From: an uncultured bacterium
GTDB lineage: Bacteria; Cloacimonadota; Cloacimonadia; Cloacimonadales; TCS61
DNA length: 64,000 nucleotides
Assembly: GCA_965370415.1 (NCBI GenBank)
Contig: CBDUTJ010000013.1
Location: 2,030 to 66,029, forward strand
Direction: 5' to 3'
Part shown: one piece after another, positions 1 to 64,000 of the stretch
How positions within the stretch are numbered: position 1 is the stretch's first letter
Layout: each line of letters starts with the position of its first letter
Made by a program: the position numbers and the translations under genes
The notes under the pieces: model-generated
The model's input: only the letters and a program-made list of their open reading frames with translations
Told to the model about the DNA's origin: nothing
The model's database searches: none

Positions 1-598
1 CAATTGGAGAAGAGTATTTTATATTTATAGTTTCAATTGATTGTGCTTTATCTATTAAATCACTTAAATAATCTAATTTCTGTTCTTCTTCAATTAATGC
101 CAAGTTGACAATGTAAAATTGTAGACGATTAATTTCACTAAGATTTTGATTATTTGCCTGAGAACGGATGTATCCAATTGCTGCTTGATTATTGTTAAAT
201 GCAATATTTACTAAAATTTTGAAAGCAGAGATTCTTAAGAATTTATCAATATCATTTTTATACACGTAAATATAAAAATCTACAATTTTATCAATTTCTT
301 GATCAGTTTCGTCATAATAATAAAAACTTACAATAGAGCTTCTTGTCTCTGACTCTCGTTGCGGTTTAATATTACCTTTGATATCTCTTTGGAGAAATTT
401 TTTATAGTCACTGATTAGTTTTTCTTTTTCATTTTTCCACCTATACATTGTTCCTTGTTTATTTTCAGGTTCCATTATATTATCCTTGTTCTTTGCCATA
501 CTTTGTTTAAACCAAGAACCCAATTCCTCATTATCAGCAATTAGAGTTATTAAGTGTGTTAGAAAAAATATCAATAAAACAAATTGCATTTTTTTCAT
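1..598 (-). CDS. hypothetical secreted protein; 3' end runs off the window
   Basis: Absent from the supplied ORF track because there is no stop inside the window. Manual translation from ATG (598-596, GGGGA upstream) gives MKKMQFVLLIFFLTHLITLIADNEELGSWFKQ..., open to position 1. The N-terminus is hydrophobic and signal-like. Confidence 0.45.
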   Translation of the reverse strand, partial: MKKMQFVLLIFFLTHLITLIADNEELGSWFKQSMAKNKDNIMEPENKQGTMYRWKNEKEKLISDYKKFLQRDIKGNIKPQRESETRSSIVSFYYYDETDQEIDKIVDFYIYVYKNDIDKFLRISAFKILVNIAFNNNQAAIGYIRSQANNQNLSEINRLQFYIVNLALIEEEQKLDYLSDLIDKAQSIETINIKYSSPI

Positions 599-691
599 TT
601 TAATAATCCCCTACTATGTCTAAAGTATTAGGGTGTATAATGTTCCGTGTATGCTGTGGGATTCTACAGATACACCTGTTAGCAGCTTTTT

Positions 692-3487
692 TCATTTCAA
701 CAACAAACATTTTTTCACTGCTTCAGTTTTGCCATTCACTTTCAATTTGTATAGATAAACACCTGAACTTATTGACTTACCTGATTCATCAATACCATTC
801 CATATAATTGAATACGAACCTTTTGTAAATTCATTTTGAGCTAAAGTTTTGATTTTCTGACCTTTGATATTGTAAACTACAAGTTCAATTTTAGAATTAT
901 TTTGGATAGAGAACTCAATTGTCGTTGTTGGATTGAAAGGATTTGGATAATTAGATAATTGAATATCATCAATTGAAGATTGGATGTTATCGATAACTAT
1001 TCCAATGGATTGTTCATAATAAAATGCTCCCATATCGGCAAATGTTCCGTCGGGATCGGGAGGTGAATTTGGGTCTCCGGCGTCGATACAGGGAGACATT
1101 GTAGAATCGGGAATTGGAAAATTAGCCCAGGTTAGATGGAAATCTCCATTTTGGGGATCTGCAAATAAAGGATTATCATCAATGTTACCTTCTCCTTCCC
1201 AACCTCCTTGGATATCAGAGAATGATACCTGAACTGATGAATTTGATGAAAGATAGATTTCGTCAGGTGAATCATTCCATAAAATACAATTCTGAAAATA
1301 TGGATCTGAAAAAAAACAATATATTCCACCACCATCAGAACCAGCAGAATTTTCACTTATCGTTGTATTTATAAATTCAGGATAAGAAAATTTACCGCAA
1401 TAAATACCTCCTCCGAAATTATCTGCAGAATTATTCGTAACCGATACTTTTTCAAAAGTAGGACTGGAATTACTAAGATAAATTCCACCACCATTTGAAG
1501 CAAAGCCGTTAATAATTCTCAAATTCTTAATTGTAGATTCTGTCAGATTAGTGATCGTAAATACACGATTTTGATGATTAGCATCTAAAATAGTCTCTCC
1601 ATTTTCCGCACCAATAATGGAAACATAATTTGTCGCGCAATGAATTTGTATCGGAAAAGATTCACCATTGGTAGATGAACTGTAAGTTCCAGCTGAAATA
1701 AATATTGAATGAGTTTGTAAACTGTCGGCATAGATCATATCGATGGCAAATTGTATTGTCTGTAAAGGATCATCCGGTGTAAGACCGGAATTTGAATTAT
1801 CACCATCTACCGCCACATAAAGGTCACTGTTTACTTGATTGTATCCATAAGCATGTAGAATATTAAAAGAAAAATTATCGATCGGATACGCATGGATTTC
1901 AGTCGGGTAATACACTGTGAAAGTATCGACAGAGACATAAATTATATTAGAATAAACATATTCAAAATATAGGTCATTTCCAAGATTGTTTGATGATGTA
2001 TTTGAGTAAATATTACAACGATTGTTATCGTCAAAATTAATATCCTCTCCAACCCAATATATACCACCACCAGTACCTGCATTATTATCTTTAATAGTAA
2101 CATTTGATAAATATATACTATTAGGATACCCGCAACCACTGGCAATTCCACCACCGGCATATCCTACTGAATTATCAGAAATGATAACATTAGTTAAATG
2201 CGGATGAGAATTTGATTCTTCGCAGAATATCCCTCCACCTTTATAAGATTCGTAATTATCGGTAAGAGTGATATTATTAAAACTCGGACTACTATACATA
2301 TCACAGAAAATTCCACCACCTCTTCTGGCATTACCATTCCTGATTGTAAGATTTTCTACTACTATCGAATCATATTCTTTCGGACAATGTAAAATTCGAT
2401 TTGATTCTTCACCGTCTAAAATAGTGAATCCCTGTTCTTCTCCCTGAATAGAAATATAATTTTTGCAAATTAGGGGATAGAATTCACCTGTTTGGGAAGG
2501 AGAATATGTCCCGTTCGCTATATGAATTGTATAAGATTCTTCATTAATGGATTCAATTTTCAATAAAGCATAATTGATTGAAAGAAGCGGGTCATCTGCG
2601 GTTAAACCGGTGTTGTCATTAGAACCCGTATGACTTACATACAAATCTTCATTTACCGGTTCAAATTTTGAATTTAAAATATCATAAGTGAAATTTCCCG
2701 TCGGATATGCAAAATAATCGGTTGGTTCTGAAACTGTGAAAGTATCGACTATGACATTTATTATTGGGCAATTATAATAAGCATTTAAATCGGTGCCTGA
2801 AGGTGCTGAATTTAAAAAGATATTACACCGATTTTCCGGATCAAAAATTAAATTAGAATTATCATAGCAGTAAATTCCTCCTCCTGTAGATTTGATAGCA
2901 ATATTTCTGCTTATGGTAACATTTTCTAAATTTATTATGGAATTATCATGACAATAGATACCACCACCAGAGTAACCTGTTGTGTTTTCAATGATGATAA
3001 CATCTTTTAAATATGGACAGGATTCTTTACAGAAAATACCGCCACCATCAAATCTTGCAGAATTTCCTTTGATTATAATATTTTGCAAAGTCGGATTAGA
3101 GTATTTCATATATATCCCACCGCCTCTGCCGGAAGTTCCGGAAAGTGCTTGAGATTCTCCATTAGTAATTGTAAATCCACATAAAACGGTAGTAGATTCC
3201 TCAATGTATTCAATAATAACCACGCTTCCATCTTGATTCCCATCTATGATTGTCTGTGAAATGTAAGCTGTATCTTGGGTTGTAAGAAACAGTGAAGCAA
3301 CCGTAATATTCTTTCCATTGTAATCTATATTCTCAACATAATTTCCAGGTTGAACTAACACAGTATCGGCATCTATAGCTACATTAATACCGGCTTGTAT
3401 TGTTGGTTGCTCTGCTGGAATATTTATTATCAATGCTGATAAATACAAAACAGAAAATAATCCCCAAACTGTCATTAATATTTTCAC
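692..3487 (-). CDS. secreted right-handed parallel beta-helix repeat protein with T9SS C-terminal sorting domain
   Basis: 931-aa ORF with a GTG start preceded by AAAGGAGGAG. It has a signal-like N-terminus and many GGGIY/GGGIF beta-helix (Pmp-like) repeats arranged as two similar halves. The C-terminus is [17 protein letters not shown]...GVYLYKLKVNGKTEAVKKCLLLK. Confidence 0.85.
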   Translation of the reverse strand: MKILMTVWGLFSVLYLSALIINIPAEQPTIQAGINVAIDADTVLVQPGNYVENIDYNGKNITVASLFLTTQDTAYISQTIIDGNQDGSVVIIEYIEESTTVLCGFTITNGESQALSGTSGRGGGIYMKYSNPTLQNIIIKGNSARFDGGGIFCKESCPYLKDVIIIENTTGYSGGGIYCHDNSIINLENVTISRNIAIKSTGGGIYCYDNSNLIFDPENRCNIFLNSAPSGTDLNAYYNCPIINVIVDTFTVSEPTDYFAYPTGNFTYDILNSKFEPVNEDLYVSHTGSNDNTGLTADDPLLSINYALLKIESINEESYTIHIANGTYSPSQTGEFYPLICKNYISIQGEEQGFTILDGEESNRILHCPKEYDSIVVENLTIRNGNARRGGGIFCDMYSSPSFNNITLTDNYESYKGGGIFCEESNSHPHLTNVIISDNSVGYAGGGIASGCGYPNSIYLSNVTIKDNNAGTGGGIYWVGEDINFDDNNRCNIYSNTSSNNLGNDLYFEYVYSNIIYVSVDTFTVYYPTEIHAYPIDNFSFNILHAYGYNQVNSDLYVAVDGDNSNSGLTPDDPLQTIQFAIDMIYADSLQTHSIFISAGTYSSSTNGESFPIQIHCATNYVSIIGAENGETILDANHQNRVFTITNLTESTIKNLRIINGFASNGGGIYLSNSSPTFEKVSVTNNSADNFGGGIYCGKFSYPEFINTTISENSAGSDGGGIYCFFSDPYFQNCILWNDSPDEIYLSSNSSVQVSFSDIQGGWEGEGNIDDNPLFADPQNGDFHLTWANFPIPDSTMSPCIDAGDPNSPPDPDGTFADMGAFYYEQSIGIVIDNIQSSIDDIQLSNYPNPFNPTTTIEFSIQNNSKIELVVYNIKGQKIKTLAQNEFTKGSYSIIWNGIDESGKSISSGVYLYKLKVNGKTEAVKKCLLLK

Positions 3488-3501
3488 TTTCTCCTCCTTT
3501 T

Positions 3502-3589
3502 AAAGTTGCTGCTAATGTTTGGCAGCTGCCACGCTCTACCTGCTTTTCTTCTTGCTTGGCTGTGGAGCTGTTTGTTAGCAGCATCTTTC
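3502..3589 (-). repeat. intercistronic long hairpin, short form (copy S1)
   Basis: GCTGCTAA...TTAGCAGC outer stem and CAGCTGCCAC...GTGG-AGCTG inner stem. It sits between the stop of the 3590 gene and the RBS of the 692 gene. Related copies lie at 5842, 9851 and 11903. Confidence 0.65.
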
Positions 3590-5827
3590 TCATTTCAGTA
3601 GCAAACACTTTTTTACTGCTTCGGTTTTACCATTCACATTTAATTTATAAAAATACAAACCTGAACTTACTGAATTTCCCGATTCATCATCACCATTCCA
3701 GAGAATTGAATGAGTACCTTTATCAAATTCATTGTTAGCTAGATTTTTAATTTTCTGTCCTTTAATATTAAAAATTGAAATATCAATATCAGAATCATTT
3801 TGAATCGAAAATTCAATTGTTGTTGTGGGATTGAAGGGATTGGGAAAATTATATAATTGATAATTTTGAATTAAAGCAATTTCTTCATCTATTATGCTTA
3901 TTCCATTTTCGTTATAGGCAACTAAACCACCTCCTCCAGTATAATTGGTAGCAGTAATCCACTTAGTTCCATCCTCATCAATTACAACATTTTTAACATA
4001 ATCTGCAGGCATACCAGAATTAGAATTATCATAAAAAGTCCAATCATTACCATCAAAACGAACTAAACCACTGTACATTGTACCAAGCCATTTTGTTTGG
4101 TTTTCATCAATTGCTATAGAAAAAACACAATTATCAGGTAATCCAGAGTTATTTGTATTATAAATGGTCCAATTCGTACCATCAAAATGTACCAGACCTT
4201 CATATTGGGTACCAATCCATAATGTGTTATTAATATCTATGGTTATTGATTTTATAGTGTTATCTGGTAATCCGGAATTATTAGTATTATACACTGTCCA
4301 GTTTATGTTGTCAAAACATGCTAATCCCCCTTGATTAGTTCCAATCCATTTTTTCCCATCAGCATCAATTGCGATACAGTTGACTCCATCAGAAGGAAGT
4401 CCTGAATTAATTGTATTATACAAAGTCCAATTTGAACTATCAATACTTATTACACCTCCACGCTGATCAAAGCCCATAGAGTGCATGCCAACCCATTTTG
4501 TATTATCCGATTCAATTACAATACATTTAATATTTTTAGATGTAAGAGCAGAATTTTCGTAATCATATACTGTCCATTCAGAGCCATCAAATTTAATTAA
4601 ACCATAAAAAAGGGCTCCAAACCATTTCGTACCATTATTTTCACAAGCTATTGCACGAATATCATCCTTAGTTAGAGGTGTATTAGAAGTTGTATAAACA
4701 GTCCATTCCGTTCCATCAAATCTTGCAAATCCATTATTTGTTCCAATCCATTTTGAATTATCAATATCAATTGCAAGAGCTGTAGGATGGTTGTTTGGCA
4801 TTTCTGAATTACTTGTTTCGTGTATAAACCAATTAATATCATCGAAACTACTTAATCCTCCAGTATGTTGCCATGTTATATTTCCAATCCACTTTGTGTT
4901 ATATTCATCAATTATTATTGATTCAACCGTATTACTCGGAAGATCTGAATTTTCAACATTGTACACTATCCAGTTTGAACCATCAAAACTTACCAGACCA
5001 AAGTGTTCAGCCCCAATCCATTTTTTTTCATTCTGATCTATTGCAATTGAATTAACAACGACAGATGGAAGCCCTGAATTTGTAGTATTATATATTGTCC
5101 AAATATTATCATCAAAGGTTGCTAATCCACCATAGTGTGTTCCAATCCATTTTGTTCCAATTGAATCAATTACTATTGAAGATATATAATTTGCAGGCAA
5201 TCCAGAATTGTCAACAGTGTAAATAATCCAATCTAATCCATCAAAACAAGCTAAACCTCCGTTCATATTTTCAAAACCGTGAGTTCCAATCCATATCCTG
5301 CCATCCTGCTCAAAAACAACTGGTCCCACATTATTAGCTGGTATTGGTGAGTTATATGTATTATAAAAAACCCAATCATTATCATCAAAAACGACTAAAC
5401 CATCTAATCGGGTACCAATCCATTTTTTGCCATCCTCATCAATTGTAATAGAATTAATCTGATTATATGTTAGGGGTGTATTTTCACTATTATATACAGT
5501 CCAGTTCGTTCCATCAAAACTTGATAAACCGCCATAATTGGAAGTGACGCTGTTGCCAATCCACTTAGTTCCGTTCTCATCAATAGCAATACAAGAAATA
5601 CTATTAAAGGGCAGACCTGAATTAGCACTATTGTAGAATTCAATTTCTTCTGTCTCCATATTGAGTTTAACGAGCCCACCTTCTGTTCCAATCCAATTGA
5701 TATTTCCTTCAATTGCCTGACAAGTAACATTATCACCATTGGTGTATTGTACCCATTCTGAGTTTTGAGCTGACAATGAAAAGGATATTAGGATAATAAA
5801 ATAAAATAATAACCTGATCTTTAACAT
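3590..5827 (-). CDS. secreted beta-propeller protein (two-component-regulator-propeller-like repeats) with T9SS sorting domain
   Basis: About 14 repeats of the pattern WIGT..GGL..FDG..WT.Y...NS.LP.N.V..I.ID. C-terminus NFPNPFNPTTTIEFSIQ...KKCLLLK. Start moved to the ATG at 5827 (MLKIRLL...), which has GGAGGA upstream; the track start at 5839 is a TTG inside that RBS. Confidence 0.85.
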   Translation of the reverse strand: MLKIRLLFYFIILISFSLSAQNSEWVQYTNGDNVTCQAIEGNINWIGTEGGLVKLNMETEEIEFYNSANSGLPFNSISCIAIDENGTKWIGNSVTSNYGGLSSFDGTNWTVYNSENTPLTYNQINSITIDEDGKKWIGTRLDGLVVFDDNDWVFYNTYNSPIPANNVGPVVFEQDGRIWIGTHGFENMNGGLACFDGLDWIIYTVDNSGLPANYISSIVIDSIGTKWIGTHYGGLATFDDNIWTIYNTTNSGLPSVVVNSIAIDQNEKKWIGAEHFGLVSFDGSNWIVYNVENSDLPSNTVESIIIDEYNTKWIGNITWQHTGGLSSFDDINWFIHETSNSEMPNNHPTALAIDIDNSKWIGTNNGFARFDGTEWTVYTTSNTPLTKDDIRAIACENNGTKWFGALFYGLIKFDGSEWTVYDYENSALTSKNIKCIVIESDNTKWVGMHSMGFDQRGGVISIDSSNWTLYNTINSGLPSDGVNCIAIDADGKKWIGTNQGGLACFDNINWTVYNTNNSGLPDNTIKSITIDINNTLWIGTQYEGLVHFDGTNWTIYNTNNSGLPDNCVFSIAIDENQTKWLGTMYSGLVRFDGNDWTFYDNSNSGMPADYVKNVVIDEDGTKWITATNYTGGGGLVAYNENGISIIDEEIALIQNYQLYNFPNPFNPTTTIEFSIQNDSDIDISIFNIKGQKIKNLANNEFDKGTHSILWNGDDESGNSVSSGLYFYKLNVNGKTEAVKKCLLLK

Positions 5828-5841
5828 TTTATCCTCCAAAA

Positions 5842-6146
5842 GTTGCTGCTAACGGCGGCGTGCCACGTCATCTTGCCATGAGCATTGGATATGATTTTTC
5901 ATATCCTGATGCGATTAGTAAGATGATAAAAGACGAGCAAATCAAAGTCGAGGGTTGCTGATTTGCAAGTCCCCGTGGACGTAGTATTAAACGATATTCC
6001 GCTTCGATACGGTTGCGAGTCTTTTTTAGTGGCACGCCGCCGTTAATCAACATGGAGCGAAGCGGAATGTTGATTAATGGTTGGCAGCTGCCACGCTCTA
6101 CTTGCATTTCTTCTTTGTTGGCTGTGGAGCTGTTTTTTAGCAGCAT
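5842..6146 (-). repeat. intercistronic long hairpin, long form (copy L1) carrying a nested insertion
   Basis: Same outer arms as S1 (GCTGCTAA / TTAGCAGC, CAGCTGCCAC / GTGGAGCTG), but about 225 nt are inserted between GCTGCTAA and TGGTTGGCAGCTGCC. Confidence 0.65.
5853..6077 (-). ncRNA. candidate structured RNA / MITE-like element (copy 1), unclassified
   Basis: 14-bp closing helix CGGCGGCGTGCCAC (5853-5866) / GTGGCACGCCGCCG (6029-6042). Internal hairpins GGATATGA/TCATATCC and GCAAATCA/TGATTTGC. Terminal hairpin TTAATCAACAT...ATGTTGATTAA (6043-6077), whose loop CGAAGCGGAA complements TTCCGCTTCG (5997-6006). A second copy at 11914 shows compensatory changes. Confidence 0.55.
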
Positions 6147-6151
6147 CTTTC

Positions 6152-8287
6152 TTATTTCAATAATAGACATTTCTTAACGGCTTCAGTTTTTCCATTTACA
6201 TTCAATTTGTAGAAATAGATTCCTGAACCGACTCGCTTATCATTAGAGTCCTTGCCATTCCAGATTACTGAATGATGTCCTACTGATAGTTGATCGCTGA
6301 TAAGTGTTTTCACTTTCTGCCCTTTGATGTTGTAAATGTCGAGAGTCACAAACGAGGATCCGTCTGAGCCGGACATAGCGTTTTGTGTTACAAAAAAGCT
6401 GATAATTGTAGACGGATTGAAAGGATTGGGATAGTTATGCAGGTCTGGTTCCCATGGAATAATCTCATTTTCGTCGGATTCCAATAATCCATCTAAAGAT
6501 ATCACAGCAAAACCACTTCTACTATTACTTGTAAGTAGATTGTCATCAACTAATATCATCTTAATAATTCGTCTGCAGCCACGATAATTATTCACTAAAA
6601 TAGGTGTAGTGGGATTTGAAATGTCATAGATAAACAACTCATTCCAACTTGCATCAGCAATTATTAGATCATTACCGTCTATTATAACCGGAGCAGTAAA
6701 TTCAGAATCTTCATGAGGTTGAATAGAAGTAATAAACATAATGGAAGCAGGATTTGATATATCCAATAAGATAACTCCACTTTCAGCGGAAACATAAAGA
6801 ATATTATCATTTATTTTCATCCCACCCACAAATCCGTCGATAGAATAAAACTCAACCAACTCTGGAATTTCCGGATTTGTGAGATCGATTATTTTGATTC
6901 CCTGCTGAAAGATTGCATAATATACATACCCGTTTTTTGCTTCCTCAGCCGTTTTCAAACCAAAATCATAATATCCGCTGATTTCAGATATTTCAAAAGG
7001 ATTGTCGATTGAATAGAACTTAATCTCAGCAGAGTCAAATTCAATGAGGATATCTTCCATAGTCAATAATTTATCGCCACCTGGAATTGATTCAAATGTG
7101 CTCAGTAATTCAGGTTCAAGAGGATTGGATAAATCATAAGAATAGATATTAATCCAATCTTTTGCAAACAAAACATCATTCCATAATGTAAAACTATAAA
7201 TATCATCTTCAGCATTGGGAAACTGAAGATATGTTGGTTCTTCCAAGTCCGAAAGATCAACTATGCCAGCCATTTCATTGTGATCATAACTAATATACAC
7301 AGCATTCTCATATAAATCCATATCTGCTGGAACGGATAGCAAATTACAACTGCCAATGCATTTTTCTTCTAAGGGATTAGAAAAATCTAATATTTGCATT
7401 CCTTCCCATCTTGTAATATCAAAAGCAATCTCATCAGAAACTATAAAGCCTTCAATAATTGCCCAGCTATCATACATTCCCAATGGATAAAGTTCAAAAT
7501 TTTCGGAAATCTGATATACATCGATTCCTGAACCATGCGAATATAGTATATTTTCTTCTACAACAAGTGGCATGCCAACCCCTTCTTGAGATGATAACTG
7601 TAACGGTTCCAAAGGATTGCTGAGATCAAATATATTTAGGCAATTTTGTTCTGCGTTTATATATAATTGTTCTTCATTTATGATAAAATATTCTGAGTAT
7701 GACGGGAGTTGACCGACCTGTGTGATATTATTAATATCTTCAATATTGAATATGTTTAAACCACCTTCGAAATACTGAACATAAGCAGCAGGCCAAACAA
7801 CATCAATGAGAATCGACCTCCAAAACTCTTCGTAATGTGCTTCGATAATTGGTGATTGTGGATTGGATACATCTACAAAATATAGACCTCCCTGACCACA
7901 AGCAGCATATAACATCTCATTTTTCACTGAAAGTGAAACACACCAATCAATCACAGGAATCATAGAAAGATGAATAGGATTTTCGGGATTTGAGACGTCA
8001 AAAATATCAATACGACCACCACCACCTATGTAGGCAATATCATCCTGTACAACAAAATCCTGAGCTATGGAATACATATTCGTTGTTGAAATTAATTCCG
8101 GGTTTCCAGGATCGCTGACATTTAATATACTCATTATATTCAACTCTAATAAATACAAATTATCGCCAATTAATACTCCATCAACTGAGATATATTCAGC
8201 ATGATAGTGCCCAATTTTATGGAAAACTGCATCCATATTAGAAAAACAGGTAAGCAGAATAAAAATTAATATTGTTATTTTTTTCAT
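6152..8287 (-). CDS. secreted LVIVD-repeat beta-propeller protein with T9SS sorting domain
   Basis: Repeated (I/V)xD(V/L/I)SNPxxPxxL motifs, at least 9 times (IFDVSNPENPIHL, FVDVSNPQSPII, IYDISNPTTPILV...). C-terminus [14 protein letters not shown]...GIYFYKLNVNGKTEAVKKCLLLK. The ATG at 8287 is preferred (GAGG upstream). Confidence 0.8.
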   Translation of the reverse strand: MKKITILIFILLTCFSNMDAVFHKIGHYHAEYISVDGVLIGDNLYLLELNIMSILNVSDPGNPELISTTNMYSIAQDFVVQDDIAYIGGGGRIDIFDVSNPENPIHLSMIPVIDWCVSLSVKNEMLYAACGQGGLYFVDVSNPQSPIIEAHYEEFWRSILIDVVWPAAYVQYFEGGLNIFNIEDINNITQVGQLPSYSEYFIINEEQLYINAEQNCLNIFDLSNPLEPLQLSSQEGVGMPLVVEENILYSHGSGIDVYQISENFELYPLGMYDSWAIIEGFIVSDEIAFDITRWEGMQILDFSNPLEEKCIGSCNLLSVPADMDLYENAVYISYDHNEMAGIVDLSDLEEPTYLQFPNAEDDIYSFTLWNDVLFAKDWINIYSYDLSNPLEPELLSTFESIPGGDKLLTMEDILIEFDSAEIKFYSIDNPFEISEISGYYDFGLKTAEEAKNGYVYYAIFQQGIKIIDLTNPEIPELVEFYSIDGFVGGMKINDNILYVSAESGVILLDISNPASIMFITSIQPHEDSEFTAPVIIDGNDLIIADASWNELFIYDISNPTTPILVNNYRGCRRIIKMILVDDNLLTSNSRSGFAVISLDGLLESDENEIIPWEPDLHNYPNPFNPSTIISFFVTQNAMSGSDGSSFVTLDIYNIKGQKVKTLISDQLSVGHHSVIWNGKDSNDKRVGSGIYFYKLNVNGKTEAVKKCLLLK

Positions 8288-8429
8288 CTTTTTCCTCACT
8301 ATTTAAAGTTTAATTCATATGACCAGTGGTTGATTTTGATTTTCATAAGTCCTTATTTTTCAACCACTGTGTCATCTTGAACTAAACTGAAACAATGTCA
8401 TATGTGCCCTTTCCTGTAGTCATATGATA

Positions 8430-9737
8430 CTATTTCATTAACAGGCATTTCTTCATTGCAATTTTCTTGCCATTTACTTTTAATTGATAAAAGTAAATTC
8501 CGCTGGAAACAGGTTGGTTGTTTTCATCAGTTCCATCCCAAATAATTGAAGATTGAAGATTGAATATTGAATATTGTCTAATTTGTTGAGCCTTGAGATT
8601 ATAGATTATCAGTTCAGTGTTTTCGGTGTTTTCGGTGTTTAATTCAAATGAGATCGTGGTAGACGGATTGAAAGGATTAGGAAAATTATTTAATATAGTT
8701 GCATTTATTTCTGTTAATTCATTATTTGAAGCAGATGTTAAATTTGTTGCTAAAAACACACCTATATCTGTTCCAACCATAAAATTGTGGGTATATATTG
8801 GATAAAACTCAAAGCAATAAACATCATTAATGCCGAGTCCTGCCCCAATCGATTGAACTTGCCCCCATTCTTCAGGTTCAACCAAATATAATCCACCTCC
8901 ATCTTTACAGCCAACAACTAAAAACCCTTCATATTCATAAATTCTATTGGGATAATAAAGCATATTTATGGAAGTAAGACCTGTAATTTCCCCGTTTTCA
9001 TACTCTACTCTATAGACCATATTTACATATCCACCGTCACCACAGGCAAGATATACTTCATCACTATTAGGATAGTTACGAACATAGATGTCATTAATAA
9101 CAAGACCGACATAAAATGAGTTGAAACTTCCATCATTTTCAATATAGATATCATAGTCAGCAGCAACAAAGAGAGTTCCATCACCATTTTCTTCAACATC
9201 TGTAACTTGCATAGAATTAAAGAAATCTATCGTTGTCCATTCATCACCATTTGACGAATAGAGAAGTCCTCCCTCTATTGTATAACCATAACCATAATAA
9301 AAACCGGAAGATAGCTTTTTCACAAAATGAGGGAAAAAGTGCCAACCTATCAATTCAAATTCTTGTGTTGCAACATCAAATTCATATAAACCATCACTAT
9401 TGCTACCACAACCAAATGCACAAAAAATTCGATTATTTTGATTATCCGGAACAATTGAGACAGCTCCAAGATTAGATGCAAAATTGAAAATGTTTAAAGA
9501 ATCCTGGTTGGTAAAATAGGCTAATCCTCCATCCATTCCTGGTAAAGCAAAAAGTAAACCGTATTCGGAAATCCCCGGTATTGATGAGAATTTCATATCT
9601 GCAACAGGTCTATCGATCATTGGATACATTTCATCCCAATCTCTGATTTGGGAAAAGAGCGCTGAATGGAATAAACATAAGATTAGAATAATGAAATAGA
9701 TTATTCTTTTTTTAGACAAAAAATTACTTAACAGCAT
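8430..9737 (-). CDS. secreted hypothetical protein with T9SS sorting domain
   Basis: Signal/TM-like N-terminus. C-terminus NFPNPFNPSTTISFELNTENTENTELIIYNLKAQ...GIYFYQLKVNGKKIAMKKCLLMK. ATG at 9737 with GGAGG upstream. Confidence 0.75.
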   Translation of the reverse strand: MLLSNFLSKKRIIYFIILILCLFHSALFSQIRDWDEMYPMIDRPVADMKFSSIPGISEYGLLFALPGMDGGLAYFTNQDSLNIFNFASNLGAVSIVPDNQNNRIFCAFGCGSNSDGLYEFDVATQEFELIGWHFFPHFVKKLSSGFYYGYGYTIEGGLLYSSNGDEWTTIDFFNSMQVTDVEENGDGTLFVAADYDIYIENDGSFNSFYVGLVINDIYVRNYPNSDEVYLACGDGGYVNMVYRVEYENGEITGLTSINMLYYPNRIYEYEGFLVVGCKDGGGLYLVEPEEWGQVQSIGAGLGINDVYCFEFYPIYTHNFMVGTDIGVFLATNLTSASNNELTEINATILNNFPNPFNPSTTISFELNTENTENTELIIYNLKAQQIRQYSIFNLQSSIIWDGTDENNQPVSSGIYFYQLKVNGKKIAMKKCLLMK

Positions 9738-9850
9738 AATAGCCTCCATTCTTGGTTAAAAAAATTATTATATTTTTAAGTAGAAAAAATAAATATCTTA
9801 TTTCTACACCCTAATTACAATATTAATAATCTTCTATTTTAAACAACCAA

Positions 9851-9928
9851 GTTGCTGCTAATGTTTGGCAGCTGCCACGCACTTTCACTTTCTCTTCTTG
9901 CTTGGCTATGGAGCTGTTTGTTAGCAGC
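9851..9928 (-). repeat. intercistronic long hairpin, short form (copy S2)
   Basis: GTTGCTGCTAATGTTTGGCAGCTGCCACGC...GGCTATGGAGCTGTTTGTTAGCAGC, directly after the stop of the 9936 gene. One arm substitution (GTGG to ATGG) gives a C-A mismatch in plus sense but a G-U wobble in minus sense. Confidence 0.6.
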
Positions 9929-9935
9929 TTCCTTT

Positions 9936-11879
9936 TCATTTCAATAATATACATTTATTCACTGCTTTAGTTTTGCTGTTAATATTTAATTTGTACAGAT
10001 AAACACCAGAACTAACTAATCTTCCAACTTCATCATCTCCATTCCAGATTATTGAATGATCACCTTTAGAAAATTCATCGTATGCTAAAGTTTTGATTTT
10101 CTGTCCTTTGATGTTATAAACAGATAAATCAATTTTGTTGTTATTTTGAATTGAAAAACTAATTGTTGTTGTTGGATTAAAAGGGTTTGGATAATTTGAT
10201 AAATTTGTGTTTAAACTAATTATATTAGTTTCATTTATCTCAGAATTATTGTCTTGGATGAAAAGGTAAAAACCTGAGTTGCCCTCTAAAACTGCATCAA
10301 ATAAATCATCATCGTTTATGCAAGAAAAGTCAATAGAAGAATTATAACCAACATTCACATTTAAAAAATCGTCCTCAATTACCTCAAATTCATATGAATT
10401 GATTTCAATTTGTTCAAGATGTCGAATAACACCTGACCACGTACCAATAAATAGATCAAATTTTCCATCATCATCAATATCTATTATTTTTGGACTTGCT
10501 TGCCATTGACCATTAATCTCAGATCCTAAGCTTATTGTTGAATGTTCAAAGTTGTAAGGATCATTTTCAGATTGAATAAATAATGAGATTGTGCCTTTTT
10601 CATCTCCTAAAAGCATATCAAGTACTCCATCATTATTTAAATCAGCGAAATCAAAACCAACTCCCCAAAACTCAAATTCTCCAATAAAATCAAAATCATA
10701 CGAATCTGGTTCGCATTGTTCCCAAATTGTTTGATCTATAATCATATCCATTAATCCATCTTCATCAAAGTCATAAAATTTAATTATTGTTGCTTCATCT
10801 ATTCCATTAAATTGTTCATCAAGAAGCTCAAATTGATACGAGCCAAAGTAATCTTGTTCATAGAGATGAATTGTTGGATTATTTGCTGTGAATAAATCCA
10901 TTTCATCATCATAGTTTAAATCAATGAAAGTATGATTTACTCCGTTTATGTTATGAAATTCTACTATACTATCATCTAACAAATAAAATTCATTTGGGTT
11001 TTCGATTGATTGTTCTAAAATAAAAACTCTTTCTTCTCCACCTGGTTGTCGTATGATGTAATTCAAGCGACCATTTTGGTTAAAATCTTTACAATAAAGG
11101 TTTTCTCCATAATAGGAAAATTGGATACCTGGCGTTAGATACTGATTTATGTTTAGAAAGTTATCATCAATTAAGGTTAGTTCAAATGTGTTTTCCATTT
11201 CTTGCTCAAACCTATAAATATCAATATAATTGTCTACGTTATCTTGAATTACAATATCGTAAAGACCATTATTATCAATATCTATTATTTGAGGAATGAA
11301 AAGAGATTGGATATCAGGGAAAATATTATTTTGAATCAGCTGCAAATCGAAACTATCCGATGTTTGTTGTTCAAAAATGTCATAATGATAACCTACGCCA
11401 TACTCACGAGTTATTATAATACAATCATAAAGCCCATTATTATTCATATCTGAGAAATTTGACATACCCCGCCAATCATCAATATTATAATTATTTATTA
11501 CAATAGTAAAGTCAAGAGAGTTAATTGTTTCCTCTTCTTCAAGTATCCAATTACCATATTGGCTATAAATCATTTCTCGAAGACCATCGTTATCTAAATC
11601 TGAAAATACTGGTATATACCTACTATGTAAACAATCTTGAAAATTTCTTTCAACAATTTCTAATTCATATGAATCAGGAGTAATTTGTTCCCACCGATCT
11701 GTTGGAAGACTCCAGTTACTATTGAGAACATCGAGTAATCCATCATTATCCAAATCAAGAATAATAAAATCTACGTATAGACCTGAACGACCCCAACCAT
11801 CATTTGTTGTTTCAGTAAAAGTTTGGCATTGCAAAAAACTAGCAAAACCAATAATCAGTAATATAAATAATTTTCTCAT
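9936..11879 (-). CDS. secreted FG-GAP/VCBS-like repeat protein with T9SS sorting domain
   Basis: Recurrent Ca-binding-type DxDxDGxxD motifs (DLDNDGLLD, DIDNNGLYD, DFDEDGLMD, DLNNDGVLD, DIDDDGKFD). C-terminus [17 protein letters not shown]...GVYLYKLNINSKTKAVNKCILLK. GGAGGA RBS. Confidence 0.85.
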   Translation of the reverse strand: MRKLFILLIIGFASFLQCQTFTETTNDGWGRSGLYVDFIILDLDNDGLLDVLNSNWSLPTDRWEQITPDSYELEIVERNFQDCLHSRYIPVFSDLDNDGLREMIYSQYGNWILEEEETINSLDFTIVINNYNIDDWRGMSNFSDMNNNGLYDCIIITREYGVGYHYDIFEQQTSDSFDLQLIQNNIFPDIQSLFIPQIIDIDNNGLYDIVIQDNVDNYIDIYRFEQEMENTFELTLIDDNFLNINQYLTPGIQFSYYGENLYCKDFNQNGRLNYIIRQPGGEERVFILEQSIENPNEFYLLDDSIVEFHNINGVNHTFIDLNYDDEMDLFTANNPTIHLYEQDYFGSYQFELLDEQFNGIDEATIIKFYDFDEDGLMDMIIDQTIWEQCEPDSYDFDFIGEFEFWGVGFDFADLNNDGVLDMLLGDEKGTISLFIQSENDPYNFEHSTISLGSEINGQWQASPKIIDIDDDGKFDLFIGTWSGVIRHLEQIEINSYEFEVIEDDFLNVNVGYNSSIDFSCINDDDLFDAVLEGNSGFYLFIQDNNSEINETNIISLNTNLSNYPNPFNPTTTISFSIQNNNKIDLSVYNIKGQKIKTLAYDEFSKGDHSIIWNGDDEVGRLVSSGVYLYKLNINSKTKAVNKCILLK

Positions 11880-11902
11880 AATTCATCCTCCAAATTTTTT
11901 AA

Positions 11903-12208
11903 GTTGCTGCTAACGGCGGCGTGACACGTCAGATCGCCATGAGCAGTGGATTTGAGCTTGCTCAAACTCCTGCTGTGATTAGTGAGCTGATAAGAGACGA
12001 GCAAATCAAAGTCAAGGGTAGTCGATTTGCGAGTCCCCGTGTACGCATTTTTAAACGATGTTCCGCTTCGATACGGTTGCGAGTTTATCATAGTGTCACG
12101 CCCGCTTTAACCAACATGGAGCGAAGCGGAATGTTGATTAATGGTTTGAGCCTGCCACGTTCTTCTTGTTTTTCTTTCAATCTGAATGTGGAGGCTTTTG
12201 TTAGCAAC
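11903..12208 (-). repeat. intercistronic long hairpin, long form (copy L2, partly degenerate) carrying a nested insertion
   Basis: Outer arms GTTGCTGCTAA / TTAGCAAC. The inner arms changed coordinately relative to S1 (AGCCTGCCAC / GTGGAGGCT versus CAGCTGCCAC / GTGGAGCTG). Confidence 0.55.
11914..12141 (-). ncRNA. candidate structured RNA / MITE-like element (copy 2)
   Basis: Colinear with 5853-6077. The closing helix is CGGCGGCGTGACAC / GTGTCACGCCCGCT, a compensatory C-to-A and G-to-T change versus copy 1. The hairpin GGATTTGAG/CTCAAACTCC occupies the position of GGATATGA/TCATATCC. The segment ...GACGAGCAAATCAAAGTC...GATTTGC...GTCCCCGTG...AAACGAT.TTCCGCTTCGATACGGTTGCGAGT... and the loop GGAGCGAAGCGGAATG are conserved. 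Confidence 0.55.
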
Positions 12209-12264
12209 ATCGATCTTAGATACAATAATACGATCAATGTTAATATTTATTTTTCTTACTAAAG

Positions 12265-12840
12265 TCACTTTTCCCTTTTATGATTTTTAAAAGATTTATT
12301 TTCAGTAGAAGTTGGGATGTTATCTCTCTCTTCCGTTGAAGCAGTTACATAATAGAATTTCTTATCTGTTCCCGTAATGTTAGAAGTCCAAGTTTGCCGA
12401 TTACGGGTTTCATCACTGATATTCTTTTTTGTTTTCGTATTTTGTTTTCGGGATGAATTTAGCTTGGTTACAGAAGTATCACTGGTCGTTGTTCCAAAAG
12501 TTCCTGAACTACTGATATCAACAAACTGTCCATAAGGATCATCCGAAGCAAAGATTTTATAAGAATTAGCACTTGTTACTTCATCCCAAGAAAGTACAAC
12601 ATTACCACTGTTTGTTTCAATGCTTATATTAGTAGGTGAGCCTGGTGGTAACTCAGAGCTTTGAATGATTAAACCGATTCGATTTCCAACATCATCATAA
12701 GTATAAGAAATTATAGTTCCATTACCGTAATCGACATTTGTTAACCGGTTGAGATTATCATATTGATAAGAGATATTTTGTGAAAAAATTGTTAAAGGGT
12801 ATATCAATATGATAAAAATTAATAAAGTATAATATTTCAT
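12265..12840 (-). CDS. small secreted protein with two YD repeats and a fibronectin-III-like module
   Basis: Signal peptide MKYYTLLIFIILIYPLTIFSQ. YQYDNLNRLTNVDYGNGTIISYTYDDVGNRI is YD-repeat-like. PGSPTNISIETNSGNVVLSWDEV..ANSYKIF...KKFYYVTA is FN3-like. AAGGAGGA RBS, 16 nt after the RHS gene stop. Confidence 0.75.
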   Translation of the reverse strand: MKYYTLLIFIILIYPLTIFSQNISYQYDNLNRLTNVDYGNGTIISYTYDDVGNRIGLIIQSSELPPGSPTNISIETNSGNVVLSWDEVTSANSYKIFASDDPYGQFVDISSSGTFGTTTSDTSVTKLNSSRKQNTKTKKNISDETRNRQTWTSNITGTDKKFYYVTASTEERDNIPTSTENKSFKNHKREK

Positions 12841-12856
12841 TACTATTTCCTCCTTG

Positions 12857-15800
12857 TTATTGACGCTTATCTTTTAAAATCTCCAATATTCGATCACATA
12901 ATTTAATTTTCATTAAAGATTCACTTATATCGGTTCCTAAAATCTTTCTAATGGGATCAACAAATGTCATACGTCTACCATTTAACAGATAATCAATAGC
13001 TTCGTCCAATGTCGATTCCCCTTCTACAACTTCTAGTGCTAGTCTATCAATATCCCTTTTTGCTGAGTCCAGTATTCTCTTTTGCGATTTAGAAATTTCA
13101 AAATAGGCGACCGTATAATTAATAACATCTCCAGCTCCAGATACATTCCCAGCAACTGACATTATACCAGTTAATAATGGATCGTCATCTTCCATGGAAT
13201 CAAGACCCTTTGGATCAATATTAATCAATGGATTATTCCCGGCATAAGCATACAAATTCACATCCCAAATCGGATCTTCAGAAATAAACCTTCCGATTTC
13301 AGGATCAAAGTATCTTGCTCTCATAAAATATAAACCATTTTCTTCATCCATTACGCCAAATTGCCCAACAAAGCGGAAAGCATTATCATCCTCTTCTTCT
13401 TGTTCCAAAACCTGTCCAAAAGGGCCATAAGAATATTTATGAGTAAGAATACCATTTTCATCTGTCATCGCAATGGTGCTTCCTATTGAATCATATTGAT
13501 AGTAACGAGTATTATTATTGTTATCAATACGAGAAACAAGTCCTAAACCATAAATGTAATAATTCATAACATTCCCATTCTCGTCAGTTTCCATTAGAAT
13601 ATTACTCATCTGCCCATTTATATCAAGAACATATCTTGTTGTAACACCGTTTTTTGTAGCCGTGCGTCTATTACCAAAAAGGTCATAAACATAATTCGTA
13701 TTATTTATATCAATATCAGTTAATCTGTCCAAAACATCCCAGGTATAATTTGTTGTCGTAAAGCCTATTCTTTGAGTCATATTTCCGTTTACATCATGAC
13801 TGAAAGACGCGGAACCAGCAGATTGAATTCTATTGGCGTTATCATAAGAATACGATTCATTCAAATCAAGTAAAACAGGTAATGGATAAGGTTCAGTAAT
13901 GTCCTCTGAAAGGTGGTTTCCAATCGCATCAAGAACATAGCCGTAATCACAGATTAATCCTTGTGGACCTGTTGTAGTATAATTAGTTAAACGACTATTG
14001 TTATCGTAATCATAATTTGTTGTACATCCATTTGGATTCTGTATTTGGTATAAAGTTCCATCTGCACGATAAGTATATGTTGTTGTATTCCCGTTCCAAT
14101 CCGTTACAGAATTTAACTGGTTGTTATCATAATATGTATAATTAACTGTTTTATTATCAGGATAGGTTATGCTTCCAATGTTGTTTGCATCATCATAAGT
14201 GTATTGAACAACATTCTCATAATAATCGGTGTAATATAATAAACGATTTAAGCCGTCGTAAGAATTCAGCCAAATGTCTCCGTTATTATCAGAAAGGTGA
14301 ACTAAGTTGTTATTGTCATCATAAGATAGACTTCCATTTATAGCGCCTCCAGACAAATTATTTAATTTGCCTTGATTGTCGTATGCATAATTAATGGTTT
14401 GACCATCCGGTTTGATTTTTGTTTGAATTTGACCATTATCATAATAATTAAAGCTTGTCTGTTGCGAAAGTGGGTTACTAATTGTAGAGACTAAATCCAT
14501 ATCGTTATACGACATTGAGGTTGTTTGACCTGATGTAGATATTGATGTAAGATTGTCATTAGAATCATAATCATAATTTGTGGTTATATTAGCAGCATTA
14601 GTCACCGTATCTAAAAGATCATTATTCAAATATGAATAAGCTGTAGTTTGATTATTTGCATTTATCTTACTTGTTAAGCGACTTATATCATCACAATCAT
14701 AAGATGTTGTATGCCCTAAATTATCGATTATACTGGTAACACTACCATATTGATCATAATAGTATGATGAAGTTTGAGATAATGGATCATTCACTTGATT
14801 AATCGTTCCGTCAGAATTGTAATTAATACTCATCGAACCAAAAGGAGCGGGTTTGTTTATTGATGTAATATTTCCATAACTATCATAACCATATTGATAT
14901 TGTTTTCCTCTTGGATCTGTGTAATTAGTTACATCATTAAAAACATTATATTCGAATTGATGAATTATGCTGTATGGTTTTTCAATTGATTCAGCATTTC
15001 CTATTATATCATAGTCTATCATTGTATCATAATTATTTCCGTCAGTGATAATTGTTGGTTTAGTTGGATTAGATGTGTCGCCATAGTAATATGTAAAATT
15101 ACTACCGGTTGTTAGTATGCTTTGAATTAAACCATCTATTTCAGAAGTATATCCATAATCTTGGATTATCCCGTTTGCATCAGTAATTCGTGTTGCTGTA
15201 GGAACACTGTTATATCCATAGTCTACGGATATAAATTGACCTGTAGAGCCAATATTTTGAGAAATAATTTTCTTATTATTATAAGAATTAGTGATTATAT
15301 TATCTTCTGGTAATTGTATTTGTGTCAATAAGTGGTCTTCTCGATGGTCGGTATCATAAGAATAAGTAGTATAATGTCCAACAGCATCCGTAAATTGTAT
15401 TAGATTGTTATCATTATCATATTCAAACTGAATATTACGACCAATCGGATCTGTTACCTGATAAATTAATTGTTCCTTTCCTGCTTCAGTATGGTAGGTA
15501 AATATTAGTACTCTTCCTTTCGGACCTATTACAGATGTAAGTCTTCTCTCTGCTTCCGGTATATATGAGCAGGTTATAGTATTGTTATTTCTATCAGTAA
15601 TTGACGTTAAAAATGCCGTTTCATCTGTAGTGGGATTTAGGATTTCAAAAGTATAAACAACTTGATTTTTCTTCTTAATTTCATAAGTATCTGAAATTTT
15701 TATCAACTCATCATATACACCTAATGTTATCGGTTCCAATGTACTATTGTCATATATATGTATCGTTCCACCGGGCCAGAAAACAAAGATCAATACATCT

Positions 15801-18211
15801 GATTCAAAGATATATGCACTATAATTATGACTCCATCCTGGTCCCAAAGAATTAATTGGGCACATTAACCGGGTTGAATAAGAGTTATAAGTATGAGCAA
15901 AATCAAGAGACATTCTGCCACTTGGGATAGAAAAACTTGTTTTTGTATAATGATTAAAATTTCCATTTTGAGGATTAATACCATATCCTGCTGAAGGTTG
16001 TCTTTCATTCCAGGGACGCATCGCTAAATTACCACTAAGTGAAACATAAGCAAGAAAACCCCAGTCAATATAATCCGCATTAAAAGCATTGTTTCTTTCA
16101 ATTTCACTTGTAGTATAGAAATTGTCATTTACAATAGGATTTCCAGAATCAAGGTAAACATAATACATTTTTACTAATTCAGTGTGTGGTGATCCGAAAG
16201 CATATCCAGTTATACCTTCATAATCCCAGCCTGCAATAATCTTATTATCTTTATCTGTTTCATCTGTGGTATAATAATGTCTGTTTTCGCTCGGAATGCT
16301 ATTTTCACTTCCTTTATATAATCTGAAAATATTTACCAGATCAGTTGTATCAAAAGGATATAGTGATAAATAACCTTCGGTTTTTTCATAGTTATAGCCA
16401 TCTGAATTTGCTTGAACTAAATGACTATCTGCAGTGCAATAAAAATGATCCATGTCTCCCGGATGATATGCTCTGTAAATAGGAACCCAATCAGGTTCAT
16501 CAAGTTTTGTTGGTGAATATGTGAAAGTGCTAACTGATGATACAATGGAATCACCATTTGCGAAAAAGCCTTTTACCTTCCAATAATAGTAATTCTCAGA
16601 AAGCCAATTTCCACAAAGCTCATACGATGTTCCGTAAATATCCTCAAATACTGAATGCCTGTCTGCAATTTCCGGTGAACCAAATCCTTCATTATTGTCT
16701 ACTATCAATTCGTAGTGATTTGCACCAACTTCAGTCCAACTAAAGATAATTTCTGATGTAGTTATTGTTTCATCTATTGTGGGGGTCAATAAACTGATTA
16801 CTGATGTATGAAAATTATATCCTTCTACCCATTGAGGATCATTTATCAAAGTTCCATTATTAGCATATTGAGTTTTATCATAAGCCACATTTCCAATGCC
16901 TTCATTAAAATCCCAGTAACCTACTAAATCTGTTGTATCTGCAGGATTGTTCATGTTAAGTTCACGATATATTCTTTCTTGGATTTCTTGCTGTGACAAA
17001 GCTCGTTTCCATATTCTGACTTCTTCAATCAATCCGTCAAAATGGTAATTGCCAATTGAATATATTGAAGCGCCTATTAGAACTTTTGAATTAGAATTGT
17101 AGATACTACCTGTTTGACCTAAACCTGTTCCTCTTTCTATTCCATCTACAAATATTCTTATTGTATTATCAAAAACATTATAGATTCCAGCTAAATGATA
17201 ATAGTTATTTAATACTAAAACACTATCAGCAGTAGCATTGAATTCACCATTTATTCCATCACCCGATACAGCAAATAATGCATACCCATTATCCACTCTT
17301 AATACCCAACTTCCTCTATTATCTGATTCCGTCTTCCACTTCGAGACAATATGAGCATCAGTAAATGAATCTGCTTTAATCCAAGCTTCTATTGTTATTT
17401 CATCTTGAATATCAAAGCTATCATCATTTCCACAATCGACATAATCATCATTACCATCAAAATCAAGAGCGTATTGACCTGAAGAATGGAACATTGTTTT
17501 ACTTCCAACTTCACCCCAGTTATCTTCTGAATCTTTAAATCGGACAAAGATAGTATGCAATCCTGAATCTAATCCTGTTGTGGATATGTCATTAAGATAA
17601 GCTGTAGCTGTTGAACTTCCAAACGATCCTGTTAAAAATGTTCCGTTTCCTTGCCCCGGATCTGTATCTATAAAATATTCTGCTGATATGATCACACCTG
17701 AATTCGGATTTCCTACATTTAGAAAAACTGCTGTTGATTCACCCCAATTATTATCTGAATCTTTGAAACGAACATAAACAATATGTGTACCAAACGAAAG
17801 CCACGAAGTTGAAATTCCTGATAATGAAGCAGTAGCTGTTGTACTTCCGAATGTTCCTGATAAAGATGTTCCGTTTCCTTCTCCCGGATCTGTATCAATG
17901 AAGTATTCAGCGGAAGTAATTATACCAGAATCAGGATTTCCTACGTTCAGGAATATTGCTGCCGGTTCACCCCAATTATCATCAGAATCTTCGAAGCGAA
18001 CATAGACAGTATGAGTTCCCAAAGAAAGTTCAGAAGTTGAAATTCCTGATAATGAAGCAGTAGCTGTTGAACTTCCGAATGTTCCTGATAAAGATGTTCC
18101 GTTTCCTTCTCCCGGATCTGTATCAATGAAGTATTCAGCTGATATGATTGTATTTGCAAAAGAAATTATTGGAAAGATACAAATAAATAATAAAATTAGC
18201 ATTATTTTCAT
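12857..18211 (-). CDS. RHS/YD-repeat polymorphic-toxin-like protein (signal peptide, 3 tandem N-terminal modules, LamG-like domain, DHFYT-type repeats, YD shell, variable C-terminal tip)
   Basis: 1784 aa. LDFDGNDDYVDCGN...W is LamG/ConA-like. YRAYHPGDMDHFYC, RHYYTTDE and DNFYTTSE resemble DUF5648-type repeats. Dozens of YD repeats (YxYDxxGN). RHS core end is RARYFDPEIGRFISEDPI...NLYAYAGNNPLINIDPKGL, followed by about 115 aa of unrecognised sequence. Confidence 0.9.
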   Translation of the reverse strand: MKIMLILLFICIFPIISFANTIISAEYFIDTDPGEGNGTSLSGTFGSSTATASLSGISTSELSLGTHTVYVRFEDSDDNWGEPAAIFLNVGNPDSGIITSAEYFIDTDPGEGNGTSLSGTFGSTTATASLSGISTSWLSFGTHIVYVRFKDSDNNWGESTAVFLNVGNPNSGVIISAEYFIDTDPGQGNGTFLTGSFGSSTATAYLNDISTTGLDSGLHTIFVRFKDSEDNWGEVGSKTMFHSSGQYALDFDGNDDYVDCGNDDSFDIQDEITIEAWIKADSFTDAHIVSKWKTESDNRGSWVLRVDNGYALFAVSGDGINGEFNATADSVLVLNNYYHLAGIYNVFDNTIRIFVDGIERGTGLGQTGSIYNSNSKVLIGASIYSIGNYHFDGLIEEVRIWKRALSQQEIQERIYRELNMNNPADTTDLVGYWDFNEGIGNVAYDKTQYANNGTLINDPQWVEGYNFHTSVISLLTPTIDETITTSEIIFSWTEVGANHYELIVDNNEGFGSPEIADRHSVFEDIYGTSYELCGNWLSENYYYWKVKGFFANGDSIVSSVSTFTYSPTKLDEPDWVPIYRAYHPGDMDHFYCTADSHLVQANSDGYNYEKTEGYLSLYPFDTTDLVNIFRLYKGSENSIPSENRHYYTTDETDKDNKIIAGWDYEGITGYAFGSPHTELVKMYYVYLDSGNPIVNDNFYTTSEIERNNAFNADYIDWGFLAYVSLSGNLAMRPWNERQPSAGYGINPQNGNFNHYTKTSFSIPSGRMSLDFAHTYNSYSTRLMCPINSLGPGWSHNYSAYIFESDVLIFVFWPGGTIHIYDNSTLEPITLGVYDELIKISDTYEIKKKNQVVYTFEILNPTTDETAFLTSITDRNNNTITCSYIPEAERRLTSVIGPKGRVLIFTYHTEAGKEQLIYQVTDPIGRNIQFEYDNDNNLIQFTDAVGHYTTYSYDTDHREDHLLTQIQLPEDNIITNSYNNKKIISQNIGSTGQFISVDYGYNSVPTATRITDANGIIQDYGYTSEIDGLIQSILTTGSNFTYYYGDTSNPTKPTIITDGNNYDTMIDYDIIGNAESIEKPYSIIHQFEYNVFNDVTNYTDPRGKQYQYGYDSYGNITSINKPAPFGSMSINYNSDGTINQVNDPLSQTSSYYYDQYGSVTSIIDNLGHTTSYDCDDISRLTSKINANNQTTAYSYLNNDLLDTVTNAANITTNYDYDSNDNLTSISTSGQTTSMSYNDMDLVSTISNPLSQQTSFNYYDNGQIQTKIKPDGQTINYAYDNQGKLNNLSGGAINGSLSYDDNNNLVHLSDNNGDIWLNSYDGLNRLLYYTDYYENVVQYTYDDANNIGSITYPDNKTVNYTYYDNNQLNSVTDWNGNTTTYTYRADGTLYQIQNPNGCTTNYDYDNNSRLTNYTTTGPQGLICDYGYVLDAIGNHLSEDITEPYPLPVLLDLNESYSYDNANRIQSAGSASFSHDVNGNMTQRIGFTTTNYTWDVLDRLTDIDINNTNYVYDLFGNRRTATKNGVTTRYVLDINGQMSNILMETDENGNVMNYYIYGLGLVSRIDNNNNTRYYQYDSIGSTIAMTDENGILTHKYSYGPFGQVLEQEEEDDNAFRFVGQFGVMDEENGLYFMRARYFDPEIGRFISEDPIWDVNLYAYAGNNPLINIDPKGLDSMEDDDPLLTGIMSVAGNVSGAGDVINYTVAYFEISKSQKRILDSAKRDIDRLALEVVEGESTLDEAIDYLLNGRRMTFVDPIRKILGTDISESLMKIKLCDRILEILKDKRQ
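17498..18151 (-). repeat. three tandem ~228-bp (76-aa) intragenic repeats at the RHS N-terminus
   Basis: The protein repeats IISAEYFIDTDPGEGNGTSLSGTFGS(S/T)TATASLSGISTS.LS.GTH.VYVRF.DSD.NWGE....FLNVGNP.SG three times. The third copy is more diverged. Confidence 0.8.
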
Positions 18212-18244
18212 TTGGTGCTCCCTTGTTCTTGAAAGAATTTAGAT

Positions 18245-19207
18245 TTATTTTATTTGACCGGTTGCTTCAATATCAAATGTCTCCCCAGGATAAACCGATT
18301 CCGGAGTTATTTGAATATCCATTACTGTTGGATAACCTGATCCCCACTGCTGAGGTCCTCCGTAAATTCCCATATCATTTCGAGTTCCGTCTAGGTCTTC
18401 GTATTCAAAACCTGTAATGCCGGAATCAATGCAAGGTGAACCTGATTGGAGATAATAGTTAGATTCAACTAAATCAAAAAATATTGGATCTTGATAAATG
18501 TTATTACTCCCCGTGTTTACTCCGCTTGTATTAGTTACATTGTTATTAAAACAATTATAATCAAGTGTTCCCATATAAGAACCACCATTATAATTAATAA
18601 TTCCATAATTTGTGCTATTTATAATAATATTGCTATAAATATTCGCATAACAATCAGCTGAACCAGAACTAGCTGTCCGCATAGAAATACCTGAAGAACA
18701 ATTTTGAATTACATTATTTATAATAGTACCTCCGAATGTATTAAAATTGATCGCATAATCAAATGTTATTCCCTTTGAGCAATTTCTAATAATGCAATTA
18801 TTAACCGTAATATATTCTTCATCAATAAAGATCCCATCAGTACAATTCTCAATTATACAATGTTTAATGATTGGGGTTGAAGCGTATATTTCGATACCCT
18901 TATTAGTACATATGATCTTAAGATTTAAAATTGTAACATTTCCGTTGTTAATTTTAATTGCATAACTTGAATTCGTCTGAATAACTGTTGAATTAGGATC
19001 AATCCCTTCCAGCGTAATAGCTTTCGAAATACTTATGGATTCCAGATATGTTGCAGGATAAATTAAAATAACATCTCCATCCGCAGAGGCACTGTAAGCA
19101 GCGTTAATTGTGTAATATGGACCATTGAATTTATCTACAACAAGAGTTGTAGAAAAGACTGATACTGTGATCAGTATCATAATAACAAAACAAATTAGAT
19201 TTTTCAT
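18245..19207 (-). CDS. secreted right-handed beta-helix protein (NosD/pectin-lyase-fold-like)
   Basis: Signal peptide. Repeated I..N.I.NC..GI motifs (IIENCTDGIFI, IIRNCSKGITF, VIQNCSSGISM). GGGAGGA RBS. No T9SS sorting domain. Confidence 0.75.
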   Translation of the reverse strand: MKNLICFVIMILITVSVFSTTLVVDKFNGPYYTINAAYSASADGDVILIYPATYLESISISKAITLEGIDPNSTVIQTNSSYAIKINNGNVTILNLKIICTNKGIEIYASTPIIKHCIIENCTDGIFIDEEYITVNNCIIRNCSKGITFDYAINFNTFGGTIINNVIQNCSSGISMRTASSGSADCYANIYSNIIINSTNYGIINYNGGSYMGTLDYNCFNNNVTNTSGVNTGSNNIYQDPIFFDLVESNYYLQSGSPCIDSGITGFEYEDLDGTRNDMGIYGGPQQWGSGYPTVMDIQITPESVYPGETFDIEATGQIK

Positions 19208-19555
19208 TTTTTCCTCCCAATTTTCACTTTCTTATTTTGATCAATCGATTATTTTTTATCATCCTTAACATCTCTTCATTTTAATGCAAATATCACAGAA
19301 AAGCTTATTCATTTTACTTTTATTTAAACAAAAAACGATAACAAACTTTTTCATATACCATCCCGTATTATGTTCGGTTATTATTTATCAATCTTTTAAT
19401 GATTTTTATGAAAATTTAGTCAACTATTTTATTAAAGTAATAATTAATTATATTTTAAATGCTACGATTTTTCCATTTTGTATTTCCTTTTTCAGAAACA
19501 AAAAAATCAGCCAATAGCTAAAAAAAGAGTCCGGATATAAAGGAACAACGGGAGA

Positions 19556-19672
19556 TCAATCCCGTTGCTCCAAATAGATCACTTCACCAAAGGGTGGTGT
19601 GAAGTTAGCTTTATCAGTTAATATCCACAAAATCGGATAATCAGGTGGCTCCGGAAATGAATCACACTGAGT
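19556..19672 (-). pseudogene. 3' fragment of a second, diverged copy of the island VWA/zincin gene
   Basis: Translates to CDSFPEPPDYPILWILTDKANFTPPFGEVIYLEQRD*, against CDSFPEPPDYPTLWILTDKANFKPPFGEVIHMG* at the end of the 37419-38534 gene. The DNA aligns by eye over about 95 nt with scattered mismatches. An in-frame stop lies just upstream. Confidence 0.65.
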
Positions 19673-19791
19673 TTAAAAGATCTAAAATGGAAGATAATTT
19701 TGTTTATGTAGTTTTAGATAGAGCAAAATAGACATGCATATTATCAACAGAACGGGGTTTTGAAGGAAAAAGGAAGCCAAATGGCTTCCCT

Positions 19792-19960
19792 TTATTTCAA
19801 TAAAATCATCTTCTTAACTTTCTGATAATCACCGGCTTTTAGCCTATAGAAATAGATTCCTGAGCCCTGTTTATTCGCATTCCATGGATAATCATGTTTA
19901 CTTGCATTTTGTAGCGGAGTGGAAAAATGACAGGTGAACAATTTGTTATGCTGAAGAGTT
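19792..19960 (-). pseudogene. orphan 3' fragment of a T9SS sorting domain
   Basis: Translates to ...TPLQNASKHDYPWNANKQGSGIYFYRLKAGDYQKVKKMILLK*, with an upstream in-frame stop and no N-terminal part. It is followed by the hairpin GGAAGCC-ATTT-GGCTTCC plus a T-run (19772-19789). Confidence 0.65.
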
Positions 19961-20135
19961 TATTCTCCGGCAAATTAGTTCTCTTTTACCAATTGGTACA
20001 ATTAAGCTATCAAATTTTGTATTTTTCATAACTTTATCAATCATTGGTTCAATTGTTTCATAGTGATTAATTGCATTATCCGCTACTATCATAGCATTCT
20101 GAATAATTTTTGAATTCTTTAAAAAATGAGAGCGT

Positions 20136-20378
20136 CTATAATAAAGATTTCAAAATTTCATCCCTGATCTTTTGTAAATTATTTTTTACTTCGACCCAAT
20201 CACTATAAAAGTAATATTCTCGTATATTCATTGAAGTTCCGTCTTTGAAATAAATAGTAAAATACCAATATCCCAAACTTGTAAAATCTCTGGATTTCAC
20301 ACTTTCCAAATCACCAATATTCTTAATCTTTGAGATATCGATTTCTTTACCATCAGGAAGAATATAAATTTCTAACAT
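20136..20378 (-). CDS. hypothetical 80-aa protein
   Basis: ORF only; no recognisable motif. It sits at the breakpoint that truncates the upstream isomerase-like gene. Confidence 0.35.
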   Translation of the reverse strand: MLEIYILPDGKEIDISKIKNIGDLESVKSRDFTSLGYWYFTIYFKDGTSMNIREYYFYSDWVEVKNNLQKIRDEILKSLL

Positions 20379-20524
20379 AATACATCACTATTTTTTAATA
20401 TACAAAATTTTTTCCCGTTTATACTGCAAATTTCAACGCCTTCAAAACCATATTTTTTTGCGGAATTCACAACTTCATCGATAGACCAATTCGGACATCC
20501 TAATGTACTGAATGCAAGTTTCAT
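20372..20524 (-). pseudogene. 5' fragment of a sugar-phosphate isomerase/epimerase (xylose-isomerase-like TIM barrel) gene
   Basis: Manual translation MKLAFSTLGCPNWSIDEVVNSAKKYGFEGVEICSINGKKF... matches the characteristic N-terminus of that family, then ends after 50 codons. Its ATG overlaps the upstream gene stop as TAATG, which suggests operon coupling. Confidence 0.5.
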
Positions 20525-21321
20525 TAATTTTTTCTTTTTGAAATGATATGTAATGCATTACCTAATAATATCATGTCTTTGTCCCTTTCCTTGATCGAAG
20601 CCTTTTGAACCTTCAGCAGAGACGATTTAATATACTGAAAAGGAGCATTACTGCCAAAGAGCATTCGTTTTGCTCCAAAGTCATTAATTGCCCTGACGAT
20701 AACCTCAATCAAACCAGGATTGCTGTGTCTTCCCTGCATTCTATCTATATCAAAGAACCAGTTATTACATTGAAGAAGATTATCTTTTTCAGCAAGTAGT
20801 TCAGGATATGCAGCTCCACTTAATATGAAAGTAACTTCGGGAAAATTGGAGATCACCTTTGCTGCTGATTTGATATTAAGAGGTGGAACTTTCATCAGCC
20901 AGTGATGTTGTCGTTCATCTTCTATTCTTATAGAAAGGATAACAGGAATTTTCTTTTCCTCTACCGCTGAAATTATTTCCAAAAAACAACTATCTCTAAG
21001 TTCATACCTGTGATAAGTTGGGAAAAGTCTCAATCCTTTGAATCCCATCCTATCAAAACAAGTCATAAATTCACCTTCCCAGCCGGGAAATGCAGGATTT
21101 ATAACTGCATAAGGAATAATGGTTTCAGGATATTTACTCGCTGCCTCAGCTACTTCAAGATTGCCTTCCATACAGTCTTTTGCCAATATCGAGTATATCG
21201 AATAAACAATAGCTCTGTCAATTCCTTCCTTTTTGAGTAGTTCAATTAACTTTTCAGCAGTTCTATGTTTCAGTTTCCTGAAAGGCCAATCACCAATTCC
21301 TATAAAGAAATCAATTATCAT
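20524..21321 (-). CDS. amidohydrolase-2-like TIM-barrel metal-dependent hydrolase
   Basis: 265 aa, similar in length and pattern to its two neighbours (..DWPF...; LFGSNAPF near the C-terminus). Overlaps the upstream gene by 4 nt. Confidence 0.65.
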   Translation of the reverse strand: MIIDFFIGIGDWPFRKLKHRTAEKLIELLKKEGIDRAIVYSIYSILAKDCMEGNLEVAEAASKYPETIIPYAVINPAFPGWEGEFMTCFDRMGFKGLRLFPTYHRYELRDSCFLEIISAVEEKKIPVILSIRIEDERQHHWLMKVPPLNIKSAAKVISNFPEVTFILSGAAYPELLAEKDNLLQCNNWFFDIDRMQGRHSNPGLIEVIVRAINDFGAKRMLFGSNAPFQYIKSSLLKVQKASIKERDKDMILLGNALHIISKRKN

Positions 21322-22073
21322 TCAAACCACCTTTTAAAAAGTCGTTTTGCGTTACCATAAAGAATCAGATTCTTTTGCTCATTTGTAATTTCAGCTCCTT
21401 CGATCTTTCCCAGGTTCGTCCAGAAACCTATATCAGGAAGGTCTGTACCGAAGAGAATCCTTTCCGCACCTAGTTCGTCCACTGCTTTTTCAATCATTCC
21501 ACTATCAACAATGCCGCCGGACAGATCGATGAGGACATTCGGGAAATATCGAATTGCTTTGATACCACGCTGCCAATCTCCTCCAATATGTGCCATAATG
21601 ATCGTTACCTGCGGAAACTCTCTGGCAAGCACTGCTATATCGGTTGGTGTTGATTCTCCCTGTAAACAACCTGTTATCTTAAACCAGGCATGCTGGAGAA
21701 TGGGAATATTATAAAACGCAGCTTTTCCCATTATCGGTCTATACAAAGGATCAGTGCAGACACAACCACACTCCAATTTAATCCCTATCATACCATATTC
21801 ATTCACAGCAAGATCTATCTCATCAAGCGATTCTTTTTGATATTCGGGATTTACATAGACCCAACCTTGAATATAACCATTTTCACGCTTCATCCATTCA
21901 TAAACACGAAGGTTATCTCCATGGAACTGCTCCGGTTTTGGCTTATAGGTATTATTACTAGGACAAAGACAGGAAACAATCATCTTTTCCACACCTGCCT
22001 TCTTTTCAAGTTCAATAGTATGTCGAAAGCTCCTATCATCATTCAGGTGCACATGTATATCAATTATTTTCAT
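21318..22073 (-). CDS. amidohydrolase family protein (HxH metal site)
   Basis: MKIIDIHVHL N-terminal HxH motif, IMAHIGG, and LFGTDLP near the C-terminus. These are typical of the amidohydrolase-2 (PF04909-like) family. Confidence 0.75.
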   Translation of the reverse strand: MKIIDIHVHLNDDRSFRHTIELEKKAGVEKMIVSCLCPSNNTYKPKPEQFHGDNLRVYEWMKRENGYIQGWVYVNPEYQKESLDEIDLAVNEYGMIGIKLECGCVCTDPLYRPIMGKAAFYNIPILQHAWFKITGCLQGESTPTDIAVLAREFPQVTIIMAHIGGDWQRGIKAIRYFPNVLIDLSGGIVDSGMIEKAVDELGAERILFGTDLPDIGFWTNLGKIEGAEITNEQKNLILYGNAKRLFKRWFE

Positions 22074-22093
22074 TTTTCATCTCTTTTCTATGT

Positions 22094-22399
22094 TTATTTA
22101 TTCAAATACAAATGATAGTCACAAACCTTCTTGATAGCCTTTGCAATATCTTCCGCATCTTCGAAAGTCATAAATTCATTGCATGGCAAAACCATCATTC
22201 TTGTAAGAACTTCTTCTGCATTAGGGCAGAGTCCTTTTTCATAAGTAACTTTCTTTCCATAAAGATGGCAATCGAACGGGCAGGAAGTTTTTCCATAGAT
22301 ATTCATATTCTTAATGCAATCAAAGAGATAGACAGGAATTCTAAGGCAGGGATAGGTTACTGGCTTTCCTTCATTTGCAGTTCTGATAAAATAATTCAT
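22094..22399 (-). pseudogene. possible C-terminal fragment of a DegT/DnrJ/EryC1-type PLP aminotransferase
   Basis: The 101-aa ORF ends ...YEKGLCPNAEEVLTRMMVLPCNEFMTFEDAEDIAKAIKKV, the usual C-terminal pattern of that family. The ~250-aa N-terminal PLP domain is absent and the upstream 67-aa ORF is unrelated. Confidence 0.35.
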
Positions 22400-22602
22400 T
22401 GTTCAATAATGTCTCCAATTTTCCTTTATCTTAAAACATTTACTAAACTCATCCTCCCCCCTATTCGGTGGAGTTGATTCACTCTTCTCCCGGACAGGAG
22501 AGCTTTCAATGGATGAGGAAGGAAAAAATTCATGAAAATCGCTGTCTTCATTTACCCAATTTTCATGTTGCGAGACTTTGCGTTGAGAATAATTTTCATT
22601 TT

Positions 22603-23337
22603 TCAAAATCCTAATAATTGCATCAAATTTTCACCTGCTATCATTGCTTTTTCTTCTTTCGATATACGTGCATATTTCACTACCATAATTAATGGAACGG
22701 GATTGAAAAATGGTGTGGCAGAACCAAATAGCAATCGATTTGCTCCAAACTTTTTGCAGACATCCTCGATTCCATAGTAGAATTGAAAAAAAGAAGTGTC
22801 AATACACAGATTTGGTGTTTCAGAAAGTAATGCGTATATATCCCGGTTCAATCGGAAAGGAGCTCTCGTTAATACTACTGGAAGATTAGGATATCTTGAG
22901 CAAATAGAATAAAGTTGATCAAAATTAGTTTCTTCAAAGTCGATGAAAAGTGGAATATTTCTTTCCTCTAAAATATTTAACAAGACTCCTGCACTCCATT
23001 CTGTTAAAGTCCAGTTATGAGCTTTTGGGAAAATCCTTACTGCACGAATTCCCTTTTCCAGTATTACATAAATTAATTCTTCCGATACCGGCATTTCTCC
23101 GGTATAATGGGGAAACAGAACCCAGCACGGATATAAATTCTTGTATTTACCAATTTCTTCTAAAAGTTTCTGATTGCCAACAGCCGGGTTGTATTCTCTG
23201 GAAAAAGAATGATAAACCAAGGCATTATCGATGTTAAATCTATTCATTGTTTTAATTAACTCTTTTGAGGTTTCCAAGCTTTTTGGTATTGGAACAGACA
23301 GTTTCCCAAAACAACAGTTAGAATCAAAAAAATTCAT
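22603..23337 (-). CDS. amidohydrolase-2-like TIM-barrel hydrolase
   Basis: 244 aa, paralogous in pattern to 20524 and 21318 (LLFGSATPF near the C-terminus). Confidence 0.6.
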   Translation of the reverse strand: MNFFDSNCCFGKLSVPIPKSLETSKELIKTMNRFNIDNALVYHSFSREYNPAVGNQKLLEEIGKYKNLYPCWVLFPHYTGEMPVSEELIYVILEKGIRAVRIFPKAHNWTLTEWSAGVLLNILEERNIPLFIDFEETNFDQLYSICSRYPNLPVVLTRAPFRLNRDIYALLSETPNLCIDTSFFQFYYGIEDVCKKFGANRLLFGSATPFFNPVPLIMVVKYARISKEEKAMIAGENLMQLLGF

Positions 23338-23529
23338 AAATTACACCTTTAACCTTTATATTTAGTGCATATTCTTAATATTAAGAAAAATATTGGGCTG
23401 AATTTTAATCAAATCCAGCCCTGTGATGTTTTTAACTAGTTTGAGCTGTTAACTTTGTGTTGAACTGATATTAACATTATTTTTCCCTTTTTCTTTGTCT
23501 TTTGCTATTTCATCAGGACTTGTCCGCCA

Positions 23530-26500
23530 TTATTTTAGGAGGATCATTTTCTTAACAGAAGTATATCTCCCACTGTTGCCTTCTGAAATCATCTTATAGA
23601 AATAAATCCCGCTGGAAACAGATTTGCCGTTCTCATCTTTTCCATCCCATACAACTGAATGCTGACCTGCTGAAAGCTGACCACTGACGAGCTGTTTCAC
23701 TTTTTGACCTTTCAAATTGTAGATCACAAGCTCCGTGTTCTCCGTGCTCTCTGTGGTTGTAAAAGAGAATGTAGTGGTTGGATTAAACGGATTAGGATAA
23801 TTCTGATACAATCGGGCTTTGGTAATCTCCAGAATGATCTGTTCATCAATATTTGTTATTGTATGATTGCATGTGAATATCACTTCCCTGGTTTCTCCTT
23901 CTGCTAATGAAGGTTGTCCCTGATACCAGATATACATTAAAGCAAAGTTATCTTCAACCACAACCGCAATTGCGTCGGTATAAATAATTTGAATATCTTC
24001 TGCTTTCAGGGGTAGAATTATTGCTGGATGTCGCTCTCCCCATTTACTGGTAAAACCTGGATTCCCTTCTCTGTTCATGGTGATCCTATATGTTATGGTA
24101 TCTCTTTCGGTACCTTCATTTATAGTCAGTTCATTTGTAAACAGCGGTTCCATGAACACACCTTCATTGGACATCTTTATGTCCATTCCCGGATCTCCAT
24201 ACAGAGCTGAACCGTTCAGATCGTTTGGACTAGCTCCGGGAGTGCTATTCAGCATATCGAATTTCAAAGCAATGTTACTAAGGAAATATGATTCCGCCCA
24301 GGTATTACTTCTGGCAACTTTATAGAAATACGCTTTTGTTCCGCCATGCTGACAGGAACTTCCTCCTTCCCCAATCAAATAACCTGTATATTGATAGGCT
24401 CCAGCTGTATGAATCCAGCAAGGAGCCATGCTGCTTCCACCCAAAATTTGACCGATATTACAATTACCAAGTCCGAAAAAAATCTTTGGGGTATCGGAAT
24501 CTATATTAATATCAGGTCCACTATAAGGATCTCCATAAGCCTGTCCGTTACTGGAGCGGAAAAAACCTTCCTGACCTGAAGTTGGATAATGCAATTGCCA
24601 CTGGTTGTGATTCCCGTGTCCACTGGTTACAAATATATCCACCGGATCATAATTAAAAATATCAACGCCTTCATTTACCATTGTAACCAGCCATTCTGTT
24701 CTATCTGTAGGTCCATCATTGAATTCGACGACTTCCAGAGCATCAGGATATTTCACATAATAGCGATTATAAGTAGCTTCGCTTGTAGATATTCCCTGAG
24801 TGTAATAATTTACATTACAGGAAGTAGTTCCACCAATACAGGTTTTCACCTCAAATCCGGTAGGTCCGGAAACAAGGTTAAGTGCATCTTGAGCATTATA
24901 TCCTGTGATGATCCCCCACACTGCATCGCAATATGCATCATCATCCAATGCTCTGGTAAAAGGCCAGACATAACTCTGAATAAAATTCGGTGATGCTGTT
25001 GACATATCACAGATAAATCCAATATGACTCGGATAATATTCAGCAACATCATCTTGAACTTCGTTTAGTGAACTTTCCCAAATAAAAAGCTGCCCGCCAT
25101 AACGTGCCAGAAGAGCATCTGCAACTGCCTGCCAATCCGGGTCGTTATAGGTTGTTTGCTTGATGATAACTGCATAGGTAAGCGGTGGAGGTTCTACATA
25201 ACTAATTATGAATGTTCCATCTGAAATATCTTCAGCAAAATTATTGGAAGCATCGAATACTTGCACTTTTATCAGGCATTCTTCGGAAGGAGTATTTGGA
25301 ACCTGCCAGGAAAAGTTCTGTGGGTTTCCTGCATGGCTAACAATGAATGTCCAGTTTATTCCATTATCGATCGAATAAAAGACACTGTCTGTAACAACAC
25401 CAACATTATCATCAGAATTCCAGGTGACGGAATGCCATTCATACGTTCCCCAATCTTCACCACCATTCGGTTCGATAACTTCTACTGTGGGCGGCGTAAC
25501 ATCCGCATCGATCGTGAATACAGCATCGGAAATATCTGTTGCAGAATTAGCTCCTCCGTCATAAACTATTACTTTTACCAAACATTCTGTGGAAGGTGTA
25601 TTGGGAATAAGCCATTCACAAACCTGAGGATTTCCGCTGTGAGATGCAATGAATATCCAATTCGTTCCATTATCAATAGAATAGAATACGCTATCGGAAT
25701 TAATGACCAAATAAACCTCGGCAGTCCACTGGATCTGGTGTATTTCACCAACTACCCACACTTCTCCTCCATTGGGAATATCTACAGTTACAGTAGAATT
25801 CAAGGCAAAATCAATTGTTGTGGTAATGTCTACAATAATTTCTACTTCTGTTACTTCGCCCAAAATATAAGAATAACCTGCATCACAGGTAACAGTATAA
25901 TTACCTACCAACTCACTTACCAAAAGACTATCAATGATATAATATCCATCAGCATTGGTGAAGCCAGTATATTCAACTCTGGCCTGACTAATAGCAGTTA
26001 TAAGAGCATCTTCAATAGGTTCATTAGTATTAGCATCTGTTACTGTTCCATTAAGAGAACCATAGAGGATTATTGGTTCCAGAATGAAATCATATGTAAC
26101 AGTTTGACCTTCTAACACTTCTACAACATCAGAAGAATCATAATATCCTTCAGCTGTGCAGGTAATATCATGTATACCAACAGGAATATATTCTAAAAGA
26201 TAAGTCCCATCAAATTCAGTAATATCTGAGATATTACCAATAGATACAATAGCCCCCTCAATGGGTTCTCCAGTATCAAGGTCTGTTACAGTTCCATCAA
26301 CATTGCCAAAAGCATATAGTATAGCTATACCCTTATCAGTAATGATATCCATCACCCCAAAGGAATCGTAGAAGTAAACATCTCCAAAAGTAAGAGAATC
26401 TCCAATGGTGCTTAAAACCTGAAATACGATGTCTGCAATTAGCCCTTCCCCTTCAGGTGCCTCAAGCGTATCTGTGCCTGCTAATGTATAAGCAATACTT

Positions 26501-26883
26501 AAGACACCGGGAGTAGAAGTATCAATCATCCAGCCAAGTGCAGTGCCACCATTAGTTGTAAGAATGTTCGGTTCATAAGTAATGGGATTTATAGCAGTAG
26601 CGGTTATATACTCAAGCTGATTTGAGTTATAGTTAGCTTCAAATTCATAAGTGTCTAAATTATGAACATTTATAGCATAGACATCCAACCTTATGTAATC
26701 ACCCACACCAGGTGTTGTCATTGTAGTATCATTCTGGTTGCCATAAGTTGTAGTATTCAAGTCAAATCTTATACCAGCATTCTCATTAGGACCTCTTTTA
26801 TTCCTAAAAGTATCCGGAGCTGTTTGAGCTATCAGTAAAGCTGTAATTACAAATAGACATAATAAAATAATTAATTTTTTCAT
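23530..26883 (-). CDS. large secreted multidomain protein: cohesin-like module, carboxypeptidase-regulatory-like domains, Ig-like repeats, possible clan-CD-like peptidase region, T9SS sorting domain
   Basis: Start at MKKLIILL (GGAGGG RBS). The N-terminal module is paralogous to 27001 and 28038. GTVTDLDTGEPIEGAIVSIGN and GTVTDANTNEPIEDALITA are CarboxypepD_reg-like. There are two copies of VFYSIDNG.NW.FI.SH.GNPQ. ...VTSGHGNHNQW... and ...FFGLGNCNIGQ... are present. C-terminus [14 protein letters not shown]...GIYFYKM...VKKMILLK. Confidence 0.8.
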   Translation of the reverse strand: MKKLIILLCLFVITALLIAQTAPDTFRNKRGPNENAGIRFDLNTTTYGNQNDTTMTTPGVGDYIRLDVYAINVHNLDTYEFEANYNSNQLEYITATAINPITYEPNILTTNGGTALGWMIDTSTPGVLSIAYTLAGTDTLEAPEGEGLIADIVFQVLSTIGDSLTFGDVYFYDSFGVMDIITDKGIAILYAFGNVDGTVTDLDTGEPIEGAIVSIGNISDITEFDGTYLLEYIPVGIHDITCTAEGYYDSSDVVEVLEGQTVTYDFILEPIILYGSLNGTVTDANTNEPIEDALITAISQARVEYTGFTNADGYYIIDSLLVSELVGNYTVTCDAGYSYILGEVTEVEIIVDITTTIDFALNSTVTVDIPNGGEVWVVGEIHQIQWTAEVYLVINSDSVFYSIDNGTNWIFIASHSGNPQVCEWLIPNTPSTECLVKVIVYDGGANSATDISDAVFTIDADVTPPTVEVIEPNGGEDWGTYEWHSVTWNSDDNVGVVTDSVFYSIDNGINWTFIVSHAGNPQNFSWQVPNTPSEECLIKVQVFDASNNFAEDISDGTFIISYVEPPPLTYAVIIKQTTYNDPDWQAVADALLARYGGQLFIWESSLNEVQDDVAEYYPSHIGFICDMSTASPNFIQSYVWPFTRALDDDAYCDAVWGIITGYNAQDALNLVSGPTGFEVKTCIGGTTSCNVNYYTQGISTSEATYNRYYVKYPDALEVVEFNDGPTDRTEWLVTMVNEGVDIFNYDPVDIFVTSGHGNHNQWQLHYPTSGQEGFFRSSNGQAYGDPYSGPDINIDSDTPKIFFGLGNCNIGQILGGSSMAPCWIHTAGAYQYTGYLIGEGGSSCQHGGTKAYFYKVARSNTWAESYFLSNIALKFDMLNSTPGASPNDLNGSALYGDPGMDIKMSNEGVFMEPLFTNELTINEGTERDTITYRITMNREGNPGFTSKWGERHPAIILPLKAEDIQIIYTDAIAVVVEDNFALMYIWYQGQPSLAEGETREVIFTCNHTITNIDEQIILEITKARLYQNYPNPFNPTTTFSFTTTESTENTELVIYNLKGQKVKQLVSGQLSAGQHSVVWDGKDENGKSVSSGIYFYKMISEGNSGRYTSVKKMILLK

Positions 26884-27000
26884 CTTTTCCCTCCATAAAT
26901 ATAAGGAAAAAATAAAGATATTTCTTATTGATATTAACATTATATTTTCCTTATGTTGTTCTTTCTACCAAATATCGCATTGGGAGAAAGATTTATTAAT

Positions 27001-27771
27001 TTAATTATTTGCAGTAATTCTGTAAAACTTTTTTAAACCAACAATATCAATAATTACTTCACCAATATCAGTCACTGTAGCTTCCAGAGTATTAAACAAA
27101 CCATTTGGATCATCATCGCTGTAAATATTGTATTCCAAACCCTCGTTAACCCAGGTGATTTTGATACTATCTCCATCAGCAACTATTTCAATATTTACAT
27201 TTTCAGGTGGATCAGGAAGTAGTATAGTTAATATAGCAGTACCCTTATCGGTGATGATATCCATAACCCCAAAGGAATTGTAGTAGTAAACATCTCCAAA
27301 GCTCAGCGTTCCATAAGTATCTACAAGAGACAGAAATACAATGTCTGCAATTAGTCCCTCTCCTTCCGGTGCTTCAAGAGGATCTGTGCCTGCTAATGTA
27401 TAAGCAAGGCTTAGGACTCCCGGAGTAGAAGTATCAATCATCCAACCGAGTGCAGTACCACCATTAGATTCAAGGATGTTCCCTTCAAAAGTGATGGGAT
27501 TTGTAGCTGTAGCTGTTACATATTCAAGCTCTGATGAGTTATAGATTACTTCAAACTCATAGGTATCTAAATTTTGAACTTCAGTACAATACACATCTAA
27601 ACGTATATAAGTTCCTGCAGATTGTGAGGGTACGCTGGTCAGATTCTGGTTACCGGGAGTGGTTGCATCCAGATCAAAAACTATACCTGCATTCTCATTT
27701 GGACCGGCAAAAACTAGTGACCTGAAAAATAAACTTATCCCTAATATTAAAATTAATCTTTTCTTTTTCAT
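27001..27771 (-). CDS. secreted cohesin-like module protein with FN3-like C-terminus (no T9SS domain)
   Basis: Signal peptide. The module GPNENAGIVFDLDATTPGNQN...LIADIVFLSLVDTYGTLSFGDVY is essentially identical to part of the 28038 gene. C-terminus PPENVNIEIV...ITWVNEGLEYNIYSDDDP...KKFYRITA. Confidence 0.8.
   Translation of the reverse strand: MKKKRLILILGISLFFRSLVFAGPNENAGIVFDLDATTPGNQNLTSVPSQSAGTYIRLDVYCTEVQNLDTYEFEVIYNSSELEYVTATATNPITFEGNILESNGGTALGWMIDTSTPGVLSLAYTLAGTDPLEAPEGEGLIADIVFLSLVDTYGTLSFGDVYYYNSFGVMDIITDKGTAILTILLPDPPENVNIEIVADGDSIKITWVNEGLEYNIYSDDDPNGLFNTLEATVTDIGEVIIDIVGLKKFYRITANN
27241..27705 (-). repeat. near-identical duplicated segment (copy A) of the cohesin-like module
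   Basis: Aligns at a constant offset of 1841 nt with 29082-29546. The core at about 27309-27692 looks base-for-base identical by eye, and identical spurious plus-strand ORFs appear in the track at 27534 and 29375. Confidence 0.8.
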
Positions 27772-28037
27772 TTTTTTTCCTTTATTCCATATAAATAAAG
27801 GATTTTCTATTTTTCGACTATCCCCGATGCAAGCATACGAGGTATTTCACCGAAAAATTAACACTTCGTGTTACCGAAAATCCTCAAAACAAAAATATTT
27901 TTTCAGAAACCCCGGGGCAAGCCCCCGAGGAATTCTTTAGATTAAATACAGAACTCTTTCTCTTTTTTTTTTGATTAAACCATTGCGAAGGTCAAGATGC
28001 CTTTGATAGTATCACAACCTTCGCAAGGTTTTTATCA

Positions 28038-30569
28038 CTATTTCAGTAACATCATTTTCTTCACTTCAGAATAGCTTTCAGATTTCAGTTTGTAGAAATA
28101 AACTCCGGAAGCATTATCTTTTGAATTCCATTCGTAGTTATGAGCACCAGCTTCAAAGATTTTGGATTCGACTGCCTGACCTTTAATGTTGTAGATAGTC
28201 AAGTCAGCAGTTTCACCTTCTTTGATGTCGAATTGAATAAATGTGGTCGGGTTGAATGGATTCGGATAGTTACCATAAAGTAATGTTGTAGATGGAAGTT
28301 CGGGAATGATTGCACCCTCTGGAATGGTAAGTGAAATAGGACCGTAAATTCCAGTATCATTGGAATAGCTCACGTTCTCTAACCAATACCAGTAGGTGTT
28401 ATTTTCCACAACCGGGTATTCATCCTGGAAAGTATAATCTGTAGGTTCGGAAGTAGTTCCTGCACCTTCGATCAATCCTGCTACATTAATTTGAATAGTA
28501 TTATCATCTTCGAGAGCAGTATCGCTTTCGCCACGATAGATATTCCAACCCATATTGTTGCTTTCACTTTGAGTAGTCCACAGGATATTTAAATTATCTG
28601 CATCAAACTCAGCTGCAAAGTTTGTTAGTGTTACTGGAAGAGGATTATCATCACCATTTCCCATAACGTACCATGAGAAACTAGTTGCAGTAAATGTAAC
28701 ATAATAAAGTGATGTTAATAGATTCCAGCTTGTTGCAGTAGCTTCTTGCCATGAGCTTCCACCATCTGTGCTGACTACTATTATGGGATCACTATTTCCA
28801 ACAGGAACAGGAGTAGCCCAGGTAAAAGTAACACCTACAGGAAATCCACCTGTATAGCCTGATGCATCAATATCAAACCATAAATTTAGTGCATTACCAG
28901 GAAATGGTAAGGTTCCGGGTGGAGTATCATATTGACTTATAGTAATGCTGCCACCACCTGCAGGTGGGTCTATTGTAACAGTGCTTCCACCAGATCCACC
29001 GCCACCGTCAAAATCAAAATCAACAGGGTTTGCATCTGGAATGGGTAAAGTGACTGCTTCGCCTTCACCAATCGAAGCTGTACCCTTATTTGTAATGAGA
29101 TCCATTACACCATAGGTATCGTAAAAGTAAACATCTCCAAAGCTAAGAGTTCCATAAGTATCTACAAGAGACAGAAATACAATGTCTGCAATTAGTCCCT
29201 CTCCTTCCGGTGCTTCAAGAGGATCTGTGCCTGCTAATGTATAAGCAAGGCTTAGGACTCCCGGAGTAGAAGTATCAATCATCCAACCGAGTGCAGTACC
29301 ACCATTAGATTCAAGGATGTTCCCTTCAAAAGTGATGGGATTTGTAGCTGTAGCTGTTACATATTCAAGCTCTGATGAGTTATAGATTACTTCAAACTCA
29401 TAGGTATCTAAATTTTGAACTTCAGTACAATACACATCTAAACGTATATAAGTTCCTGCAGATTGTGAGGGTACGCTGGTCAGATTCTGGTTACCGGGAG
29501 TGGTTGCATCCAGATCAAAAACTATACCTGCATCCTCGTTTGGTCCTCTTCCATTCCTCCCGCCTTGACCGGATCTTGTTGGAGGTGCGCCTTCGTGCCA
29601 GTGGTCTCCGAAAACCTGAAGGTCGGCAGCATCAATAATATTATCCGGCACCAGGTCGTAAAGAGCATCCCAACCCGGATCTGTATCAACAAAATGCCAA
29701 TGGTCACCCAATAACTGCAAGTCTGCAGCATCTACATAACCATCAGAATTGAAATCACCTATAATGGGCGGCATGACTTCAATAATACGATTATGAAGAT
29801 AATCAGCTATTAATGTATTACCATTATCCAGACGCTCAGCATCCTCTGGGTTATTAAGTCCAGTACTGTAATCCCATACTATTGTGCCGTCTGTTTCCAC
29901 CTCTATCACGCTGTCACCGCCAGTAATCAATGTATTACCACTTGGCAGACGTTCTGCATCATAGGGGTAGGTAAAACTAGTGCTGTATTGCCATACTATT
30001 GTGCCGGCTGTGTTGACTTCAATAACTTCGTTTTTCTTTGCGATCAATGTATTACCGTTCGACAGGCGTTTAGCATCAGTTGGGTAATTATAATAACCAC
30101 CAATGGTATAGGTCCATACTATTACACCGGCTGAAGTTACCTCTATCACTTTTGAATGATAATAGTCATCTATCAATGTATTGCCACTCACCAAACGTTG
30201 AGCACTCCTTGGATAATAAAGTCCAGTATTGTATTGCCATACTATTGTGCCGGCTGTGTTCACCTCTATCACGCGATGATTAGAATAATCACAAATCAAT
30301 GTATTACCATCCGATAGGCGTTCAACACTAGTTGCATTATGAATTCCAGTATTGTATTCCCATACTAATGTGCCGGCTGTGGTTAGCTCCTGCACGGTAT
30401 TTATCCCACCGAACAATGTATTACCATTGGACAAACGTTCAACAGAGCGTGGGCCGTTAAGTCCTGTGAGTTCCCAAACTATTGTATTCGCCATTGCTGG
30501 TTTAGGTAACCAGGCAATGATAGCTATTGCTATCATGAGTATGTAAATTCCTAATCTTTTATTTTTCAT
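28038..30569 (-). CDS. secreted beta-propeller / dockerin-like / cohesin-like fusion protein with T9SS sorting domain
   Basis: About 7 repeats of GTIVW.Y.TG...P..AERL.NGNTLI. GDFNSDGYVDAADLQLLGDHW plus DLVPDNIIDAADLQVFGDHW form paired dockerin-type Ca-binding segments, followed by the cohesin-like module. C-terminus [14 protein letters not shown]...GVYFYKLKSESYSEVKKMMLLK. Confidence 0.85.
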   Translation of the reverse strand: MKNKRLGIYILMIAIAIIAWLPKPAMANTIVWELTGLNGPRSVERLSNGNTLFGGINTVQELTTAGTLVWEYNTGIHNATSVERLSDGNTLICDYSNHRVIEVNTAGTIVWQYNTGLYYPRSAQRLVSGNTLIDDYYHSKVIEVTSAGVIVWTYTIGGYYNYPTDAKRLSNGNTLIAKKNEVIEVNTAGTIVWQYSTSFTYPYDAERLPSGNTLITGGDSVIEVETDGTIVWDYSTGLNNPEDAERLDNGNTLIADYLHNRIIEVMPPIIGDFNSDGYVDAADLQLLGDHWHFVDTDPGWDALYDLVPDNIIDAADLQVFGDHWHEGAPPTRSGQGGRNGRGPNEDAGIVFDLDATTPGNQNLTSVPSQSAGTYIRLDVYCTEVQNLDTYEFEVIYNSSELEYVTATATNPITFEGNILESNGGTALGWMIDTSTPGVLSLAYTLAGTDPLEAPEGEGLIADIVFLSLVDTYGTLSFGDVYFYDTYGVMDLITNKGTASIGEGEAVTLPIPDANPVDFDFDGGGGSGGSTVTIDPPAGGGSITISQYDTPPGTLPFPGNALNLWFDIDASGYTGGFPVGVTFTWATPVPVGNSDPIIVVSTDGGSSWQEATATSWNLLTSLYYVTFTATSFSWYVMGNGDDNPLPVTLTNFAAEFDADNLNILWTTQSESNNMGWNIYRGESDTALEDDNTIQINVAGLIEGAGTTSEPTDYTFQDEYPVVENNTYWYWLENVSYSNDTGIYGPISLTIPEGAIIPELPSTTLLYGNYPNPFNPTTFIQFDIKEGETADLTIYNIKGQAVESKIFEAGAHNYEWNSKDNASGVYFYKLKSESYSEVKKMMLLK
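29082..29546 (-). repeat. near-identical duplicated segment (copy B) of the cohesin-like module
   Basis: See 27241-27705. Confidence 0.8.
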
Positions 30570-30720
30570 CTTATTCTCCTTAATTCCCGTGAATTCTCTT
30601 TTTACTTCATCGGGTTTTTCCCGTTAAAACGGGATTTGTTTTTTACTTTTTTCTATCGTTCCTGCTCGGCAGCTGCCGGATGGGAACGAGAACTAATATC
30701 TTTTCCTTTTTTTCTTTCTA

Positions 30721-30763
30721 CCCCGTATAGAGAATCCGTCAGGTGACGGACTAACGGGATTTG
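30721..30763. other. conserved ~45-nt hairpin motif, copy 1, in the 507-bp leader/intergenic region
   Basis: CCCCGT-ATAGAG-[TCCGTCA GG TGACGGA]-CTAACGGGATTTG. The outer CCCGT/ACGGG pairing encloses a 7-bp hairpin. Confidence 0.4.
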
Positions 30764-30840
30764 CCAAAAAAACTTGACACAAATTTAAATGATTTGAGAA
30801 AATACATTTTGTGTTAAGTAACCCTTAGAGGTTAAAGCAT

Positions 30841-30890
30841 GATCCACCCCGTTTAGGAACCCGTCAGGTTCCGAACTAACGAGGTGGATC
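30841..30890. other. conserved ~45-nt hairpin motif, copy 2
   Basis: GATCCACC-CCGTTTAG-[GAACC CGTCAG GTTCC]-GAACTAACGA-GGTGGATC. It shares CCGT.TAG...CCGTCAGGT...ACTAACG with copy 1, but the stems differ in sequence. Confidence 0.4.
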
Positions 30891-31076
30891 ATTATGGACA
30901 TTTTAATATTTTATACATACTGACTCCTTTCTTTTCCTTGTTTTTTTATAGCAACTAAGAATACGAAATAACACGAATAAAGATTCCCAATCGGGGTTGG
31001 GAATGACAGCTATGGTGAGAAGGCAGAATCCGTTGCCTACCTGAGCTTGACGGAGTCAAGCACCATAAATATGAAA

Positions 31077-31316
31077 TTATTTTAATATAACACATTTCTT
31101 AGTATCCTTAAAATCACCGGCAGTAATACGATAGAAATAGATTCCGGAACTTATATCCTCAGCATTCCAAACAACAGAATAATTACCTGCCTGTTGAAAT
31201 TCATTAACAAGTGTTTCTACTAATTGACCTTTGATATTATAAATCTTTAGTGACGCTTTGCTGGATTTCGGAAGAGCATATGAAATTGTAGTTTGCGGGT
31301 TAAAAGGGTTAGGATA
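31077..31316 (-). repeat. near-identical 240-bp duplication of the T9SS sorting-domain coding end (copy A)
   Basis: Matches 32483-32722 with only 2-3 mismatches by eye. The proteins differ by K to T in ...GDF(K/T)DTKKCVILK. Confidence 0.8.
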
Positions 31317-32468
31317 ATTATTTAAAATAAAAGAAGCATTTTCTATAGATGTTGTCATCTCATCATCAATTCCAACTGGTATTATTGGGCTGGCATACTC
31401 CAGGTCATAAGCATTCTGGTCGAAATAAGCGATACGAGGATGCTCCTGGTTATCTAAAGCTATTCGACAGTACCAACCGCCTCCCATTGGTTGGTTTACT
31501 ACCTCATTATGCCAATTTGAGCCATCCCAATATTTATACCATAAATTCCAGTTAGAACCAAGAGCTTGGTAATAAGCAATATGAGGAAAATCCTGGCTGT
31601 CTAATACAAGTGAATTAAAAGCTCCCGCATAATTTTCGCCGATTGTTGTAATGATCCAATCTGAACCATCCCATCTTGCATATCTCATATCACCACTATC
31701 TCTATAATATATTATGTGTGGAAAATCCTGGCTGTCCAATTTCAATGAAATATCTATGCTGCCAACATTTCCCCCGAAATATTCTACAAAATAGAAATCC
31801 CAACCGGTACCGTTCCATTTAACATAATTAAGGTTATTACCGTCTCCATAATAGGCAATACACGGGTTATCATTGGAATCAAGTTCAAGTGAAGTACCCC
31901 AGGCAAGACCATTAGACACAATCTCAATTTCCCAAGTTTGACCATTCCAGGATGCGTATTTCAAACAGTCACCGTAATTATCATAATAACTGATATGTGG
32001 ATATCCCAGACTATCAAGTTTTAAAGAATTAAATTCACCAACCCGCCCTGATTCATAATCTACCACCTGAAGGTCCCAGTATGTTCCTGTCCAAACAGCA
32101 TATTTAAGACAATAACTATCACCATCATCCCCTGTATAACTGATATGTGGATGATTATTACTATCTATTGCAATAGAAGTAACATCAGCAACAGGATATG
32201 TAATGTTTGACTGATCCACCATAGAGATTTCCCAATCTGTTCCATTCCAGAAGGCATATCTGATTATACTTGGTGGTGGCATATTAGGATAAAGTCTGCC
32301 TATGTAATAAGCAATATGTGGATAGTCAAAGTTATCAAGAGCAAGCGAAAGGTATCGTCTATGTTGATTTAATAAATCAGGATCAACAACCTCTATCTCC
32401 CATTCATAGGCAACAATTGCTCCTGAAATACCCAGAAGCATAACTATTAAAGCGATTACTTTTTTCAT
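31077..32468 (-). CDS. secreted repeat (propeller-like) protein with T9SS sorting domain
   Basis: About 8 repeats of LDS...PHI(A/S)YY......L.YA.W.G..W. C-terminus [33 protein letters not shown]...[22 protein letters not shown]. Confidence 0.8.
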
Positions 32469-32482
32469 GATATTCTACTCCT

Positions 32483-32722
32483 TTATTTTAATATTACACA
32501 TTTCTTAGTATCCGTAAAATCACCGGCAGTAATACGATAGAAATAGATTCCGGAACTTATATCCTCAGCATTCCAAACAACAGAATAATTACCTGCCTGT
32601 TGAAATTCATTAACAAGTGTTTCTACTAATTGACCTTTGATATTATAAATCTTTAGTGACGCTTTGCTGGATTTCGGAAGAGCATATGAAATTGTAGTTT
32701 GCGGGTTAAAAGGGTTAGGATA
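32483..32722 (-). repeat. near-identical 240-bp duplication of the T9SS sorting-domain coding end (copy B)
   Basis: See 31077-31316. Confidence 0.8.
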
Positions 32723-35700
32723 GTTCTGCCTCAAAGCAAATACCTTAGGAATATGAAGTGTAGGATCTTCAACACCGACGCTTATTACATGCAAAGTTAC
32801 AGGTATATTTACCAGTGAGTTTGCTGAGTTATTGTCTATCAGAATATTCGTTGAGTAGGTAGAGTCAGGTGTCAAACCATGCGTATCAAAGTGTATGTTT
32901 ATATCAAGTGGTTGACCAGCTGGAATAGTACCAGATGTGGGGTTAACAATTAGCCATGGGACAATAACACCTGTTCCCTTAAATGTAATTCCTGTAAATC
33001 CAGAGTCATTCAAGCCACCTGTAGAGAGGATATAAGGAATATCAGCACCAACATAGACGGCACTAGTCATGCCCAATGTCTGGGGTAGTGATGTTTCGTA
33101 GGACCAGGTATCAGTGGCAGGATCATAAACTTGAACCTGATTCGTAGCAGGCCAGCCCGAATAACCACCCCCACCACCAACCTGGTAGATATGGGTACCG
33201 TTTGTGGTAACATTAGACCAGTTAAAGCCAACATAATCGGGCATTGGTGCTTTAATAGTCCAGGTATCAGTTGAAGGCTCATATTCATAGAGAGTATCAG
33301 CATAAATCCAACCACCGGGATCCAACCCACCAACCACATAAAATTTACCGTTAAGAAGGAAAACACCTCCGCAGATTTCGTTAGGTAAAGGCAAATCAGC
33401 AATAGAAGTCCAGATATCTGTGGCAATATCATACTTGTAGGAATTAAGTACACCTGTATTCCCATTATATCCGCCGGCAGTATAGATAATTCCATAAGTT
33501 TCATCACCAGCAGCAGCAAGCATGCAAATAGGCTCTGGATACTCAGCAAGTTGTGTCCATGTTCCAGTCCCTGACCCATCAGGAGTAAATTTGTAGAAGT
33601 CGGTGCAAGGAACATAGTAGTATCTTCCGACCACATACAGTTCTCCGTTAACCACAACACCTGTCCAATTGTCGCCACCGATAGGAGGTGGAGTTGAGTT
33701 AACCCATGTTTCAGTACTTACTTGCCATGCCTGAGCACAATATGGATCATCTTGGGTTCCAAATACATAGACATAATCGCCAATCCAACCTATGGCTGAT
33801 CTCCCACTTGTATTAGGAGAAGGAGCTACAGTATTCCATGTAATGGTGTTTCTTAATTCTTCCATTATTGGCTCAGCAAAGCCATAAGAATGAGCCAAAT
33901 CTGCATTTCCCGTACAAGGATTACAATAACCCCTATTCTTAACAGGCTTGATTTCAATATCTGGGGTGCGCTCACTCCCACCCGGATAGTAAGTGATATT
34001 GAATGTAAGAGGTCCATTTCCATTATTAATAATTTCCATAGTAGTATCAAAAGTAGTATCAATTCCCACATTAACTGTAAAACTCATTGGCTCAACAGCT
34101 ATCTCAGGGTGCAACATAGCGAAATTAACAGTGGTTATATCATTTTCAACTACAACTATACCGGTGTTATCAAAAATGTTGTAACCAAACGCGGTAACTC
34201 TCATATCATAAGTATCTGGAAGCACCTCTTGCATAAAGTAGTGTCCTGTTGCATCAGTAGTATCACAATAAGTTAGTGAACTACCTGCTGCTGTAACCAC
34301 TGCATTTTCAATTGGTTGTCCATTTTCTGCATCTGTAACTATTCCTTCAATAGCACCAACATCACCGGGTATTACAATAAAGATGCCATCTGTCGTCGCC
34401 ACTGCTGGGATGCCTTGGTTGTACATAAAATTAAGGAAATTCAGCATACTCGCCTGCCCCGGCACAACATCGGGTGAGACTTCAAATATCAGATTGATTA
34501 AGGTTCCGCTACCGGCAAGTGTATCTGCTCCAGCCATCTCAACTGAGATCTGTCCTTGAACTACATTGTAGTCACACACCCAGTCAGTCCCTGCAAGCAA
34601 GGTGCCAGAGATATCTATATCAACTCCAGTAATAATAGTATAATCATAACCCAGTGTGAATTCAGCAGATAGAACTCCCTCTCCTGTTAAATCTTCTGTA
34701 TTGACAGGTATGGTTATTGTATCACCTGGTGCACCGTAAGTAGTCTCAGGAACAGAAATAGCTATATAGTTCAGAGGGTCGGGTTCTGTTTTAGCAAGAT
34801 ATAGTTTCATAGTCGAACCACTAGGCCAGTCATATCCAGCCACTATATACCCATTATCAGGGGCAATTTCAAGGGAGTGGAGGTAATTATAACCATAACC
34901 TGGTAGCCATTGCATCCAGATCATATCGCCTTCGGAGTTTGTTCTCATTAGTATGCTTGTTGCTTCGTAAGCTAAAGCGAGGATATAGCCACCATCAAGG
35001 GTTTGCCGTACATAGGAGCCCACACAATACATACCGGGTTCTGTGTACATCCTGGTCCAGAGTGTATCACCATCAGAGTCAGTCTTAACGACATAAGGTC
35101 TAAGAGCATTACCATAAGTACCATATCCGCTAACGATATAGCCGCCATCTGTGGTCTGCTGTACAGATTGTCCCCTTCTCCCATCCGGAAATGTCCTTGT
35201 CCAGAGTGTATCACCCACAGAGTCAGTCTTGACAAGACTGACATCACTTGGTCCAGCACCACCTCCAGTACTTCCGGTAACGATATAGCCACCATCTGTG
35301 GTCTGCTGCACATCCCACGCCCAGTAAGGACCACAATATTTTGTCCACATTACGTCACCCGCTGAGTCGATTTTGTGTAATGTCATTTTTTGACCACCAC
35401 TATTCCATCCCATACCAGCAATAATATAGCCTCCATCAGAAGTACGGGAAATAGAATTACCTTGGGAAATCGTAGTATAGGTTCTTGACCAGACCGTATC
35501 TCCTACGGTATTCACTTTAAGGATGAAACATTTCAAAGAAATACCATTCCAATCGCCATATCCTGTAGCAACATAGCCACCATCGGAGGCAAGGTCAACA
35601 GAATAAAATGCTTCATTACCTGCATTGAAAAAATCGTATCTCCTTGTCCAGATAGTATCACCATCAGAGTTGACCCTAACGAGATAATAATCCTTATCCT

Positions 35701-35887
35701 CAACCTGTCCGATAAATCCACAGGCAATATAACCACTATCGGGAGTAACCTGAATCCCTCTGCCTTGAGCATATTGACCATAGAGGTTTACCCATTCTAT
35801 TGCTGGAGCCTGAGAATACAGTGCTTGAGGTATAACTGCCGTAAGCACTATTATCCCTAATATAATTTTAGTCATTAGCTTATTCAT
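32483..35887 (-). CDS. large secreted protein: DGGYI-type repeats, cohesin-like domain, carboxypeptidase-regulatory-like domain, Kelch-like repeats, T9SS sorting domain
   Basis: About 8 repeats of T.DGGYI..G......D..L.K.DS.GD..W.R. ISVPETTYGAPGDTITIPVNTEDLTGEGVLSAEFTLGYDYTII...GTLINLIFEVSPD is cohesin-like. GIVTDAENGQPIENAVVTA is CarboxypepD_reg-like. GELYVVG, GKFYVVGG and IYTAGGYNG are Kelch-like. Start at MNKLMTK (AAAGGAGA RBS). Confidence 0.85.
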   Translation of the reverse strand: MNKLMTKIILGIIVLTAVIPQALYSQAPAIEWVNLYGQYAQGRGIQVTPDSGYIACGFIGQVEDKDYYLVRVNSDGDTIWTRRYDFFNAGNEAFYSVDLASDGGYVATGYGDWNGISLKCFILKVNTVGDTVWSRTYTTISQGNSISRTSDGGYIIAGMGWNSGGQKMTLHKIDSAGDVMWTKYCGPYWAWDVQQTTDGGYIVTGSTGGGAGPSDVSLVKTDSVGDTLWTRTFPDGRRGQSVQQTTDGGYIVSGYGTYGNALRPYVVKTDSDGDTLWTRMYTEPGMYCVGSYVRQTLDGGYILALAYEATSILMRTNSEGDMIWMQWLPGYGYNYLHSLEIAPDNGYIVAGYDWPSGSTMKLYLAKTEPDPLNYIAISVPETTYGAPGDTITIPVNTEDLTGEGVLSAEFTLGYDYTIITGVDIDISGTLLAGTDWVCDYNVVQGQISVEMAGADTLAGSGTLINLIFEVSPDVVPGQASMLNFLNFMYNQGIPAVATTDGIFIVIPGDVGAIEGIVTDAENGQPIENAVVTAAGSSLTYCDTTDATGHYFMQEVLPDTYDMRVTAFGYNIFDNTGIVVVENDITTVNFAMLHPEIAVEPMSFTVNVGIDTTFDTTMEIINNGNGPLTFNITYYPGGSERTPDIEIKPVKNRGYCNPCTGNADLAHSYGFAEPIMEELRNTITWNTVAPSPNTSGRSAIGWIGDYVYVFGTQDDPYCAQAWQVSTETWVNSTPPPIGGDNWTGVVVNGELYVVGRYYYVPCTDFYKFTPDGSGTGTWTQLAEYPEPICMLAAAGDETYGIIYTAGGYNGNTGVLNSYKYDIATDIWTSIADLPLPNEICGGVFLLNGKFYVVGGLDPGGWIYADTLYEYEPSTDTWTIKAPMPDYVGFNWSNVTTNGTHIYQVGGGGGYSGWPATNQVQVYDPATDTWSYETSLPQTLGMTSAVYVGADIPYILSTGGLNDSGFTGITFKGTGVIVPWLIVNPTSGTIPAGQPLDINIHFDTHGLTPDSTYSTNILIDNNSANSLVNIPVTLHVISVGVEDPTLHIPKVFALRQNYPNPFNPQTTISYALPKSSKASLKIYNIKGQLVETLVNEFQQAGNYSVVWNAEDISSGIYFYRITAGDFTDTKKCVILK

Positions 35888-35969
35888 CTTAATCTCCTTT
35901 CTTTTTAAACTCATCCCCACAGTTAAATAAAAAAATATAGATTCCATTTGGTAAACTCGATACCTTCTC

Positions 35970-36854
35970 TTAAAATGCCCGTGATAGATCTGCCTCTATC
36001 GGAGATTCCTCGAATTTAATCTTAAATTCTTCAAACGACATTGCTTTTTCCCAGATATTTTCAAATACAAACTTTTGTGACATTGCAAAGCTGTGATGGT
36101 TAATGATCATAGTGGTTACACTCGGTTGCAAAGAAATTGTATCATTTAAGGAGAGCATTGTTATATTTTCATCAAAGATAGCTAACTTCATAGGCAACTC
36201 TTTTACTATTCTCACCTCTTCTTCATTAGAAATTAAAGCAGAAACAATTTTTATAAATTCTTTTTTTTCAGATTCAGATGTAATGCCCTTATATTCACAA
36301 ATATCCCTTTGAATAACTTGTCTTCTATCCTTATTAGTATTACGAAGACTTTTTTCTTCCATTATAGCCTCTTTAGGTGAACTAGCATAAGGTGGTTTTG
36401 TAAAGATAAGGATTTCCTTTTTTGCATTCTTATTGATACTCAACCATTTTTTTCTAACCTGTTCTTTGTCTTTAATAATTTCAATATATTCTAAGGGATT
36501 ATCTTCCCCTTTCCTCTTTTCATACAAAGGTGAAAGAATATTCAATATCTGTTTAGTCATATTTTCTTTTACGCCCAAATCTTTTCTATATATCATTAGT
36601 AATTTATCCAAAGAATATTCAGGATCCACAGCTTCATATTTTTTAAGCCGTCCAATTTTTCTCTCTGCGCACAGCCCTTTACCAATTAACCGATACAATA
36701 CCTCATAAACTTTGGTCCTTGGGATATTGACGAGTTGTTGTATTTCAGAGGCAGTAAAGTCCTTTTTATTAAATAGAGTGATATATACTTTTGCCTCACG
36801 TGTGGATAATCCAAAATCAATAATGTATTCTTCTAGTTCTTTTAAATCAAACAT
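35970..36854 (-). CDS. TrmB-family-like transcriptional regulator
   Basis: N-terminal winged HTH pattern FGLSTREAKVYITLFNKKDFTASEIQQLVNIPRTKVYEVLYRLIGKGL. ATG at 36854 with GGAGG upstream. Confidence 0.7.
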   Translation of the reverse strand: MFDLKELEEYIIDFGLSTREAKVYITLFNKKDFTASEIQQLVNIPRTKVYEVLYRLIGKGLCAERKIGRLKKYEAVDPEYSLDKLLMIYRKDLGVKENMTKQILNILSPLYEKRKGEDNPLEYIEIIKDKEQVRKKWLSINKNAKKEILIFTKPPYASSPKEAIMEEKSLRNTNKDRRQVIQRDICEYKGITSESEKKEFIKIVSALISNEEEVRIVKELPMKLAIFDENITMLSLNDTISLQPSVTTMIINHHSFAMSQKFVFENIWEKAMSFEEFKIKFEESPIEADLSRAF

Positions 36855-37338
36855 TTCTATTACCTCCATTAAAGGTAAAGCTTAGTTACCTTTTTATAGT
36901 ACAATAAGATTTCAACCAAAATAATCTGTCAAGAATTTTCTCGGTTATGTATTTAGTTGAGTGGGAAAAATTAGCAATTAGCCCTTTAGCAATTAACCTT
37001 TAGTAATAAAAAATTAAAAAATGGAAAATGGAAAATGGAAAAACTATAAAACCAGTACAATGGAAACGTGTTCTTACATCAGAATAGTGACAAATTCATA
37101 TATCAATACGAATAATAATATTAACAAATAAACGAGCAAAATTATTAAAAACAAACCAAATTAACTTTTTGCGTGCAATGCGCAGATAGGTGAAAGTACT
37201 ATTATTATCCGAAGTTATCTCAAATATTTTATAAATATATTTCATTCTAAACCAACTATGAACCGATCTAAAACAATTTATAAATTTCACTAAAACCTTT
37301 TGTTCCAATATATTTTTCAAAATCAAGCGACCAACTAA

Positions 37339-37368
37339 CGGTCAATTACCGGTCAATTCGGTCAATAC
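37339..37368. repeat. three tandem direct repeats of CGGTCAAT at ~10-bp spacing
   Basis: aCGGTCAATTAcCGGTCAATTCGGTCAATAcc, immediately outside the terminator of the VWA gene near the proposed left end of the element. Confidence 0.6.
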
Positions 37369-37369
37369 C

Positions 37370-37392
37370 TAAAAAAGAGGGATTTACCCTCT
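37370..37392 (-). terminator. rho-independent terminator after the VWA gene
   Basis: Minus-sense AGAGGG-TAAAT-CCCTCT followed by TTTTTT. Confidence 0.7.
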
Positions 37393-37418
37393 TTTAGATA
37401 GTGAGAATAAACATCCCA

Positions 37419-38534
37419 CTATCCCATATGTATCACCTCACCAAAAGGTGGTTTGAAGTTAGCTTTATCTGTTAGAATCCACAAAGTCGGATAATCAGGT
37501 GGTTCCGGAAATGAATCGCAATATCCATCTGTGAAATAGATAACACAGGATGGCAAAATATCTTCTTGCTCAATATAAGCAAATCCCGGTTTGAAGTCTG
37601 TACCACCACCCCCTTTGGCATGAAGCTGGAAATCATAAATATCGATGGTTTCGATATTAGCTACTTTGGAATCCACATAGATGACCTTGATCTCTGTCCC
37701 CGGATAAATAGACAAAATTGCCTGTAATTCAGCTGCAAATATATCCAGTTCTTTCTGTGAGACCGAACCGCTGGTATCAATAATAACAGCAATTGTTCCG
37801 AGCGTGGGAACATTAAGCCCGGGAAGATACAATCCGGAATACAGATAACGCTTATTGGGCTGTTTCCAAGTATAATCATTCCTGGCATTTTCTGTAATGA
37901 AGCGAGATAATATCTCTTTCCAATTAAGCTTCGGTTGTAAGGTCTCCTGGATCATTCTCTCCAGACCAGCCGGAAGTTTACCCTGAGCCTTGGCAACCGC
38001 TGCTGCACGTGCTATTGTTATTTTGCAGTTCTTGATCTGCTGGGGAAGAGTGTTTGCGTGGCTACTCTTACTATTGCTCCTGTCCTGCTTGTAATCTCTC
38101 ACTTCGCCCATGAGGGCAACTGCAACTGGTATTTTAATGGATTTGGGAAGTTGGTTATAGATCACTTCTGCTTCCAGATCCTTGAACTTAGAATCAGATA
38201 ATGCTCCTTCGGGAAGTGAAAATCCGGAATCTTTAACGATGGGATTAACTGCATAATCGCAGGCAACATTCCACTTAAGATGTTCTCTGCTGTTTTTTCT
38301 GAAAGGATGGAGCATAGCGATATGAAGAACTTCATGACAGATGACGGCCTTTAATTCGGCATTTGATAGTTTATCAATAAACTGAGGATTATAACCCAGT
38401 ACTACCGAATCCGTATAAGCTGTCTCACATTCAGTGTCTTCCTCCAACCTCAATTGAAGAGCAATAGAGGCAAAAAAAGGGCTTGAAAGAACCAGTCCCG
38501 CTCTCGCTTTGGTTAGTTTCTTTATTGTTTCCAT
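37419..38534 (-). CDS. zincin-like metallopeptidase (HExxH) fused to a VWA domain (DUF2201-like architecture)
   Basis: AVICHEVLHIAMLH contains HExxH. AVIIDTSGSVS is a DxSxS MIDAS motif. 371 aa, with its start 1 nt after the upstream stop. Confidence 0.8.
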   Translation of the reverse strand: METIKKLTKARAGLVLSSPFFASIALQLRLEEDTECETAYTDSVVLGYNPQFIDKLSNAELKAVICHEVLHIAMLHPFRKNSREHLKWNVACDYAVNPIVKDSGFSLPEGALSDSKFKDLEAEVIYNQLPKSIKIPVAVALMGEVRDYKQDRSNSKSSHANTLPQQIKNCKITIARAAAVAKAQGKLPAGLERMIQETLQPKLNWKEILSRFITENARNDYTWKQPNKRYLYSGLYLPGLNVPTLGTIAVIIDTSGSVSQKELDIFAAELQAILSIYPGTEIKVIYVDSKVANIETIDIYDFQLHAKGGGGTDFKPGFAYIEQEDILPSCVIYFTDGYCDSFPEPPDYPTLWILTDKANFKPPFGEVIHMG

Positions 38535-38535
38535 A

Positions 38536-39042
38536 TTACCCCGCTTTAGCTAATTTTTTTTCTGTCTCTTTTTTCTTCTTCGCTTTTTTCATCTTTATCC
38601 TGTTGAACACTTTCTCTGCATCACTATGTAGATCGGCTTTTTCGTAAGTTTCATATAAGTAGCGGTCTTCCAGCATAGCCTCCAACACTTTTTTCGAAAT
38701 ATCCTTGAAATATTCAACAGCATAATGATACAGGTTGGGTTTTTCGCTATTATCTGATATTATCATATGCTTTAGTATCTGATCTTTCTGGAGGAAATTT
38801 TCTTCATCAGCATAATCACCTGCAATTACAATTCTATCGCCAGCCCAACTACCGATTATGGGGTCATCTGAGTGAAGATCACCTCCGCCGCGTCCGTTTC
38901 CATCTGATAGCAATACAGCCAGCGCTGTCATGGTCCCTTCTCTACTACAGCCAAATTCCAGGAGCTTTGCCCCATCATTGAAGGTATAGGTATTCAGAAA
39001 TTCCTGCTTATCGAGATTAACTATCTTGTAATATTGTCCCAT
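38536..39042 (-). CDS. hypothetical protein (168 aa), conserved-looking, function unknown
   Basis: MGQYYKIVNLDKQEFL...LLSDGNGRGGGDLHSDDPIIGSWAGDRIVIAGDYADEE..., with a lysine-rich tail. ATG at 39042 with GGAGGA upstream. Confidence 0.6.
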   Translation of the reverse strand: MGQYYKIVNLDKQEFLNTYTFNDGAKLLEFGCSREGTMTALAVLLSDGNGRGGGDLHSDDPIIGSWAGDRIVIAGDYADEENFLQKDQILKHMIISDNSEKPNLYHYAVEYFKDISKKVLEAMLEDRYLYETYEKADLHSDAEKVFNRIKMKKAKKKKETEKKLAKAG

Positions 39043-39054
39043 ATATTCCTCCAC

Positions 39055-39903
39055 TTAAGCTGCCGGCAGGTAATGCCGCATCTTATTCAGGATCTTCTGT
39101 GCTTCCATAGCGGTTTTGTTCCTGATATTGTCATCTTCTCTCAATGTTTGAGGATCGTGTTTGGTAAGTTTAGTTTTGATCTCCTGAACCGAAGATTCAA
39201 GATCCGGATCATCTGTGATATTGAGTTTAGGAAGAAGGTCACATAACTCGCTGATATTGTTCACAAGACTATTTTTGAATTTATTGTCGACTTTCTTCAA
39301 CCTCTCCACCATGTGTTCTACAACCTTGAATAATCTCTGCCAGAGATCTTTCATGGCTGTTTCGGTTGCTTCTCTCACCTGTTCTTCAATCGATTCTTTT
39401 ATGGCTTCGATCTCCTCATTATTTAGATTAACCCGGAAATCATCTGCGACGGGTACCGGAGATACCTGGGTTGAGAACGAATATTTTGTGTTTAATGTTA
39501 AAACATCAGGGTAATCTTCTTCATCATACATGCTGTTCAATCTGTGCTGCGCTTCACTCTTCAAAGCAGGATAAGCTCTGATGAAATTCTCAACCTCATT
39601 TTCATACTGATCCTGAAACTTCCGAATAGAATTTACATAGTTGAAGTAATTTGCTGCTGGTAAGAGCCGTCCCCCATTATCCAGCCAGGGAAGAGTATTG
39701 TCATAATGAAAGTTCCTGGCTTCTGAAGCTATCTTCTGAATCTTACATATTGAAGCTTTAGCAATAAGTAGTTTATTATATCTACCCGCATCCTTGGAAT
39801 TATGAATACTTTCAACTTCCTCCGATATCTTACGATCATATTTTCTGGCTGTCCAGGCACCAATATTCAGATAAATTAACATCGTTTTTTCAGTTAAAGA
39901 CAT
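39055..39903 (-). CDS. hypothetical protein, DUF3150-like (tentative)
   Basis: Start reassigned to the ATG at 39903 (AAAGGAGGA RBS), 20 nt after the AAA+ gene stop. MSLTEKTMLIYLNIGAWTARKYDRKISEEV...RLLPAANYFNYVNSIRKFQDQYENEV.NFI..Y recalls DUF3150 from memory only. Confidence 0.55.
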   Translation of the reverse strand: MSLTEKTMLIYLNIGAWTARKYDRKISEEVESIHNSKDAGRYNKLLIAKASICKIQKIASEARNFHYDNTLPWLDNGGRLLPAANYFNYVNSIRKFQDQYENEVENFIRAYPALKSEAQHRLNSMYDEEDYPDVLTLNTKYSFSTQVSPVPVADDFRVNLNNEEIEAIKESIEEQVREATETAMKDLWQRLFKVVEHMVERLKKVDNKFKNSLVNNISELCDLLPKLNITDDPDLESSVQEIKTKLTKHDPQTLREDDNIRNKTAMEAQKILNKMRHYLPAA

Positions 39904-39922
39904 GTTATCCTCCTTTATTTTT

Positions 39923-40924
39923 TTACAACACCACATCAGCGTGTTTGATCGCCCATGCAGAGAACTCTTTCGTATTCGCCAGTGACTTGTTCCGTTTGAT
40001 TGCATCTTTGATCAATAAGACCTGGAACTCTCCAGGCAAACGATTGGTAAACCTGATGATATTGGCGAAGTTCTTTTTATCAGCTTTGGCTGAAAGAGCA
40101 CCACAGACCGCATAGAGAGTGGATGGTTCAGTGGGAACTTCCGCCTTATCAGGGTGAGCGATCAGCTTCTCAATATCGGGGAGTTCCTTATATACCTTCA
40201 GAAATCCCAGGAACTCTGCTGCAAAGCCCTCTCCTGCTGCTCCCGAGATCATTTCGAATTCAGTATCTTGGGGCAAACCTGCATTCATCATCTTACCTAC
40301 ATAAGCTACCGTTCTGGGATTTGGTGTGTTGATGATATCAGCTGTAGGTTTAAAGTCGTGTAGCAAATTAGGTCTAAACCTGATAAAAGCTATCAGTTCT
40401 GTTGGCATATTATTATTAATTGCCCACTCTACCCAGTCATCAATATTAACATCTAATTCTAAAATAGCAGAGAATCTACTCTTCACCGGTTCCAGTATTC
40501 CCTGAACTGCTGCTCTATCTTGTCTTCTGTTAGTAGCAGCAAGGAAGATTACATGCTCTGAAACCTTATGACCATTGATTTTACGTGCCAACAGTAGGTG
40601 CATACAAGATGCTTGAACTGATGCCGGAGCCTGTCCCAGGTCATCGAGAAAGAAGACAGTAGGCTTTTCTGCTTTTATTAATTGAAGCAGATCACCAAAG
40701 GGTAAAAAAGTTGCTTCTGTTCCGTCTTTAATTGGAAACGGCAATCCTTTGAAATCAGTTGGGTCAGATACTACAGGATGGTTAACTATAAGCTCAGTGC
40801 CTGTCTCCAGACAGGCTTGAGTTAAAATTTCTGTCTTTCCTATACCCGGGCTTCCTTTAATAAGCAATGGATATTTGTTTTTAATAGCAAATTTAATTGC
40901 CTGGTTTAATTGTTTTGGACGCAT
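39923..40924 (-). CDS. MoxR/CobS-class AAA+ ATPase (AAA_5-like)
   Basis: Walker A LIKGSPGIGKTE, Walker B VFFLDDLGQA, sensor-1-like FLAATNR. Start at MRPKQLNQ (AAAGGAGAA RBS). Confidence 0.85.
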   Translation of the reverse strand: MRPKQLNQAIKFAIKNKYPLLIKGSPGIGKTEILTQACLETGTELIVNHPVVSDPTDFKGLPFPIKDGTEATFLPFGDLLQLIKAEKPTVFFLDDLGQAPASVQASCMHLLLARKINGHKVSEHVIFLAATNRRQDRAAVQGILEPVKSRFSAILELDVNIDDWVEWAINNNMPTELIAFIRFRPNLLHDFKPTADIINTPNPRTVAYVGKMMNAGLPQDTEFEMISGAAGEGFAAEFLGFLKVYKELPDIEKLIAHPDKAEVPTEPSTLYAVCGALSAKADKKNFANIIRFTNRLPGEFQVLLIKDAIKRNKSLANTKEFSAWAIKHADVVL

Positions 40925-40954
40925 ATTATTTTCTCCTTTATTGTTTTTGGACAT

Positions 40955-40979
40955 AAAAAAAAGCCGGATTTTCACCGGC
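40955..40979 (-). terminator. rho-independent terminator between the 116-aa gene and the AAA+ gene
   Basis: Minus-sense GCCGG-TGAAAAT-CCGGC followed by TTTTTTTT, only about 30 nt before the AAA+ start codon. Confidence 0.65.
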
Positions 40980-41009
40980 GTTATGTTTTGAAATTATTTA
41001 CTTCAACTT

Positions 41010-41360
41010 TTATTCTACAGGTTCACCTTTTTTTCTTTCATAGACAAGATTATAAGCGATCCCTTTTTCAATACGATATCCCCATTTTGAACTATCTTCT
41101 CCGATAAATTCAATGTCTCCATCTTCCAAAAAGGAAGCCAGTTTCCTGATCCATTTTTCATCATGAGACCACTTGGCATACAAGTCCTCACAACAGAACC
41201 AGCCATCATCGTCAAGCTCCAACCAGTCCAATTCATATTCCCAATCTTCAGCTATATTAGCAGAGATTTTAAGTTTTATCTCAGACAGGAGTCCACGGAC
41301 ATCTTTCATGCAGTCATCTTTTACACAGGGATCTATGATTAAAGTGCTGTAATATCCCAT
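41010..41360 (-). CDS. hypothetical acidic 116-aa protein
   Basis: ORF with GGAGG RBS. DWEYELDWLELDDDGWFCCEDLYAKWSHDEKWIRKLASFLEDGDIEFIGEDSSKWGY. No family recognised. Confidence 0.55.
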   Translation of the reverse strand: MGYYSTLIIDPCVKDDCMKDVRGLLSEIKLKISANIAEDWEYELDWLELDDDGWFCCEDLYAKWSHDEKWIRKLASFLEDGDIEFIGEDSSKWGYRIEKGIAYNLVYERKKGEPVE

Positions 41361-41371
41361 GACGAAACCTC

Positions 41372-42130
41372 CTAAACTGCTTCTTTCATTTTGTCGATCA
41401 GAAGCTGGGCTTTGAGTTCACGACTGATGTCTTTTTCAATTTCAGTGATAGAAATAACTTTTCTCCAGCTTCCCATAGAGGGCAGACGTCCTACTCTCTG
41501 TTTATCAGTATCTAGATTTTCATCGAAGAAGGTTATTACATCAACGATCTGCTCATAATCGAAGTGTGAACCATTCAGCTCTACCCGTAGCTTACCTGAC
41601 TTGAGTCTTCTGATGGAAAAGTCTGAAGTGTAACTGTGATGGTCTTTATTCCGCAGATATTCCTCAACAGTAATATTGGCATTATTGCCAGCGTATGAGG
41701 TAATATATTGGATCTTGCCGCAAGTCAGCAGAGGCCACTCGGCTGAATATGAGGTATCTTCATAATTTAGTCCTTCCACATATCCTGCATCCAGCCAGAA
41801 CTCTTGCTCAATAAGCGACAACGCCTTTTCCACCTTCATCTTTTTCCAGAGGAACTGGGAGTATTGATCACCTTGCGGAAATCCCTCAAAATAACAGCCA
41901 TAGGCGATCATTCCTTTTTTCTTCTGTAAGATCAGAACCGCATTCCCGGGATTGCAGGCATAGGCAGCAGGGCGGGCATCCTTCTCTACATAGCTGAGAA
42001 TAGTCCTGGTATTGCTGTAAGCAACCTTATGAGCCCACCTGTTAGTAAAGCTGCCGACTACTCCGTGTCTATCCACAAGACTCAGGATCTCACTGATCCT
42101 GGGCATTTTTTTTATATCTGATACTATCAT
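41372..42130 (-). CDS. hypothetical 252-aa protein
   Basis: ORF with AAAGGAG RBS. No family recognised. Confidence 0.55.
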   Translation of the reverse strand: MIVSDIKKMPRISEILSLVDRHGVVGSFTNRWAHKVAYSNTRTILSYVEKDARPAAYACNPGNAVLILQKKKGMIAYGCYFEGFPQGDQYSQFLWKKMKVEKALSLIEQEFWLDAGYVEGLNYEDTSYSAEWPLLTCGKIQYITSYAGNNANITVEEYLRNKDHHSYTSDFSIRRLKSGKLRVELNGSHFDYEQIVDVITFFDENLDTDKQRVGRLPSMGSWRKVISITEIEKDISRELKAQLLIDKMKEAV

Positions 42131-42195
42131 ATTTGCTCCTTTGTTTTTTTAATGGTTATGGAATCAGCAGTAATTGTCAGAACTAAAATTATGTC

Positions 42196-42384
42196 TCAAT
42201 TTCTTAATTTGGAATTAGCAAAAATCCATTCAATTTCATATTTATGCTTATGTTCACCTGGCACAAATTTAAAGTTATCTCCATCTATTTCAGTTCGATT
42301 CTTCATATCGATATCCTGTTGATTATCGATAAATTTGGACGGTATAAAACCAATCTTGATAGCATCGATGTTATAAGTGCTCAT
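42196..42384 (-). CDS. hypothetical small protein (62 aa)
   Basis: ORF preceded by AAAGGAGGAGC. No homology recognised. Confidence 0.35.
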   Translation of the reverse strand: MSTYNIDAIKIGFIPSKFIDNQQDIDMKNRTEIDGDNFKFVPGEHKHKYEIEWIFANSKLRN

Positions 42385-42411
42385 TTACATGCTCCTCCTT
42401 TCCTGCTCTTG

Positions 42412-42609
42412 CTATTTTGTTGTCTTGTTTTGCCTGAATTTTGATGTAACTTTAATGGTAGTTTTTATATCTCTGTCGAACCAGAGATAAATATAACCTC
42501 TTTTCTTGGCTTCTTTGATCAGTTCCCGGAAACGGTCAGAATAGTTTCTGTAATAACCGTTATCAAATAAGACATAATAGACAGCACCTTCTTCCCGGGT
42601 ATATATCAC
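42412..42609 (-). CDS. hypothetical small protein (65 aa), overlaps the recombinase 3' end
   Basis: GTG-start ORF ...EEGAVYYVLFDNGYYRNYSDRFRELIKEAKKRGYIYLWFDRD, with a globular-looking composition. It overlaps the recombinase ORF by 47 nt in another frame. Confidence 0.3.
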   Translation of the reverse strand: MIYTREEGAVYYVLFDNGYYRNYSDRFRELIKEAKKRGYIYLWFDRDIKTTIKVTSKFRQNKTTK

Positions 42610-43933
42610 TCAAAAATAACATTTTGCTATCATAGTTTCTTGTTGTCCAAAGATCACTTAATTTATTTATCTCTTTAAAGTTCATTATTATATCACGAAT
42701 ATTCAATAAGGCATTAGAGAATTGATTGAATTTCTTATTATTGCGTGCTTTAAGATTATTGAGATATTCTAACTCCGCATTATATAGATCATCAATCTCT
42801 GCAATACTAACCTTTAGGTTATGCTTAACAATATTCTTAATCTCATCATCAATTAATTTATTCTCATCTATGGTATCTTCTCTTATTTCTATTATTTTTT
42901 TTTGAAATAACTGTATGTAGTTTAGAAAGTCGTAGACATAGCCTACTGTGTCTGGATTAACGTAATCAAAGGTGTCTAAATATTTAACGAATTCCATATG
43001 GAGAAGTTCATTTTTCATACTGATATTACATTTGTTACAATTATAGTAAATCCGCGAACCTGTAAAAGAATGTCCACAATTCTCACATAAAAGCCAATTA
43101 CGTAAAGGAAGGTCTTCATTTTTTAGCATTCTTTTCTTCCTTTTCTTTCTATTAGTTTTACTCGTTATCAATTTTTGAACAGCATTATATGTGCTAATAT
43201 TTATAATCGGAGGTATATTTCCCTTTTTCCACTTACCCTTATTATCCTTCACGTATCCAGCATATTTTTTGTTCTTTAGCCTAAACCTTAACGTATTATA
43301 ATGAATCTCCCCATATCCTTCTTTATATAGCTCTGATTGGATTTCTTCGATGGAATAACCCGCCAAAGCCAAGGAAAATATCCTTTTGATTTCATTTTTA
43401 TCATCAGGATTGATACTTAAACGACCCTTACTACCATCGAATACAATTTTGTAACCTGTTGCAGGTCTTCCCCATGATTTACCATTCGATATTTTATTTT
43501 GTATAGCCTGTTCAGTAGTTTTTGAATTAATAATTATCTCTAATTCTCCTTCTACGGCTATTTTTGCAAAAGTTAAATACGATTCTTTACCACGAAGTTT
43601 GGAGTGGGTACAGTCAATAAACTCAATCTTATATTTCTTTAAAATCTTAATTAGATTAATTGCAATTTCAGCTGACCGAGCCATGCGCTTACTATCAGCA
43701 ACAATCAGATAACCAATTTCTTTTTTATTTTGATGGATGAATGCTTCCATTGCATTTAATTCACTTCTTCCTGGATTATCACCTTTAGCTACTTCAGAAA
43801 ATATCTTTAATACACTTGAATTTAATTTTTCCACTTGCGAACGACAGACCTTCTTTTGGTGAGTTAGCGTGTTGTTCTTAGAAAATTGTCTTTGTGTGCT
43901 AAGACGAGAATAGATTAAGGATTTCTTCATCAA
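42563..43933 (-). CDS. large serine recombinase
   Basis: N-terminal resolvase catalytic pattern LIYSRLSTQRQ...GYLIVADSKRMARS, a recombinase-domain region, and Cys pairs (CENCGHSF...YYNCNKCN) typical of the zinc-ribbon insert. 456 aa. Confidence 0.8.
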   Translation of the reverse strand: MMKKSLIYSRLSTQRQFSKNNTLTHQKKVCRSQVEKLNSSVLKIFSEVAKGDNPGRSELNAMEAFIHQNKKEIGYLIVADSKRMARSAEIAINLIKILKKYKIEFIDCTHSKLRGKESYLTFAKIAVEGELEIIINSKTTEQAIQNKISNGKSWGRPATGYKIVFDGSKGRLSINPDDKNEIKRIFSLALAGYSIEEIQSELYKEGYGEIHYNTLRFRLKNKKYAGYVKDNKGKWKKGNIPPIINISTYNAVQKLITSKTNRKKRKKRMLKNEDLPLRNWLLCENCGHSFTGSRIYYNCNKCNISMKNELLHMEFVKYLDTFDYVNPDTVGYVYDFLNYIQLFQKKIIEIREDTIDENKLIDDEIKNIVKHNLKVSIAEIDDLYNAELEYLNNLKARNNKKFNQFSNALLNIRDIIMNFKEINKLSDLWTTRNYDSKMLFLSDIYPGRRCCLLCLI

Positions 43934-44432
43934 CTATCTCTAATTAATATTCCATTACAGGTAACGGTAAGCTAACATGATATTATTATACGCCCTAAGG
44001 AGGGATCTAACCGTAACTCCTTATATAGCACGGTTCTGTAAAGCACGTAATCTCTTTCCATCATAATCATAAAAATGGATATTATCACCATAAAAAATCC
44101 TCTATATTTCCTCAATGGAAAACGTTATCCCCTTTAAGCCCGCGTTATAAGCAAGACTACATGCCTTATACCTAATCTGTTTTACAAGAAAGCTAATTCA
44201 TAATTCTTTAAAGAACTCTGATTCATTTTATTATATTTCAAAACCGAGATGTGAAGTCACTAATTTTATTGTCAAATGAATTTCTTCGATGGATTGTGCA
44301 TAATAATATCACTCTCTGAATTACAATAGCCCCAAATGATCTATACTTTTTTGTAAATTTAAATAAAAAAATGGAAAAGCATACAGCACAGGAAAATCGA
44401 AAGACTGGAACCGGGGTTGCGATTTGATCTCA

Positions 44433-44570
44433 ATGGGAAAATACATAAAACGGGATGAAGGATTAAGATTGAAACCTTACCGATGCCAAGCCAAGAAATT
44501 GAAAATTGGTTATGACCTGAACCTAGAAGCAAGGGGAATATCTATTAAAAAAGCTGAAGATAAAAAATAA
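44433..44570 (+). pseudogene. short fragment resembling the N-terminus of a phage-type (GH24-like) lysozyme
   Basis: Manual translation MGKYIKRDEGLRLKPYRCQAKKLKIGYDLNLEARGISIKKAEDKK* resembles the EG.RLKPY.C.AGK.TIGYG.NL...GIS..EA motif, but it is only 45 aa. Confidence 0.3.
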
Positions 44571-44603
44571 AAAAGGGGCTGTGGCTCATGTTATAATCAA
44601 GAT

Positions 44604-45167
44604 TCAATAATGTTGGTGATGATGAACAAGTATATCTTTTATTGATTTTTTTATCTTTCGAATGCAATTACTACTATCAATATTCATGGGATATATCAAT
44701 TCAATTTCTTCCCCGAATTTCACTCTTACCAGTTCCTCACTTGTTTGCTCATAGTTTCTTATCTTAAGCTGCGGTACATCATGCCTCAATTGAACAGAGC
44801 TTCTTTCTTGCACAAAAGGAAATTTTACAGAGTTTTTTACATCTTTAATTGTTTCTAAGGGAGACTTTTTAAGTAGTGTAGATTGATCTTTCTTATTTAA
44901 TTGTTTTAATGATCTTCTCCCGGCTTCTTTCTTCACCTGTACAAAATCCAAGTCTTGAATCATTTCCTTGATCCGCTTCAAGGGATAGTGTTCTTCCTGC
45001 AGTTTCTTTATCAGAATAATGCGGTAAAGATGATCATCTGAATAAAAGCTGTTGATCCCTACTCCAGAGTGTGGTGGTATCAGTCTCTTGCCTATATAGT
45101 AATGCACTGTTCTTTTCGTAACCCCAGCTTTCAATGCCAGTTCCGATATTGTGTATCCTTTTTTCAT
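44604..45167 (-). CDS. MerR-family-like HTH protein
   Basis: N-terminus YTISELALKAGVTKRTVHYYIGKRLIPP is a MerR-type HTH. Confidence 0.75.
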   Translation of the reverse strand: MKKGYTISELALKAGVTKRTVHYYIGKRLIPPHSGVGINSFYSDDHLYRIILIKKLQEEHYPLKRIKEMIQDLDFVQVKKEAGRRSLKQLNKKDQSTLLKKSPLETIKDVKNSVKFPFVQERSSVQLRHDVPQLKIRNYEQTSEELVRVKFGEEIELIYPMNIDSSNCIRKIKKSIKDILVHHHQHY

Positions 45168-45685
45168 ATCATTACCCCCAATAAATTACGATGAAAAAAT
45201 AACACCACTACGTAACGGTGTCAAGTAATTTCATAATCTCGGGGCTTCATCATGCTGTGAGCGAATATGGGGTGGCAGGAGATTTGTTATAAAATGACAA
45301 TCTGATGACAGAAAAAAACAACATCGGTTAGCTGAATCCTGCCTTTCAAAAACTGCTTAAAAGCAAAAGGATGGGAAATGAACCCACACAAAGCTAAAAC
45401 GGGCTGCATGGAACCTCATTGCAAAGAAACAGACTGTACCACCAACGCAAGAATATCTACGTTCTGTGGCGTTATTTTTTACAGGGCCAAAAGAATAAGC
45501 GTCGTTACCTCTCCCGGCACAGGGAGCTATTATCACTAGGATCAATATCCATCCTCAAAAAAGTGATCCGAATCCTACAGGTTCCCTAGTTAAAGATCAA
45601 GGAAGCTGTACCTATTGTTGCAGATAAATATTAATTTCATCAATTTAAAAAAGATACATTTAGATTATGTGTCTCGAGGATTATT

Positions 45686-46696
45686 TTATTTAGACGTTCT
45701 TCTAGCTGATCTTTTCCTTTTACTTCTATCCCTCCTTTTTTCAAGATTTTCAATTTCCTCTTCTGTAAGTATTTTCCTTGAAGGATCAGCAATCCACTTA
45801 TCTAAATCATTTTTACTAAATATTAAGGACCGACCTAATTTGGAATGTGGAATTTGCTTTTTGCTCGTTAGCTGATATAATGTATTTTTTTTTATTCTTG
45901 TATAATCAGAGCATTCATCGATACTCATATAAGGAGTGTTGGTTTCAATTGTATTCCCAATATTAAGTTCAATTTTCTTTCCGTCTGCTACTCTGTACAC
46001 TTTCCTTAAATCATCTTCAATCTGTGGAATCCTTTTTTTAATTTCTGCATAGAATTCTGTTCCTGTATATATCGGCTTTTTTATTTCTATATTTTTATCT
46101 TTTATAAAATCTTTATATTCAAGATCTGTGAGCCAGATTGGTGGTATCATAGTGTATATAGGATGAATTCTGAAACTATCAGGGTGATAGGTAAATCCTT
46201 CTAAAAAAAGAGCGCCCATGCTTAACCAGACTTCCAAGATATTATTCATCCTGAAGAGTGGCTTTTGTTTTGATAATGTCCCCTCAAGCATGAATTTTCG
46301 TATTTCCTTTAGAAAGTGTGTATCATTTTTTCTTTCTCTGGAAAAATCAATTATCAACAAATATACTTGGACCATATATGCAAGAGATTGTACTCGTGAT
46401 ATTCCCTGGATTTTTGAAATAGAGCTTATTGCTGTATGGAGTTGAGTATAAGACTGATCATCGATATTTTCATCCAGCAGCAAAATATTATATCCTAATA
46501 ATATCTTTATCCTGTTTATCAGTGATTTTTCCAGAGAGTATTTTTGTGGAAGTTTTAGTAGACTTAAGTATATTTTAATTTCAGTTTTATTTTTCCTCTG
46601 ATATATTGTAAGTTTTAGCAACTCTTTTTTTTGTTCCTCGACCCATTGAGGTATAAAAGCAGCTAATTGTTTTAGAAATGAATTTTCATTTTTCAT
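45686..46696 (-). CDS. hypothetical protein with C-terminal excisionase-type HTH (HTH_17-like)
   Basis: MSIDECSDYTRIKKNTLYQLTSKKQIPHSKLGRSLIFSKNDLDKWI near the C-terminus, followed by a basic tail. Located directly downstream of the integrase gene. Confidence 0.65.
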   Translation of the reverse strand: MKNENSFLKQLAAFIPQWVEEQKKELLKLTIYQRKNKTEIKIYLSLLKLPQKYSLEKSLINRIKILLGYNILLLDENIDDQSYTQLHTAISSISKIQGISRVQSLAYMVQVYLLIIDFSRERKNDTHFLKEIRKFMLEGTLSKQKPLFRMNNILEVWLSMGALFLEGFTYHPDSFRIHPIYTMIPPIWLTDLEYKDFIKDKNIEIKKPIYTGTEFYAEIKKRIPQIEDDLRKVYRVADGKKIELNIGNTIETNTPYMSIDECSDYTRIKKNTLYQLTSKKQIPHSKLGRSLIFSKNDLDKWIADPSRKILTEEEIENLEKRRDRSKRKRSARRTSK

Positions 46697-46718
46697 AATA
46701 TATTATCTCCTTTTTTTA

Positions 46719-47819
46719 TCATTTAAAATATTCATCTAATAAATCAATGGCTTTATCTTTTCTACTATCCACGAGATGAATATATTGCATTGTGGTTTTT
46801 ATATTTTTATGTCCCATCAGCTTCATTATTGTAAAGACACTCTCTCCTTTTGCAGCTAAAAGCGTTCCAAAAGTATGCCGCCCACTGTGAAAAGTTATTT
46901 TCTGATTAATACTTTTAGAATTAATCCACTCTCTAAACCTCTGAGATAATCTTCCTCCTGTTGGTATACTAAAAATTCGATCTTCCTTCATATTTTTCTT
47001 TTGTTCCTTTATTATTCCAAGGGCTATTGTATTGAGTTTAATCCGAACAGTTTCACGGGTTTTTTTCTGACGAAAATATAAGTGCTTCTCCTTAATATTA
47101 TTATGGGTAATTCTGTTAAGATCTGAACGTCGAAGTCCTGTAAAACAAGAAAACAAGAATCCATTTTTTATTTGGAAGTATTTGCATGGTTTCTCAATAA
47201 GTTCCTTTACTTCAGTAATTGTTAAAAATTCAATTTGGGGATCATCGTATTTTATACTAATTCCATTTGCCGGATTTCTGTCTATTAACTCAGACAATAC
47301 TGCCAGATTAATAACAGCTTTGAATGTGACAAAATAATGGTGTGCAGTATGAGCTTTAACAGGTAGTCTGAGCAGGTAATCTTTATACTTCAAGCAGATA
47401 TCTCGTGTCAGTTCACTGAAAAGAAAAGTACTCTTATTAATAAATTCTTTAAAATAATTCAAAGACACTGTATAATTATAATCTTGCTTTTGCTGAACTG
47501 TTTCTTCAAAAAATTCCATGAAATTTTTATCGTTATCTTCAGAAAAGAGCTTGATCCCGGAATTAGATTCGTATATTTCCTTTTCTTTTTTATCCCTTAT
47601 TAATTTTGCTTTATTGATCTCGTTCTCATCTTTAATTTTACTCCTGCTATCCCCTGCAACATATAATCCAAGGGATTTCCTTTGTCTTGAACTTTTGTAT
47701 GAATAATCAAGATATAAACTATATAATCCATTCTGCATCTTTCTAGCACAGATCTTAATTTGGTAACCTGTATTCATCTTACTCAATTTATCAATAATTT
47801 TCGGAATTGAATTTTTCAT
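46719..47819 (-). CDS. tyrosine recombinase / phage-type integrase
   Basis: C-terminal catalytic pattern ...GLRRSDL...FHSGRHTFGTLLAAKG..VFTIMKLMGHKNIKTTMQYIH (R, H-x-x-R, H, Y), plus an N-terminal SAM-like domain. Confidence 0.9.
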   Translation of the reverse strand: MKNSIPKIIDKLSKMNTGYQIKICARKMQNGLYSLYLDYSYKSSRQRKSLGLYVAGDSRSKIKDENEINKAKLIRDKKEKEIYESNSGIKLFSEDNDKNFMEFFEETVQQKQDYNYTVSLNYFKEFINKSTFLFSELTRDICLKYKDYLLRLPVKAHTAHHYFVTFKAVINLAVLSELIDRNPANGISIKYDDPQIEFLTITEVKELIEKPCKYFQIKNGFLFSCFTGLRRSDLNRITHNNIKEKHLYFRQKKTRETVRIKLNTIALGIIKEQKKNMKEDRIFSIPTGGRLSQRFREWINSKSINQKITFHSGRHTFGTLLAAKGESVFTIMKLMGHKNIKTTMQYIHLVDSRKDKAIDLLDEYFK

Positions 47820-47847
47820 TTCATCCCCTCATTAATTATCTGGTCAA

Positions 47848-47897
47848 GTGACAGATATGTGACAGATTTTGTCAAGAATTAACAAATATTAACAAAT
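47848..47897. repeat. short direct repeats upstream of the integrase (GTGACAGAT x2; TTAACAAAT x2)
   Basis: aaGTGACAGATatGTGACAGATtttgtcaagaaTTAACAAATaTTAACAAATtt. Candidate arm-type or regulatory sites. Confidence 0.5.
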
Positions 47898-47960
47898 TTC
47901 CAAAAACCAGATGCTAAAAATAATGGAATAATGGCATAAATGTAACTCATTGATATTAAA

Positions 47961-47984
47961 GAAAAAAGCCGCCAAATGCGGCTA
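47961..47984 (-). terminator. rho-independent terminator downstream of tRNA-Ala
   Basis: Minus-sense AGCCGC-ATTTG-GCGGCT followed by TTTTTT. Confidence 0.6.
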
Positions 47985-47992
47985 TGAAAAAA

Positions 47993-48068
47993 TGGTGGAG
48001 CATAGCGGGATCGAACCGCTGACCTCATGACTGCCAGTCATGCGCTCTCCCAGCTGAGCTAATGCCCC
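47993..48068 (-). tRNA. tRNA-Ala (anticodon GGC), CCA encoded
   Basis: The reverse complement GGGGCATTAGCTCAGCTGGGAGAGCGCATGACTGGCAGTCATGAGGTCAGCGGTTCGATCCCGCTATGCTCCACCA folds as a cloverleaf. The anticodon loop is CTGGCAG, the G3:U70 alanine identity pair is present, and the T-loop is GGTTCGATCC. Confidence 0.9.
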
Positions 48069-48218
48069 AACCGTTTCCGAAAATCCAAAAACACAATTTA
48101 ACGTCAAGAATTTTATCCGACTTCATTTTGAGATAATTTTGAGATTATACGGAAAAAAACTTTACGAAGAAATCCAGAATTTATAAATGGTGCAGTCGAT
48201 TTTTTGTGTGGAGGTTAA

Positions 48219-50438
48219 ATGAAAAGAATTACTGTTTTTATGCTGATAATGCTTGTCTTAAGTTTGTTGGCAGCTGAAAATAATTTGATCCTCGAAATCG
48301 AGATACTTGGAAATCAGAATATAGAGAAAGAACTTGTTCGTTCACTTATTACATTCGAAGTTGGTGAAAATCTTGATCCTGAGGATGTTGCAAAGTCTAT
48401 TAACAATCTTTATAAACTTGGTGTTTTCGAAGATATCAAACTGGAAAAAAGTGAGCTGCAACAGGGAGTTTCACTGGCTATTATAGTAAAAGAATTTCCC
48501 ATTGTGAATTCAATAGAATTCTCCGGTAATAAGAAATTGAGCGATTCAAAATTGAAGGAAATTGTAATACTGAAAAAGGGCAGCTACTGGTCACCGTTCC
48601 TGGAATCGGAAGTAAAGAATTCTATCCTTTCCGAATATAAGAAAAAAGGCTATCATTTAGTATTCACAGATTTCAAAGCTATCGATTTGGGAGATAATAA
48701 AGTAGACCTGTTTATTGATATAGACGAGGGTGCTAAAGTTGCCATCAAAAAGATAAGAATACATGGCAATAAACTTATCCGGGCTAAAAAACTGCTTGGT
48801 AAGATGAAAACAAAAAAAGCCAGTTTGCTGCGCTCCGGTAAATTCGATAACGAAAAATATGAAGAAGATCTGGAAAACCTGATAACTTACTATAATAAAA
48901 AGGGATTTATAGATGCACGTATCATTTCCTGGGAGAAAAAACTTTTAGATGATAAATTTATAATCGATATTTACCTTTACGAAGGAAAGCAATTTTATTT
49001 TGGAAAGGTTCTTGTAGTAGGAAATGAAAGGTTCACCGATGAATTGATAATCTCTCAATTCAAGTTCAAAGACGATGAAGTGTTCAACCTGGAAAAATTC
49101 AATAAACAGCTTGGTTCTGTAGCGTCCATGTATTATGAAGAAGGTTATATCTATTCCACTTTCGATCATGAACTTCAAAAATCTACCGAAAAAATAAACA
49201 TCCAACTTAACATCCTTGAAAATAATCGTGCCCAGGTAAGAAAAATCCATATCCGGGGTAACCGTAAAACCAAGGAGAAAGTGATCCGTAAACACCTGGT
49301 AATTTCTCCGGGCGATTATTTCCAGCAATCGAAGGTAATGAAGAGTCAGCAAAACATTTACAATATGGGATTCTTCGAACCGGATTTACACCTCGATAAT
49401 CCAAATATCATCAATAGTGATGGCGATATAGACCTGGTTATAAACCTGAACGACAAAGTTTCCGGCACAGCTAACGGTGGGGTAGCCATTAACAGCCAGG
49501 AGGGTTTGGTAGGACAACTGGCAGTTACTCATAATAATCTTTTGGGAAATTCCTGGCAGGCTGGTGTAAAATGGGAATTTGGCGGTAAAATACAAAACTT
49601 CAGTTTCAATTTTACAAACCCGTATTTTATGGATACTTCCACACTTGTAGGATTCGATATTTATCTTACAACAAAAGAATGGGACACATATGAAGTTAGA
49701 ACAAATGGAGGTTCTGTGCGGCTTGGTCGTCCTTTGGGCTTTTTGAATTACTCAAGACTTGTAGCAGGATATTCTTTCTATGCCAAAAAATATTCCATCC
49801 TTTCCGGACATGAAGATAATGCTTCCGAAACATTGCAGGATCTGGATAAGAAAAACTGGCAGAATACAAGTGCTATTTCTCTTACTTTCTCACGTGACAG
49901 CCGCGACAATGTATTCTTCCCCACTTCCGGTTCAAATTTCACTCTTTATTCCGAATTAGCCGGTGGACCACTGCAGGGTGATTTTAATTATTTCAAACAG
50001 ATCGCCCAGATAAGCTGGTATACAAAAACCATCTGGCAACTTGCTTTACGAACCAAATGGCGTTTCGGTTATGTTACAGGATACGGTGGAGAAGAAGCAC
50101 CTCCCGATGAAAGATTCTACCTGGGCGGTACCGGTCCCGATGGTATTCGAGGTTATGCAGACCGCTCTGTAGGACCCAGCGAAGGCGGATTGCGAGAGAT
50201 AATTTTTTCCACCGAATATGGGCTGCCCCTGGCTGGCGACCAGATAATCGGGCTTGTGTTCTTTGATGCAGGAGATAGTTACAACAGCCTACCTCAATTT
50301 GATTTCTGGGATATGAAAATTGGTGCCGGTGTCGGTGTGAGAATCAGAAGTCCATTCGGTCTAATAGGATTCGATTATGCTCACAATTTCGACACCAGAA
50401 GATGGGAACCACACTTCCAGTTTGGAACGACATTTTAA
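48219..50438 (+). CDS. bamA: outer membrane protein assembly factor BamA (POTRA repeats + Omp85 barrel)
   Basis: 739 aa with a signal peptide. POTRA-like repeats (IEILGNQNIEKELV..., IEFSGNKKLSDSKLKE..., IRIHGNKLIRAKKL..., VLVVGNERFTDE..., IHIRGNRKTKEKVIRKHL). C-terminal barrel with RFYLGG...IRGY and a terminal ...FQFGTTF. Confidence 0.9.
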   Translation: MKRITVFMLIMLVLSLLAAENNLILEIEILGNQNIEKELVRSLITFEVGENLDPEDVAKSINNLYKLGVFEDIKLEKSELQQGVSLAIIVKEFPIVNSIEFSGNKKLSDSKLKEIVILKKGSYWSPFLESEVKNSILSEYKKKGYHLVFTDFKAIDLGDNKVDLFIDIDEGAKVAIKKIRIHGNKLIRAKKLLGKMKTKKASLLRSGKFDNEKYEEDLENLITYYNKKGFIDARIISWEKKLLDDKFIIDIYLYEGKQFYFGKVLVVGNERFTDELIISQFKFKDDEVFNLEKFNKQLGSVASMYYEEGYIYSTFDHELQKSTEKINIQLNILENNRAQVRKIHIRGNRKTKEKVIRKHLVISPGDYFQQSKVMKSQQNIYNMGFFEPDLHLDNPNIINSDGDIDLVINLNDKVSGTANGGVAINSQEGLVGQLAVTHNNLLGNSWQAGVKWEFGGKIQNFSFNFTNPYFMDTSTLVGFDIYLTTKEWDTYEVRTNGGSVRLGRPLGFLNYSRLVAGYSFYAKKYSILSGHEDNASETLQDLDKKNWQNTSAISLTFSRDSRDNVFFPTSGSNFTLYSELAGGPLQGDFNYFKQIAQISWYTKTIWQLALRTKWRFGYVTGYGGEEAPPDERFYLGGTGPDGIRGYADRSVGPSEGGLREIIFSTEYGLPLAGDQIIGLVFFDAGDSYNSLPQFDFWDMKIGAGVGVRIRSPFGLIGFDYAHNFDTRRWEPHFQFGTTF

Positions 50439-50455
50439 TTAAGATTTCAAATAAA

Positions 50456-50493
50456 AACCTGCTGGGTATTAAAAACCCAGCAGGTTTTTTTTA
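50456..50493 (+). terminator. rho-independent terminator of bamA
   Basis: AACCTGCTGGGT-ATTAAAA-ACCCAGCAGGTT followed by TTTTTTT. Confidence 0.8.
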
Positions 50494-50621
50494 AATAATT
50501 TATATAGCCTTATATCGCTCCGGAAAATATTGTAGCACTGGTTGAGGGGATTGTGGAACACAGATGTTAAAACAAATGTAAATTGCTAATTGAACCAGTA
50601 AAAGGGGTAACTATATTCCAA

Positions 50622-51818
50622 TTAATTTTTTATCAATTTAACTGAACTTTTACTAAATTTATAAGTGGTAACGACTTTATACAATTTGTTGCTTTCATTC
50701 TTAGGTCGGTAAAGCAAATACAAAGTAATTAAGAGAGTTTCCTTCTCCATTTCAAGCATATTTATAAATTCTTGTAAGGGTCTTTTGTTATTAGTACCTC
50801 TAGTTATTTCAAGGGTATAAAAATAATTTTTTTTTCCCCCTGCTGCTATTTCGATAATTGAAGTAAAACCATCTTCAGTTATTAATGCAGGCATATCACC
50901 AATATTATTAACTTCATATTTGACTTTTATAATGATGTTTTCACCAGCTATTTCCGCTTTAATAAAGTTACCACTTTCTTGAAAGCGACTTGGTGTAACT
51001 GAAAGATGAGGGAACCCTTTTGTACAAGATTTGCTTTGAAGTTCAGGTAATCCAGCAAATGTTACCGATCCATCGTCATTATTTCTGTGTAGTAACGATG
51101 GGCTATATTCTATGAACCAACTATGTTCGGCAGTAGCTGTTAGTTTTATCTCATTGCGTTTTGTATCAGTTGGATTATATGTGTTAACTGCTTCAATTAT
51201 TTTCTTGTATCTTTTATTTTTTTTGAATTCAGAATCATTGTAGATGTCTTTATTGTGAGTAAAAAAGTACTCATTCAGTGTGAAAGATTTCATGTCTGAT
51301 TCACGAAAATAATTTATACAAATTAAATACATTGTGATAACATCATTGCCATTAATACCAATGGTTGAATCTTCTATATCAGAAAAGGGTTCAAGTTTGT
51401 TAGCTGATATTGAATGATCAAATCCTTTAAAACCTGTTTTTATGAAATAATCAATTTTCTTTTCTTTTTTGTTATAAATATAAATATTAATTTCGGCAGA
51501 AAGTGAAATTGCTGTGACTGGTCCAGAGTTATTTATAATAACATTTGGATTGTTAGTGTCTCGATAAGTGTGTTCTCCTTCAACCTTAATAGGATATTCC
51601 ATTAAACACGAAATGTTGGGTTCTATGTTATTTTGCTTATTTTTCCAGATTTCATTTTGCCATTTAAGAAAAACAACAAGAATACCTAATATTATGCCAA
51701 TATACAATGTCCATTCAAACACAATTATATTGGATGAATAAAAAATCCTACATAAAAAAAATGAAAGCGTTGAACAAAAACCAATAAAATAAAGAACAAA
51801 CTTGGGAATGAGTTTCAT
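50622..51818 (-). CDS. hypothetical membrane protein
   Basis: 398-aa ORF with two N-terminal hydrophobic segments and AT-rich flanks. No family recognised. Confidence 0.5.
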   Translation of the reverse strand: MKLIPKFVLYFIGFCSTLSFFLCRIFYSSNIIVFEWTLYIGIILGILVVFLKWQNEIWKNKQNNIEPNISCLMEYPIKVEGEHTYRDTNNPNVIINNSGPVTAISLSAEINIYIYNKKEKKIDYFIKTGFKGFDHSISANKLEPFSDIEDSTIGINGNDVITMYLICINYFRESDMKSFTLNEYFFTHNKDIYNDSEFKKNKRYKKIIEAVNTYNPTDTKRNEIKLTATAEHSWFIEYSPSLLHRNNDDGSVTFAGLPELQSKSCTKGFPHLSVTPSRFQESGNFIKAEIAGENIIIKVKYEVNNIGDMPALITEDGFTSIIEIAAGGKKNYFYTLEITRGTNNKRPLQEFINMLEMEKETLLITLYLLYRPKNESNKLYKVVTTYKFSKSSVKLIKN

Positions 51819-52145
51819 TTATTTCTCATTATATCAGACCATGGAAAGAAGTAAAACAATTTTCATTCCGTTTTTACAAGCAATAACTAGTATTTTATTA
51901 ACCATCGAATTTTTCATACTCACTCATCAATAAATCTTCCAGTAACATACTAAATCTATGTTTCAACTCACAATCCAATTCAAACAACTTTTCCTGTCAA
52001 ATATAATATTTTATCAGGTTCTAAATTTCAGGTAGTGTTAGGTTAGGTTGCGATTATTTTTCTTTGGTTTTGCCGGACAGATCGGTGATCTGTCCCTACT
52101 ACCATTAATCGGAAGGCAATGAAAACAAAACGCCCAGCTTTCAAT

Positions 52146-54326
52146 TTATAATTCTATACCTTCACCAATTCTGCTTTCTTTCTCCAAAGCTCCATCGAGA
52201 TAAACCTGGAATCTATTATTTTCAATTTCTACATTAAATATATGTCCTTTAATTGGAACATTATCAATTTTCAAATATTTCAATCCAAGAGGAAGCGGAT
52301 CAACGATTAATGTACCATCGAGTTGCGGTTGAATTCCGCAGATATATTTTATGATCAGATCAACTATCCAGGAATGTTGGTAGTCGTTCACACCACGATA
52401 AAGACAGGGTTTTCCCGAATGCGGATTATAATGCTCGAAAGTATTTGGATATTTCAGATCACCACCTGAGAACATCATTTCAATGGTTCTTTTGATGAAC
52501 CATCCCGCTTTTTCTTTCAGGCTTTCATCGTATTTGGAAGCAACATTTACCAATGCTTCGGCGATATGGGAATTGGTCATTGGCCATACTCTTCCATTCC
52601 AGGGACAGTTCATTCTCTTTTCTTTCCATTCGCCAAAAGGACTTGAAAGAGGTTCGTTCAAAGCGGTTGACGGAACAGGGTATGAAGTCCAGAATTCATC
52701 TTTGTTAAAAAGATGTTTCTTTAGTCCGTTCAGGTGAGATTCATCTGCAATTTCGTAGATATACGGATAAAAGCAGACTGCAGCTTTGATGTTCGTTCTT
52801 TTCCAGTTTTCCGGATTCACATCAAAAAACATCTCCTCATCTTTTTCCCACATATATTTCAGAACAGCTTTTTTGATCTTTGCGGTTTCTTCTTTCCATT
52901 TTTTTGATTCAGATTCTTTCCTTAATTTCTTGGCAATAAAAGAGAGTGCTTTACGAATTCCATATTGGTAACAGGTAGCATCCACTCCTTTCAACCTGAT
53001 ACCGCTGGATTCCATTTGCAGGTCTGCCTTTTCATCCACACTGGTGTAACGCGTCATGAATTCCTGTCCGGTTTCCATCTGGTCTATCACATCATATAAA
53101 TAGCTATGTTCTGTATCACGTTCTTTATCAAAAAATTCTGTATATTTCACGAGGGATGGATAAACTTTTTTCAGGAAATCAATATCAGGATGAATCTTGT
53201 AAGTCTCCATTACCGCAGTTCCAAAATCCGTATGATAGAAGCTTTTTCTATTAATGTCAATTGGATACAGGTTCCCGGGATAACTACCGTTCCGGTCTTG
53301 ATTATCAGCGAAGTTAAGGAAACTGCCTTCTGCAACTTTAGGGCTGTTCATCCAGCGTGTTTCCAACATATGGCATTGAGCAGAATAGGAGATCGGCATT
53401 CTGAAATAAGCTGGCCCTTCACAAACACAGGGATAGGAATATGAATCTTTCATCATAAAAAGCCGCAGTCCAAACCAGCGATACCAATAGTATTTTTCCA
53501 AATATTTATTAGAGCATTCAAAATATGGTACGGAATTAAAAAACTCCTGCCAATTATTTTTGCTTTCTTTTACAGGATTCTTGATATTGAATGTTTCCTC
53601 GAATTTTTTCTTAACTTGATCGGAAGTTTTCGCAACCGAAAGGGAGATCTTTACTTCAGCATTCTTTGTAATTTTTAAATGTTTATGCAAGCCAAAATAG
53701 AGTAATCCATCCGGGTTTATCCCCTTATTATGGATTTCATTTGGAAGCTTTCCACTAAACTTCTCGTAGAATGGAGTGTATTCAAATTTTGGTTGATTTT
53801 CCGTATATTCAGAAAGATTGATTGAAAATGATGAATGTTCCATTCCAATAAATACTGAAAAATTGAAAGGATATTTTTTCTTTAGTTTTACTTCACGTTT
53901 AAGAAGGATTCCATTCTCTTTTTTAGAAAAGGATAGAGTTCTTTCTTTCTGATCATTTGCTTGTGCTGTCCATAAGATCACATCGATTTCCTGATTTTTC
54001 CCTTCAAAATGTAGAGCTGTAGAAAGTGTATCATTGGGAAGCAAAACATCTGTTTCGATGAATGTAAGATCGTTTATTAAGGAAAATCTTCTTATCAGTT
54101 TGGAAGGATCCCACCTTGTATCAATCAATTTTGGTTTGAGTTCTTTTCCATCTTTTGAAAGGAAAGAAATCGTATAAAGTGGTTTTATGGGAATATTATA
54201 AAAATGTGCTTCATCCCACAATCCAGGAACGTGCAGCCACTGCGGAAAAAGCGGTGTGAAAATAAGTGAGTCTCCTCCGCCAAGATACCATTTATCGTCT
54301 CGTTCGAGTAATTTGAGAATGTTCAT
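52146..54326 (-). CDS. (alpha/alpha)6-barrel glycoside hydrolase, GH63/MGH1-like
   Basis: 726 aa. The C-terminal catalytic-domain patterns NCPWNGRVWPMTNSHIAEAL and FEHYNPHSGKP are typical of GH63/GH37/GH15-clan enzymes. No signal peptide is evident. Confidence 0.65.
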   Translation of the reverse strand: MNILKLLERDDKWYLGGGDSLIFTPLFPQWLHVPGLWDEAHFYNIPIKPLYTISFLSKDGKELKPKLIDTRWDPSKLIRRFSLINDLTFIETDVLLPNDTLSTALHFEGKNQEIDVILWTAQANDQKERTLSFSKKENGILLKREVKLKKKYPFNFSVFIGMEHSSFSINLSEYTENQPKFEYTPFYEKFSGKLPNEIHNKGINPDGLLYFGLHKHLKITKNAEVKISLSVAKTSDQVKKKFEETFNIKNPVKESKNNWQEFFNSVPYFECSNKYLEKYYWYRWFGLRLFMMKDSYSYPCVCEGPAYFRMPISYSAQCHMLETRWMNSPKVAEGSFLNFADNQDRNGSYPGNLYPIDINRKSFYHTDFGTAVMETYKIHPDIDFLKKVYPSLVKYTEFFDKERDTEHSYLYDVIDQMETGQEFMTRYTSVDEKADLQMESSGIRLKGVDATCYQYGIRKALSFIAKKLRKESESKKWKEETAKIKKAVLKYMWEKDEEMFFDVNPENWKRTNIKAAVCFYPYIYEIADESHLNGLKKHLFNKDEFWTSYPVPSTALNEPLSSPFGEWKEKRMNCPWNGRVWPMTNSHIAEALVNVASKYDESLKEKAGWFIKRTIEMMFSGGDLKYPNTFEHYNPHSGKPCLYRGVNDYQHSWIVDLIIKYICGIQPQLDGTLIVDPLPLGLKYLKIDNVPIKGHIFNVEIENNRFQVYLDGALEKESRIGEGIEL

Positions 54327-55495
54327 TATATTCCTTTTGCTGGTTCAATATACGCTCCTCTCGAAGGAACGACTTCATAAAACTGCGGGATAAATCCTGT
54401 CTTTTGAAAATACACATCCAGAATTATTTCTTTTAGCTGTTCAATTTTGGAATTCTTCACCAGATAGATCACACATCCGCCAAAACCTGCTCCGGTAAGT
54501 CTTGCACCTAAAACTCCAGATTCATTCTTTCCAATTTCTACAAGCAGATCAAGTTCTTCTGTACTGACTTCAAAAAGTTCTTTTAAACTTTGATGAGACT
54601 GATACATCAACTCACCAAAAGATTTTGCATTTCCTTTTTCCAGGACTTCTACAGCTTGTTTTACTCGTTCATTCTCATAAACAATATGCTCAACTTTTCT
54701 CTTTAATGTATCAGGCAAGAATGAAGCATATCTTTCAAGATCATTTATAGAAAGATTACGCAGAGATGTAATTTCAGGAAGATATTTTTGAAGAATTTTC
54801 ACTGCATCTCTGCATTCTTGTCTTCTTTGATTATAGGAAGATTCTGCTAGTTTTCTTTTTACCATTGAATTACACACAAGAAATGAATAATCCTGAATTA
54901 ATAACTGAATATATTTATATTTCAAACTTCTGCAGTCAATGAAAAGTGCATTGTCTTCTCTGGAAAGCAGTGATGCAAATTGATCCATTATTCCGCATTG
55001 CACACCAACGAAATCGTTTTCTGCTTTTCGGGCTAATTCTACCATTTCTATTGGTTTGATCTCCAAATCATATAATTCTTTAAAAGAAAGTAACGTTGCA
55101 ATTTCTATCGAAGCGGAAGAGGAGAGTCCTGCACATTCGGGAACTTCACTAAAAATTAGAACATCTATTCCTCCAATTTTGTATCCGGCATCGAGAAGAA
55201 CTTTTACTATCCCACGCTGATAATTGCTCCATCTCTTTTGTTGAGTTGGTTTGATATTTTTAAGATCGAATTCTTCCTTTTCTTTATATTTCAGATCATA
55301 GATTCGAATTTTCCCATCATCGTTTTTAGAAACAAGCATATTTGTGTATCTATCAATTGCAATTGGAAGCACAAAGCCGTCGTTGTAGTCTGTATGTTCA
55401 CCGATAAGGTTAACTCTACCCGGTGCTCGGATGATATTGGTAGGAGATTTTTTATAGATTGTTTTATACTGCTTAATAAGATTTTCTTTGGTCAT
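54326..55495 (-). CDS. galK: galactokinase
   Basis: Galactokinase signature GRVNLIGEHTDYNDGFVLP, GHMP motif PECAGLSSSAS, and C-terminal GARLTGAGFGGC. Confidence 0.9.
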   Translation of the reverse strand: MTKENLIKQYKTIYKKSPTNIIRAPGRVNLIGEHTDYNDGFVLPIAIDRYTNMLVSKNDDGKIRIYDLKYKEKEEFDLKNIKPTQQKRWSNYQRGIVKVLLDAGYKIGGIDVLIFSEVPECAGLSSSASIEIATLLSFKELYDLEIKPIEMVELARKAENDFVGVQCGIMDQFASLLSREDNALFIDCRSLKYKYIQLLIQDYSFLVCNSMVKRKLAESSYNQRRQECRDAVKILQKYLPEITSLRNLSINDLERYASFLPDTLKRKVEHIVYENERVKQAVEVLEKGNAKSFGELMYQSHQSLKELFEVSTEELDLLVEIGKNESGVLGARLTGAGFGGCVIYLVKNSKIEQLKEIILDVYFQKTGFIPQFYEVVPSRGAYIEPAKGI

Positions 55496-55883
55496 ATTTC
55501 ACAATCCAATGCAAATAATCTTTTGGATCAATAATCTCATATTCTATTGGTTTAACCGGTTTGTATGAAACCCATTGAAAATTATCGATCTGCTCAAAAG
55601 AACTTACCGGAACTTTATACAAATATCCCACTTTGGAAGAATCGAGTTTTCCTGTTTTAATAATGATCTTTGGATTTCCATCTTCAAATGATAATTCCCA
55701 GACACGACTATTACTTTCATCAGCCATAATAGACAGAGCAAAAGAAATTGCAAAATTTCTATCCTGGGAAGCGTAGATCGCACAAAGAGAATCTTTTGCC
55801 GAACCAATTCCGGTTGCCTGGTTGGGCTTGAGAATTTCTTCCAGAAATCTGCTGCCATGATATAAGAATTTAATTTCTTCCAT
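55473..55883 (-). CDS. hypothetical 136-aa protein (possible minimal ADP-ribosyltransferase-like fold, speculative)
   Basis: ORF in an operon between the GH gene and galK, overlapping galK by 23 nt. The N-terminus is FLYHGSRFLEEIL...AIYASQDRNFAISFA. Confidence 0.5.
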   Translation of the reverse strand: MEEIKFLYHGSRFLEEILKPNQATGIGSAKDSLCAIYASQDRNFAISFALSIMADESNSRVWELSFEDGNPKIIIKTGKLDSSKVGYLYKVPVSSFEQIDNFQWVSYKPVKPIEYEIIDPKDYLHWIVKYDQRKSY

Positions 55884-55887
55884 TTAC

Positions 55888-58491
55888 TTATTTTTCCACC
55901 CATCTTTCAAGTTTCTTATCATTATGAACAAACTTTCCGTCAACATAAACCGAATAACCTGCAGGATACTTCCCATATCGTTTCGGTTTATCCGGTGACT
56001 GCCAGACAATTGTAATATTTTTCCCATGATAATTAACATTTTCTAATAGGAAATAATCAAGTCCCATTGGCAGCGGATCGAGCTTTATGTGCCCATCTTC
56101 CTGCGGTTCAAAACCAACAATATGCCTAACGAAAATATCAATCCACCAGGAATGCATATAATCCCGGAAATAACTCAGCGGCTCTCCTGTGAGCGGATTA
56201 TATCGTTCAAAAAAATCTGCTCGCGGTTGAAGATGTTTATTGGCAACAAGTTTGATAAGTTCGGTTGCATCGGGAAGCAGAGAACGATCTAGAGTTTTGG
56301 CTGAAGTTGCGAAAGCTTCCAAAATATGCGAAGTAGCAGCAGGCCAGGACGGTCCTTCCCAGAAACCATTCGGATCAAAGTTCGGATCATCTTTGGGAAG
56401 TGCGGGTACGGGATATGGAAGTTTGAACTGATCAGGGTTTAAAAGATGCTTCCTGAATACATCGAGATTTGCTGAAATTCCGATGCCTGCAAAGAATGGA
56501 TAGAAAGTGGTGATGCACATTGTTTTGGAAAGCTCTTTTGAATCCGGATGCCTGTCTCGATAGCTTTTATCTTCTGCATACCAGAGCAACGAATTTACAG
56601 CATTCTTTGTTTTTTCTGTATAATCTTGAAAGTATTTTTTATCTTCATTTTTTCCCAGAATGCGCGCTATTTTAGAAACTGCCAGCATATTTGCAAAAGC
56701 ATAACTGGTAGCATCGATCGCATCATACCGCAAGGTCGGATCGTTGTCATCAAAGCGGGAAAGGTCATCCATTCCTGTTTCAAGCTGATGATCGATAACA
56801 AACAAACCATCTCCATCAGCATCACGATCTTTGATCCACCACTCAACATTCTTCTTTATTCCCGGATAAATCTCTGCAAGCATCTCTTTATTTCCGTGAA
56901 TAAGATAATGCTGCCAGGCAGTGTACGGAAGAAGTGAGAGTCCGCTTTTAGACTTATGATGCAGATTCACACGATTTGTACGGGGAGAAGTGTACCACGG
57001 AAAGCGTCCGTCTTCATAAGCAGAATGGAGCATATTAGCAATGTGTCCAAATCCAAGCTGAGCATCAGTTGCCCAGTTCATATCTAAAGCCATAAAGGGT
57101 GCACTATAACAGCAGTAAGTTTGATAAGCCTGTCTTCCTTCCATCACGACAGGATATTTGAAGAAACCAAGATTACCGCCGGCTGTAGAGAATTTAAGCA
57201 GAAACCAGCGAAATCCATAAAGCTCTTCCAAACCTTTATCCGAACAGGAAAAATGAGGAACATCATTCTGGAAAAAGTTCTGCCAGTTCGTTCTGTTCAG
57301 AGCAATCGGATCATCTTGTTCTAAAACGGTTTTCAGATTTTTTAATGCAACCTGTTCATCAGGATCAATAGCACAGGCAAAAGTGAATTTTTGGGAAGTA
57401 TATGGAGGAATTTCAACTTTGTATTTCAAGAGATAAGTTCCTGCCGGTTCGCAGATCATCTCATCCGGCTCGAGGGTTCCACCAATTGCCATTGTAAGTC
57501 CATCATCGAGGATGTTTGGAAAAACATTCTTATCTTTCAGGATGATGAAATTGTCTACTTTTTTTGTGATCTTCTCGCCTCCAATCTCTTCACGCCAATC
57601 TTTTGATCTGGTGCAGTCTCCGGCAATTTCAATTATTTTTAGAATTGGATTTGCAGTCGGATTGAAAATATGAACCACGGAAACCACTACATCATTTTTG
57701 GTTACACAAACCTGCCGTTGTTCTGTAAGTCTGATCTTTGACTTTTGTTTTTTAAATTGTTCTTTTCTATCTTTGGAAATAATTATCTGATCAATATTCA
57801 GATTTAAGATTGAGCCCAAATTAACATCCGGAGTTACAAGAACATGATCCGCAAACCAGTTGATAGTTGTTCCATCAACGATATCGAAAATATTTCCAAG
57901 CTTGTGAGTGGCATAATAAAATTTAGAAGGAATGCTTGTATAAAAAGCTACATTCTTGCCGTGACCTACACAATTCTTATCATTTCGGTTTCCGATAAGA
58001 TCAAGGACAGGAGACTTTGGAATTGGGATTTGCGGAAAAGTAATATTTGTTCCAAGATTTATAACGGTCAGTCGTAAAAAATGTTTTCCAGCTTCAATTT
58101 TTTGAATATAAAGCGATGACCACTTATAATCCTGCTCTTTATTTCCCCAACCGCCGGTGTTTGAATATTTCAATCTTCCTGCAAATTTACCATCAAGAGC
58201 AACATCCAACCAGCATTTTCCATTTAACGCTCGTGCATATCGGATTGAAATCCAAAAATTGGTGAGTGTTTCCTCCAATTCAAATTCATATTCTGCATAA
58301 TGTCCGGCTTGCGAACCGAATTCACAGCCCAGAACTTCTCCTCCGGAAGCAGCAACTTTTTCGTCTATTCCCTGCGAACCTTTTTGAAAGATGGGATTTT
58401 CAGCTTCGAGGGTGATAATTGCAGGTTCGAAGGATGAAAGAGTTTTGAATACAAAAATACAAAATATAATAAATACTGTTTTATACTTCAT
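55888..58491 (-). CDS. secreted glycoside hydrolase: N-terminal carbohydrate-binding-like module + GH63/MGH1-like (alpha/alpha)6 domain
   Basis: Signal peptide. The N-terminal ~150 aa are lectin/CBM-like (ITLEAENP...GEV..CEF...Y.EYEF...YARA..G...LDV.LDG). The catalytic region has FWEGPSWPAATSHILEAF and FERYNPLTGEP and is paralogous to the 52146 gene. Confidence 0.7.
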   Translation of the reverse strand: MKYKTVFIIFCIFVFKTLSSFEPAIITLEAENPIFQKGSQGIDEKVAASGGEVLGCEFGSQAGHYAEYEFELEETLTNFWISIRYARALNGKCWLDVALDGKFAGRLKYSNTGGWGNKEQDYKWSSLYIQKIEAGKHFLRLTVINLGTNITFPQIPIPKSPVLDLIGNRNDKNCVGHGKNVAFYTSIPSKFYYATHKLGNIFDIVDGTTINWFADHVLVTPDVNLGSILNLNIDQIIISKDRKEQFKKQKSKIRLTEQRQVCVTKNDVVVSVVHIFNPTANPILKIIEIAGDCTRSKDWREEIGGEKITKKVDNFIILKDKNVFPNILDDGLTMAIGGTLEPDEMICEPAGTYLLKYKVEIPPYTSQKFTFACAIDPDEQVALKNLKTVLEQDDPIALNRTNWQNFFQNDVPHFSCSDKGLEELYGFRWFLLKFSTAGGNLGFFKYPVVMEGRQAYQTYCCYSAPFMALDMNWATDAQLGFGHIANMLHSAYEDGRFPWYTSPRTNRVNLHHKSKSGLSLLPYTAWQHYLIHGNKEMLAEIYPGIKKNVEWWIKDRDADGDGLFVIDHQLETGMDDLSRFDDNDPTLRYDAIDATSYAFANMLAVSKIARILGKNEDKKYFQDYTEKTKNAVNSLLWYAEDKSYRDRHPDSKELSKTMCITTFYPFFAGIGISANLDVFRKHLLNPDQFKLPYPVPALPKDDPNFDPNGFWEGPSWPAATSHILEAFATSAKTLDRSLLPDATELIKLVANKHLQPRADFFERYNPLTGEPLSYFRDYMHSWWIDIFVRHIVGFEPQEDGHIKLDPLPMGLDYFLLENVNYHGKNITIVWQSPDKPKRYGKYPAGYSVYVDGKFVHNDKKLERWVEK

Positions 58492-58507
58492 ATTAATTTT
58501 CCATTTT

Positions 58508-58630
58508 CCACCGATTGAAATCGGTGGTTATTTTGTTATTTTTCTCGTTGCGAAGTGCAACTTCGCAACGCTTGATTTTCAGCAAGTTGAACTTGCATAC
58601 TAATTACGTTCACAAGTGCAACTTGTGAAC
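58508..58630 (+). repeat. cluster of four palindromic hairpins (AAGT-GCA-ACTT family), copy A
   Basis: CCACCGATT-GAA-AATCGGTGG; CGTTGCGAAGT-GCA-ACTTCGCAACG; GCAAGTT-G-AACTTGC; GTTCACAAGT-GCA-ACTTGTGAAC. The last ~65 nt recur at 60988-61052. Confidence 0.6.
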
Positions 58631-58675
58631 AAGAAAAGTAATCTGAGAGAATCTATGAAATAAAACTTTTCAATG

Positions 58676-60964
58676 TCATTTCAAAAGCAACATTCTCTTT
58701 GTTTCAGAAAAAATGTTTCCTGATTTTAATTTGTAGAAATAAATCCCGCTGGAAACAGGCTGATCATTTTCATCGGTTCCGTTCCAAGTAACTGACCCTT
58801 TCTTGAGCGAAGACTCGGGACTCAGGATGACATCAAATGTTTTTATCTTCTGCCCTTTGATATTATAGATAATTAACTCCGTGTTCTCTGTGAACTCTGT
58901 GGTTAAAGAAAAAGAAATAGTTGTGGATGGATTGAATGGATTGGGGTAATTGCCAATAAGTCTATTATGAACAATAGGAAAATCCTCTTCTGCAGAAACA
59001 AAGTCAACTACCATTGTAATAGGAATTACAATCTCTGATTCATCGGGATCATTACTAATAATAACGGCTTCTGCCTGATAAGTTCCATTAAGTATATCAG
59101 TTGCATCAAAAGAGAAAGTGATCTCATCAAAAGAACTTGCTGGAATCGTACCTGCACAACTGCTGATCTCCAACCAGGTTGGACCTGAATAAAAAAGAAC
59201 AGCCAGCTCATTTTCAACATACAGAGCATCATAAACTACTTGAAGAGCATCACTTGCATTCTCATTCTGAATTCCAATAGTTGCAGTATCAAGGTCTCCA
59301 CTGACCTGGCGATATTGGAATAAAATATGACCATTTGCGTAAAGAATCATCTGAAAATCATAAGTTCCCGTATATATCCCAGGATAATGAATAACATTAT
59401 CAAACAAGACGATCAAACTATCGGGAGTACTATAATAATATACATCTCCGCCTTGAAGAGGATCAAGGTCATCCCAGTAACCAAAAATAGCAGGACGAGG
59501 AGCATTCAATCGAGGAAGTTCATAATTATGGTAATCTGTCCAATCTTCTCCAAAACCGATCCAGCCATTTGGATTGATACGGAATTCAGAATATTTCGAA
59601 CCATAGAAATTGAAGTCAAAACCGATCGGCATTAATTCTGTTCCCACATCATTATGCGTAAAAGTTACAAGTGTCCCCAACATGGAAATATCACGCCAGT
59701 TGTAATCAGGTCCTTCCGGTTCATTGCTGTCTATCCATAGATAACCATAATCATCCGGACCACCTGATCCCTCTGATGGGAATGATAAATCGACAAGATT
59801 GATCACGTAGAAAAGGTCACTATCTCCAACATTGCTGAGCGTTAATGTTTCTTCACCCATAGAACCCGGTTCAAGTTCTACAATGAAAAAATCAGTAGAT
59901 AATTCAATATCAGGAGGAGAAATACATTCACCATTCAGGTCTATCAACAATGGATTCAGTTCCGGGTCATTGCTCTGGATAGATAATATAGCACTGAATG
60001 TCCCGATATTTTCGGATGTAAATGTTATTTCAAGTTCGGTTTGTTCTCCCCAACCCAGATCAAATGCAGTTGTTCCTGTGTAAGTAAATCCATCTCCAAT
60101 GATTTCTACAGAAGAAACATTTAAGTCAACATAACCTAAATTCCTAATATTCAAGGTCATGTTCTGGGGATAATTTAGATATTGAATTCCGAAATCCAGT
60201 TCATCTGTAGAAGCCCAGATATGCGGATCAGGATCATTGGATAGGAATGAAAAGTAGCGGGCCATCAAATCTGCTTTTGTGTTTGTTCCATCAGCATCTG
60301 CCATAGCTCCAAAAATTGAAGAAGTGCAGATAACGCGGTATGAACCTTCATCGTAATACACCGAACGTCCAATATCATTCTGGCAGGTGAAATAAAGAGT
60401 TCCTTCATCTGCAGTGAGGACATCTACCATATAATCCGGATCTTCATCATATTGAAAGGCAAAATCATCTCCGGACGTGAAAGTATTTCCCGCACCTATT
60501 ATGTTATGAATTCCATTTGTAGTTCCATTGCTGATGTAATTTGTGCCCAGATAACCGAAAAATGTAGTTGTATGATGATTGTAACCTACATCTGCTCCTT
60601 CGATGTAAAGAGACCCTCCACCGTTTAAATAATTAATTAAAGTTTGTTGTTGAGAGGTGCCAACGACACCGGGTGGTGTGGTTCCTCAACCCACGCAATA
60701 GATGCCCAGAGTCACGAAAACAACATCGTAGCTGGAAAGATCCCCGGGCAGTGTGGATACTGTAGTGAAAGTTATTCCATTTGCTGTTAATGCCTGTTGT
60801 ATTTTAAATTCACAGCCCACGTAAGCGGTTCCTTCCGGATCCTGGAAACCATTGTTGTTGTCGTTGTCCCAGATTAGAACCTGCTGAGAAAAAACTAAAC
60901 AAGGCAATAAAAATAAAAGTAAAATTACAAAATTAATTGTTGAATGTTTTTTTTCAAATTTCAT
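58676..60964 (-). CDS. secreted protein with T9SS sorting domain, interrupted by one in-frame TGA (60686-60688): recoded gene or pseudogene
   Basis: Track ORFs 60686-60964 (signal peptide, ends ...VVFVTLGIYCVG*) and 58676-60430 are in the same frame (60964-60430=534=3x178). The interval 60431-60685 translates without stops (GTTPPGVVGTSQQQTLINYLNGGGSLYIEGADVGYNHH...). C-terminus [16 protein letters not shown]...GIYFYKLKSGNIFSETKRMLLLK. Confidence 0.7.
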
Positions 60965-60987
60965 GATAAGCTCCTCATTTATTTTTT

Positions 60988-61052
60988 AACGCTTGCTTTT
61001 CAGCAAGTTGAACTTGCCCACTAATTGCGTTCACAAGTGGGAGTTTGTGAGC
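60988..61052 (+). repeat. palindromic hairpin element, copy B
   Basis: AACGCTTGCTTTTCAGCAAGTTGAACTTGCCCACTAATTGCGTTCACAAGTGGGAGTTTGTGAGC aligns with 58568-58632. The last hairpin keeps pairing only through G-U wobbles in plus sense. Confidence 0.55.
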
Positions 61053-61109
61053 GTGAGTAACCTTGAAAGTGTTAATATGAAAGAATCTTTGAAATAATCC
61101 TTTTCAAGG

Positions 61110-64000
61110 TTACTTCATCAAAAGCATTTTCCTCACTGATGTAAAATCACCTGCTTTCATTTTGTAAAAATATACTCCGCTTGCAACTGGCGTATTGTTC
61201 TCATCTTTTCCATCCCAAATAACAGTATGATAGCCTACATCCAACTTATCATCAATGAGCATTCTTACTTTTTGTCCCTTGATATTGTAGATTTCCAGTG
61301 TAACTTTTGAATTTTCATTAAGGCTGTAACTTATAGTTGTGCTTGGATTAAATGGATTCGGATAGTTATTCTTCAACTCCACTTTATAGATGGATTGAAT
61401 AATATTTTCATCTGAACTGACAGAACCGGAATATGCCTGAGCTGGATTACTGAAGGAACTTTCACCTTCCGTATAAATTGCAGTTACAACATAATAATAA
61501 ATTCCGGATGAAAGTCCTGTGTCGAGATAGAAAATTTCATTCGTGTTTGTTAGCAATTCATAAGGACTGTTCGGATTATTCCTTCTATAAATGTTGTAAC
61601 TTTCAGGTTGAGTAGAAGGTTGTTCCCAGCTCAATTCGATTTCATTAACATTGATGTTTTCTGCATAAAGATTTGCTGGTGGTTCGAGGAACACATTGGG
61701 TTCTACAATGGCAATATCATCGATATACCAGCCTTCTTCTGCTGTAGCTCCATCCGAACCGAAAATAAAACGGAACTTAACTGTTCCATCATAATCCTCA
61801 AGATTAAAGAATGCTCTTTCCCAGTCAATTGAACCTGAGAACACTTGTGTATCACCAGCAAATGGAGGATTATTATCTCCCCTTGTCAGAAATGGATAAC
61901 CACCTTCCGGGAATATTTGTGACCATTGACTGTTATGGAAAATCTCAATCAGACCGCCATCATAACAATAGCCCGGATAAGAATTACTTATTTCTGCAGA
62001 CATCCAATGGTAAAATGTCAGATAGGTATCGCCTGTTAACTCTATATCAGGTGTTTCAAGGGCACACAACAGGTTATTATTGCAAGGACCTGTTCCCGTA
62101 CTTCCCATCTTCCAGGAATGCACATCTGAATAACATCTGAGTGTTGATTGATGCCATTGGTCCTGCCCACCGTTCAAGGCAGAATGTGTCCAGCCATTGA
62201 CGCCATATTCCACATTGTCATAAAATCCTACACTCACATCAAGTTGGAGGATATTATAATATCCTAATTGCTCATTTAACAAAAGGTTTAATCTCAAATT
62301 ATGAATAGCGGGACAATCTGCTGAAACAGTGAAGGTAAACATATCATCAAAACCGGAAATCTCACCGGTTGCCAGATATGAGATTTGGGAGCTGTTATTA
62401 TTGATAGTGATATAAATATCATCGGAATAAAGCTGACCTGTGATATTTTCAGCTAAACCTTCCCCATTATTAATAAGGTTGATCTGCAATGAACCTGATT
62501 CTCCGGGCTCAAGGCATCCATTACCATTCCCGTCTTCAATCACAAAATTAGCAATTTCCAGGATCGGTGCATAAGATGTGATGGAGAAATCGTATTCCCA
62601 GGTATCAGTGCTCGAATTTATCACAAGATGAAATACTAATTGTTCATTATCCGGACAGAAAGGTTCTATCTGAATCTGAAAGGAAGTAAGCCCGTATTCA
62701 ATAGAATCAGGAAGGATATTATTATAATTGGAAAAATCATTTATAATCGTAACATACTGGTTTGTTGAAGAAATGGTTGCATCAATATCTGTAGCTTCTT
62801 CAGAACCTACATTTCTTAATCCTACCAGAAATGATATTTGCTCACCGTGTTCTACAATGCTGTTCCCGTTTCCTGCTGAATCATCTATAATATAATCGTT
62901 AAATAAAACATAAGAACCTCCTGGCGGAATTACAGTAATATCTTCATACACCGTCTCGGAATTGAAAGCTGTTACAACCATTTTTGCATCACCTGCAATC
63001 AAAGCATGAGAAATTGTCACGCTACCAAATTCATCTGTCACACCGGAAAAATAATTTCCATCCTGAGATAAACAAACCAAAGCACCTTCTACTGGAACTC
63101 CACTTGACGTTATAGTAGTTATAAAATCAATACCCATTAATACCACTTCATTTGATAGAACTAAATCTGATGGTGGTGCAGTTCTAACCTGGAGAGCAAC
63201 ATCACCGAATACAGTCCATGCTTCCATCTCTGACTGTCCTCCGGAATATTCTTCGACAGTCATCAGGATAGAGCCATTGAAACATAATGCACCATAAGTT
63301 GTTTTTTGAACATCCGTACTGATACCGTTCTGCCCGGGATGTAAACTGTAATCGTAACCTCCAATAAGAAGGTCGTTGAAGTAATCCTGTCCTCTCATCG
63401 GAGGATTCCAGGATTGACTAATTGTAGAAGCGTACATACCTACAGCGCCACCATTTTCTTTATGAAGCCAGGCTTCTGCAAAACATTCTGTTGAATGAAA
63501 AGCTCCATTAACACAAGCAACCGAAACGATGAATGGAAGCATATCCCCGTTTGTTAGATTGGCTATATGACTGTTACTGAAACCTGACGAACCCCAGGAA
63601 GTAGTTGAGCCATGTCCAGTGTAATTGATTATACCTGTTCCCGTATTTAGAGCATTGGCAACCATTGTTGGATTTGCTGCAGGGTCATAAATGGGGTAGT
63701 ATGTGTCATAAGTAAAAGGATCCAGTTTATCATTCCAGATTACATCAAGATGTTCATAATCCAGTTCTCCATCATCTCCGGGACCTTGATTGGATGCAAT
63801 TCCTGTAGCTGTTTCATACCAGTTTCCACCTATTTCAGGGTCTCTTTCATAAGCAATTGTTTTATTAACCTGTGTTGTTACATGAGTAGTATTATTTGCA
63901 CAGAACCTTCCAACAATAAGATCAGGATAAGCATCCGCTCCAACAACACAACCAAGATTCGGGTCAGCAGGAGCACTACCTGTTGTTGGACCCTGAAGGT
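61110..64000 (-). CDS. peptidase C25 (gingipain-like cysteine peptidase) with FN3-like module and T9SS sorting domain; 5' end beyond the window
   Basis: INYTGHGSTTSW (catalytic His region) and FIVSVACVNGAF (catalytic Cys region). The frame stays open upstream of the track Met to position 64000 (...PDLIVGRFCANNTTHVTTQVNKTIAYERDPE...). C-terminus [16 protein letters not shown]...GVYFYKMKAGDFTSVRKMLLMK. Confidence 0.85.
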   Translation of the reverse strand, partial: LQGPTTGSAPADPNLGCVVGADAYPDLIVGRFCANNTTHVTTQVNKTIAYERDPEIGGNWYETATGIASNQGPGDDGELDYEHLDVIWNDKLDPFTYDTYYPIYDPAANPTMVANALNTGTGIINYTGHGSTTSWGSSGFSNSHIANLTNGDMLPFIVSVACVNGAFHSTECFAEAWLHKENGGAVGMYASTISQSWNPPMRGQDYFNDLLIGGYDYSLHPGQNGISTDVQKTTYGALCFNGSILMTVEEYSGGQSEMEAWTVFGDVALQVRTAPPSDLVLSNEVVLMGIDFITTITSSGVPVEGALVCLSQDGNYFSGVTDEFGSVTISHALIAGDAKMVVTAFNSETVYEDITVIPPGGSYVLFNDYIIDDSAGNGNSIVEHGEQISFLVGLRNVGSEEATDIDATISSTNQYVTIINDFSNYNNILPDSIEYGLTSFQIQIEPFCPDNEQLVFHLVINSSTDTWEYDFSITSYAPILEIANFVIEDGNGNGCLEPGESGSLQINLINNGEGLAENITGQLYSDDIYITINNNSSQISYLATGEISGFDDMFTFTVSADCPAIHNLRLNLLLNEQLGYYNILQLDVSVGFYDNVEYGVNGWTHSALNGGQDQWHQSTLRCYSDVHSWKMGSTGTGPCNNNLLCALETPDIELTGDTYLTFYHWMSAEISNSYPGYCYDGGLIEIFHNSQWSQIFPEGGYPFLTRGDNNPPFAGDTQVFSGSIDWERAFFNLEDYDGTVKFRFIFGSDGATAEEGWYIDDIAIVEPNVFLEPPANLYAENINVNEIELSWEQPSTQPESYNIYRRNNPNSPYELLTNTNEIFYLDTGLSSGIYYYVVTAIYTEGESSFSNPAQAYSGSVSSDENIIQSIYKVELKNNYPNPFNPSTTISYSLNENSKVTLEIYNIKGQKVRMLIDDKLDVGYHTVIWDGKDENNTPVASGVYFYKMKAGDFTSVRKMLLMK

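Follow-up and report, generated by a model that had tools for sequence, protein, structure and literature searches.

A 225-nucleotide insertion at attC-like sites of Cloacimonadota, a probable gene-less cassette of an integron-like system

The window, by which we mean the whole stretch of 64,000 nucleotides that was analysed, holds two copies of a short intergenic element, both at the coordinates at which a sequence-only reading of this DNA had placed them (Table 1). The surrounding genes lie on the minus strand and the element is hence read in the minus sense. The genes flanking the copies possess a common T9SS C-terminal domain and similar 3′ ends, and the copies share 81% identity across ~330 nt, a stretch that includes the upstream host site and the downstream ribosome-binding site (RBS). 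Copy 1 is preceded by CCA on its left and followed by TTAGCAGCAAC on its right, and it spans a 100-residue ORF (5868–6170) for which Pfam gave no match. ORFs across the element had been described as not conserved in frame, in agreement with indels of 1–2 nt at six alignment columns among the copies. The proposal that the element belongs to no known RNA family also stood: the Rfam 15 cmscan gave no match at gathering score, the sole match in the whole window being a tRNA, and lowering the threshold to E ≤ 10 for 5700–6300 added only four chance-level matches.

Table 1. Position of the element, its parts and the attC-like host sites in the window. The arrow marks the crossover.
Feature	Position	Strand	Remarks
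Element, copy 1	5853–6077	minus	225 nt; TTAATCAACAT...GTGGCACGCCGCCG in minus sense; ends set against empty paralogous sites and 48 flanked copies
Element, copy 2	11914–12141	minus	228 nt
Start/R′′ hairpin, copy 1	6043–6077	minus	TTAATCAACAT (6077→6067) pairs with ATGTTGATTAA (6053→6043); 13-nt loop
Start/R′′ hairpin, copy 2	12107–12141	minus	plus strand TTAACCAACAT / ATGTTGATTAA; one C-A mismatch
Long-range stem, 3′ arm, copy 1	5853–5866	minus	minus sense GTGGCACGCCGCCG; last G directly precedes the crossover G↓TTA
Long-range stem, 5′ arm, copy 1	6029–6042	minus	minus sense CGGCGGCGTGCCAC; directly after TTAA of the start hairpin
Core, copy 1	5867–6028	minus	conserved, ~160 nt, branched fold
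Promoter-like motif, copy 1	5923–5951	minus	TCGACT-17-TATCAT, toward the downstream gene
Occupied host attC-like site, copy 1	6078–6146	minus	downstream of gene 6152–8299; GCTGCTAAA-AAAC-AGCTCCAC...GTGGCAGCTG-CCAACCA↓
Occupied host attC-like site, copy 2	12142–12210	minus	upstream of copy 2 in minus sense
Empty paralogous attC-like site	3506–3584	minus	...GCTGCCAAACA↓TTAGCAGCAAC
Second empty paralogous attC-like site	9852–9930	minus	paralogy to the occupied sites

Comparison with empty sites shows that the element is an insertion and multi-copy mobile DNA. An empty site reads GCTGCCAAACA↓TTAGCAGCAACTT and a filled one GCTGCCAACCA↓TTAATCAACATT ... GTGGCACGCCGCCG↓TTAGCAGCAACTT, and the segment inserted relative to the empty paralogous sites is exactly the element in both copies. 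Of the ~330-nt homology, only the first ~105 nt recur 3′ of two other genes (3616–3513 and 9962–9859); the window possesses two empty and two filled paralogous sites. A relative with 94.5% identity to the window over 2.5 kb (L034, contig JAUXIJ010000114) carries the element ahead of the cassette orthologous to gene 692–3487, where the window has its first empty site. Two further loci, L138 and L157, have the left flank and the element in common and differ in the right flank.

Copies were gathered by pattern scans of genomes and metagenomes and then by nhmmer. The genome-scan pattern is self-complementary and also drew unrelated hairpins, and only Cloacimonadota-type matches were kept; the sample is biased toward an intact start hairpin because both collection scans used start-hairpin patterns. 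Approximately 60 full or partial copies were found, mainly in metagenome-assembled genomes (MAGs) of Cloacimonadota and very often at contig ends, with at least seven contigs of JAUXIJ01 carrying the element, and searches of viral contigs, plasmids, and phages gave no match. The 44 distinct full copies are 69–100% identical (mean 84%). All 44 start at R↓TTA and nearly all end in ...C(G/A)↓TTA, with a last base (column 253) of G in about 25 copies and of A in about 17, and this crossover point bounds the 225–228-bp element on both sides. The flanks of the copies differ, with the left one nearly always ending in (C/A)AAAC-A↓TTA; the downstream genes are unrelated to each other, and in most copies the element lies 20–40 nt upstream of an RBS. 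Derivatives truncated at the 3′ side also exist, which possess only the start hairpin and end at variable points.

The sites that receive the element are attC-like hairpins of ~80 nt that follow genes, and the element always sits at their R↓TTA crossover. An HMM profile built from reconstructed empty sites gave 105 matches in the fetched loci and four in the window. A host site is made up, in this order, of (A)TGC-NNN-TAAC, a spacer of 3–4 nt, a 5′ stem (CAGCTCCAC, CGTGCCCAC, AAGCCTCCAC or CGTGTCAGTGCTC), a purine-rich loop, a 3′ stem that carries an additional base (for example GTGG[C]AGCTG), (C)CAAAC and A↓TTA-NNN-GCA(A). The stems covary between loci, and by eye the 105 matches display a spacer AAAC against CCAAAC and the extra base in the 3′ arm. 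Most cross over at A↓TTA, as opposed to the G↓TT of canonical integrons. A longer type of ~130 nt ends in CCGCCGCACACGCAAAACA↓TTA. The arms of the element resemble these host sites (GATTAAC ... GTGGCAC ... G↓TTA), and fusions through the common CGTGGCA are found in L183 and L034. The stem of the element departs from this host-site pattern: it runs almost without interruption, and no conserved bulge or unpaired spacer was seen in it.

The first 11 nt of the element (TTAATCAACAT) are the reverse complement of nt 25–35 (ATGTTGATTAA), followed by a C, an arm GGCGGCG..., the 160-nt branched core and a second arm ...CGCCGCC-G. Its inverted repeats are internal and circularly permuted, and no terminal inverted repeats of the kind that define MITEs lie between the termini ATCAACAT... 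and ...GCCGCCG. In copy 1 the junction of start hairpin and 5′ arm reads GATTAAC-GGCGGCG, an R′′-like box, and the loop of the start hairpin reads GGA-GCGAAGC-GGA on the plus strand, with GCGAAGC at 6057–6063. The helices of the core are, in the minus sense, CCACG/CGTGG, TCATCT/AGATGA, GCAAAT/ATTTGC, AAAAGAC/GTCTTTT and the hairpin GGATATGA/TCATATCC.

This fold is well beyond chance, with folding z-scores of −10.7, −9.1, and −8.9. Compensatory changes in a discrete structured element had been proposed from the two copies in the window, and the covariation test on 44 copies from Cloacimonadota genomes and metagenomes was positive. These distinct full copies were aligned with MAFFT, and in a 64-pair structure on this alignment 94.4% of the cells pair. 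Double changes occur in 23 pairs, compared with 11.0 ± 1.8 in shuffles (none of 500 reached 23) and 3–9 in slid-partner controls. Covariation backs the start hairpin, the outer long stem, the four core helices named above and the GGATTTGA hairpin. Within the start hairpin, columns 8/34 (UA 31, AU 9) and 13/29 covary, and in one variant (L068:3989), a copy not picked by the search pattern, the stem is fully replaced and compensated and the loop is unchanged. The long stem covaries over its outer 8–10 bp (39/253 CG 22, UA 15; 41/251 CG 21, GC 17; 44/247 GC 36, UA 5).

Two of the helices picked out in the window hold up family-wide: the GGATATGA/TCATATCC hairpin is indeed swapped for a different paired stem, with double changes in four of its five pairs, and GCAAATCA/TGATTTGC is retained, with four of six pairs covarying. 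The 14-bp closing helix is perfect in copy 1 and the GTGACAC/GTGTCAC change of copy 2 is paired, but only about 10–11 of the 14 positions pair in copy 2, because the outer four are degraded (GTGTCACGCCCGCT for an expected GTGTCACGCCGCCG). The paired C-to-A and G-to-T change had been taken as compensation within this helix; G-to-T does not covary consistently with the 5′ arm and instead covaries perfectly with a core position, where GTCCACG becomes GTACACG (columns 116/242 CG 40, AU 4, none broken). The best compensatory pair of the sequence-only reading is better explained by this partner in the core segment than by the 5′ arm. The loop-to-strand pseudoknot had been suggested from a 10-nt complementarity between the start-hairpin loop and the core (plus strand TTCCGCTTCG, 5997–6006). 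The complementarity is there, at a rough chance estimate of ~10⁻³, but no compensatory change backs the possible pseudoknot in the 44 copies, and the loop side was partly fixed by the search patterns used to collect them.

In an integron cassette the starting sequence complements the 5′ box of the attC that lies at the cassette's own downstream end, and not the neighbouring upstream site. The gene segments of the arrays follow this rule over 9–15 bp (L240, L184, L185, L183, L215, L242). Among five successive segments of L240, complementarity to the own site amounts to 11/11, 15/15, 13/13, 12/12, and 9/11, and own against adjacent site gives 10/10 and 5/10 in L184, 9 and 6 in L185, and 10 and 6 in L183. 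Over 20 site pairs the mean number of matches out of 10 is 8.05 for the own site, 6.6 for the adjacent site, and 6.2 at random. L242 retains 11/12 despite a core change from TTA to TTC, which is compensated by TAA to GAA. A generic search for own-complementary 11-mers gave too much noise in this AT-rich DNA to be informative.

The element follows this start-to-own-site rule as well, with TTAATCAACAT complementary to ATGTTGATTAA over 11 bp that include two covarying pairs. Since only 13 nt separate them, these two segments form what had been described as a terminal hairpin, and the former closing helix is the remainder of the same recombination site, split by integration. Were the ends of the element joined, both hairpins would merge, with the 11-bp R-box-like stem continuing into the GGCGGCG/CGCCGCC stem. 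By analogy with integrons, such start-to-own-site complementarity is the signature of circularisable cassettes.

Arrays in related contigs begin just downstream of a conserved tandem pair of tyrosine recombinases (YR-A and YR-B), in the order recombinase pair, site with direct repeats, array (L014, L238–L240, L242–L245); in L240 a co-oriented array follows the recombinase region directly. In L014, which belongs to the same MAG as the close relative of the window, ~60 nt containing two direct repeats separate the pair from G↓TTAATCAACATT, so the element comes first among the segments downstream of the pair. Five contigs that are nearly identical in their recombinases and in the region downstream diverge exactly after CGTGGCGTGCATATG↓TT, where they continue with TTAGCTGCAAT, TTATGCACCTC, TTCAGCGCAAT, TTAGCGGAAAC, and TTACAAGCAAC. 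The crossover at this attI-like site is G↓TTA.

YR-B has kept the RKHRHY catalytic residues in five of five genomes; YR-A, though conserved as well, is missing both arginines and a histidine. Cloacimonadota commonly possess homologues of the second recombinase of the pair, and such homologues are also found in Marinimicrobia. Alignment of both L014 proteins with IntI1 and XerD showed that the IntI-specific insertion (~35 residues) is absent from them; a C-terminal SPLDxL is common to them and IntI1. The best NCBIfam matches of the recombinases are XerA/integron integrase and TIGR02249 (integron integrase), both below cut-off, the latter as a two-stretch match of 170–211 bits against a cut-off of 265 for the three recombinases tested. 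The window possesses the four attC-like sites and no array recombinase pair. Its integrase at 46719–47819 is of a Bacteroidetes type and next to a tRNA, and was rejected as the array recombinase.

Taken together, we consider the element to be a gene-less mobile cassette of an integron-like system (probability roughly 0.7), in which, most likely, nearly everything is its own recombination hairpin. On the model of IntI and attC, the element would be excised as a circle by a tyrosine recombinase and would reinsert, always in one orientation, at the R↓TTA of a further attC-like or attI-like site that is folded as a single strand. Catalytically intact YR-B is the candidate enzyme, together with its degenerate paralogue YR-A, the two being encoded just upstream of the arrays; both the circular form and the acting enzyme are what we infer from the integron model. 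The 160-nt core may be only a variable terminal structure that lets a large site fold. It is more conserved and more elaborately folded than a scaffold needs, and it may have an extra function as RNA, promoter, or protein-binding site.

The likeness to the cassettes and attC sites of integrons, among which are cassettes that have no ORF and large sites such as the Vibrio VCRs, extends to several levels. A fixed crossover within the 3′ box delimits each segment; the start of a segment is complementary to the 5′ box of its own site, so that a circle would rebuild the hairpin; structure is conserved above sequence; the host sites described here, judged by eye, have an additional base in one arm and a spacer that does not pair; and arrays have a single orientation, with a variable first segment that adjoins a recombinase gene and an attI-like site carrying direct repeats. 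In contrast to integrons, both IntI1-aligned recombinases lack the IntI-specific domain, the recombinase genes form a conserved pair, one active and one degenerate, that runs in the same direction as the array, cassette sites mostly have A↓TTA as their crossover and the attI-like site has G↓TTA, box complementarity is 9–15 bp as opposed to 7, and the cassettes include 2–3 kb genes for T9SS-secreted proteins. The element itself differs in the size of its site (~190 nt), in a branched core whose sequence is conserved, in a stem with hardly any interruption, and in its many copies per genome.

A close variant of the cassette reading keeps the same mechanics and has the core retained as a mobile promoter or expression signal, which would drive or modulate transcription of the next cassette. 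Judged from sequence motifs, the element may act in this way through a sigma-70-like motif: the family consensus TTGACT-17/18-TATCAT is present in 32 of 44 copies and points toward the gene downstream, both hexamers lie in the most conserved stretch of the element, and ORF-less integron cassettes are known, some with documented promoter activity (PMC6557892). Copy 1 scores 9 of 12 matches, but this is not significant alone (3 matches in the region against 1.5 expected), and the promoter type of Cloacimonadota may differ. Five copies carry TATCAG, a change compensated in a helix (columns 173/234), so it is the pairing and not the −10 box that is conserved in them. We regard a promoter role as possible but rather unlikely.

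A structured non-coding RNA read in the minus sense—the 5′ leader of the downstream secreted-protein gene, a ribozyme, or a guide scaffold like the omega-RNAs of TnpB/IscB with its 3′ end running into the flank—would account for the strong fold (z = −10.7) with real covariation in several long-range helices, for the position of most copies shortly upstream of an RBS, for a core conserved above its apparent need as a scaffold, and for the 10-nt loop-to-core complementarity. That the gene-sense transcript may be the functional strand had been suggested by the sequence-only reading; a functional RNA in that sense (ribozyme, riboswitch, or omega-RNA) was not supported. Paralogous and near-orthologous sites exist that do without the element, its boundaries coincide with the attC-like recombination crossover of gene cassettes, the downstream genes are mutually unrelated, Rfam offers no family even at E ≤ 10, and the pseudoknot shows no compensatory change.

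The strand that the fold appears to favour also speaks against an RNA. It had been remarked that the C-A mismatch in the copy 2 start hairpin becomes a G-U wobble only in the minus sense, which is right for that one position, but the strand inference drawn from it does not extend to the family: departures on a single side of a pair, with one weak 3-bp helix left out, are A-C in the minus sense (G-T on the plus strand) 81 times and G-T 19 times, an asymmetry that counts sequences and not independent events and that strand-biased C-to-T mutation could also yield. Recombination at attC uses the bottom strand. The loop of the start hairpin contains, on the plus strand, the motif of a DNA-specific mini-hairpin: d(GCGAAGC) has a melting temperature of 76.5 °C, and that of the RNA version of a close relative, the GCGAAAGC motif, is just 39 °C (PMC13037366). 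The wobble asymmetry and d(GCGAAGC) point indirectly to folding of the window plus strand, the cassette bottom strand, as single-stranded DNA. The covariation probably reflects selection on such a fold, probably that of the plus strand, and does not require an RNA. On balance the RNA explanation appears improbable.

We judge equally improbable that the element is a non-autonomous transposon targeting host hairpins—a derivative of palindrome-associated IS200/IS605-type, IS1111-attC-like, or IS110-like elements—moved in trans by a transposase of its own rather than by the array recombinase. The element breaks assemblies and has 3′-truncated derivatives. Like IS200/IS605, it is small and multi-copy, has neither terminal inverted repeats nor an obvious target duplication, possesses a left-end hairpin, and sits 3′ of a short motif (RTTA) that is repeated at its right end; as with TnpB/IscB omega-RNAs, a structured region of ~200 nt abuts that end. 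An IS91-family transposase and a tyrosine recombinase lie beside one copy (L187), a single case that we take as coincidental. Against such an origin, no autonomous copy was found behind ~130 left ends of the element, and in the fetched flanks the coreless left ends are followed by ordinary host genes. The lead to IS200/IS605 was not borne out by an IS200 TnpA sequence used as query, which had no match among 599 ORFs in 624 kb of flanks; this and the lack of an Rfam match of omega-RNA type also count against the RNA explanation. The two ends of the element have no similar subterminal hairpins, the left hairpin being absent from the right end. Ordinary array gene segments and the site beside the recombinase pair have the same end logic, which makes a separate transposition system superfluous.

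Other mobile or repetitive hairpins are more distant. IS1111-attC elements and group IIC-attC introns also sit in cassette arrays at attC hairpins in one orientation; they are 1–2 kb long and encode their own enzyme, unlike the element, which is 225 nt, codes for nothing and ends exactly at the cassette crossover. Outward promoters are reported for group IIC-attC introns (PMC3001079). Two adjacent MITEs, a mini-hairpin with 11-bp terminal inverted repeats and an element with 14-bp ones, were also considered and rejected: the short forms end variably, and gene cassettes share the circular-permutation logic. REP/BIME sequences resemble the element as short, multi-copy intergenic hairpins after genes, but have no partner-swapping crossover boundary and no own-start complementarity across a whole gene. 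Unrelated contigs from soil metagenomes contain REP-like repeats in which a hairpin has the identical 21-nt centre.

That the element is an ordinary duplicated intergenic region or terminator of paralogous secreted-protein genes, or a small protein gene, as the similar 3′ ends of the flanking T9SS genes and the 100-residue ORF of copy 1 could suggest, is refuted by its insertion relative to empty paralogous intergenic regions, by its varied flanks with many unrelated genes in many samples, and by the frame-breaking 1–2-nt indels in an ORF that has no Pfam match.

Beyond the element itself, a more tentative but still plausible reading is that Cloacimonadota and relatives annotated as Marinimicrobia possess an undescribed integron-like cassette system, with an active and a degenerate YR lacking the IntI domain (in the aligned representatives) and with cassettes that include large T9SS-secreted genes and cross over at A/G↓TTA, in which the element would be a self-propagating cassette reduced to its site, possibly a mobile promoter. 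In the paper library searched, also for attC sites with T9SS tails, we found no description of integrons or of such a system in Cloacimonadota or Marinimicrobia. If this holds, the capture and shuffling of cassettes by folded single-stranded sites would not be confined to IntI-type integrases, and surveys requiring the IntI-specific domain would miss such platforms. The element would exemplify a cassette that is pared down to its recombination site and has spread to many copies, and would bear on the selfishness of the integron cassette layer and on the expression of distal cassettes. Strong covariation with no Rfam match need not mean a new RNA, as single-stranded DNA recombination sites give the same signal. 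The element also explains a repeat that fragments Cloacimonadota assemblies.

The recombinases encoded upstream of the arrays form a conserved tandem pair, of which the downstream member (YR-B) retains RKHRHY, while the upstream member (YR-A) is conserved yet catalytically degenerate (T/S, K/L/D, S/T, K, H, F/Y). Alignment of both L014 recombinases with IntI1 revealed a C-terminal SPLDxL common to all three proteins, and the IntI-specific insertion is absent from both members of the L014 pair. Past the recombinase stop codon lies an attI-like region, which contains two or three direct repeats AGTTAATGCGAAC and has CGTGGCGTGCATATG|TT at its end. This end is the exact point of divergence among five near-identical contigs, and many contigs terminate no more than 100–300 nt from it.

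Location of the features discussed in the text; L-numbers denote loci or contigs from genomes and metagenomes; the 36000-48100 element is a probable integrated element.
Feature	Location	Strand	Context
Tandem tyrosine recombinase gene pair, conserved	L014:182-2357; L238:9115-11077; L240:8959-11068; L241:8955-11074; L245:8995-11074		
attI-like region	L238, L239, L242, L243, L244		~110 nt past recombinase stop codon
CTACACAT...ATGTGTAGCTA hairpin with centre ACATTCCGCTTCGCTCCATGT	L121:~1890-1930, L150, L175, L141, L142, L176, L189, L199		
tRNA	window 47996-48068	minus	beside 36000-48100 element
Bacteroidetes-type integrase	window 46719-47819		within 36000-48100 element
HTH_17 protein	window 45686-46696		within 36000-48100 element
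MerR regulator	window 44604-45167		within 36000-48100 element
Serine recombinase	window 42563-43933		within 36000-48100 element

In L139 (745-814) another mini-hairpin, TTGAGACGACATTCGTCGCCTCAA, replaces the start hairpin of the element at the same crossover position of a host site. Two loci hold rearranged copies: in L034 (8-221) the right end of an element is joined to a host site's 5' half and a second element comes next, and L114 (1490-1560) carries the right-end motif GATGTGGCACG as a repeat. A tyrosine recombinase gene followed by an IS91-family transposase gene (L187:255-2248) is oriented divergently to an occupied host site about 130 nt away. The 21-nt centre ACATTCCGCTTCGCTCCATGT, identical to that of the element, also occurs within a different hairpin, which is flanked by other palindromes; the contigs bearing this hairpin, several of them from soil samples, contain no copy of the element.

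A probable integrated element adjoins a tRNA in the window (36000-48100) and also encodes an AAA ATPase and a DUF2201 metallopeptidase. The products of at least nine genes at 692-35947 share a C-terminal T9SS sorting domain but have unrelated N-terminal domains (beta-helix, Reg_prop, LVIVD, FG-GAP, Kelch, cohesin, and arylsulfotransferase-like); the modelled attC-like site type is found 3' of only four of these genes. Directly upstream of the host site bearing copy 2, window 12265-18211 holds a gene for a 1784-aa RHS-repeat protein and then a separate ORF of 191 aa that also contains an RHS repeat; this small ORF may represent a C-terminal tip that has been split off or displaced.

Follow-up and report, generated by a model that had tools for sequence, protein, structure and literature searches.

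The intergenic hairpins in the first part of the 64,000-nucleotide stretch of DNA analyzed here (the window) behave as the recombination sites of a cassette array, and the gene-less insert that interrupts two of them, termed X below, is bounded by the same rule as the gene cassettes around it. Both points go beyond the earlier note on this DNA, which had described an element inserted into hairpins at a TAA. We consider it probable that the hairpins are attC-like sites of an integron-type cassette array, with X as a gene-less unit carrying the same ends; given that no integrase lies nearby, such an array would be CALIN-like.

The window is AT-rich (∼35% GC), and its first 12 kb harbor co-oriented, minus-strand genes for type IX secretion substrates (with Por_Secre_tail/FlgD_ig C-termini). 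An imperfect hairpin of ∼80 nt occurs 2–15 nt past the stop codon of each of these genes, and the RBS of the next gene follows 10–25 nt beyond it. Two of the hairpins are short (3502–3589 and 9849–9930), two are long (5840–6150 and 11903–12212), and a fifth, at ∼600–690, is decayed and probably marks the end of the array. The features are as follows, in window coordinates:

600 to 690, minus strand: decayed hairpin after gene 692–3487, with the 5′ arm GCTGCTAAC retained and the 3′ arm gone
3502 to 3589, minus strand: unoccupied (short) type-1 hairpin after gene 3590–5839, predicted crossover point between 3515 and 3516
3516 to 5852, minus strand: gene cassette, comprising TTA+GCAGCAAC, RBS, the T9SS-cargo gene 3590–5839, then GATGCTGCTAAC and the hairpin
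5850 to 6045, minus strand: module C of X, a 17-bp closing stem (TAACGGCGGCGTGCCAC/GTGGCACGCCGCCGTTA) around a conserved branched domain of ∼160 nt
5853 to 6077, minus strand: X copy 1, 225 nt, gene-less, composed of module B (6043–6077) and module C (5850–6045)
5923 to 5951, minus strand: putative sigma-70-like promoter facing the downstream gene, with a −35 hexamer TCGACT (TTGACT in the family), a 17–18-nt spacer, and a −10 hexamer TATCAT
6043 to 6077, minus strand: module B of X, a 35-nt hairpin in which a perfect 20-nt palindrome, TTAATCAACAT|GTTGATTAA, is split by the motif TCCGCTTCGCTCCAT
6078 to 6151, minus strand: type-1 hairpin core, at the 3′ end of the cassette with genes 8430–9749 and 6152–8299; in gene sense F(GCTGC)-TAAA...CCAACCATTA, its partner outer-stem strand lying across X at 5842–5852
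9849 to 9930, minus strand: unoccupied (short) type-1 hairpin after gene 9936–11879, predicted crossover point between 9861 and 9862
9862 to 11913, minus strand: gene cassette, comprising TTA+GCAGCAAC, RBS, the FG-GAP/T9SS gene 9936–11879, then the hairpin
11914 to 12141, minus strand: X copy 2, 228 nt, the copy within 11903–12208, with compensatory changes relative to copy 1
12142 to 12212, minus strand: type-1 hairpin core after gene 12265–12840, its partner outer-stem strand lying across X at 11903–11913

Read on the plus strand, the short forms are GCTGCTAA|TGTTTGGCAGCTGCC (from 3508 and from 9854) and the long forms are GCTGCTAA|CGGCGGCG...ATGTTGATTAA|TGG; on alignment, the long forms carry, in addition to the short form, a single uninterrupted stretch of 225 or 228 nt, which is X, with TAA at each junction. 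The comparison of filled and empty sites made in the earlier note is thus borne out by the alignment of two short with two long hairpins. Its insert length of 225 nt holds for copy 1 and not for copy 2, at 11914–12141, which has 228 nt, and the right flank it quoted, TGGTTGGCAGCTGCC, belongs to the other copy (5840–6150), the region 11903–12208 having TGGTTTGAGCCTGCC. Because TAA is present at both junctions, the boundaries of X can shift by 3 nt. The sequence GCTGCTAA occurs nine times in the window against 1.05 expected, and the pattern of short and long hairpins is not due to chance. On the gene-sense strand, the long forms have folding z-scores of −9.3 and −6.0 relative to shuffled controls. 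X has no transposase beside it, in line with the earlier note, which had seen none in the window.

The two copies of X are 81% identical. The open reading frames (ORFs) that cover them use different frames or strands, on which ground X is considered non-coding and its interpretation as a coding sequence was dropped; gene callers at times place a spurious ORF over X. In module B, the palindrome becomes perfect once the motif is removed, and the stem covaries in five variant pairs; its opposite strand reads ATGGAGCGAAGCGGAATG at 6052–6069, which includes d(GCGAAGC). Module C totals ∼190 nt, and its closing stem is what the earlier note had reported as 14-bp inverted repeats: a perfect 17-bp pairing of 5850–5866 with 6029–6045, terminal on one side of X and 32 nt internal (6046–6077) on the other.

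Conservation of X is ∼87% across 28 distinct copies, and double compensatory changes occur in 15 of the 44 pairs of its consensus structure. Additionally, a three-way covariation (GTGaCAC / GTaCACG / CGTGtCAC) suggests that alternative pairings may form. Few unpaired positions of X are as invariant as those of the putative −35 and −10 hexamers, and the downstream cassette may receive a promoter or a structured leader from X. A search of the whole window against Rfam returned a single match above the gathering threshold, a tRNA; over 5700–6300, searched up to an E value of 10, the best E value was 3.9, with no family for X or the hairpin. Interpretation as the template and variable repeats of a DGR was dropped, given that the copies differ in all kinds of ways, including indels. 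Group I/II intron, retron, and omega-RNA interpretations are unsupported, with no Rfam match and no RT or TnpB nearby.

The first relatives of X were found by a protein search with the spurious ORF, and the corresponding contigs were then retrieved; pattern scans gave 70 loci from species-representative genomes and at least 120 loci from metagenomes. The comparison set consists of ∼200 related Cloacimonadota loci among the matches listed, and the named genomes among these matches are mostly Candidatus Cloacimonadota, including Ca. Tenebribacter. Many of the scan matches (at least 190 in all) lie at contig ends, which is the expectation for repeats or polymorphic sites.

X occurs in at least 52 distinct sites of other assemblies. 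Among the matches listed, the left flank of X ends in TTA in 51 of 52 distinct sites and in CATTA in 49, a foldable TAAC...ATTA hairpin lies directly upstream in 46 of the 52, and X has the orientation of the hairpin and of the flanking genes at every site. These counts, obtained over several hairpin families, uphold the proposal of the earlier note that X is a discrete insert in pre-existing hairpins, placed at a fixed point and in one orientation with TAA at its flank. The hairpin families that precede X are unrelated (∼45 to 120 nt, with different stems), and the configurations found among the loci are a hairpin only, a hairpin with module B, a hairpin with modules B and C, and modules B and C behind quite different hairpins. 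Among the matches listed, 57 type-1 hairpins sharing an identical 22-nt core are unoccupied and ∼10 carry X (∼10 of 67 scorable, ∼15%). The genes on either side of X vary between sites, and at the 30 of 52 sites with a detected downstream ORF, the median distance from X to the ORF start is ∼32 nt. The protein flanking X has no homologue above 50% identity, and the fetched loci include no orthologous pair of empty and filled sites with both flanks identical.

The outer strands of a hairpin's own two arms show weak complementarity across X (2.3 vs. 1.5 pairs, outside the window), and for this reason the comparison was made with the next hairpin. For neighboring hairpins i and i+1, the 5-nt stretch right after the ...CATTA of hairpin i was compared with the 5-nt stretch just before the TAAC of hairpin i+1. 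Of 46 informative pairs, 27 show exact reverse complementarity between the two stretches and 31 show it with at most one mismatch, whereas the arm of hairpin i itself is never matched exactly and random pairing yields 2.5%. The complementarity between these two boxes, here called G (at the cassette start) and F (before TAAC), extends over 8–14 nt. Furthermore, when a hairpin is joined to the 11 nt that open its own cassette instead of to the sequence after it in the array, the fold gains a mean of 8.3 kcal/mol in stability (21 of 22 cases). Within the window the boxes are all identical (GCTGC/GCAGC), which is why the hairpins looked simple in the earlier note. Upstream of the RHS genes, neither an attC-like site nor a partner for a G box was found, so that the searches located neither the array start nor an attI-like site.

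Cassettes delimited in this manner are shuffled between loci. One gene cassette (86% identical) lies after a 122-nt hairpin in locus L025 and after a type-1 hairpin with X in L094, and the homology begins right after TTA| and runs through the downstream hairpin. Two other loci (L066 and L156) have an upstream cassette and hairpin in common and differ in their downstream parts. The identical 22-nt hairpin core is followed, directly after CATTA, by dozens of different sequences, each of which leads to an RBS. The cassette contents at one locus (L008) include a PIN/DUF6364 pair, Fic, DUF4365, and secreted proteins.

The boundaries of X conform to this scheme. X starts with TTA+ATCAACAT; ATGTTGAT+TAAC is found eight nt on, after a 13-nt loop, and is followed by hairpin C, which ends in N-TTA. 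The start of X and its own F box covary in five variant pairs (e.g., ATCAACAT/ATGTTGAT, AACAACAT/ATGTTGTT, and ATCAACCT/AGGTTGAT), and covariation also links the base that follows TAA to the one that precedes the last TTA (C-G, T-A, A-T). From this covariation, together with the end of hairpin C, it follows that X is bounded like a near-empty cassette.

In the integron-like model that we favor, a cassette would consist, in gene sense, of TTA with 5–11 nt (G), the RBS, the gene, its stop codon, F (the reverse complement of G), and TAAC, and would continue with an asymmetric internal loop, a bulged stem, a variable top, and a last ...CA. Crossover would take place at ...CA|TTA, or TAA|T on the plus strand of the window; this choice of arm is suggested by one good cassette pair and the position of X. 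X would have come to lie between a hairpin and the next cassette by the site-specific recombination that also moves gene cassettes, presumably through a circular intermediate and probably on folded single-stranded DNA. Such an insertion would produce the very junctions that the earlier note describes. Since the recombining sites have the same ends, the TAA at the junctions would be their shared core rather than a target-site duplication. On the plus strand of the window, the opposition of TAAT and GTTA yields a G.T pair, not a C.A mismatch, which mildly favors the plus strand as the one that folds.

Two transposition mechanisms had been put forward in the earlier note. That X is a TIR-type MITE, moved by a DDE transposase with a 3-bp TAA target-site duplication, is barely credible. 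X is small, multi-copy, and non-coding, and TAA/TTA is present at both of its junctions, but its termini (ATCAACATTCC... and ...CACGCCGCCG) lack inverted-repeat symmetry, the 17-bp repeat reaches the end of X on one side only, the triplet that would be the duplication is the invariant, pre-existing core of every hairpin, occupied or not, and no DDE transposase with matching ends was seen. The other mechanism, of the IS200/IS605 type, is one we regard as unlikely. X would then be a non-autonomous element (PATE) moved in trans by a Y1 HUH transposase, and would insert 3′ of TTA in single-stranded DNA exposed by the hairpin; the end hairpins would be B and C, and the internal TAA would serve as guide, pairing with both cleavage sites. 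The lack of TIRs and of a true duplication, the strand-specific insertion after a short motif that also ends X, the hairpin at each end of X, and the ability of the TAA between B and C to pair with either junction TTA are all as this mechanism predicts. An IS200-type element at one locus (L144, with a 153-aa Y1 TnpA) also has the B-loop motif, in a hairpin that lies 14 nt from its left end and adjoins a small CGGC/GCCG hairpin; the insertion point of this element follows (A/T)TTA and lies beside terminators. This likeness, however, consists of a 15–20-nt motif, CAT-TCCGCTTCGCTC-CAT, that is shared by numerous unrelated contigs of viruses and bacteria, where it usually coincides with a start codon or sits in a hairpin loop (the other strand reads ATG GAG CGA AGC GGA ATG); a literature search with the motif string returned primers only, and the orientation of the motif relative to the cleaved strand is opposite in X and in L144. 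Among the matches listed, the Cloacimonadota loci (∼1.1 Mb) yielded no Y1 TnpA, and the fit of the ends of X to the G/F rule of gene cassettes would have to be a coincidence. What stands of this second proposal is the fixed motif, the end hairpins, and the lack of TIRs and duplication; as a mechanism it is weakly supported.

Two further explanations dispense with insertion of X by recombination or transposition. If the long form were ancestral, as a single composite structured element, the short hairpins would be deletions between the two TTA repeats or products of palindrome-driven slippage. We judge this very improbable, although the entire long form recurs elsewhere as one block with ∼89% conservation and partial forms of X have variable endpoints: module B only (L094, L191, and L180), B cut after 11 nt (L025), C reduced to TAACGGCGGCATTA (L166), and further collapsed or truncated remnants of C (L119 and L165). 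X is ∼87% identical behind several unrelated hairpin types, and unoccupied hairpins outnumber occupied ones by about 6 to 1 among the matches listed. The earlier note had named short forms derived by deletion at variable endpoints as evidence against insertion; raggedness of this kind is seen in some decay products of X, whereas the unoccupied hairpins all end exactly at CATTA and continue with a G box that matches the next hairpin, unlike the outcome of random deletion. Alternatively, X could be a functional RNA or regulatory module under selection (a promoter with a structured 5′ leader, or a 3′-UTR element of the upstream gene) that has spread through duplicated gene-plus-leader blocks. The strong folds (z = −6 to −9), the compensatory double changes (15 of 44 consensus pairs) and three-way covariation, the invariant −35/−10-like hexamers that face the next gene, and the short distance to the downstream start (the ∼32-nt median, at the 30 of 52 sites with a detected ORF) all agree with such a role. 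As an account of how X came to its sites, it is nevertheless improbable: the genes on both flanks vary by site, no Rfam family matches, and counts of G.U vs. A.C give the RNA strand no advantage. It also concerns the purpose of X and not its arrival, and function and mobility are compatible.

No integron integrase was found in the window; of its recombinases, the tyrosine integrase at 46719–47819 is of the arm-binding type and adjoins a tRNA, and 42563–43933 is a serine recombinase. Phmmer searches with IntI1 and with the L156 integrase likewise turned up no such integrase in the ∼1.1 Mb of related loci among the matches listed. The sole IntI-like match (L156/L066) scores 172 bits against the TIGR02249 cut-off of 265 and is without the IntI-specific insertion; the protein is encoded within a cassette, beside an IS91 transposase. 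This transposase/integrase pair, which lies by a hairpin, was considered as an intI-attI unit and dropped, as the pair is itself cassette-bounded (G = ACTAAGCT, F = AGCTTAGT). At one locus only, a serine recombinase follows a truncated X.

As the array works like that of an integron and fails two defining features of attC (detailed below), we classify it as integron-like. Tentatively, a hairpin-recognizing, non-canonical recombinase (a divergent tyrosine recombinase or HUH/Y1) could act here on sites that mirror attC, with a TAA/TTA core and a bulge on the crossover arm. Possible but doubtful as this is, the array would then represent a second, independently organized cassette system that stockpiles type IX secretion cargo in Cloacimonadota, and X would be a selfish or regulatory minimal cassette.

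If correct, the integron-like model extends integron-like cassette plasticity to Cloacimonadota, with large surface proteins that are secreted as the cargo in place of small accessory genes, and with sites that follow cassette logic without the GTT triplet and without the usual side for extrahelical bases. Given that two attC-defining features are broken, standard attC detection models may under-detect arrays of this kind. The cassette rule, in which a cassette starts with the reverse complement of the 5′ box of its own site, offers a simple, enzyme-agnostic test for any genome. Furthermore, X provides a conserved 225-nt unit for probing the roles of gene-less cassettes, e.g., as promoter, leader, or folding aid.

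Canonical attC sites have conserved 5′-AAC-3′ and 5′-GTT-3′ triplets, with crossover at G|TT, and IntI is a tyrosine recombinase with an IntI-specific extra domain. Integron recombination splits the core site (PMC5027507; 59-base-element literature), so that the bases opening a cassette are complementary to the inverse core in that cassette's attC. The array described here resembles integrons and CALINs in this complementarity of cassette start and own site, as well as in its co-oriented genes with an imperfect hairpin after each. The hairpins themselves have an attC-like organization, with an R-box-like outer stem, an unpaired spacer, a bulge, and a variable top; in 84 type-1 hairpins, the 5-bp stem covaries while the bulge and CCAC/GTGG are invariant, the 120-nt types follow the same plan, and the 5′ box YTAAC fits RYYYAAC. 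As in chromosomal integrons, there is shuffling of cassettes between genomes, and the cassettes include toxin-antitoxin and gene-less ones.

The differences from canonical attC are equally specific. The crossover-side box is ATTA, not GTTA, in 49 of 52 sites, such that the invariant core is TAA/TTA (AAC being present within TAAC), and in module C the crossover-side base is G, A, or T and covaries with its partner. The recombined strand of canonical attC has its extrahelical bases on the arm that faces the cleaved AAC (PMC5027507), whereas the bulge and the longer side of the loop are here on the gene-sense 3′ (crossover) arm, a mirror image of the canonical site insofar as the limited data for the arm assignment allow. 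The complementary boxes are also longer here (8–14 nt), the cassettes are large (2–3 kb) and carry type IX secretion cargo, and IntI is not found in the window or the ∼1.1 Mb of related loci. Module C is without the internal loop common to all gene-cassette hairpins, so the site of X differs from theirs, which counts against the integron reading. In the literature searched, nothing relevant was found on integrons or attC in Cloacimonadota or Cloacimonetes.

Gene-less cassettes with promoter activity are known from the superintegrons of Vibrio (Vibrionaceae) (PMC11014356). X resembles these in that it is short, non-coding, cassette-bounded, and located just upstream of the RBS of another cassette, with −35/−10-like hexamers in sense orientation; this invariant pair fits promoter activity of the kind described for Vibrio. 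The promoter of X is putative, however, and its site (module C) is a conserved, covarying structure of ∼190 nt rather than a variable attC; X is also one family spread over many sites and genomes.

With the PATEs of the IS200/IS605 family, X shares the absence of TIRs and target-site duplication, a fixed short target motif repeated at the element end, subterminal hairpins, a single orientation, and a single-strand logic, features that are not exclusive to that family. It differs in that no Y1 transposase was found in the related loci, in that its ends, beyond the promiscuous 15-nt motif, are not homologous to those of known IS, and in that gene cassettes without a left-end hairpin have the same boundaries as X.

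The pdif modules of Acinetobacter are gene modules bounded by Xer sites, which are short recombinase sites with a 28-bp duplex. The likeness lies in arrays of modules split by short recombinase sites, with inverted arms flanking each module. The sites described here, in contrast, are hairpins of 45–300 nt, all in direct orientation, and the complementarity of their arms closes the hairpin solely in the circular form of a cassette, which points to a folded single-strand substrate rather than the 28-bp duplex of pdif.

Many unrelated bacterial and viral contigs carry a short motif with the 12-nt core TCCGCTTCGCTC, usually with CAT on either side; in X, the gene-less, non-coding insert of the intergenic hairpins, it occupies the loop of module B, a 35-nt hairpin. 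Its copies are found at:

Window 6052-6069 and 12116-12133: TCCGCTTCGCTC motif
L144:6935-6954: TCCGCTTCGCTC motif
L200-L223, L112, L090, L114 and others: TCCGCTTCGCTC motif

The opposite strand reads ATG-GAGCGAAGCGGA-ATG (peptide 'MERSGM') and includes the hyperstable d(GCGAAGC) mini-hairpin. The motif occurs in two settings, exactly at a start codon or inside a hairpin loop, and in the start-codon copies the original ATG is kept and a GGAG is gained 9 nt upstream. It has the appearance of a very small insertion whose target is CAT/ATG; we know of no mechanism for such an insertion.

In some contigs, X is cut off directly after the motif. In L055:3220-4800, as well as in L104 and L113, where X ends ...GCTCCAT, a small serine recombinase gene (resolvase/invertase type) comes next; in L055 this gene takes the form of tandem partial copies. 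In five others (L122, L132, L187, L085, and L179), X likewise ends directly after the motif, and another conserved structured sequence, TATGAAAGACCTGAGACAGCAAGATATATAAGTAATGCTGTCC...GGCGAAATCGAAGAATCGCC..., takes over.

Transposase and recombinase genes were also found in other contigs, in part close to a type-1 hairpin, the proposed attC-like site of the cassette array:

L144:6910-7700: complete IS200-type element encoding a 153-aa Y1 TnpA
L156:255-2248 and L066:464-2457, antisense within a unit with cassette-like bounds: IS91-family transposase and XerC/IntI-like tyrosine recombinase pair

The IS200-type element was found in four contexts (L125, L144, L155, and L183), in all of which it is inserted directly after (A/T)TTA and adjoins a Rho-independent terminator. 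The IS91/recombinase pair lies only ∼70-80 nt from a type-1 hairpin, in a unit bounded like a cassette, with the start ACTAAGCT and the end AGCTTAGT, the latter preceding the next hairpin; the tyrosine recombinase lacks the IntI insertion. Separately, a tyrosine recombinase gene in L047 (1675-3071) is interrupted by an 86-aa GIY-YIG-like ORF, which separates its N-terminal ORF from its C-terminal one; a type-1 hairpin lies ∼1.3 kb downstream on the same strand.

Elsewhere in the window, positions 37400-48070, adjoining a tRNA (47996-48068), are probably an integrated mobile element, which also encodes an HTH_17 protein, a MerR regulator, and an AAA ATPase together with a DUF2201 metallopeptidase/VWA pair, in addition to:

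Window 42563-43933: large serine recombinase
Window 46719-47819: arm-binding tyrosine integrase

Two RHS-repeat genes lie in succession at 12265-18211, one for a 1784-aa protein and then a distinct 191-aa ORF, directly upstream of the first hairpin when read in the sense of the genes; they might be a polymorphic-toxin locus that borders on the cassette array. Two neighboring T9SS-type genes share at their 3' ends the 243-nt repeat D6 (31077-31319 and 32483-32725), whose 99% identity suggests a recent duplication or gene conversion; neither gene is followed by a hairpin.

A second hairpin family, of ∼120 nt, was identified at:

L008:4622-4738, 6923-7041, 8062-8178, and 9329-9447: ∼120-nt hairpins
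L173, L042, and L153: further members

These hairpins have a cloverleaf-like top with two conserved sub-hairpins, TGAATCTTCCGATTCA and GGAATC..GATTCC, and share with type 1 a base plan of TAAC, an asymmetric loop, and a CGTGT/ACACG stem.

Follow-up and report, generated by a model that had tools for sequence, protein, structure and literature searches.

An AAA+ ATPase and zincin-VWA gene pair of the phage N4 gp24/gp25 type in a six-gene block of a small integrative island: a possible early remodelling and proteolysis module of a mobile element

The locus described here raises the question of what an AAA+ ATPase, encoded in one compact gene set with a protein that joins a metallopeptidase to a VWA domain, does on a small integrative island, and whether it serves the host or the element. 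The window (the whole stretch of 64,000 nucleotides that was analysed) carries on its minus strand, between 37419 and 40924, four closely packed genes separated by 19, 12 and 1 nt, with a terminator-like hairpin at either side. These genes and hairpins had been proposed in an initial annotation; all four ORFs are present, and both hairpins were found (37371-37394, and 40963-40979 with U8):

40955-40979, minus strand: GC hairpin (40963-40979) followed by U8, ~30 nt before the AAA+ start codon
39923-40924, minus strand: AAA+ ATPase of the midasin/MoxR/dynein (AAA_5) type, 333 aa, N4 gp24 homologue (phrog_1297, E 1e-75)
39055-39903, minus strand: DUF3150-like protein, 282 aa (PF11348, E 5e-5, 23.2 bits against a cut-off of 24.9)
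38536-39042, minus strand: p168, 168 aa, starting MGQYY as its homologues do, from a very large unannotated phage protein family
37419-38534, minus strand: zincin metallopeptidase with a C-terminal VWA domain, 371 aa, N4 gp25 homologue (PF13203, 1.6e-52; PF09967, 5.8e-27)
37371-37394, minus strand: operon-end hairpin with a U-run, intrinsic-terminator-like (sequence read and folding)

The ATPase starts at an ATG that follows an AAAGGAG ribosome-binding site. A longer GTG ORF was rejected; its start would fall within the upstream hairpin, and the homologues begin MRPKQ. The protein carries a Walker A (GSPGIGKT, residues 24-31; 40832-40855) and a variant Walker B (FFLDD, residues 91-95; 40640-40654), and the alignment of homologue motifs revealed a sensor-1 ATN and an Arg in KSRF. 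Scores against PF00004 and PF07728 were slightly over the cut-offs, and the closest PDB match by sequence was the midasin AAA domain (5.9e-11). The term MoxR-class, initially applied to this protein, holds in the broad sense (AAA_5, a midasin relative), but AAA_3, the model of MoxR proper, was not matched.

In the zincin-VWA protein the HExxHxxxxH motif reads HEVLHIAMLH (residues 67-76; 38307-38336); among the homologues H67, H71 and H76 are invariant and E68 is almost invariant. The MIDAS is complete, with DTSGS (residues 253-257; 37764-37778), GGGGTD and FTDG. All motifs first named for this protein and for the ATPase were confirmed and are conserved among homologues, and the catalytic and MIDAS residues are kept across a Thermus phage, N4 and plasmids. 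Profile comparison linked the protein weakly to minigluzincin MJ1213 and to M48 peptidases.

The two proteins are homologous over their full length to coliphage N4 gp24, an AAA ATPase (30% identity, E 9e-42), and gp25, a vWFA protein (29% identity, E 6e-45). The locus and N4 agree in gene order and strand, and have in common the motifs Walker A, sensor-1, Arg, HExxHxxxxH and MIDAS. However, N4 has a DE Walker B and neither a DUF3150 gene nor p168, whereas the locus has DD and both genes; N4 is a lytic phage, whereas the copy described here resides on an integrative island. The 14 core genes of N4-like phages include gp24 and gp25, which have no assigned function (PMC4193335, PMC2784036). The zincin-VWA gene was found in 787 GenBank phage records and 141 plasmids, its family includes jumbo phages of 350-390 kb, and the pair also occurs in rV5-like and Rak2-like phages. 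The AAA+ partner lay immediately upstream of the zincin-VWA gene in 46/46 testable viral contigs; the two genes are an obligate pair. As judged by family membership, this core pair is a widespread, catalogued phage and plasmid gene pair that was already known: the protease-VWA protein belongs to Pfam DUF2201_N + DUF2201 and to PHROG 1314 (phrog_1314, 1e-100), and the ATPase to PHROG 1297. The protease-VWA fusion, first regarded as an extension special to this locus, is the standard architecture of the catalogued family, and a MoxR-vWA pair with an N-terminal metallopeptidase has already been described by Iyer et al. 2021 (PMC7824862).

The DUF3150 assignment of the 282-aa protein is borderline from its own sequence, the PF11348 score being below the cut-off. 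Homologues with ~60-68% identity carry PF11348, and two of them are named DUF3150 domain-containing protein by NCBI, so that the tentative link made initially is upheld. The predicted model (AF2, pLDDT 83) has an alpha/beta domain at the N-terminus and a helical bundle at the C-terminus, and matched no PDB fold. A DUF3150 gene adjoins the VWA gene on 62 plasmids, in 3 cyanophage records and in 11/46 viral contigs, and the sub-clade that it defines sits on Burkholderiales conjugative plasmids, cyanophage records and viral contigs; the DUF3150-like protein would be the third subunit in this sub-clade of the module. Burkholderiales plasmids (e.g. pBMC401) and cyanophage MinM2 carry the same three families in the same order with a DD Walker B (identities to the locus of 46-50% for AAA, 33-45% for DUF3150 and 36-38% for VWA) but, unlike the locus, lack p168, p252 and p116 (the last two lie upstream; see below). 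Walker B was DD in 22/22 loci of one DUF3150-linked clade; DE occurred in 35 loci that lack DUF3150 and in 4 that have it. The DD variant could possibly mean weak or absent hydrolysis, as in a slow-hydrolysis ATPase.

p168 occupies a variable position between the DUF3150 and VWA genes, which in MinM2 is filled by three other small genes. The ~85 residues at the N-terminus of p168 are hyper-conserved (MGQYY...GNGRGGGD...GSWAGDRIVIAGDY). More than 2100 homologues were collected, none with a Pfam domain, and the family comprises 3078 representatives at 50% identity. The AF2 model (pLDDT 92.7) matched no PDB fold, and its BFVD matches were only unnamed or SWIM-fused homologues. In 65/68 viral loci with p168 no AAA/VWA pair lay inside 10 kb, and conversely p168 was absent near the pair in all viral contigs found via the VWA gene (0/54). 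The expectation that the four genes generally co-occur was therefore not borne out: the AAA+/VWA linkage is complete, that of DUF3150 is partial and that of p168 is nil in these contigs. p168 may be a phage accessory gene that moves independently and inserted into the variable DUF3150-VWA slot.

Two further genes lie upstream on the same strand:

41010-41360, minus strand: p116, unannotated, co-conserved upstream (same position in the related loci L012-L016, L019 and L024)
41372-42130, minus strand: p252, unannotated, co-conserved upstream (same position in L012-L016, L019, L022 and L024)

Family searches gave no match for either protein; only 12 p252 homologues were found, and homologues of both are also present in the viral contig L064. 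Initially described as lying beside the operon, these genes are indeed present there, but they are part of the same conserved block. The conserved unit of the Cloacimonadota-type elements is six genes: p252, p116, AAA+, DUF3150, p168 and zincin-VWA. The hairpin at 37371-37394 has a dG of -17.5 kcal/mol (z -4.6), with 0/200 equally stable shuffles, whereas that at 40963-40979 has a dG of -10 and a z of -2. An alignment of the p116-AAA spacers revealed a hairpin and T-run in L012, L014 and L022, whereas the one in L016 is non-homologous; related elements thus keep the position of the hairpin at 40955-40979, which leaves no space for a separate promoter of the AAA+ operon. It is probably an attenuator or read-through terminator within the six-gene unit.

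The island that carries the six-gene block is small, integrative and phage-derived, and adjoins a tRNA-Ala in a Cloacimonadota-type genome. The integrative setting proposed initially was confirmed by the tRNA-Ala, a tyrosine integrase, a large serine recombinase and, in the flank, an HTH_17 and a MerR protein. A short fragment of the VWA gene near 19.5 kb also proved real (162 bp):

46719-48068, minus strand: tRNA-Ala(GGC) (47993-48068; ARAGORN, Rfam), then a tyrosine integrase (46719-47819; PF00589, PF13102, PF17293)
42563-43933, minus strand: large serine recombinase, immediately upstream of the block (PF00239, PF07508)
19506-19666, minus strand: relic of the zincin-VWA 3' end with the downstream hairpin, 162 bp, among other gene fragments

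The tRNA-Ala and tyrosine integrase are the probable integration end of the island. Since a search for a repeat of the tRNA 3' end (att) found none, the far boundary is not defined. The relic extends about 65 bp past the stop codon and matches the resident gene at 87.5% over 32 aa (tblastn) and 87.6% to 37424-37520 (blastn). Its best match is the L020/L021 variant of the element (86% over 162 bp); it therefore derives from the insertion of a second, related element and is not a copy of the resident gene.

Such a relic, together with the missing att repeat, the lack of structural genes on the island and its ORF-free stretches (43.9-44.6 kb and 45.2-45.7 kb), would also be expected if the block were an inert remnant of a decayed prophage, with genes that are now functionless in this genome. 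Some copies are decaying, since L012/L013 have a split VWA gene. Against this, the six ORFs are all intact, with strong ribosome-binding sites and conserved catalytic motifs; dN/dS relative to L014 was 0.08-0.20 over the five genes compared, at a dS of about 1 (p116, 0.17; p252, 0.20), and that of AAA+ relative to L016 was 0.04, although dS was saturated in that comparison. The same small block also recurs with integrases in several genomes. We consider an inert remnant improbable.

Characterised AAA+/VWA chaperone pairs include RavA-ViaA, CbbQ-CbbO, NorQ-NorD, BchI-BchD and CoxD-CoxE, and midasin with its MIDAS domain. The locus likewise combines an ATPase that falls in this broad AAA+ group with a VWA partner containing a MIDAS, but by sequence its proteins are not significant members of any of these families, and the VWA partner, unlike theirs, carries a zincin peptidase. 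Since the ATPase and MIDAS-VWA protein are paired as in the characterised chaperone pairs, we propose a similar working principle: the ATPase ring would dock the VWA cochaperone, the MIDAS site would capture an acidic residue of a client protein, and ATP-driven remodelling would either release the client or expose it to the fused zincin, which would cleave it. DUF3150 might be an adaptor or regulatory subunit of the DD Walker B clade; since neither the DUF3150 nor the p168 model has an informative fold match, the roles suggested for both are guesses. The most likely role would be that of a remodelling and proteolysis complex that aids establishment or replication of the element, acting early, on establishment, replication/recombination or host-factor removal, and neither in host defence nor in virion assembly. 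To the whole reading, an N4 gp24/gp25-type three-component module within a six-gene island block that forms an early complex serving the mobile element, we assign about even chances. Of the functions first suggested, counter-defence or mobile-element maintenance is still the best guess. In the temperate-phage contig L064 the block likewise adjoins a serine recombinase (integrase), and a DnaB-like helicase and a Sak4-like AAA_24 protein are encoded beside it. The gene upstream in relatives is Rad52-like or AAA_24. In Burkholderiales conjugative plasmids the trio is flanked by the PRTRC cassette on one side and T4SS genes on the other.

The module might instead be a chaperone/protease that folds or processes tail or head proteins. 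Iyer et al. [quoted passage not shown] However, N4 gp24 and gp25 are middle genes, and they are absent among the RPP1/RLP1 and cited N4 virion proteins (PMC4193335). Conjugative plasmids and integrative elements of 7-10 kb, which have no virion genes, also carry the module; the jumbo-phage role does not suit the plasmid and small-island copies, and for the locus we regard it as unlikely.

Anti-phage or anti-mobile-element defence of the vWA-MoxR conflict type, in which detection of an invader by the pair would set free a protease effector, had been a candidate from the start. The genomic-island location and a GmrSD-like gene adjoining the related element in L014 are compatible with it, and MoxR-vWA ternary systems, with a MoxR-like ATPase and VWA core and extra linked components as here, were put forward as conflict systems by Kaur, Burroughs, Iyer and Aravind (2020; PMC7159879). 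Yet the third components of those systems (VMAP, iSTAND, FtsH, beta-propeller) are absent at the locus, its VWA protein lacks a variable C-terminal effector, and the phyletic patterns differ, the module being found in phages and plasmids and the ternary systems in multicellular bacteria. PADLOC gave no match for any of the six proteins, the module is not set among defence genes inside the window, and the pair belongs to the core of strictly lytic N4-like phages (PMC4193335). These results speak against defence, which we hold to be quite improbable.

It is very improbable that the locus encodes a chaperone for metal-cofactor insertion, CobS/CobT-like or other, in the manner of a housekeeping or auxiliary-metabolic chelatase: the AAA+/VWA architecture is common to BchI/BchD, CobS/CobT, NorQ/NorD and CbbQ/CbbO, and the ATPase weakly matches phrog_249, 'porphyrin biosynthesis' (7e-7), but its match to phrog_1297 is far stronger (1e-75), the N-terminus of the VWA protein is a peptidase domain and not chelatase-type, and neither cobN, which a bona fide cobaltochelatase would call for, nor any other cofactor pathway gene lies nearby. 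In one relative the ATPase is interrupted by a mini-intein, 11 residues past Walker B.

The module consists of four open reading frames, in order of transcription:

39923-40924, minus strand, AAA+ ATPase (333 aa)
39055-39903, minus strand, DUF3150-like protein (282 aa)
38536-39042, minus strand, p168 (168 aa)
37419-38534, minus strand, zincin-VWA protein (371 aa)

The genes are separated by 19, 12 and 1 nt, and an AAAGGAG ribosome-binding site is repeated ahead of three genes of the block to which they belong. Every motif quoted in the initial annotation was found at its place, and the two hairpins reported to bound the operon are both real. The downstream hairpin (37371-37394) is strong (ΔG -17.5 kcal/mol, z -4.6), and the upstream one (40963-40979, followed by U8) is weaker (ΔG -10, z -2).

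The zincin-VWA protein matched, far over the cut-offs, Pfam PF13203 (DUF2201_N, putative metallopeptidase; 179 bits, E = 1.6e-52) and PF09967 (DUF2201, VWA-like; 95 bits, E = 5.8e-27), as well as phrog_1314 of PHROG (E = 1e-100), and on these profiles it is unambiguously assigned to DUF2201_N plus DUF2201 and to PHROG 1314. By BLASTP it aligned over its full length with gp25 of coliphage N4 (E = 6e-45, 29% identity). Similarly, the ATPase matched phrog_1297 (E = 1e-75, residues 1-331) and aligned full length with N4 gp24 (E = 9e-42 over 313 residues, 30% identity). By homology, the pair formed by the ATPase and the zincin-VWA protein is thus shown to be a member of the N4 gp24/gp25-type family (PHROG 1297 and 1314). 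Genes 24 and 25 of N4 are middle genes, belong to the 14 core genes shared by N4-like phages, and have been on record without a function since the N4 genome was annotated (PMC2784036, PMC4193335). Several other major groups of lytic phages have kept the pair as well, as have conjugative plasmids. With its families already in the catalogues and the pair described in the literature, the system is not new in kind; what is new here is a clade marked by DUF3150 and a DD Walker B, a six-gene block, and the insertion of p168. Our literature search found no experimental study of DUF2201, DUF3150 or the phage VWA/AAA pair.

In an alignment of 17 sequences, H67, H71 and H76 of the HExxHxxxxH motif were invariant and E68 was nearly so. 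With HExxH and a third metal ligand present, the N-terminal part is a putative zincin metallopeptidase, with a weak profile link to the minigluzincin MJ1213 (0.008) and to M48 peptidases. The VWA domain spans residues 248-370 of 371, up to the C-terminus, so that the zincin is the sole extra domain. Its MIDAS is complete, with DTSGS at 253-257, GGGGT at 308-312 and TDG at 335-337 (DxSxS, Thr and Asp), and the motif positions are largely kept among 13 sequences from N4, phiFa and plasmids. In GenBank phage records, proteins of the gp25 family are variously annotated as HNH endonuclease, metallopeptidase, VWA-like protein, DNA repair ATPase or anti-sigma factor. The label "HNH endonuclease" of PHROG 1314 is a mislabel to which the domain content gives no support, and it is from there that the HNH label appears to spread to proteins of the family.

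The ATPase had been placed in the MoxR class. It narrowly passed the Pfam cut-offs for AAA (28.2 bits) and AAA_5 (23.6 bits, cut-off 22) and no other Pfam cut-off; with the MoxR-specific AAA_3 (PF07726) no match was obtained at E ≤ 0.01, so that the MoxR class holds in the broad sense and not for the MoxR family proper. An nSTAND3 match was under its cut-off and confined to the P-loop. The best solved relative by sequence was the AAA domain of midasin. The Walker B motif (40640-40654) ends in DD, as it does in 22/22 loci of one DUF3150-linked clade, whereas all 35 loci that lack DUF3150, and four that have it, show DE; these loci are mutually related, and the counts are not independent. In the orthologue of the related locus L014 (6720-8123), the ATPase gene carries a mini-intein of 135 aa, inserted between SVQAA and C.MxLLLAR, before the Cys and 11 residues past Walker B; it is also found in the same gene of contig L019.

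The relation of the 282-aa protein to DUF3150, tentative in the initial annotation, is borne out by its close homologues and falls just short in its own score. The protein reached 23.2 bits with PF11348 (E = 5e-5, profile positions 2-211 of 257), under the gathering threshold of 24.9 bits. Many homologues at about 60-68% identity have a precomputed PF11348 match, NCBI gives two of them the name "DUF3150 domain-containing protein", and a cyanophage homologue is annotated as DUF3150. Sequence-profile searches of the PDB gave nothing significant for this protein or for p168; capsid-protein matches to the two (E about 0.4-0.7) were dismissed as noise. NCBIfam offered nothing useful for the module proteins.

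The zincin-VWA gene was found in 787 of 50,697 GenBank phage records, which include N4-like, rV5-like, Rak2-like and other jumbo phages, Thermus phage phiFa and Campylobacter phages, and on 141 plasmids. Among 54 IMG/VR viral contigs found with the gene, 46 had upstream DNA, and in all 46 the ATPase gene was within about 2.5 kb upstream; in the window too the ATPase gene lies upstream, on the same strand. DUF3150 was present in 11 of the 46, and p168 in none of the 54; the four genes therefore do not co-occur in general. A DUF3150 homologue adjoins the VWA gene in three cyanophage records and on 62 plasmids, mostly of Burkholderiales, in which the trio of ATPase, DUF3150 and zincin-VWA genes has the PRTRC cassette on one side and the T4SS genes on the other. 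From these co-occurrence counts we conclude that the core is two genes, that a three-gene clade exists, and that the four-gene form is lineage-specific. That the "cobS-cobT" clusters of SXT/IncC elements might be the same module was considered, and the idea was dropped; no enterobacterial genus was among the ten commonest plasmid hosts of the zincin-VWA gene.

p168 belongs to a phage protein family that is both very large and strongly conserved, with more than 2100 clusters at 90% identity and, at E ≤ 1e-3, 3078 representatives at 50%. No model in Pfam, PHROG or NCBIfam covers this family, and cultured phages offer no representative, with no match in the 50,697 GenBank phage genomes. Its N-terminal ∼85 residues are 50-60% identical between contigs assigned to distant hosts; the domain nearly always begins at residue 1, and G2 and Q3 are invariant. 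The AlphaFold model of p168 is confident (pLDDT 92.7) and has no solved structural neighbour; its BFVD matches were all unnamed homologues, and one of these is a SWIM fusion. In some members of the family a SWIM-type zinc-finger tail is present, and one member is internally duplicated; the long members have no Pfam domains, and the SWIM-type tails alone stand out in the alignment. Members lie amid small early genes of uncultured phages, jumbo phages included. The AAA/VWA pair was absent within 10 kb in 65 of 68 viral p168 loci and was near p168 in the other three (L056, L064 and L075) in differing gene orders, so that any enrichment of p168 near the pair is modest at best. Cyanophage MinM2 has three other small genes in the place between DUF3150 and VWA, and p168 is therefore taken to be an accessory gene that came to occupy a slot of variable content. 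No neighbour that constantly accompanies p168 was found. A gene for a small Peptidase_M78-like protein (HExxHIxLxH) lies right after p168 or ∼1-3 kb upstream in 15 loci from two unrelated viral lineages (for example L004, 8438-8854, and L028, L031 and related viral loci), an arrangement that echoes the adjacency of p168 and the zincin in the window; two lineages were too little to build on, and it was set aside as a partner.

In Cloacimonadota-type contigs (L012-L016, L019 and L024) the module is part of a six-gene block, p252, p116, AAA+, DUF3150, p168 and zincin-VWA, the first two genes corresponding to 41372-42130 and 41010-41360 of the window; a variant in L022 is without p116 and p168. 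Relative to L014, dN/dS was 0.08-0.20 for the five genes compared; the AAA+ gene, compared with L016 and with dS saturated, gave 0.04. The sequence immediately 5′ of the ATPase ribosome-binding site (40955-40979) forms a hairpin with a T-run, whose position is kept across the spacers of L012, L014 and L022. In the L016 spacer an unrelated, non-homologous hairpin takes its place. The hairpin upstream of the ATPase gene is too near the start codon for a promoter to fit; it is probably an attenuator or a read-through terminator within a six-gene unit, and its conserved position suggests regulated read-through.

A large serine recombinase gene precedes the block in the window, within a stretch of roughly 10.7 kb that starts at:

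47993-48068, tRNA-Ala
46719-47819, tyrosine integrase, next to tRNA-Ala

The tRNA was the only Rfam find. No second copy of the tRNA 3′ end, allowing up to three mismatches, was found to mark the far boundary, and no convincing flanking or att repeat of the island was detected; a match of 16/18 nt between 47990-48007 (tRNA-Ala 3′ end) and 38302-38319 (the HExxH codons) was attributed to chance. All six genes are also present, in a different order, on the 61-kb contig L064 of a temperate phage, where they neighbour genes for a large serine recombinase, a Sak4-like AAA_24 protein, a DnaB-like helicase and an exonuclease. In relatives, a Rad52-like or AAA_24 gene is found upstream.

The module is thus carried also by minimal, virion-less elements, and there is a clade with three subunits whose marks are DUF3150 and the DD Walker B. 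These two results narrow the hypotheses away from virion assembly and host defence, toward establishment or replication of the mobile element. The context favours an early function that benefits the mobile element, since the pair is encoded by middle genes of lytic phages, has replication and recombination neighbours, and has copies on plasmids as well as on small islands that lack virion genes. If the pair works like the characterised AAA+/VWA pairs, the ATPase would assemble into a ring, a client would be captured by the MIDAS-bearing cochaperone, and the fused zincin would cleave that client. A more novel reading, which we consider rather unlikely, is that the AAA+/DUF3150/zincin-VWA set is a dedicated ATP-dependent targeting protease that destroys or remodels a host protein at entry, such as a defence factor or a DNA-bound protein. 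It would be used by N4-like, rV5-like and Rak2-like phages, conjugative plasmids and small integrative elements, with p252, p116 and p168 as lineage-specific regulators or decoys. If true, this would be a broadly distributed and unrecognised counter-defence or establishment system, and of the five N4 core genes still lacking a function, two would gain their first.

For jumbo phages, in which the same architecture is described (a MoxR ATPase and a vWA cochaperone whose N-terminus carries a fused metallopeptidase), a role in virion assembly has been suggested (Iyer et al. 2021, PMC7824862); such a role would leave the plasmid and island copies unexplained. Defence of the host, one of the candidates of the initial annotation, is disfavoured. 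With PADLOC-DB 2.0 the six proteins gave no match at E ≤ 0.01, and the pair is part of the core gene set of lytic phages. Furthermore, the vWA-MoxR ternary systems are defined by a third component, which is VMAP, an inactive STAND, an FtsH-type ATPase or a vWA-fused β-propeller (Kaur et al. 2020, PMC7159879), and Pfam found none of these in the six proteins; the variable effectors located C-terminal to vWA in those systems are also missing, the VWA domain of the window protein reaching the C-terminus. A CobS/CobT-type cobaltochelatase, at which a weak phrog_249 match of the ATPase hints, has no support, as neither a CobN-like subunit nor a corrin pathway gene is among the ORFs that were profiled within the island and near it, and the zincin-VWA protein did not qualify as a chelatase-type VWA subunit.

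In L012 (9518-10626) and L013 the zincin-VWA gene is broken into one ORF of 242 aa and another of about 140 aa, therefore some copies of the module are decaying. L019 (JABMPU010000073.1), labelled as an Armatimonadota MAG, shows the same identities to the window genes as L014 (87% for zincin-VWA) and seems to be the same element; T9SS Por_Secre_tail genes, similar to the ones in the window, flank L014, and the Armatimonadota bin assignment of L019 may be wrong. The diverged VWA fragment at 19.5 kb, which had been taken as a sign of mobility within this genome, is a 162-bp relic from a different element variant. It lies in a region (19200-20520) of gene fragments with no long ORF, together with the N-terminus of a xylose-isomerase-like TIM-barrel and a T9SS sorting-domain tail, each followed by a terminator-like hairpin. 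The tail (19792-19863) resembles 31077-31148. Near-identical segments also occur in adjacent genes for T9SS-sorted surface proteins (27235-27705 and 29076-29546, 96%; 31077-31319 and 32483-32725, 98.8%; also 26317-26805), which suggests recent gene conversion or duplication among the paralogues.

Follow-up and report, generated by a model that had tools for sequence, protein, structure and literature searches.

A minus-strand gene in the 64 kb stretch of DNA analysed here (the window) very probably encodes a genuine selenoprotein, wherein a single in-frame UGA is read as selenocysteine (Sec) and SelB is recruited by a hairpin located downstream of this codon. The gene is intact, its TGA codon is conserved among relatives, and homologues carrying cysteine (Cys) can be aligned at the same position. 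Furthermore, the hairpin is conserved and exhibits covariation, and both a defined fold and export signals are present. The initial annotation of this sequence had proposed a Sec codon in a CxxU context and had called the support for it weak. This idea was right, and it is now much better supported by the conservation of the TGA codon and by the alignment of the Cys homologues.

The lone in-frame TGA lies inside an otherwise intact gene of 762 codons (Table 1). Two open reading frames (ORFs), 60964..60686 (92 codons plus the TGA) and 60430..58676, share one frame on the minus strand, and the 255 nucleotides that separate them (60685..60431) contain no stops. Read-through translation yields a 762-residue product whose local sequence is ...DVVFVTLGIY-C-V-G-TGA-GTTPPGVVGT, with neither Lys nor Arg close to the site, and besides the TGA there is no further lesion across these codons. 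A check of frame and translation thus confirms the description in the initial annotation of one TGA that splits an intact gene. Across the 64 kb, a scan found no other place where two open stretches, both of them homologous coding sequence, are linked by one TGA. TGA is otherwise an ordinary stop codon in the window and ends 10 of the 32 long ORFs. For this reason, we agree with the earlier view that genome-wide reassignment of UGA is excluded.

Table 1. Coordinates of the selenoprotein candidate and its predicted features within the window.
Feature	Position	Strand	Details
Complete gene, probable selenoprotein	58676..60964	-	762 codons including one predicted Sec codon; TGA terminator 58676-58678
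Signal peptide, residues 1-26	60887..60964	-	MKFEKKHSTINFVILLLFLLPCLVFS; by inspection; probable cleavage before QQ
N-terminal domain, residues 27-245	60230..60886	-	Class I glutamine-amidotransferase-like (flavodoxin-like) fold, predicted
Cys90 codon	60695..60697	-	TGC; C of C-V-G-U
Predicted Sec codon, residue 93	60686..60688	-	TGA; kept at this column in relatives; Cys in six full-length homologues
Candidate bacterial SECIS upper hairpin	60656..60670	-	GGUGUC (60670-60665), loop GUU (60664-60662), GGCACC (60661-60656)
Choice-of-anchor D / HYDIN-VesB-like Ig domain, residues 246-335	59960..60229	-	NF012200, PF22544
Weak Nidogen-like (NIDO) match, residues 461-516	59417..59584	-	PF06119, 22.6 bits (subthreshold; cutoff 25); in the unassigned middle region
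T9SS type A C-terminal sorting domain, residues 673-756	58697..58948	-	PF18962, TIGR04183

There are 632 matches in an exhaustive search for relatives, and 153 sequences were examined, 150 of which are the best of these matches. The relatives come from Cloacimonadota metagenome-assembled genomes (MAGs), among them JAVCCH01, JAOZPK01 and GCA_021108395.1. The initial annotation had suggested a comparison of orthologues at the TGA column, and this finds TGA at exactly the same column in all 25 inspected related loci that lack Cys there (22 distinct sequences, window included), whereas Cys occupies the column in six full-length relatives. TAA or TAG is never found in these 25 loci, which range from 31 to 90% identity. 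The codon is TGA in the 90%-identical orthologue L006, in all 20 further loci that were fetched with peptide patterns leaving out the Sec column, and in two diverged homologues from the protein search that stop or restart at this column. One relative (P0011) had been called with ‘W’ at the column, and its DNA likewise carries TGA.

The six full-length Cys homologues (P0004, P0006, P0007, P0019, P0026 and P0032) have CxxC in place of CxxU, and their codons at this column are TGC or TGT. A member of the C-U subgroup (P0016) also has Cys at the Sec column. The partner Cys is more variable: the CxxU subgroup has it, in another subgroup it is shifted to a position beside Sec (C-U), and in locus L017 it is absent (R-T-U). 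More distant relatives of the domain carry no Cys or Sec at all. Invariant alignment columns are located on both flanks of the TGA. Among the 153 examined sequences, 87 are fragments that begin 0-35 residues past the Sec column, and another 11 terminate at this column. These are members of a large family of predicted bacterial surface proteins, centred on Cloacimonadota, that is routinely split in two by gene callers.

The sequence immediately downstream of the UGA includes a candidate bacterial SECIS (bSECIS) hairpin, GGUGUC-GUU-GGCACC, with a 6-bp stem, a UGA-to-loop distance of 21 nucleotides and an energy of -7.6 kcal/mol. Published criteria for bSECIS elements are a loop of 3-9 nucleotides, a stem of 4-16 bp, a G in the first two loop positions, a location 16-37 nucleotides from the UGA and an MFE of -7.5 kcal/mol or lower (PMC13188914). 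The window hairpin agrees with every one of these. The same is true for 14 of the 22 family sequences, and 21 of them agree with all but the energy threshold. A hairpin with a G in the first two loop positions and a spacing of 20-23 nucleotides is found in 21 of the 22 distinct Sec sequences, and only a poor hairpin can be drawn for the Sec form L025.

There is evidence of covariation supporting this stem. In an in-register alignment placed by eye, 93.4% of cells are paired compared to 70.6% after shuffling (score 0.634 versus 0.211), and double-sided changes occur in five of the seven base pairs. RNAalifold picks the same helix in two subfamilies from TGA-anchored ungapped alignments. In addition, 20 of 21 Sec forms have a hairpin that exceeds its synonymous recodings in stability, and p<0.05 is reached in 12 cases. 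The window’s own hairpin is not significantly better than its recodings (z -0.8, p 0.21), since coding for the peptide PGVVGT is in any case likely to give a hairpin. The hairpin is absent or weak in three of the four Cys homologues tested, and an equivalent one is kept in L028, which means that Sec forms are not the only ones to have it.

A different hairpin, AACCACACC / ACCC / GGUGUCGUU, had been noted in the initial annotation. It does exist, with an energy of -7.5 kcal/mol, and it is this structure rather than GGUGUC-GUU-GGCACC that appears in the single-sequence minimum-energy fold of the window. However, it is not conserved, since only 43% of cells are paired in the relatives, which is no better than slid controls. 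Its loop lacks a G and is just 11 nucleotides from the UGA, and therefore it departs from the bSECIS pattern in both loop sequence and spacing. The two hairpins are mutually exclusive because both use the GGUGUC arm. We consider the true SECIS candidate to be GGUGUC-GUU-GGCACC, which is the following hairpin in the downstream direction and recurs in relatives with compensatory changes. The check for a SECIS element in this region, as had been recommended, thus yields a candidate that agrees with all the criteria, although it is not the hairpin originally described.

The candidate shares with the consensus bSECIS (bSECISearch type, e.g. Escherichia coli fdhF) its position directly 3′ of the Sec UGA within the coding region, a small apical loop with G and then U or G, a stem of at least 4 bp and a loop located 16-37 nucleotides from the UGA (here 20-23). 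It differs in being short, wherein only an upper stem of 4-7 bp and a loop of 3-5 nucleotides are conserved. A lower stem in which the UGA pairs with UCAAC some 30 nucleotides downstream is formed in the window fold, but it is not recovered family-wide by RNAalifold and was rejected. Neither a conserved lower stem nor a bulged U was identified in the family hairpin, which has no Rfam match. No SECIS or other Rfam family reaches its gathering threshold in the window, and a search at E<=10 around the site gives chance snoRNA matches only.

The architecture of the protein indicates an exported product. By inspection, the N-terminus begins with Lys-rich sequence, continues into a hydrophobic core of 16 residues and has small residues at -3 and -1 (VFS|QQ), and equivalent N-termini are present in relatives. 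At the other end, the sorting domain matches PF18962 (Por_Secre_tail; 28.8 bits, cutoff 27) and TIGR04183 (29.2 bits, cutoff 23). The signal peptide and type IX secretion system (T9SS) domain assigned in the initial annotation are thereby upheld. Roughly a dozen further window ORFs bear the same domain or its FlgD-Ig/CHU_C-type match, which points indirectly to T9SS machinery in this genome. Residues 246-335 match NF012200 (63.1 bits, cutoff 45) and PF22544 (50.7 bits, cutoff 25.5), and the weak PF06119 match is also found in the Cys homologue P0004.

Sequence searches with residues 27-245 give no match in Pfam, NCBIfam (release 20, June 2026) or the PDB, and no glutamine-amidotransferase (GATase) model from Pfam or NCBIfam matches the window protein. 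An AlphaFold2 model built from a 29-sequence alignment (pLDDT 91.1, pTM 0.90) predicts a single compact, high-confidence domain that spans the TGA. In this model, the TGA site falls in the loop that connects strand VVFVT (residues 81-85) to helix 103-114. The best Foldseek matches to this model in the PDB (2gk3, 6t7g, 5fms, 8hx8 and 3tts) have E values of 1.7e-7 to 6e-6 and a probability of 1.00, although their TM scores are only about 0.5-0.59. On the basis of this model, the N-terminal domain is assigned a class I GATase-like fold. Class I GATase enzymes use a Cys-His-Glu catalytic triad whose Cys sits in a nucleophile elbow (GxCxG). The residues conserved family-wide are Y94, E96, G97 and D155 (domain numbering) rather than a Cys/His pair. 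There is no thioredoxin fold among the reported top 50 structural matches, and the model has a parallel-sheet, flavodoxin-like topology.

None of the genes selA, selB, selC or selD is found in the window or the fetched flanks, and Pfam searches of 30 further long window ORFs reveal no Sec machinery genes. The only tRNA that ARAGORN detects in the window is tRNA-Ala, and in 20 loci it finds no tRNA other than tRNA-Glu, if any. The window and all loci were also scanned for single in-frame TGAs that join long ORFs, and no selenoprotein gene other than this family was found. A thioredoxin gene that adjoins the L006 orthologue encodes an ordinary CGPC protein. A ‘Cloacimonetes type’ of tRNA-Sec (7+5) has been described (PMC5330540).

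With one window sequence alone, a nonsense mutation and a Sec codon are indistinguishable. Damaged copies do occur in metagenome assemblies, as L006 is disrupted at another stretch, further downstream, by two stops. Despite this, there is virtually no chance that the TGA reflects a base-calling error, or a nonsense mutation of recent origin, in an ordinary T9SS cargo gene, given that the identical column recurs in every non-Cys locus, from independent samples and assemblers and down to about 31% identity. The spread of identities also excludes the possibility that these loci are copies of one contaminant. Moreover, dN/dS relative to L006 is 0.146 before the TGA, 0.123 in the 85 codons from the TGA to the next ATG and 0.142 further on, and purifying selection of the same strength continues past the TGA (0.12-0.14) in a gene with no other lesion. 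Conservation and dN/dS thus refute these two alternatives from the initial annotation. The same selection ahead of the first downstream ATG makes it very unlikely that the locus yields two separate products, namely a 92-residue secreted peptide and an independently initiated downstream protein. Gene callers do annotate ORFs of 92 and 584 amino acids, both of which are in public collections, and selenium scarcity would yield a truncated product regardless. However, there is no conserved start, and the called downstream starts scatter 0-35 residues past the column. The TGA also falls in the middle of one compact domain, preceded by strand 81-85 and followed by helix 103-114. A protein made from the downstream piece would lack a signal peptide despite its T9SS sorting domain, and the Cys homologues are single polypeptides.

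Another possibility is that the UGA is read through without Sec, either by a near-cognate tRNA (Trp or Cys) or by a dedicated suppressor, and that the hairpin only slows termination. A hairpin past a stop codon can indeed stimulate readthrough, gene callers using code 4 gave a full-length ‘W’ protein (P0011), and the Sec machinery is seen neither in the window nor in the fetched flanks. Even so, we regard plain readthrough as quite unlikely. In the full-length relatives of the CxxC/CxxU subgroup the codon is swapped for Cys (TGC or TGT) and never for Trp, and a G-first loop at a spacing of 20-23 nucleotides is specific to SelB-type SECIS elements. The phylum is also reported to have a tRNA-Sec, and TGA stops 10 of the 32 long ORFs in the window. 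The stop-codon readthrough raised in the initial annotation is thus disfavoured by the Cys substitutions and the SECIS-type hairpin, and Sec insertion is the reading that we prefer.

A strand followed by CxxU is the classic redox arrangement, as the initial annotation noted. Thioredoxin-fold selenoproteins with CxxC, CxxU or UxxC motifs (Trx, Grx, DsbA-like and SelW-like) likewise have a Cys/Sec pair two residues apart after a beta-strand, which is replaceable by CxxC. In contrast, the predicted fold of the window protein is not thioredoxin-like, and some members of the family dispense with the partner Cys or have it at a shifted position. The structural matches include STM3548 (2gk3), the accessory domain of GH42/GH164 enzymes and the N-terminal ‘GIFT’ domain of IFT52 (E about 1e-7, TM about 0.55), and the GATase domain of ADC synthase is also among the best. 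The GATase-like non-catalytic domains share only 11-14% identity with the window domain, and they are not selenoproteins and lack a CxxU/CxxC loop.

There is no match to the family among the 119 prokaryotic selenoprotein families of a 2026 catalogue (PMC13188914 Table 1). That catalogue does include a predicted selenoprotein of the class I GATase type, which has the same type of fold. However, the window protein does not match its model in sequence, the motif here is C-x-G-U-G, C-U or T-U, and the model places Sec in the loop that follows the third strand, not at the canonical nucleophile elbow. Furthermore, the catalogued protein is cytoplasmic, whereas the window protein is predicted to be secreted. 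A catalogued envelope-located predicted selenoprotein shares the CxxU motif and offers a precedent for Sec outside the cytoplasm, but it is an outer-membrane beta-barrel and not T9SS cargo, and there is neither homology nor an NCBIfam match. A literature search for selenoproteins or selenocysteine in connection with T9SS or Cloacimonadota found nothing relevant.

From these features we infer SelB-dependent insertion in this organism, as well as the surface location and chemistry of the product. The UGA at 60688-60686 would be decoded by Sec-tRNA(Sec) that is delivered by SelB, which would be recruited by the GGUGUC-GUU-GGCACC hairpin whose loop lies 21 nucleotides past the codon. The resulting single pre-protein of 762 residues would be exported through the Sec translocon by means of its signal peptide, and the C-terminal sorting domain would direct it through the T9SS to the cell surface. 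Sec93 and Cys90 (C-V-G-U) are predicted to reside in a loop at the C-terminal edge of the central sheet of the GATase-like domain. Sec may be the reactive centre, because it is invariant family-wide while the partner Cys moves or disappears. It could act on extracellular substrates either as a selenol/selenenylsulfide redox site or as a nucleophile.

A tentative proposal, although one that we take seriously, is that the protein is the founding member of an uncatalogued, Sec-dominated family from Cloacimonadota-type anaerobes, wherein Sec is catalytic on a GATase-like scaffold in a T9SS-exported surface or extracellular enzyme. One possible role is to reduce or attack bonds in extracellular proteins together with the neighbouring gingipain-type (C25) peptidases.

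The family would be added to the approximately 119 that are known in prokaryotes (PMC13188914). It would be unusual for a selenoprotein family in its secretion by T9SS (one relative has a dockerin instead), in its non-thioredoxin fold, and in that Sec forms greatly outnumber Cys forms, with an invariant Sec position and a variable partner Cys. It would also contribute a SECIS variant that is compact and covaries, and that comes from a phylum whose tRNA-Sec is reported to be atypical. If our interpretation is correct, many protein fragments in databases are halves of one selenoprotein and inflate the number of ‘hypothetical proteins’. Annotation pipelines could recover such genes by means of a simple profile plus a TGA rule. 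Cloacimonadota are abundant in anaerobic digesters and sediments, and metaproteomic searches of digester communities offer a direct route to the prediction. For the organisms themselves, the presence of this protein would imply a hidden requirement of Cloacimonadota for selenium.

The split gene is laid out as the initial annotation had described it: a 92-codon ORF and a 584-codon ORF share one frame, the 255 nt separating them are open, and a single TGA (LGIY-C-V-G-TGA-GTTPPGVVGT) interrupts a read-through product of 762 residues that carries a signal peptide and a T9SS domain. Both ORF halves occur in the NCBI and ENA assemblies. Because TGA also ends 10 of the 32 long ORFs in the window, the standard genetic code is in use, and the earlier exclusion of genome-wide UGA reassignment stands.

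Coordinates of the selenoprotein gene candidate, its neighbours and features of related loci (window positions unless a locus or residues are named)
Feature	Location	Strand	Remark
92-codon ORF	60964..60689	-	
Internal TGA	60688..60686	-	
584-codon ORF	60430..58676	-	
Signal-peptide-like N-terminus	N-terminal start of the 762-residue product	-	
N-terminal region	residues 27-245	-	no domain assigned by sequence
Choice-of-anchor D / HYDIN-VesB Ig-like domain	residues 246-335	-	
NIDO-like match	residues 461-516	-	weak
T9SS type A sorting domain	residues 673-756	-	above Pfam and TIGRFAM cutoffs
SECIS candidate hairpin	60670-60656	-	
Peptidase_C25 gene	61110-64000	-	continues past window end
Homologous 3' stretches	58567-58675; 60988-61109	-	~125 nt
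MGH1-like/trehalase-type glycoside hydrolases	55888-58491; 52146-54326	-	within 52146-58491
Galactokinase	54326-55495	-	
Likely integrated mobile element	42563-48068		
tRNA-Ala(GGC)	47993-48068		
Tyrosine integrase	46719-47819		mobile element
HTH_17 protein	45686-46696		mobile element
MerR regulator	44604-45167		mobile element
Serine recombinase	42563-43933		mobile element
Other ORFs with sorting tails	692-35947		about a dozen
Paralogue TGAs	L017 724-726; 1862-1864		
Cys-form hairpin	L028 2277-2330		
Dockerin-bearing relative	L007 2507-3484		
Disrupted stretch	L006 ~2270-2370		

There are only three matches to the window protein in a word-indexed protein search (P0001, P0002 and P0003), and few as they are, their sequences are decisive on whether the TGA is accidental. 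P0003 (52% identical over the match) stops precisely at ...LGIYCVG, P0002 (45% identical) starts slightly downstream of the alignment position of the window TGA (the Sec column), and P0001 (90% identical) is a downstream piece as well. In the contigs of all three, a TGA at this column is followed by homologous coding sequence; the column reads CVG-TGA-GTTPPGSVGT in locus L001, CGG-TGA-GWTPPDPVGS in L005 and CVG-TGA-GTTPPGVVGT in L006. Further loci were pulled from metagenomes and genomes by peptide patterns from other parts of the domain, and all 20 that were confirmed, at 31-49% identity to the window, have TGA at the Sec column. The motif variants are C-[VLGS]-G-U, Y-[RT]-C-U with Cys beside Sec, and Y-R-T-U, without any Cys, in L017. 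That locus holds two tandem paralogues of a short form of the family, each with a TGA; one has R-C-U and the other R-T-U without a nearby Cys, and therefore the partner Cys is dispensable. A Trp at the Sec column of P0011 was rejected, as its DNA has TGA and the protein was called with code 4.

The initial annotation had also allowed that the TGA might mark a pseudogene or an assembly error. Comparison with the 90%-identical orthologue gives a dN/dS of 0.146 before the TGA; the value is 0.123 for the 85 codons that termination at the TGA would leave untranslated, and 0.142 beyond them. Because the TGA is conserved at the same column in diverged relatives, and dN/dS past it resembles that upstream, both explanations are excluded.

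Searched exhaustively with HMMER (X at the Sec column, E<=1e-3), a set of 1.84 billion representative proteins gave 632 matches. Among 153 inspected sequences (150 listed of the 632, plus the three word-search proteins), 87 are fragments beginning 0-35 residues past the Sec column, 11 stop at it or a few residues off, 52 run across it, and none has an annotated U. Six close column-spanning relatives carry CxxC with Cys (TGC or TGT) at the Sec column (P0004 CIGC, P0006 CTGC, P0007 CLSC, P0019 CLRC, P0026 CVGC and P0032 CFSC). In distant relatives, which are either single-domain proteins of ~260 residues or giant multidomain ones with 'GIYSNNH', that loop lacks both Cys and Sec, and so the redox-type motif is one clade's innovation on an older scaffold.

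'Candidatus Tenebribacter davisii' is among the sources of the relatives, together with other Cloacimonadota MAGs, one of which encodes the Cys homologue P0004 (MCD4829333.1, locus L028). A tRNA-Sec of 'Cloacimonetes type' is described in PMC5330540, where Mukai et al. 2016 is cited; neither sel genes nor tRNA-Sec were found in the window or the flanks of the fetched loci. The orthologue in L006 has an extra disrupted stretch with two stops mid-gene (...VVYCSVC*K*AGCSFLFRSNL...), where the window is clean, which is probably an assembly join or local duplication in the metagenome contig.

The hairpin first put forward as SECIS support, AACCACACC / ACCC / GGUGUCGUU, is rejected: its loop has no G and lies only 11 nt from the UGA, and when 19 distinct sequences are aligned on the TGA just 43% of the hairpin's cells are paired, which slid controls equal. 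The SECIS candidate is instead the next hairpin downstream, GGUGUC-GUU-GGCACC, whose 5' arm is also used by the rejected one. [quoted passage not shown] Equivalent hairpins, with loops GUC, GUU, GGUC, AGUU, AGUUG, GGC, GGCA or CGGGU, are found at a spacing of 20-23 nt in 21 of 22 distinct Sec sequences; that of the Sec form L025 is poor. No Rfam family matches the hairpin.

The arms covary between loci (5'/3' GGUUCC/GGAACC in L001, GGUGUC/GGCACC in the window, GGCUCC/GGAGCC in L018, GGAAC/GUUCC in L007, GGAGU/ACUCC in L027, UCGCGCA/UGUGCGA in L019, UCGCUCC/GGAGCGA in L021), with amino acids altered by part of the changes. For 13 distinct hairpins in a by-eye register, 93.4% of cells are paired, versus 70.6% when shuffled and 31-48% when slid, with double-sided changes at 5 of 7 pairs and a covariation score of 0.634 versus 0.211. 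With ungapped TGA-anchored alignments, RNAalifold independently settles on this helix in each of the two subfamilies. When the 15 downstream codons are recoded synonymously, the natural hairpin is the stabler in 20 of 21 Sec forms (p<0.05 in 12). The window hairpin alone does not reach significance (p 0.21), since coding for the peptide PGVVGT tends to produce a hairpin in any case, and the window's single-sequence minimum-energy fold contains the competing, rejected hairpin. The Cys form P0004 (TGC) has GGUGC...GCACC at the SECIS position (-11.1 kcal/mol), which is possibly a fossil SECIS from a recent Sec-to-Cys switch or may follow from conservation of the PGAVGT peptide; hairpins of the remaining three Cys forms are weak or absent.

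We consider it very probable that the window gene is a real selenoprotein gene. The family is new and the mechanism is of a known kind, in which UGA, a SECIS adjoining on its 3' side and SelB would act in the ordinary bacterial manner. The family appears to lack a catalogue entry: it is absent from the 119 families/subfamilies in Table 1 of a 2026 review (PMC13188914), no selenoprotein model in NCBIfam release 20 matches it, and literature searches that paired selenoprotein/selenocysteine with T9SS, type IX secretion or Cloacimon* found nothing relevant. The nearest items in Table 1 are a cytoplasmic, glutamine-amidotransferase-type GxUxG selenoprotein (NF004836) and an outer-membrane TonB-dependent receptor with CxxU, but neither is homologous to the window protein. 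Because Table 1 holds outer-membrane and secreted precedents (PMC13188914), a first extracellular selenoprotein is not claimed.

Every examined Sec form has a hydrophobic signal-peptide-like N-terminus and a C-terminal T9SS sorting domain or dockerin. The relative in L007 closes with a type I dockerin and has no T9SS sorting domain; the ways of extracellular anchoring with which the selenoprotein domain is paired therefore number at least two. The density of T9SS cargo genes in the window is unusually high, with other long ORFs matching Por_Secre_tail or FlgD_ig/CHU_C-type tails joined to beta-helix/PMP repeats, Reg_prop, LVIVD, FG-GAP, Kelch, cohesin, CarboxypepD_reg or an arylsulfotransferase-like region. 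The gene directly upstream encodes a gingipain-type peptidase with its own T9SS sorting domain. Homologous stretches directly 3' of the peptidase and selenoprotein stop codons share a near-identical 52-nt core, CACTTGTGAACG.AATTAGT..GCAAGTTCAACTTGCTGAAAA.CAAGCGTT, which holds a perfect inverted repeat, GCAAGT-TCA-ACTTGC. It occurs just twice in the window and in none of the 31 loci; it may serve both genes as terminator or operator, or may reflect cassette-like duplication at the 3' ends of T9SS cargo genes. Directly downstream of the selenoprotein gene, the two glycoside hydrolase genes flank the galactokinase gene, and farther along the likely mobile element adjoins the tRNA gene.

By sequence, residues 27-245 have no relative in Pfam, NCBIfam or PDB. 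A confident AlphaFold2 model (29 aligned relatives; pLDDT 91.1, pTM 0.90) is placed by Foldseek in the class I glutamine-amidotransferase-like fold, which is not a thioredoxin-like arrangement. The matches (E about 1e-7, TM about 0.55, identity 11-14%) are STM3548 (2gk3), GH164 and GH42 accessory domains, the IFT52 N-terminal domain and the ADC synthase amidotransferase domain. In the model, CxxU is part of a loop that connects strand 81-85 (VVFVT) with helix 103-114, at the parallel sheet's C-terminal edge. Active sites of such folds usually lie at this edge, and the loop would thus be placed as an active site. P0070, a distant relative, fuses a C25 peptidase in one polypeptide to a Cys/Sec-free version of the domain. 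The C25 association is the only functional hint found, and so action on extracellular protein substrates is speculative. In functional terms, the family is best described as bearing a predicted reactive Sec, alone or accompanied by a partner Cys, on an amidotransferase-like domain that is secreted.
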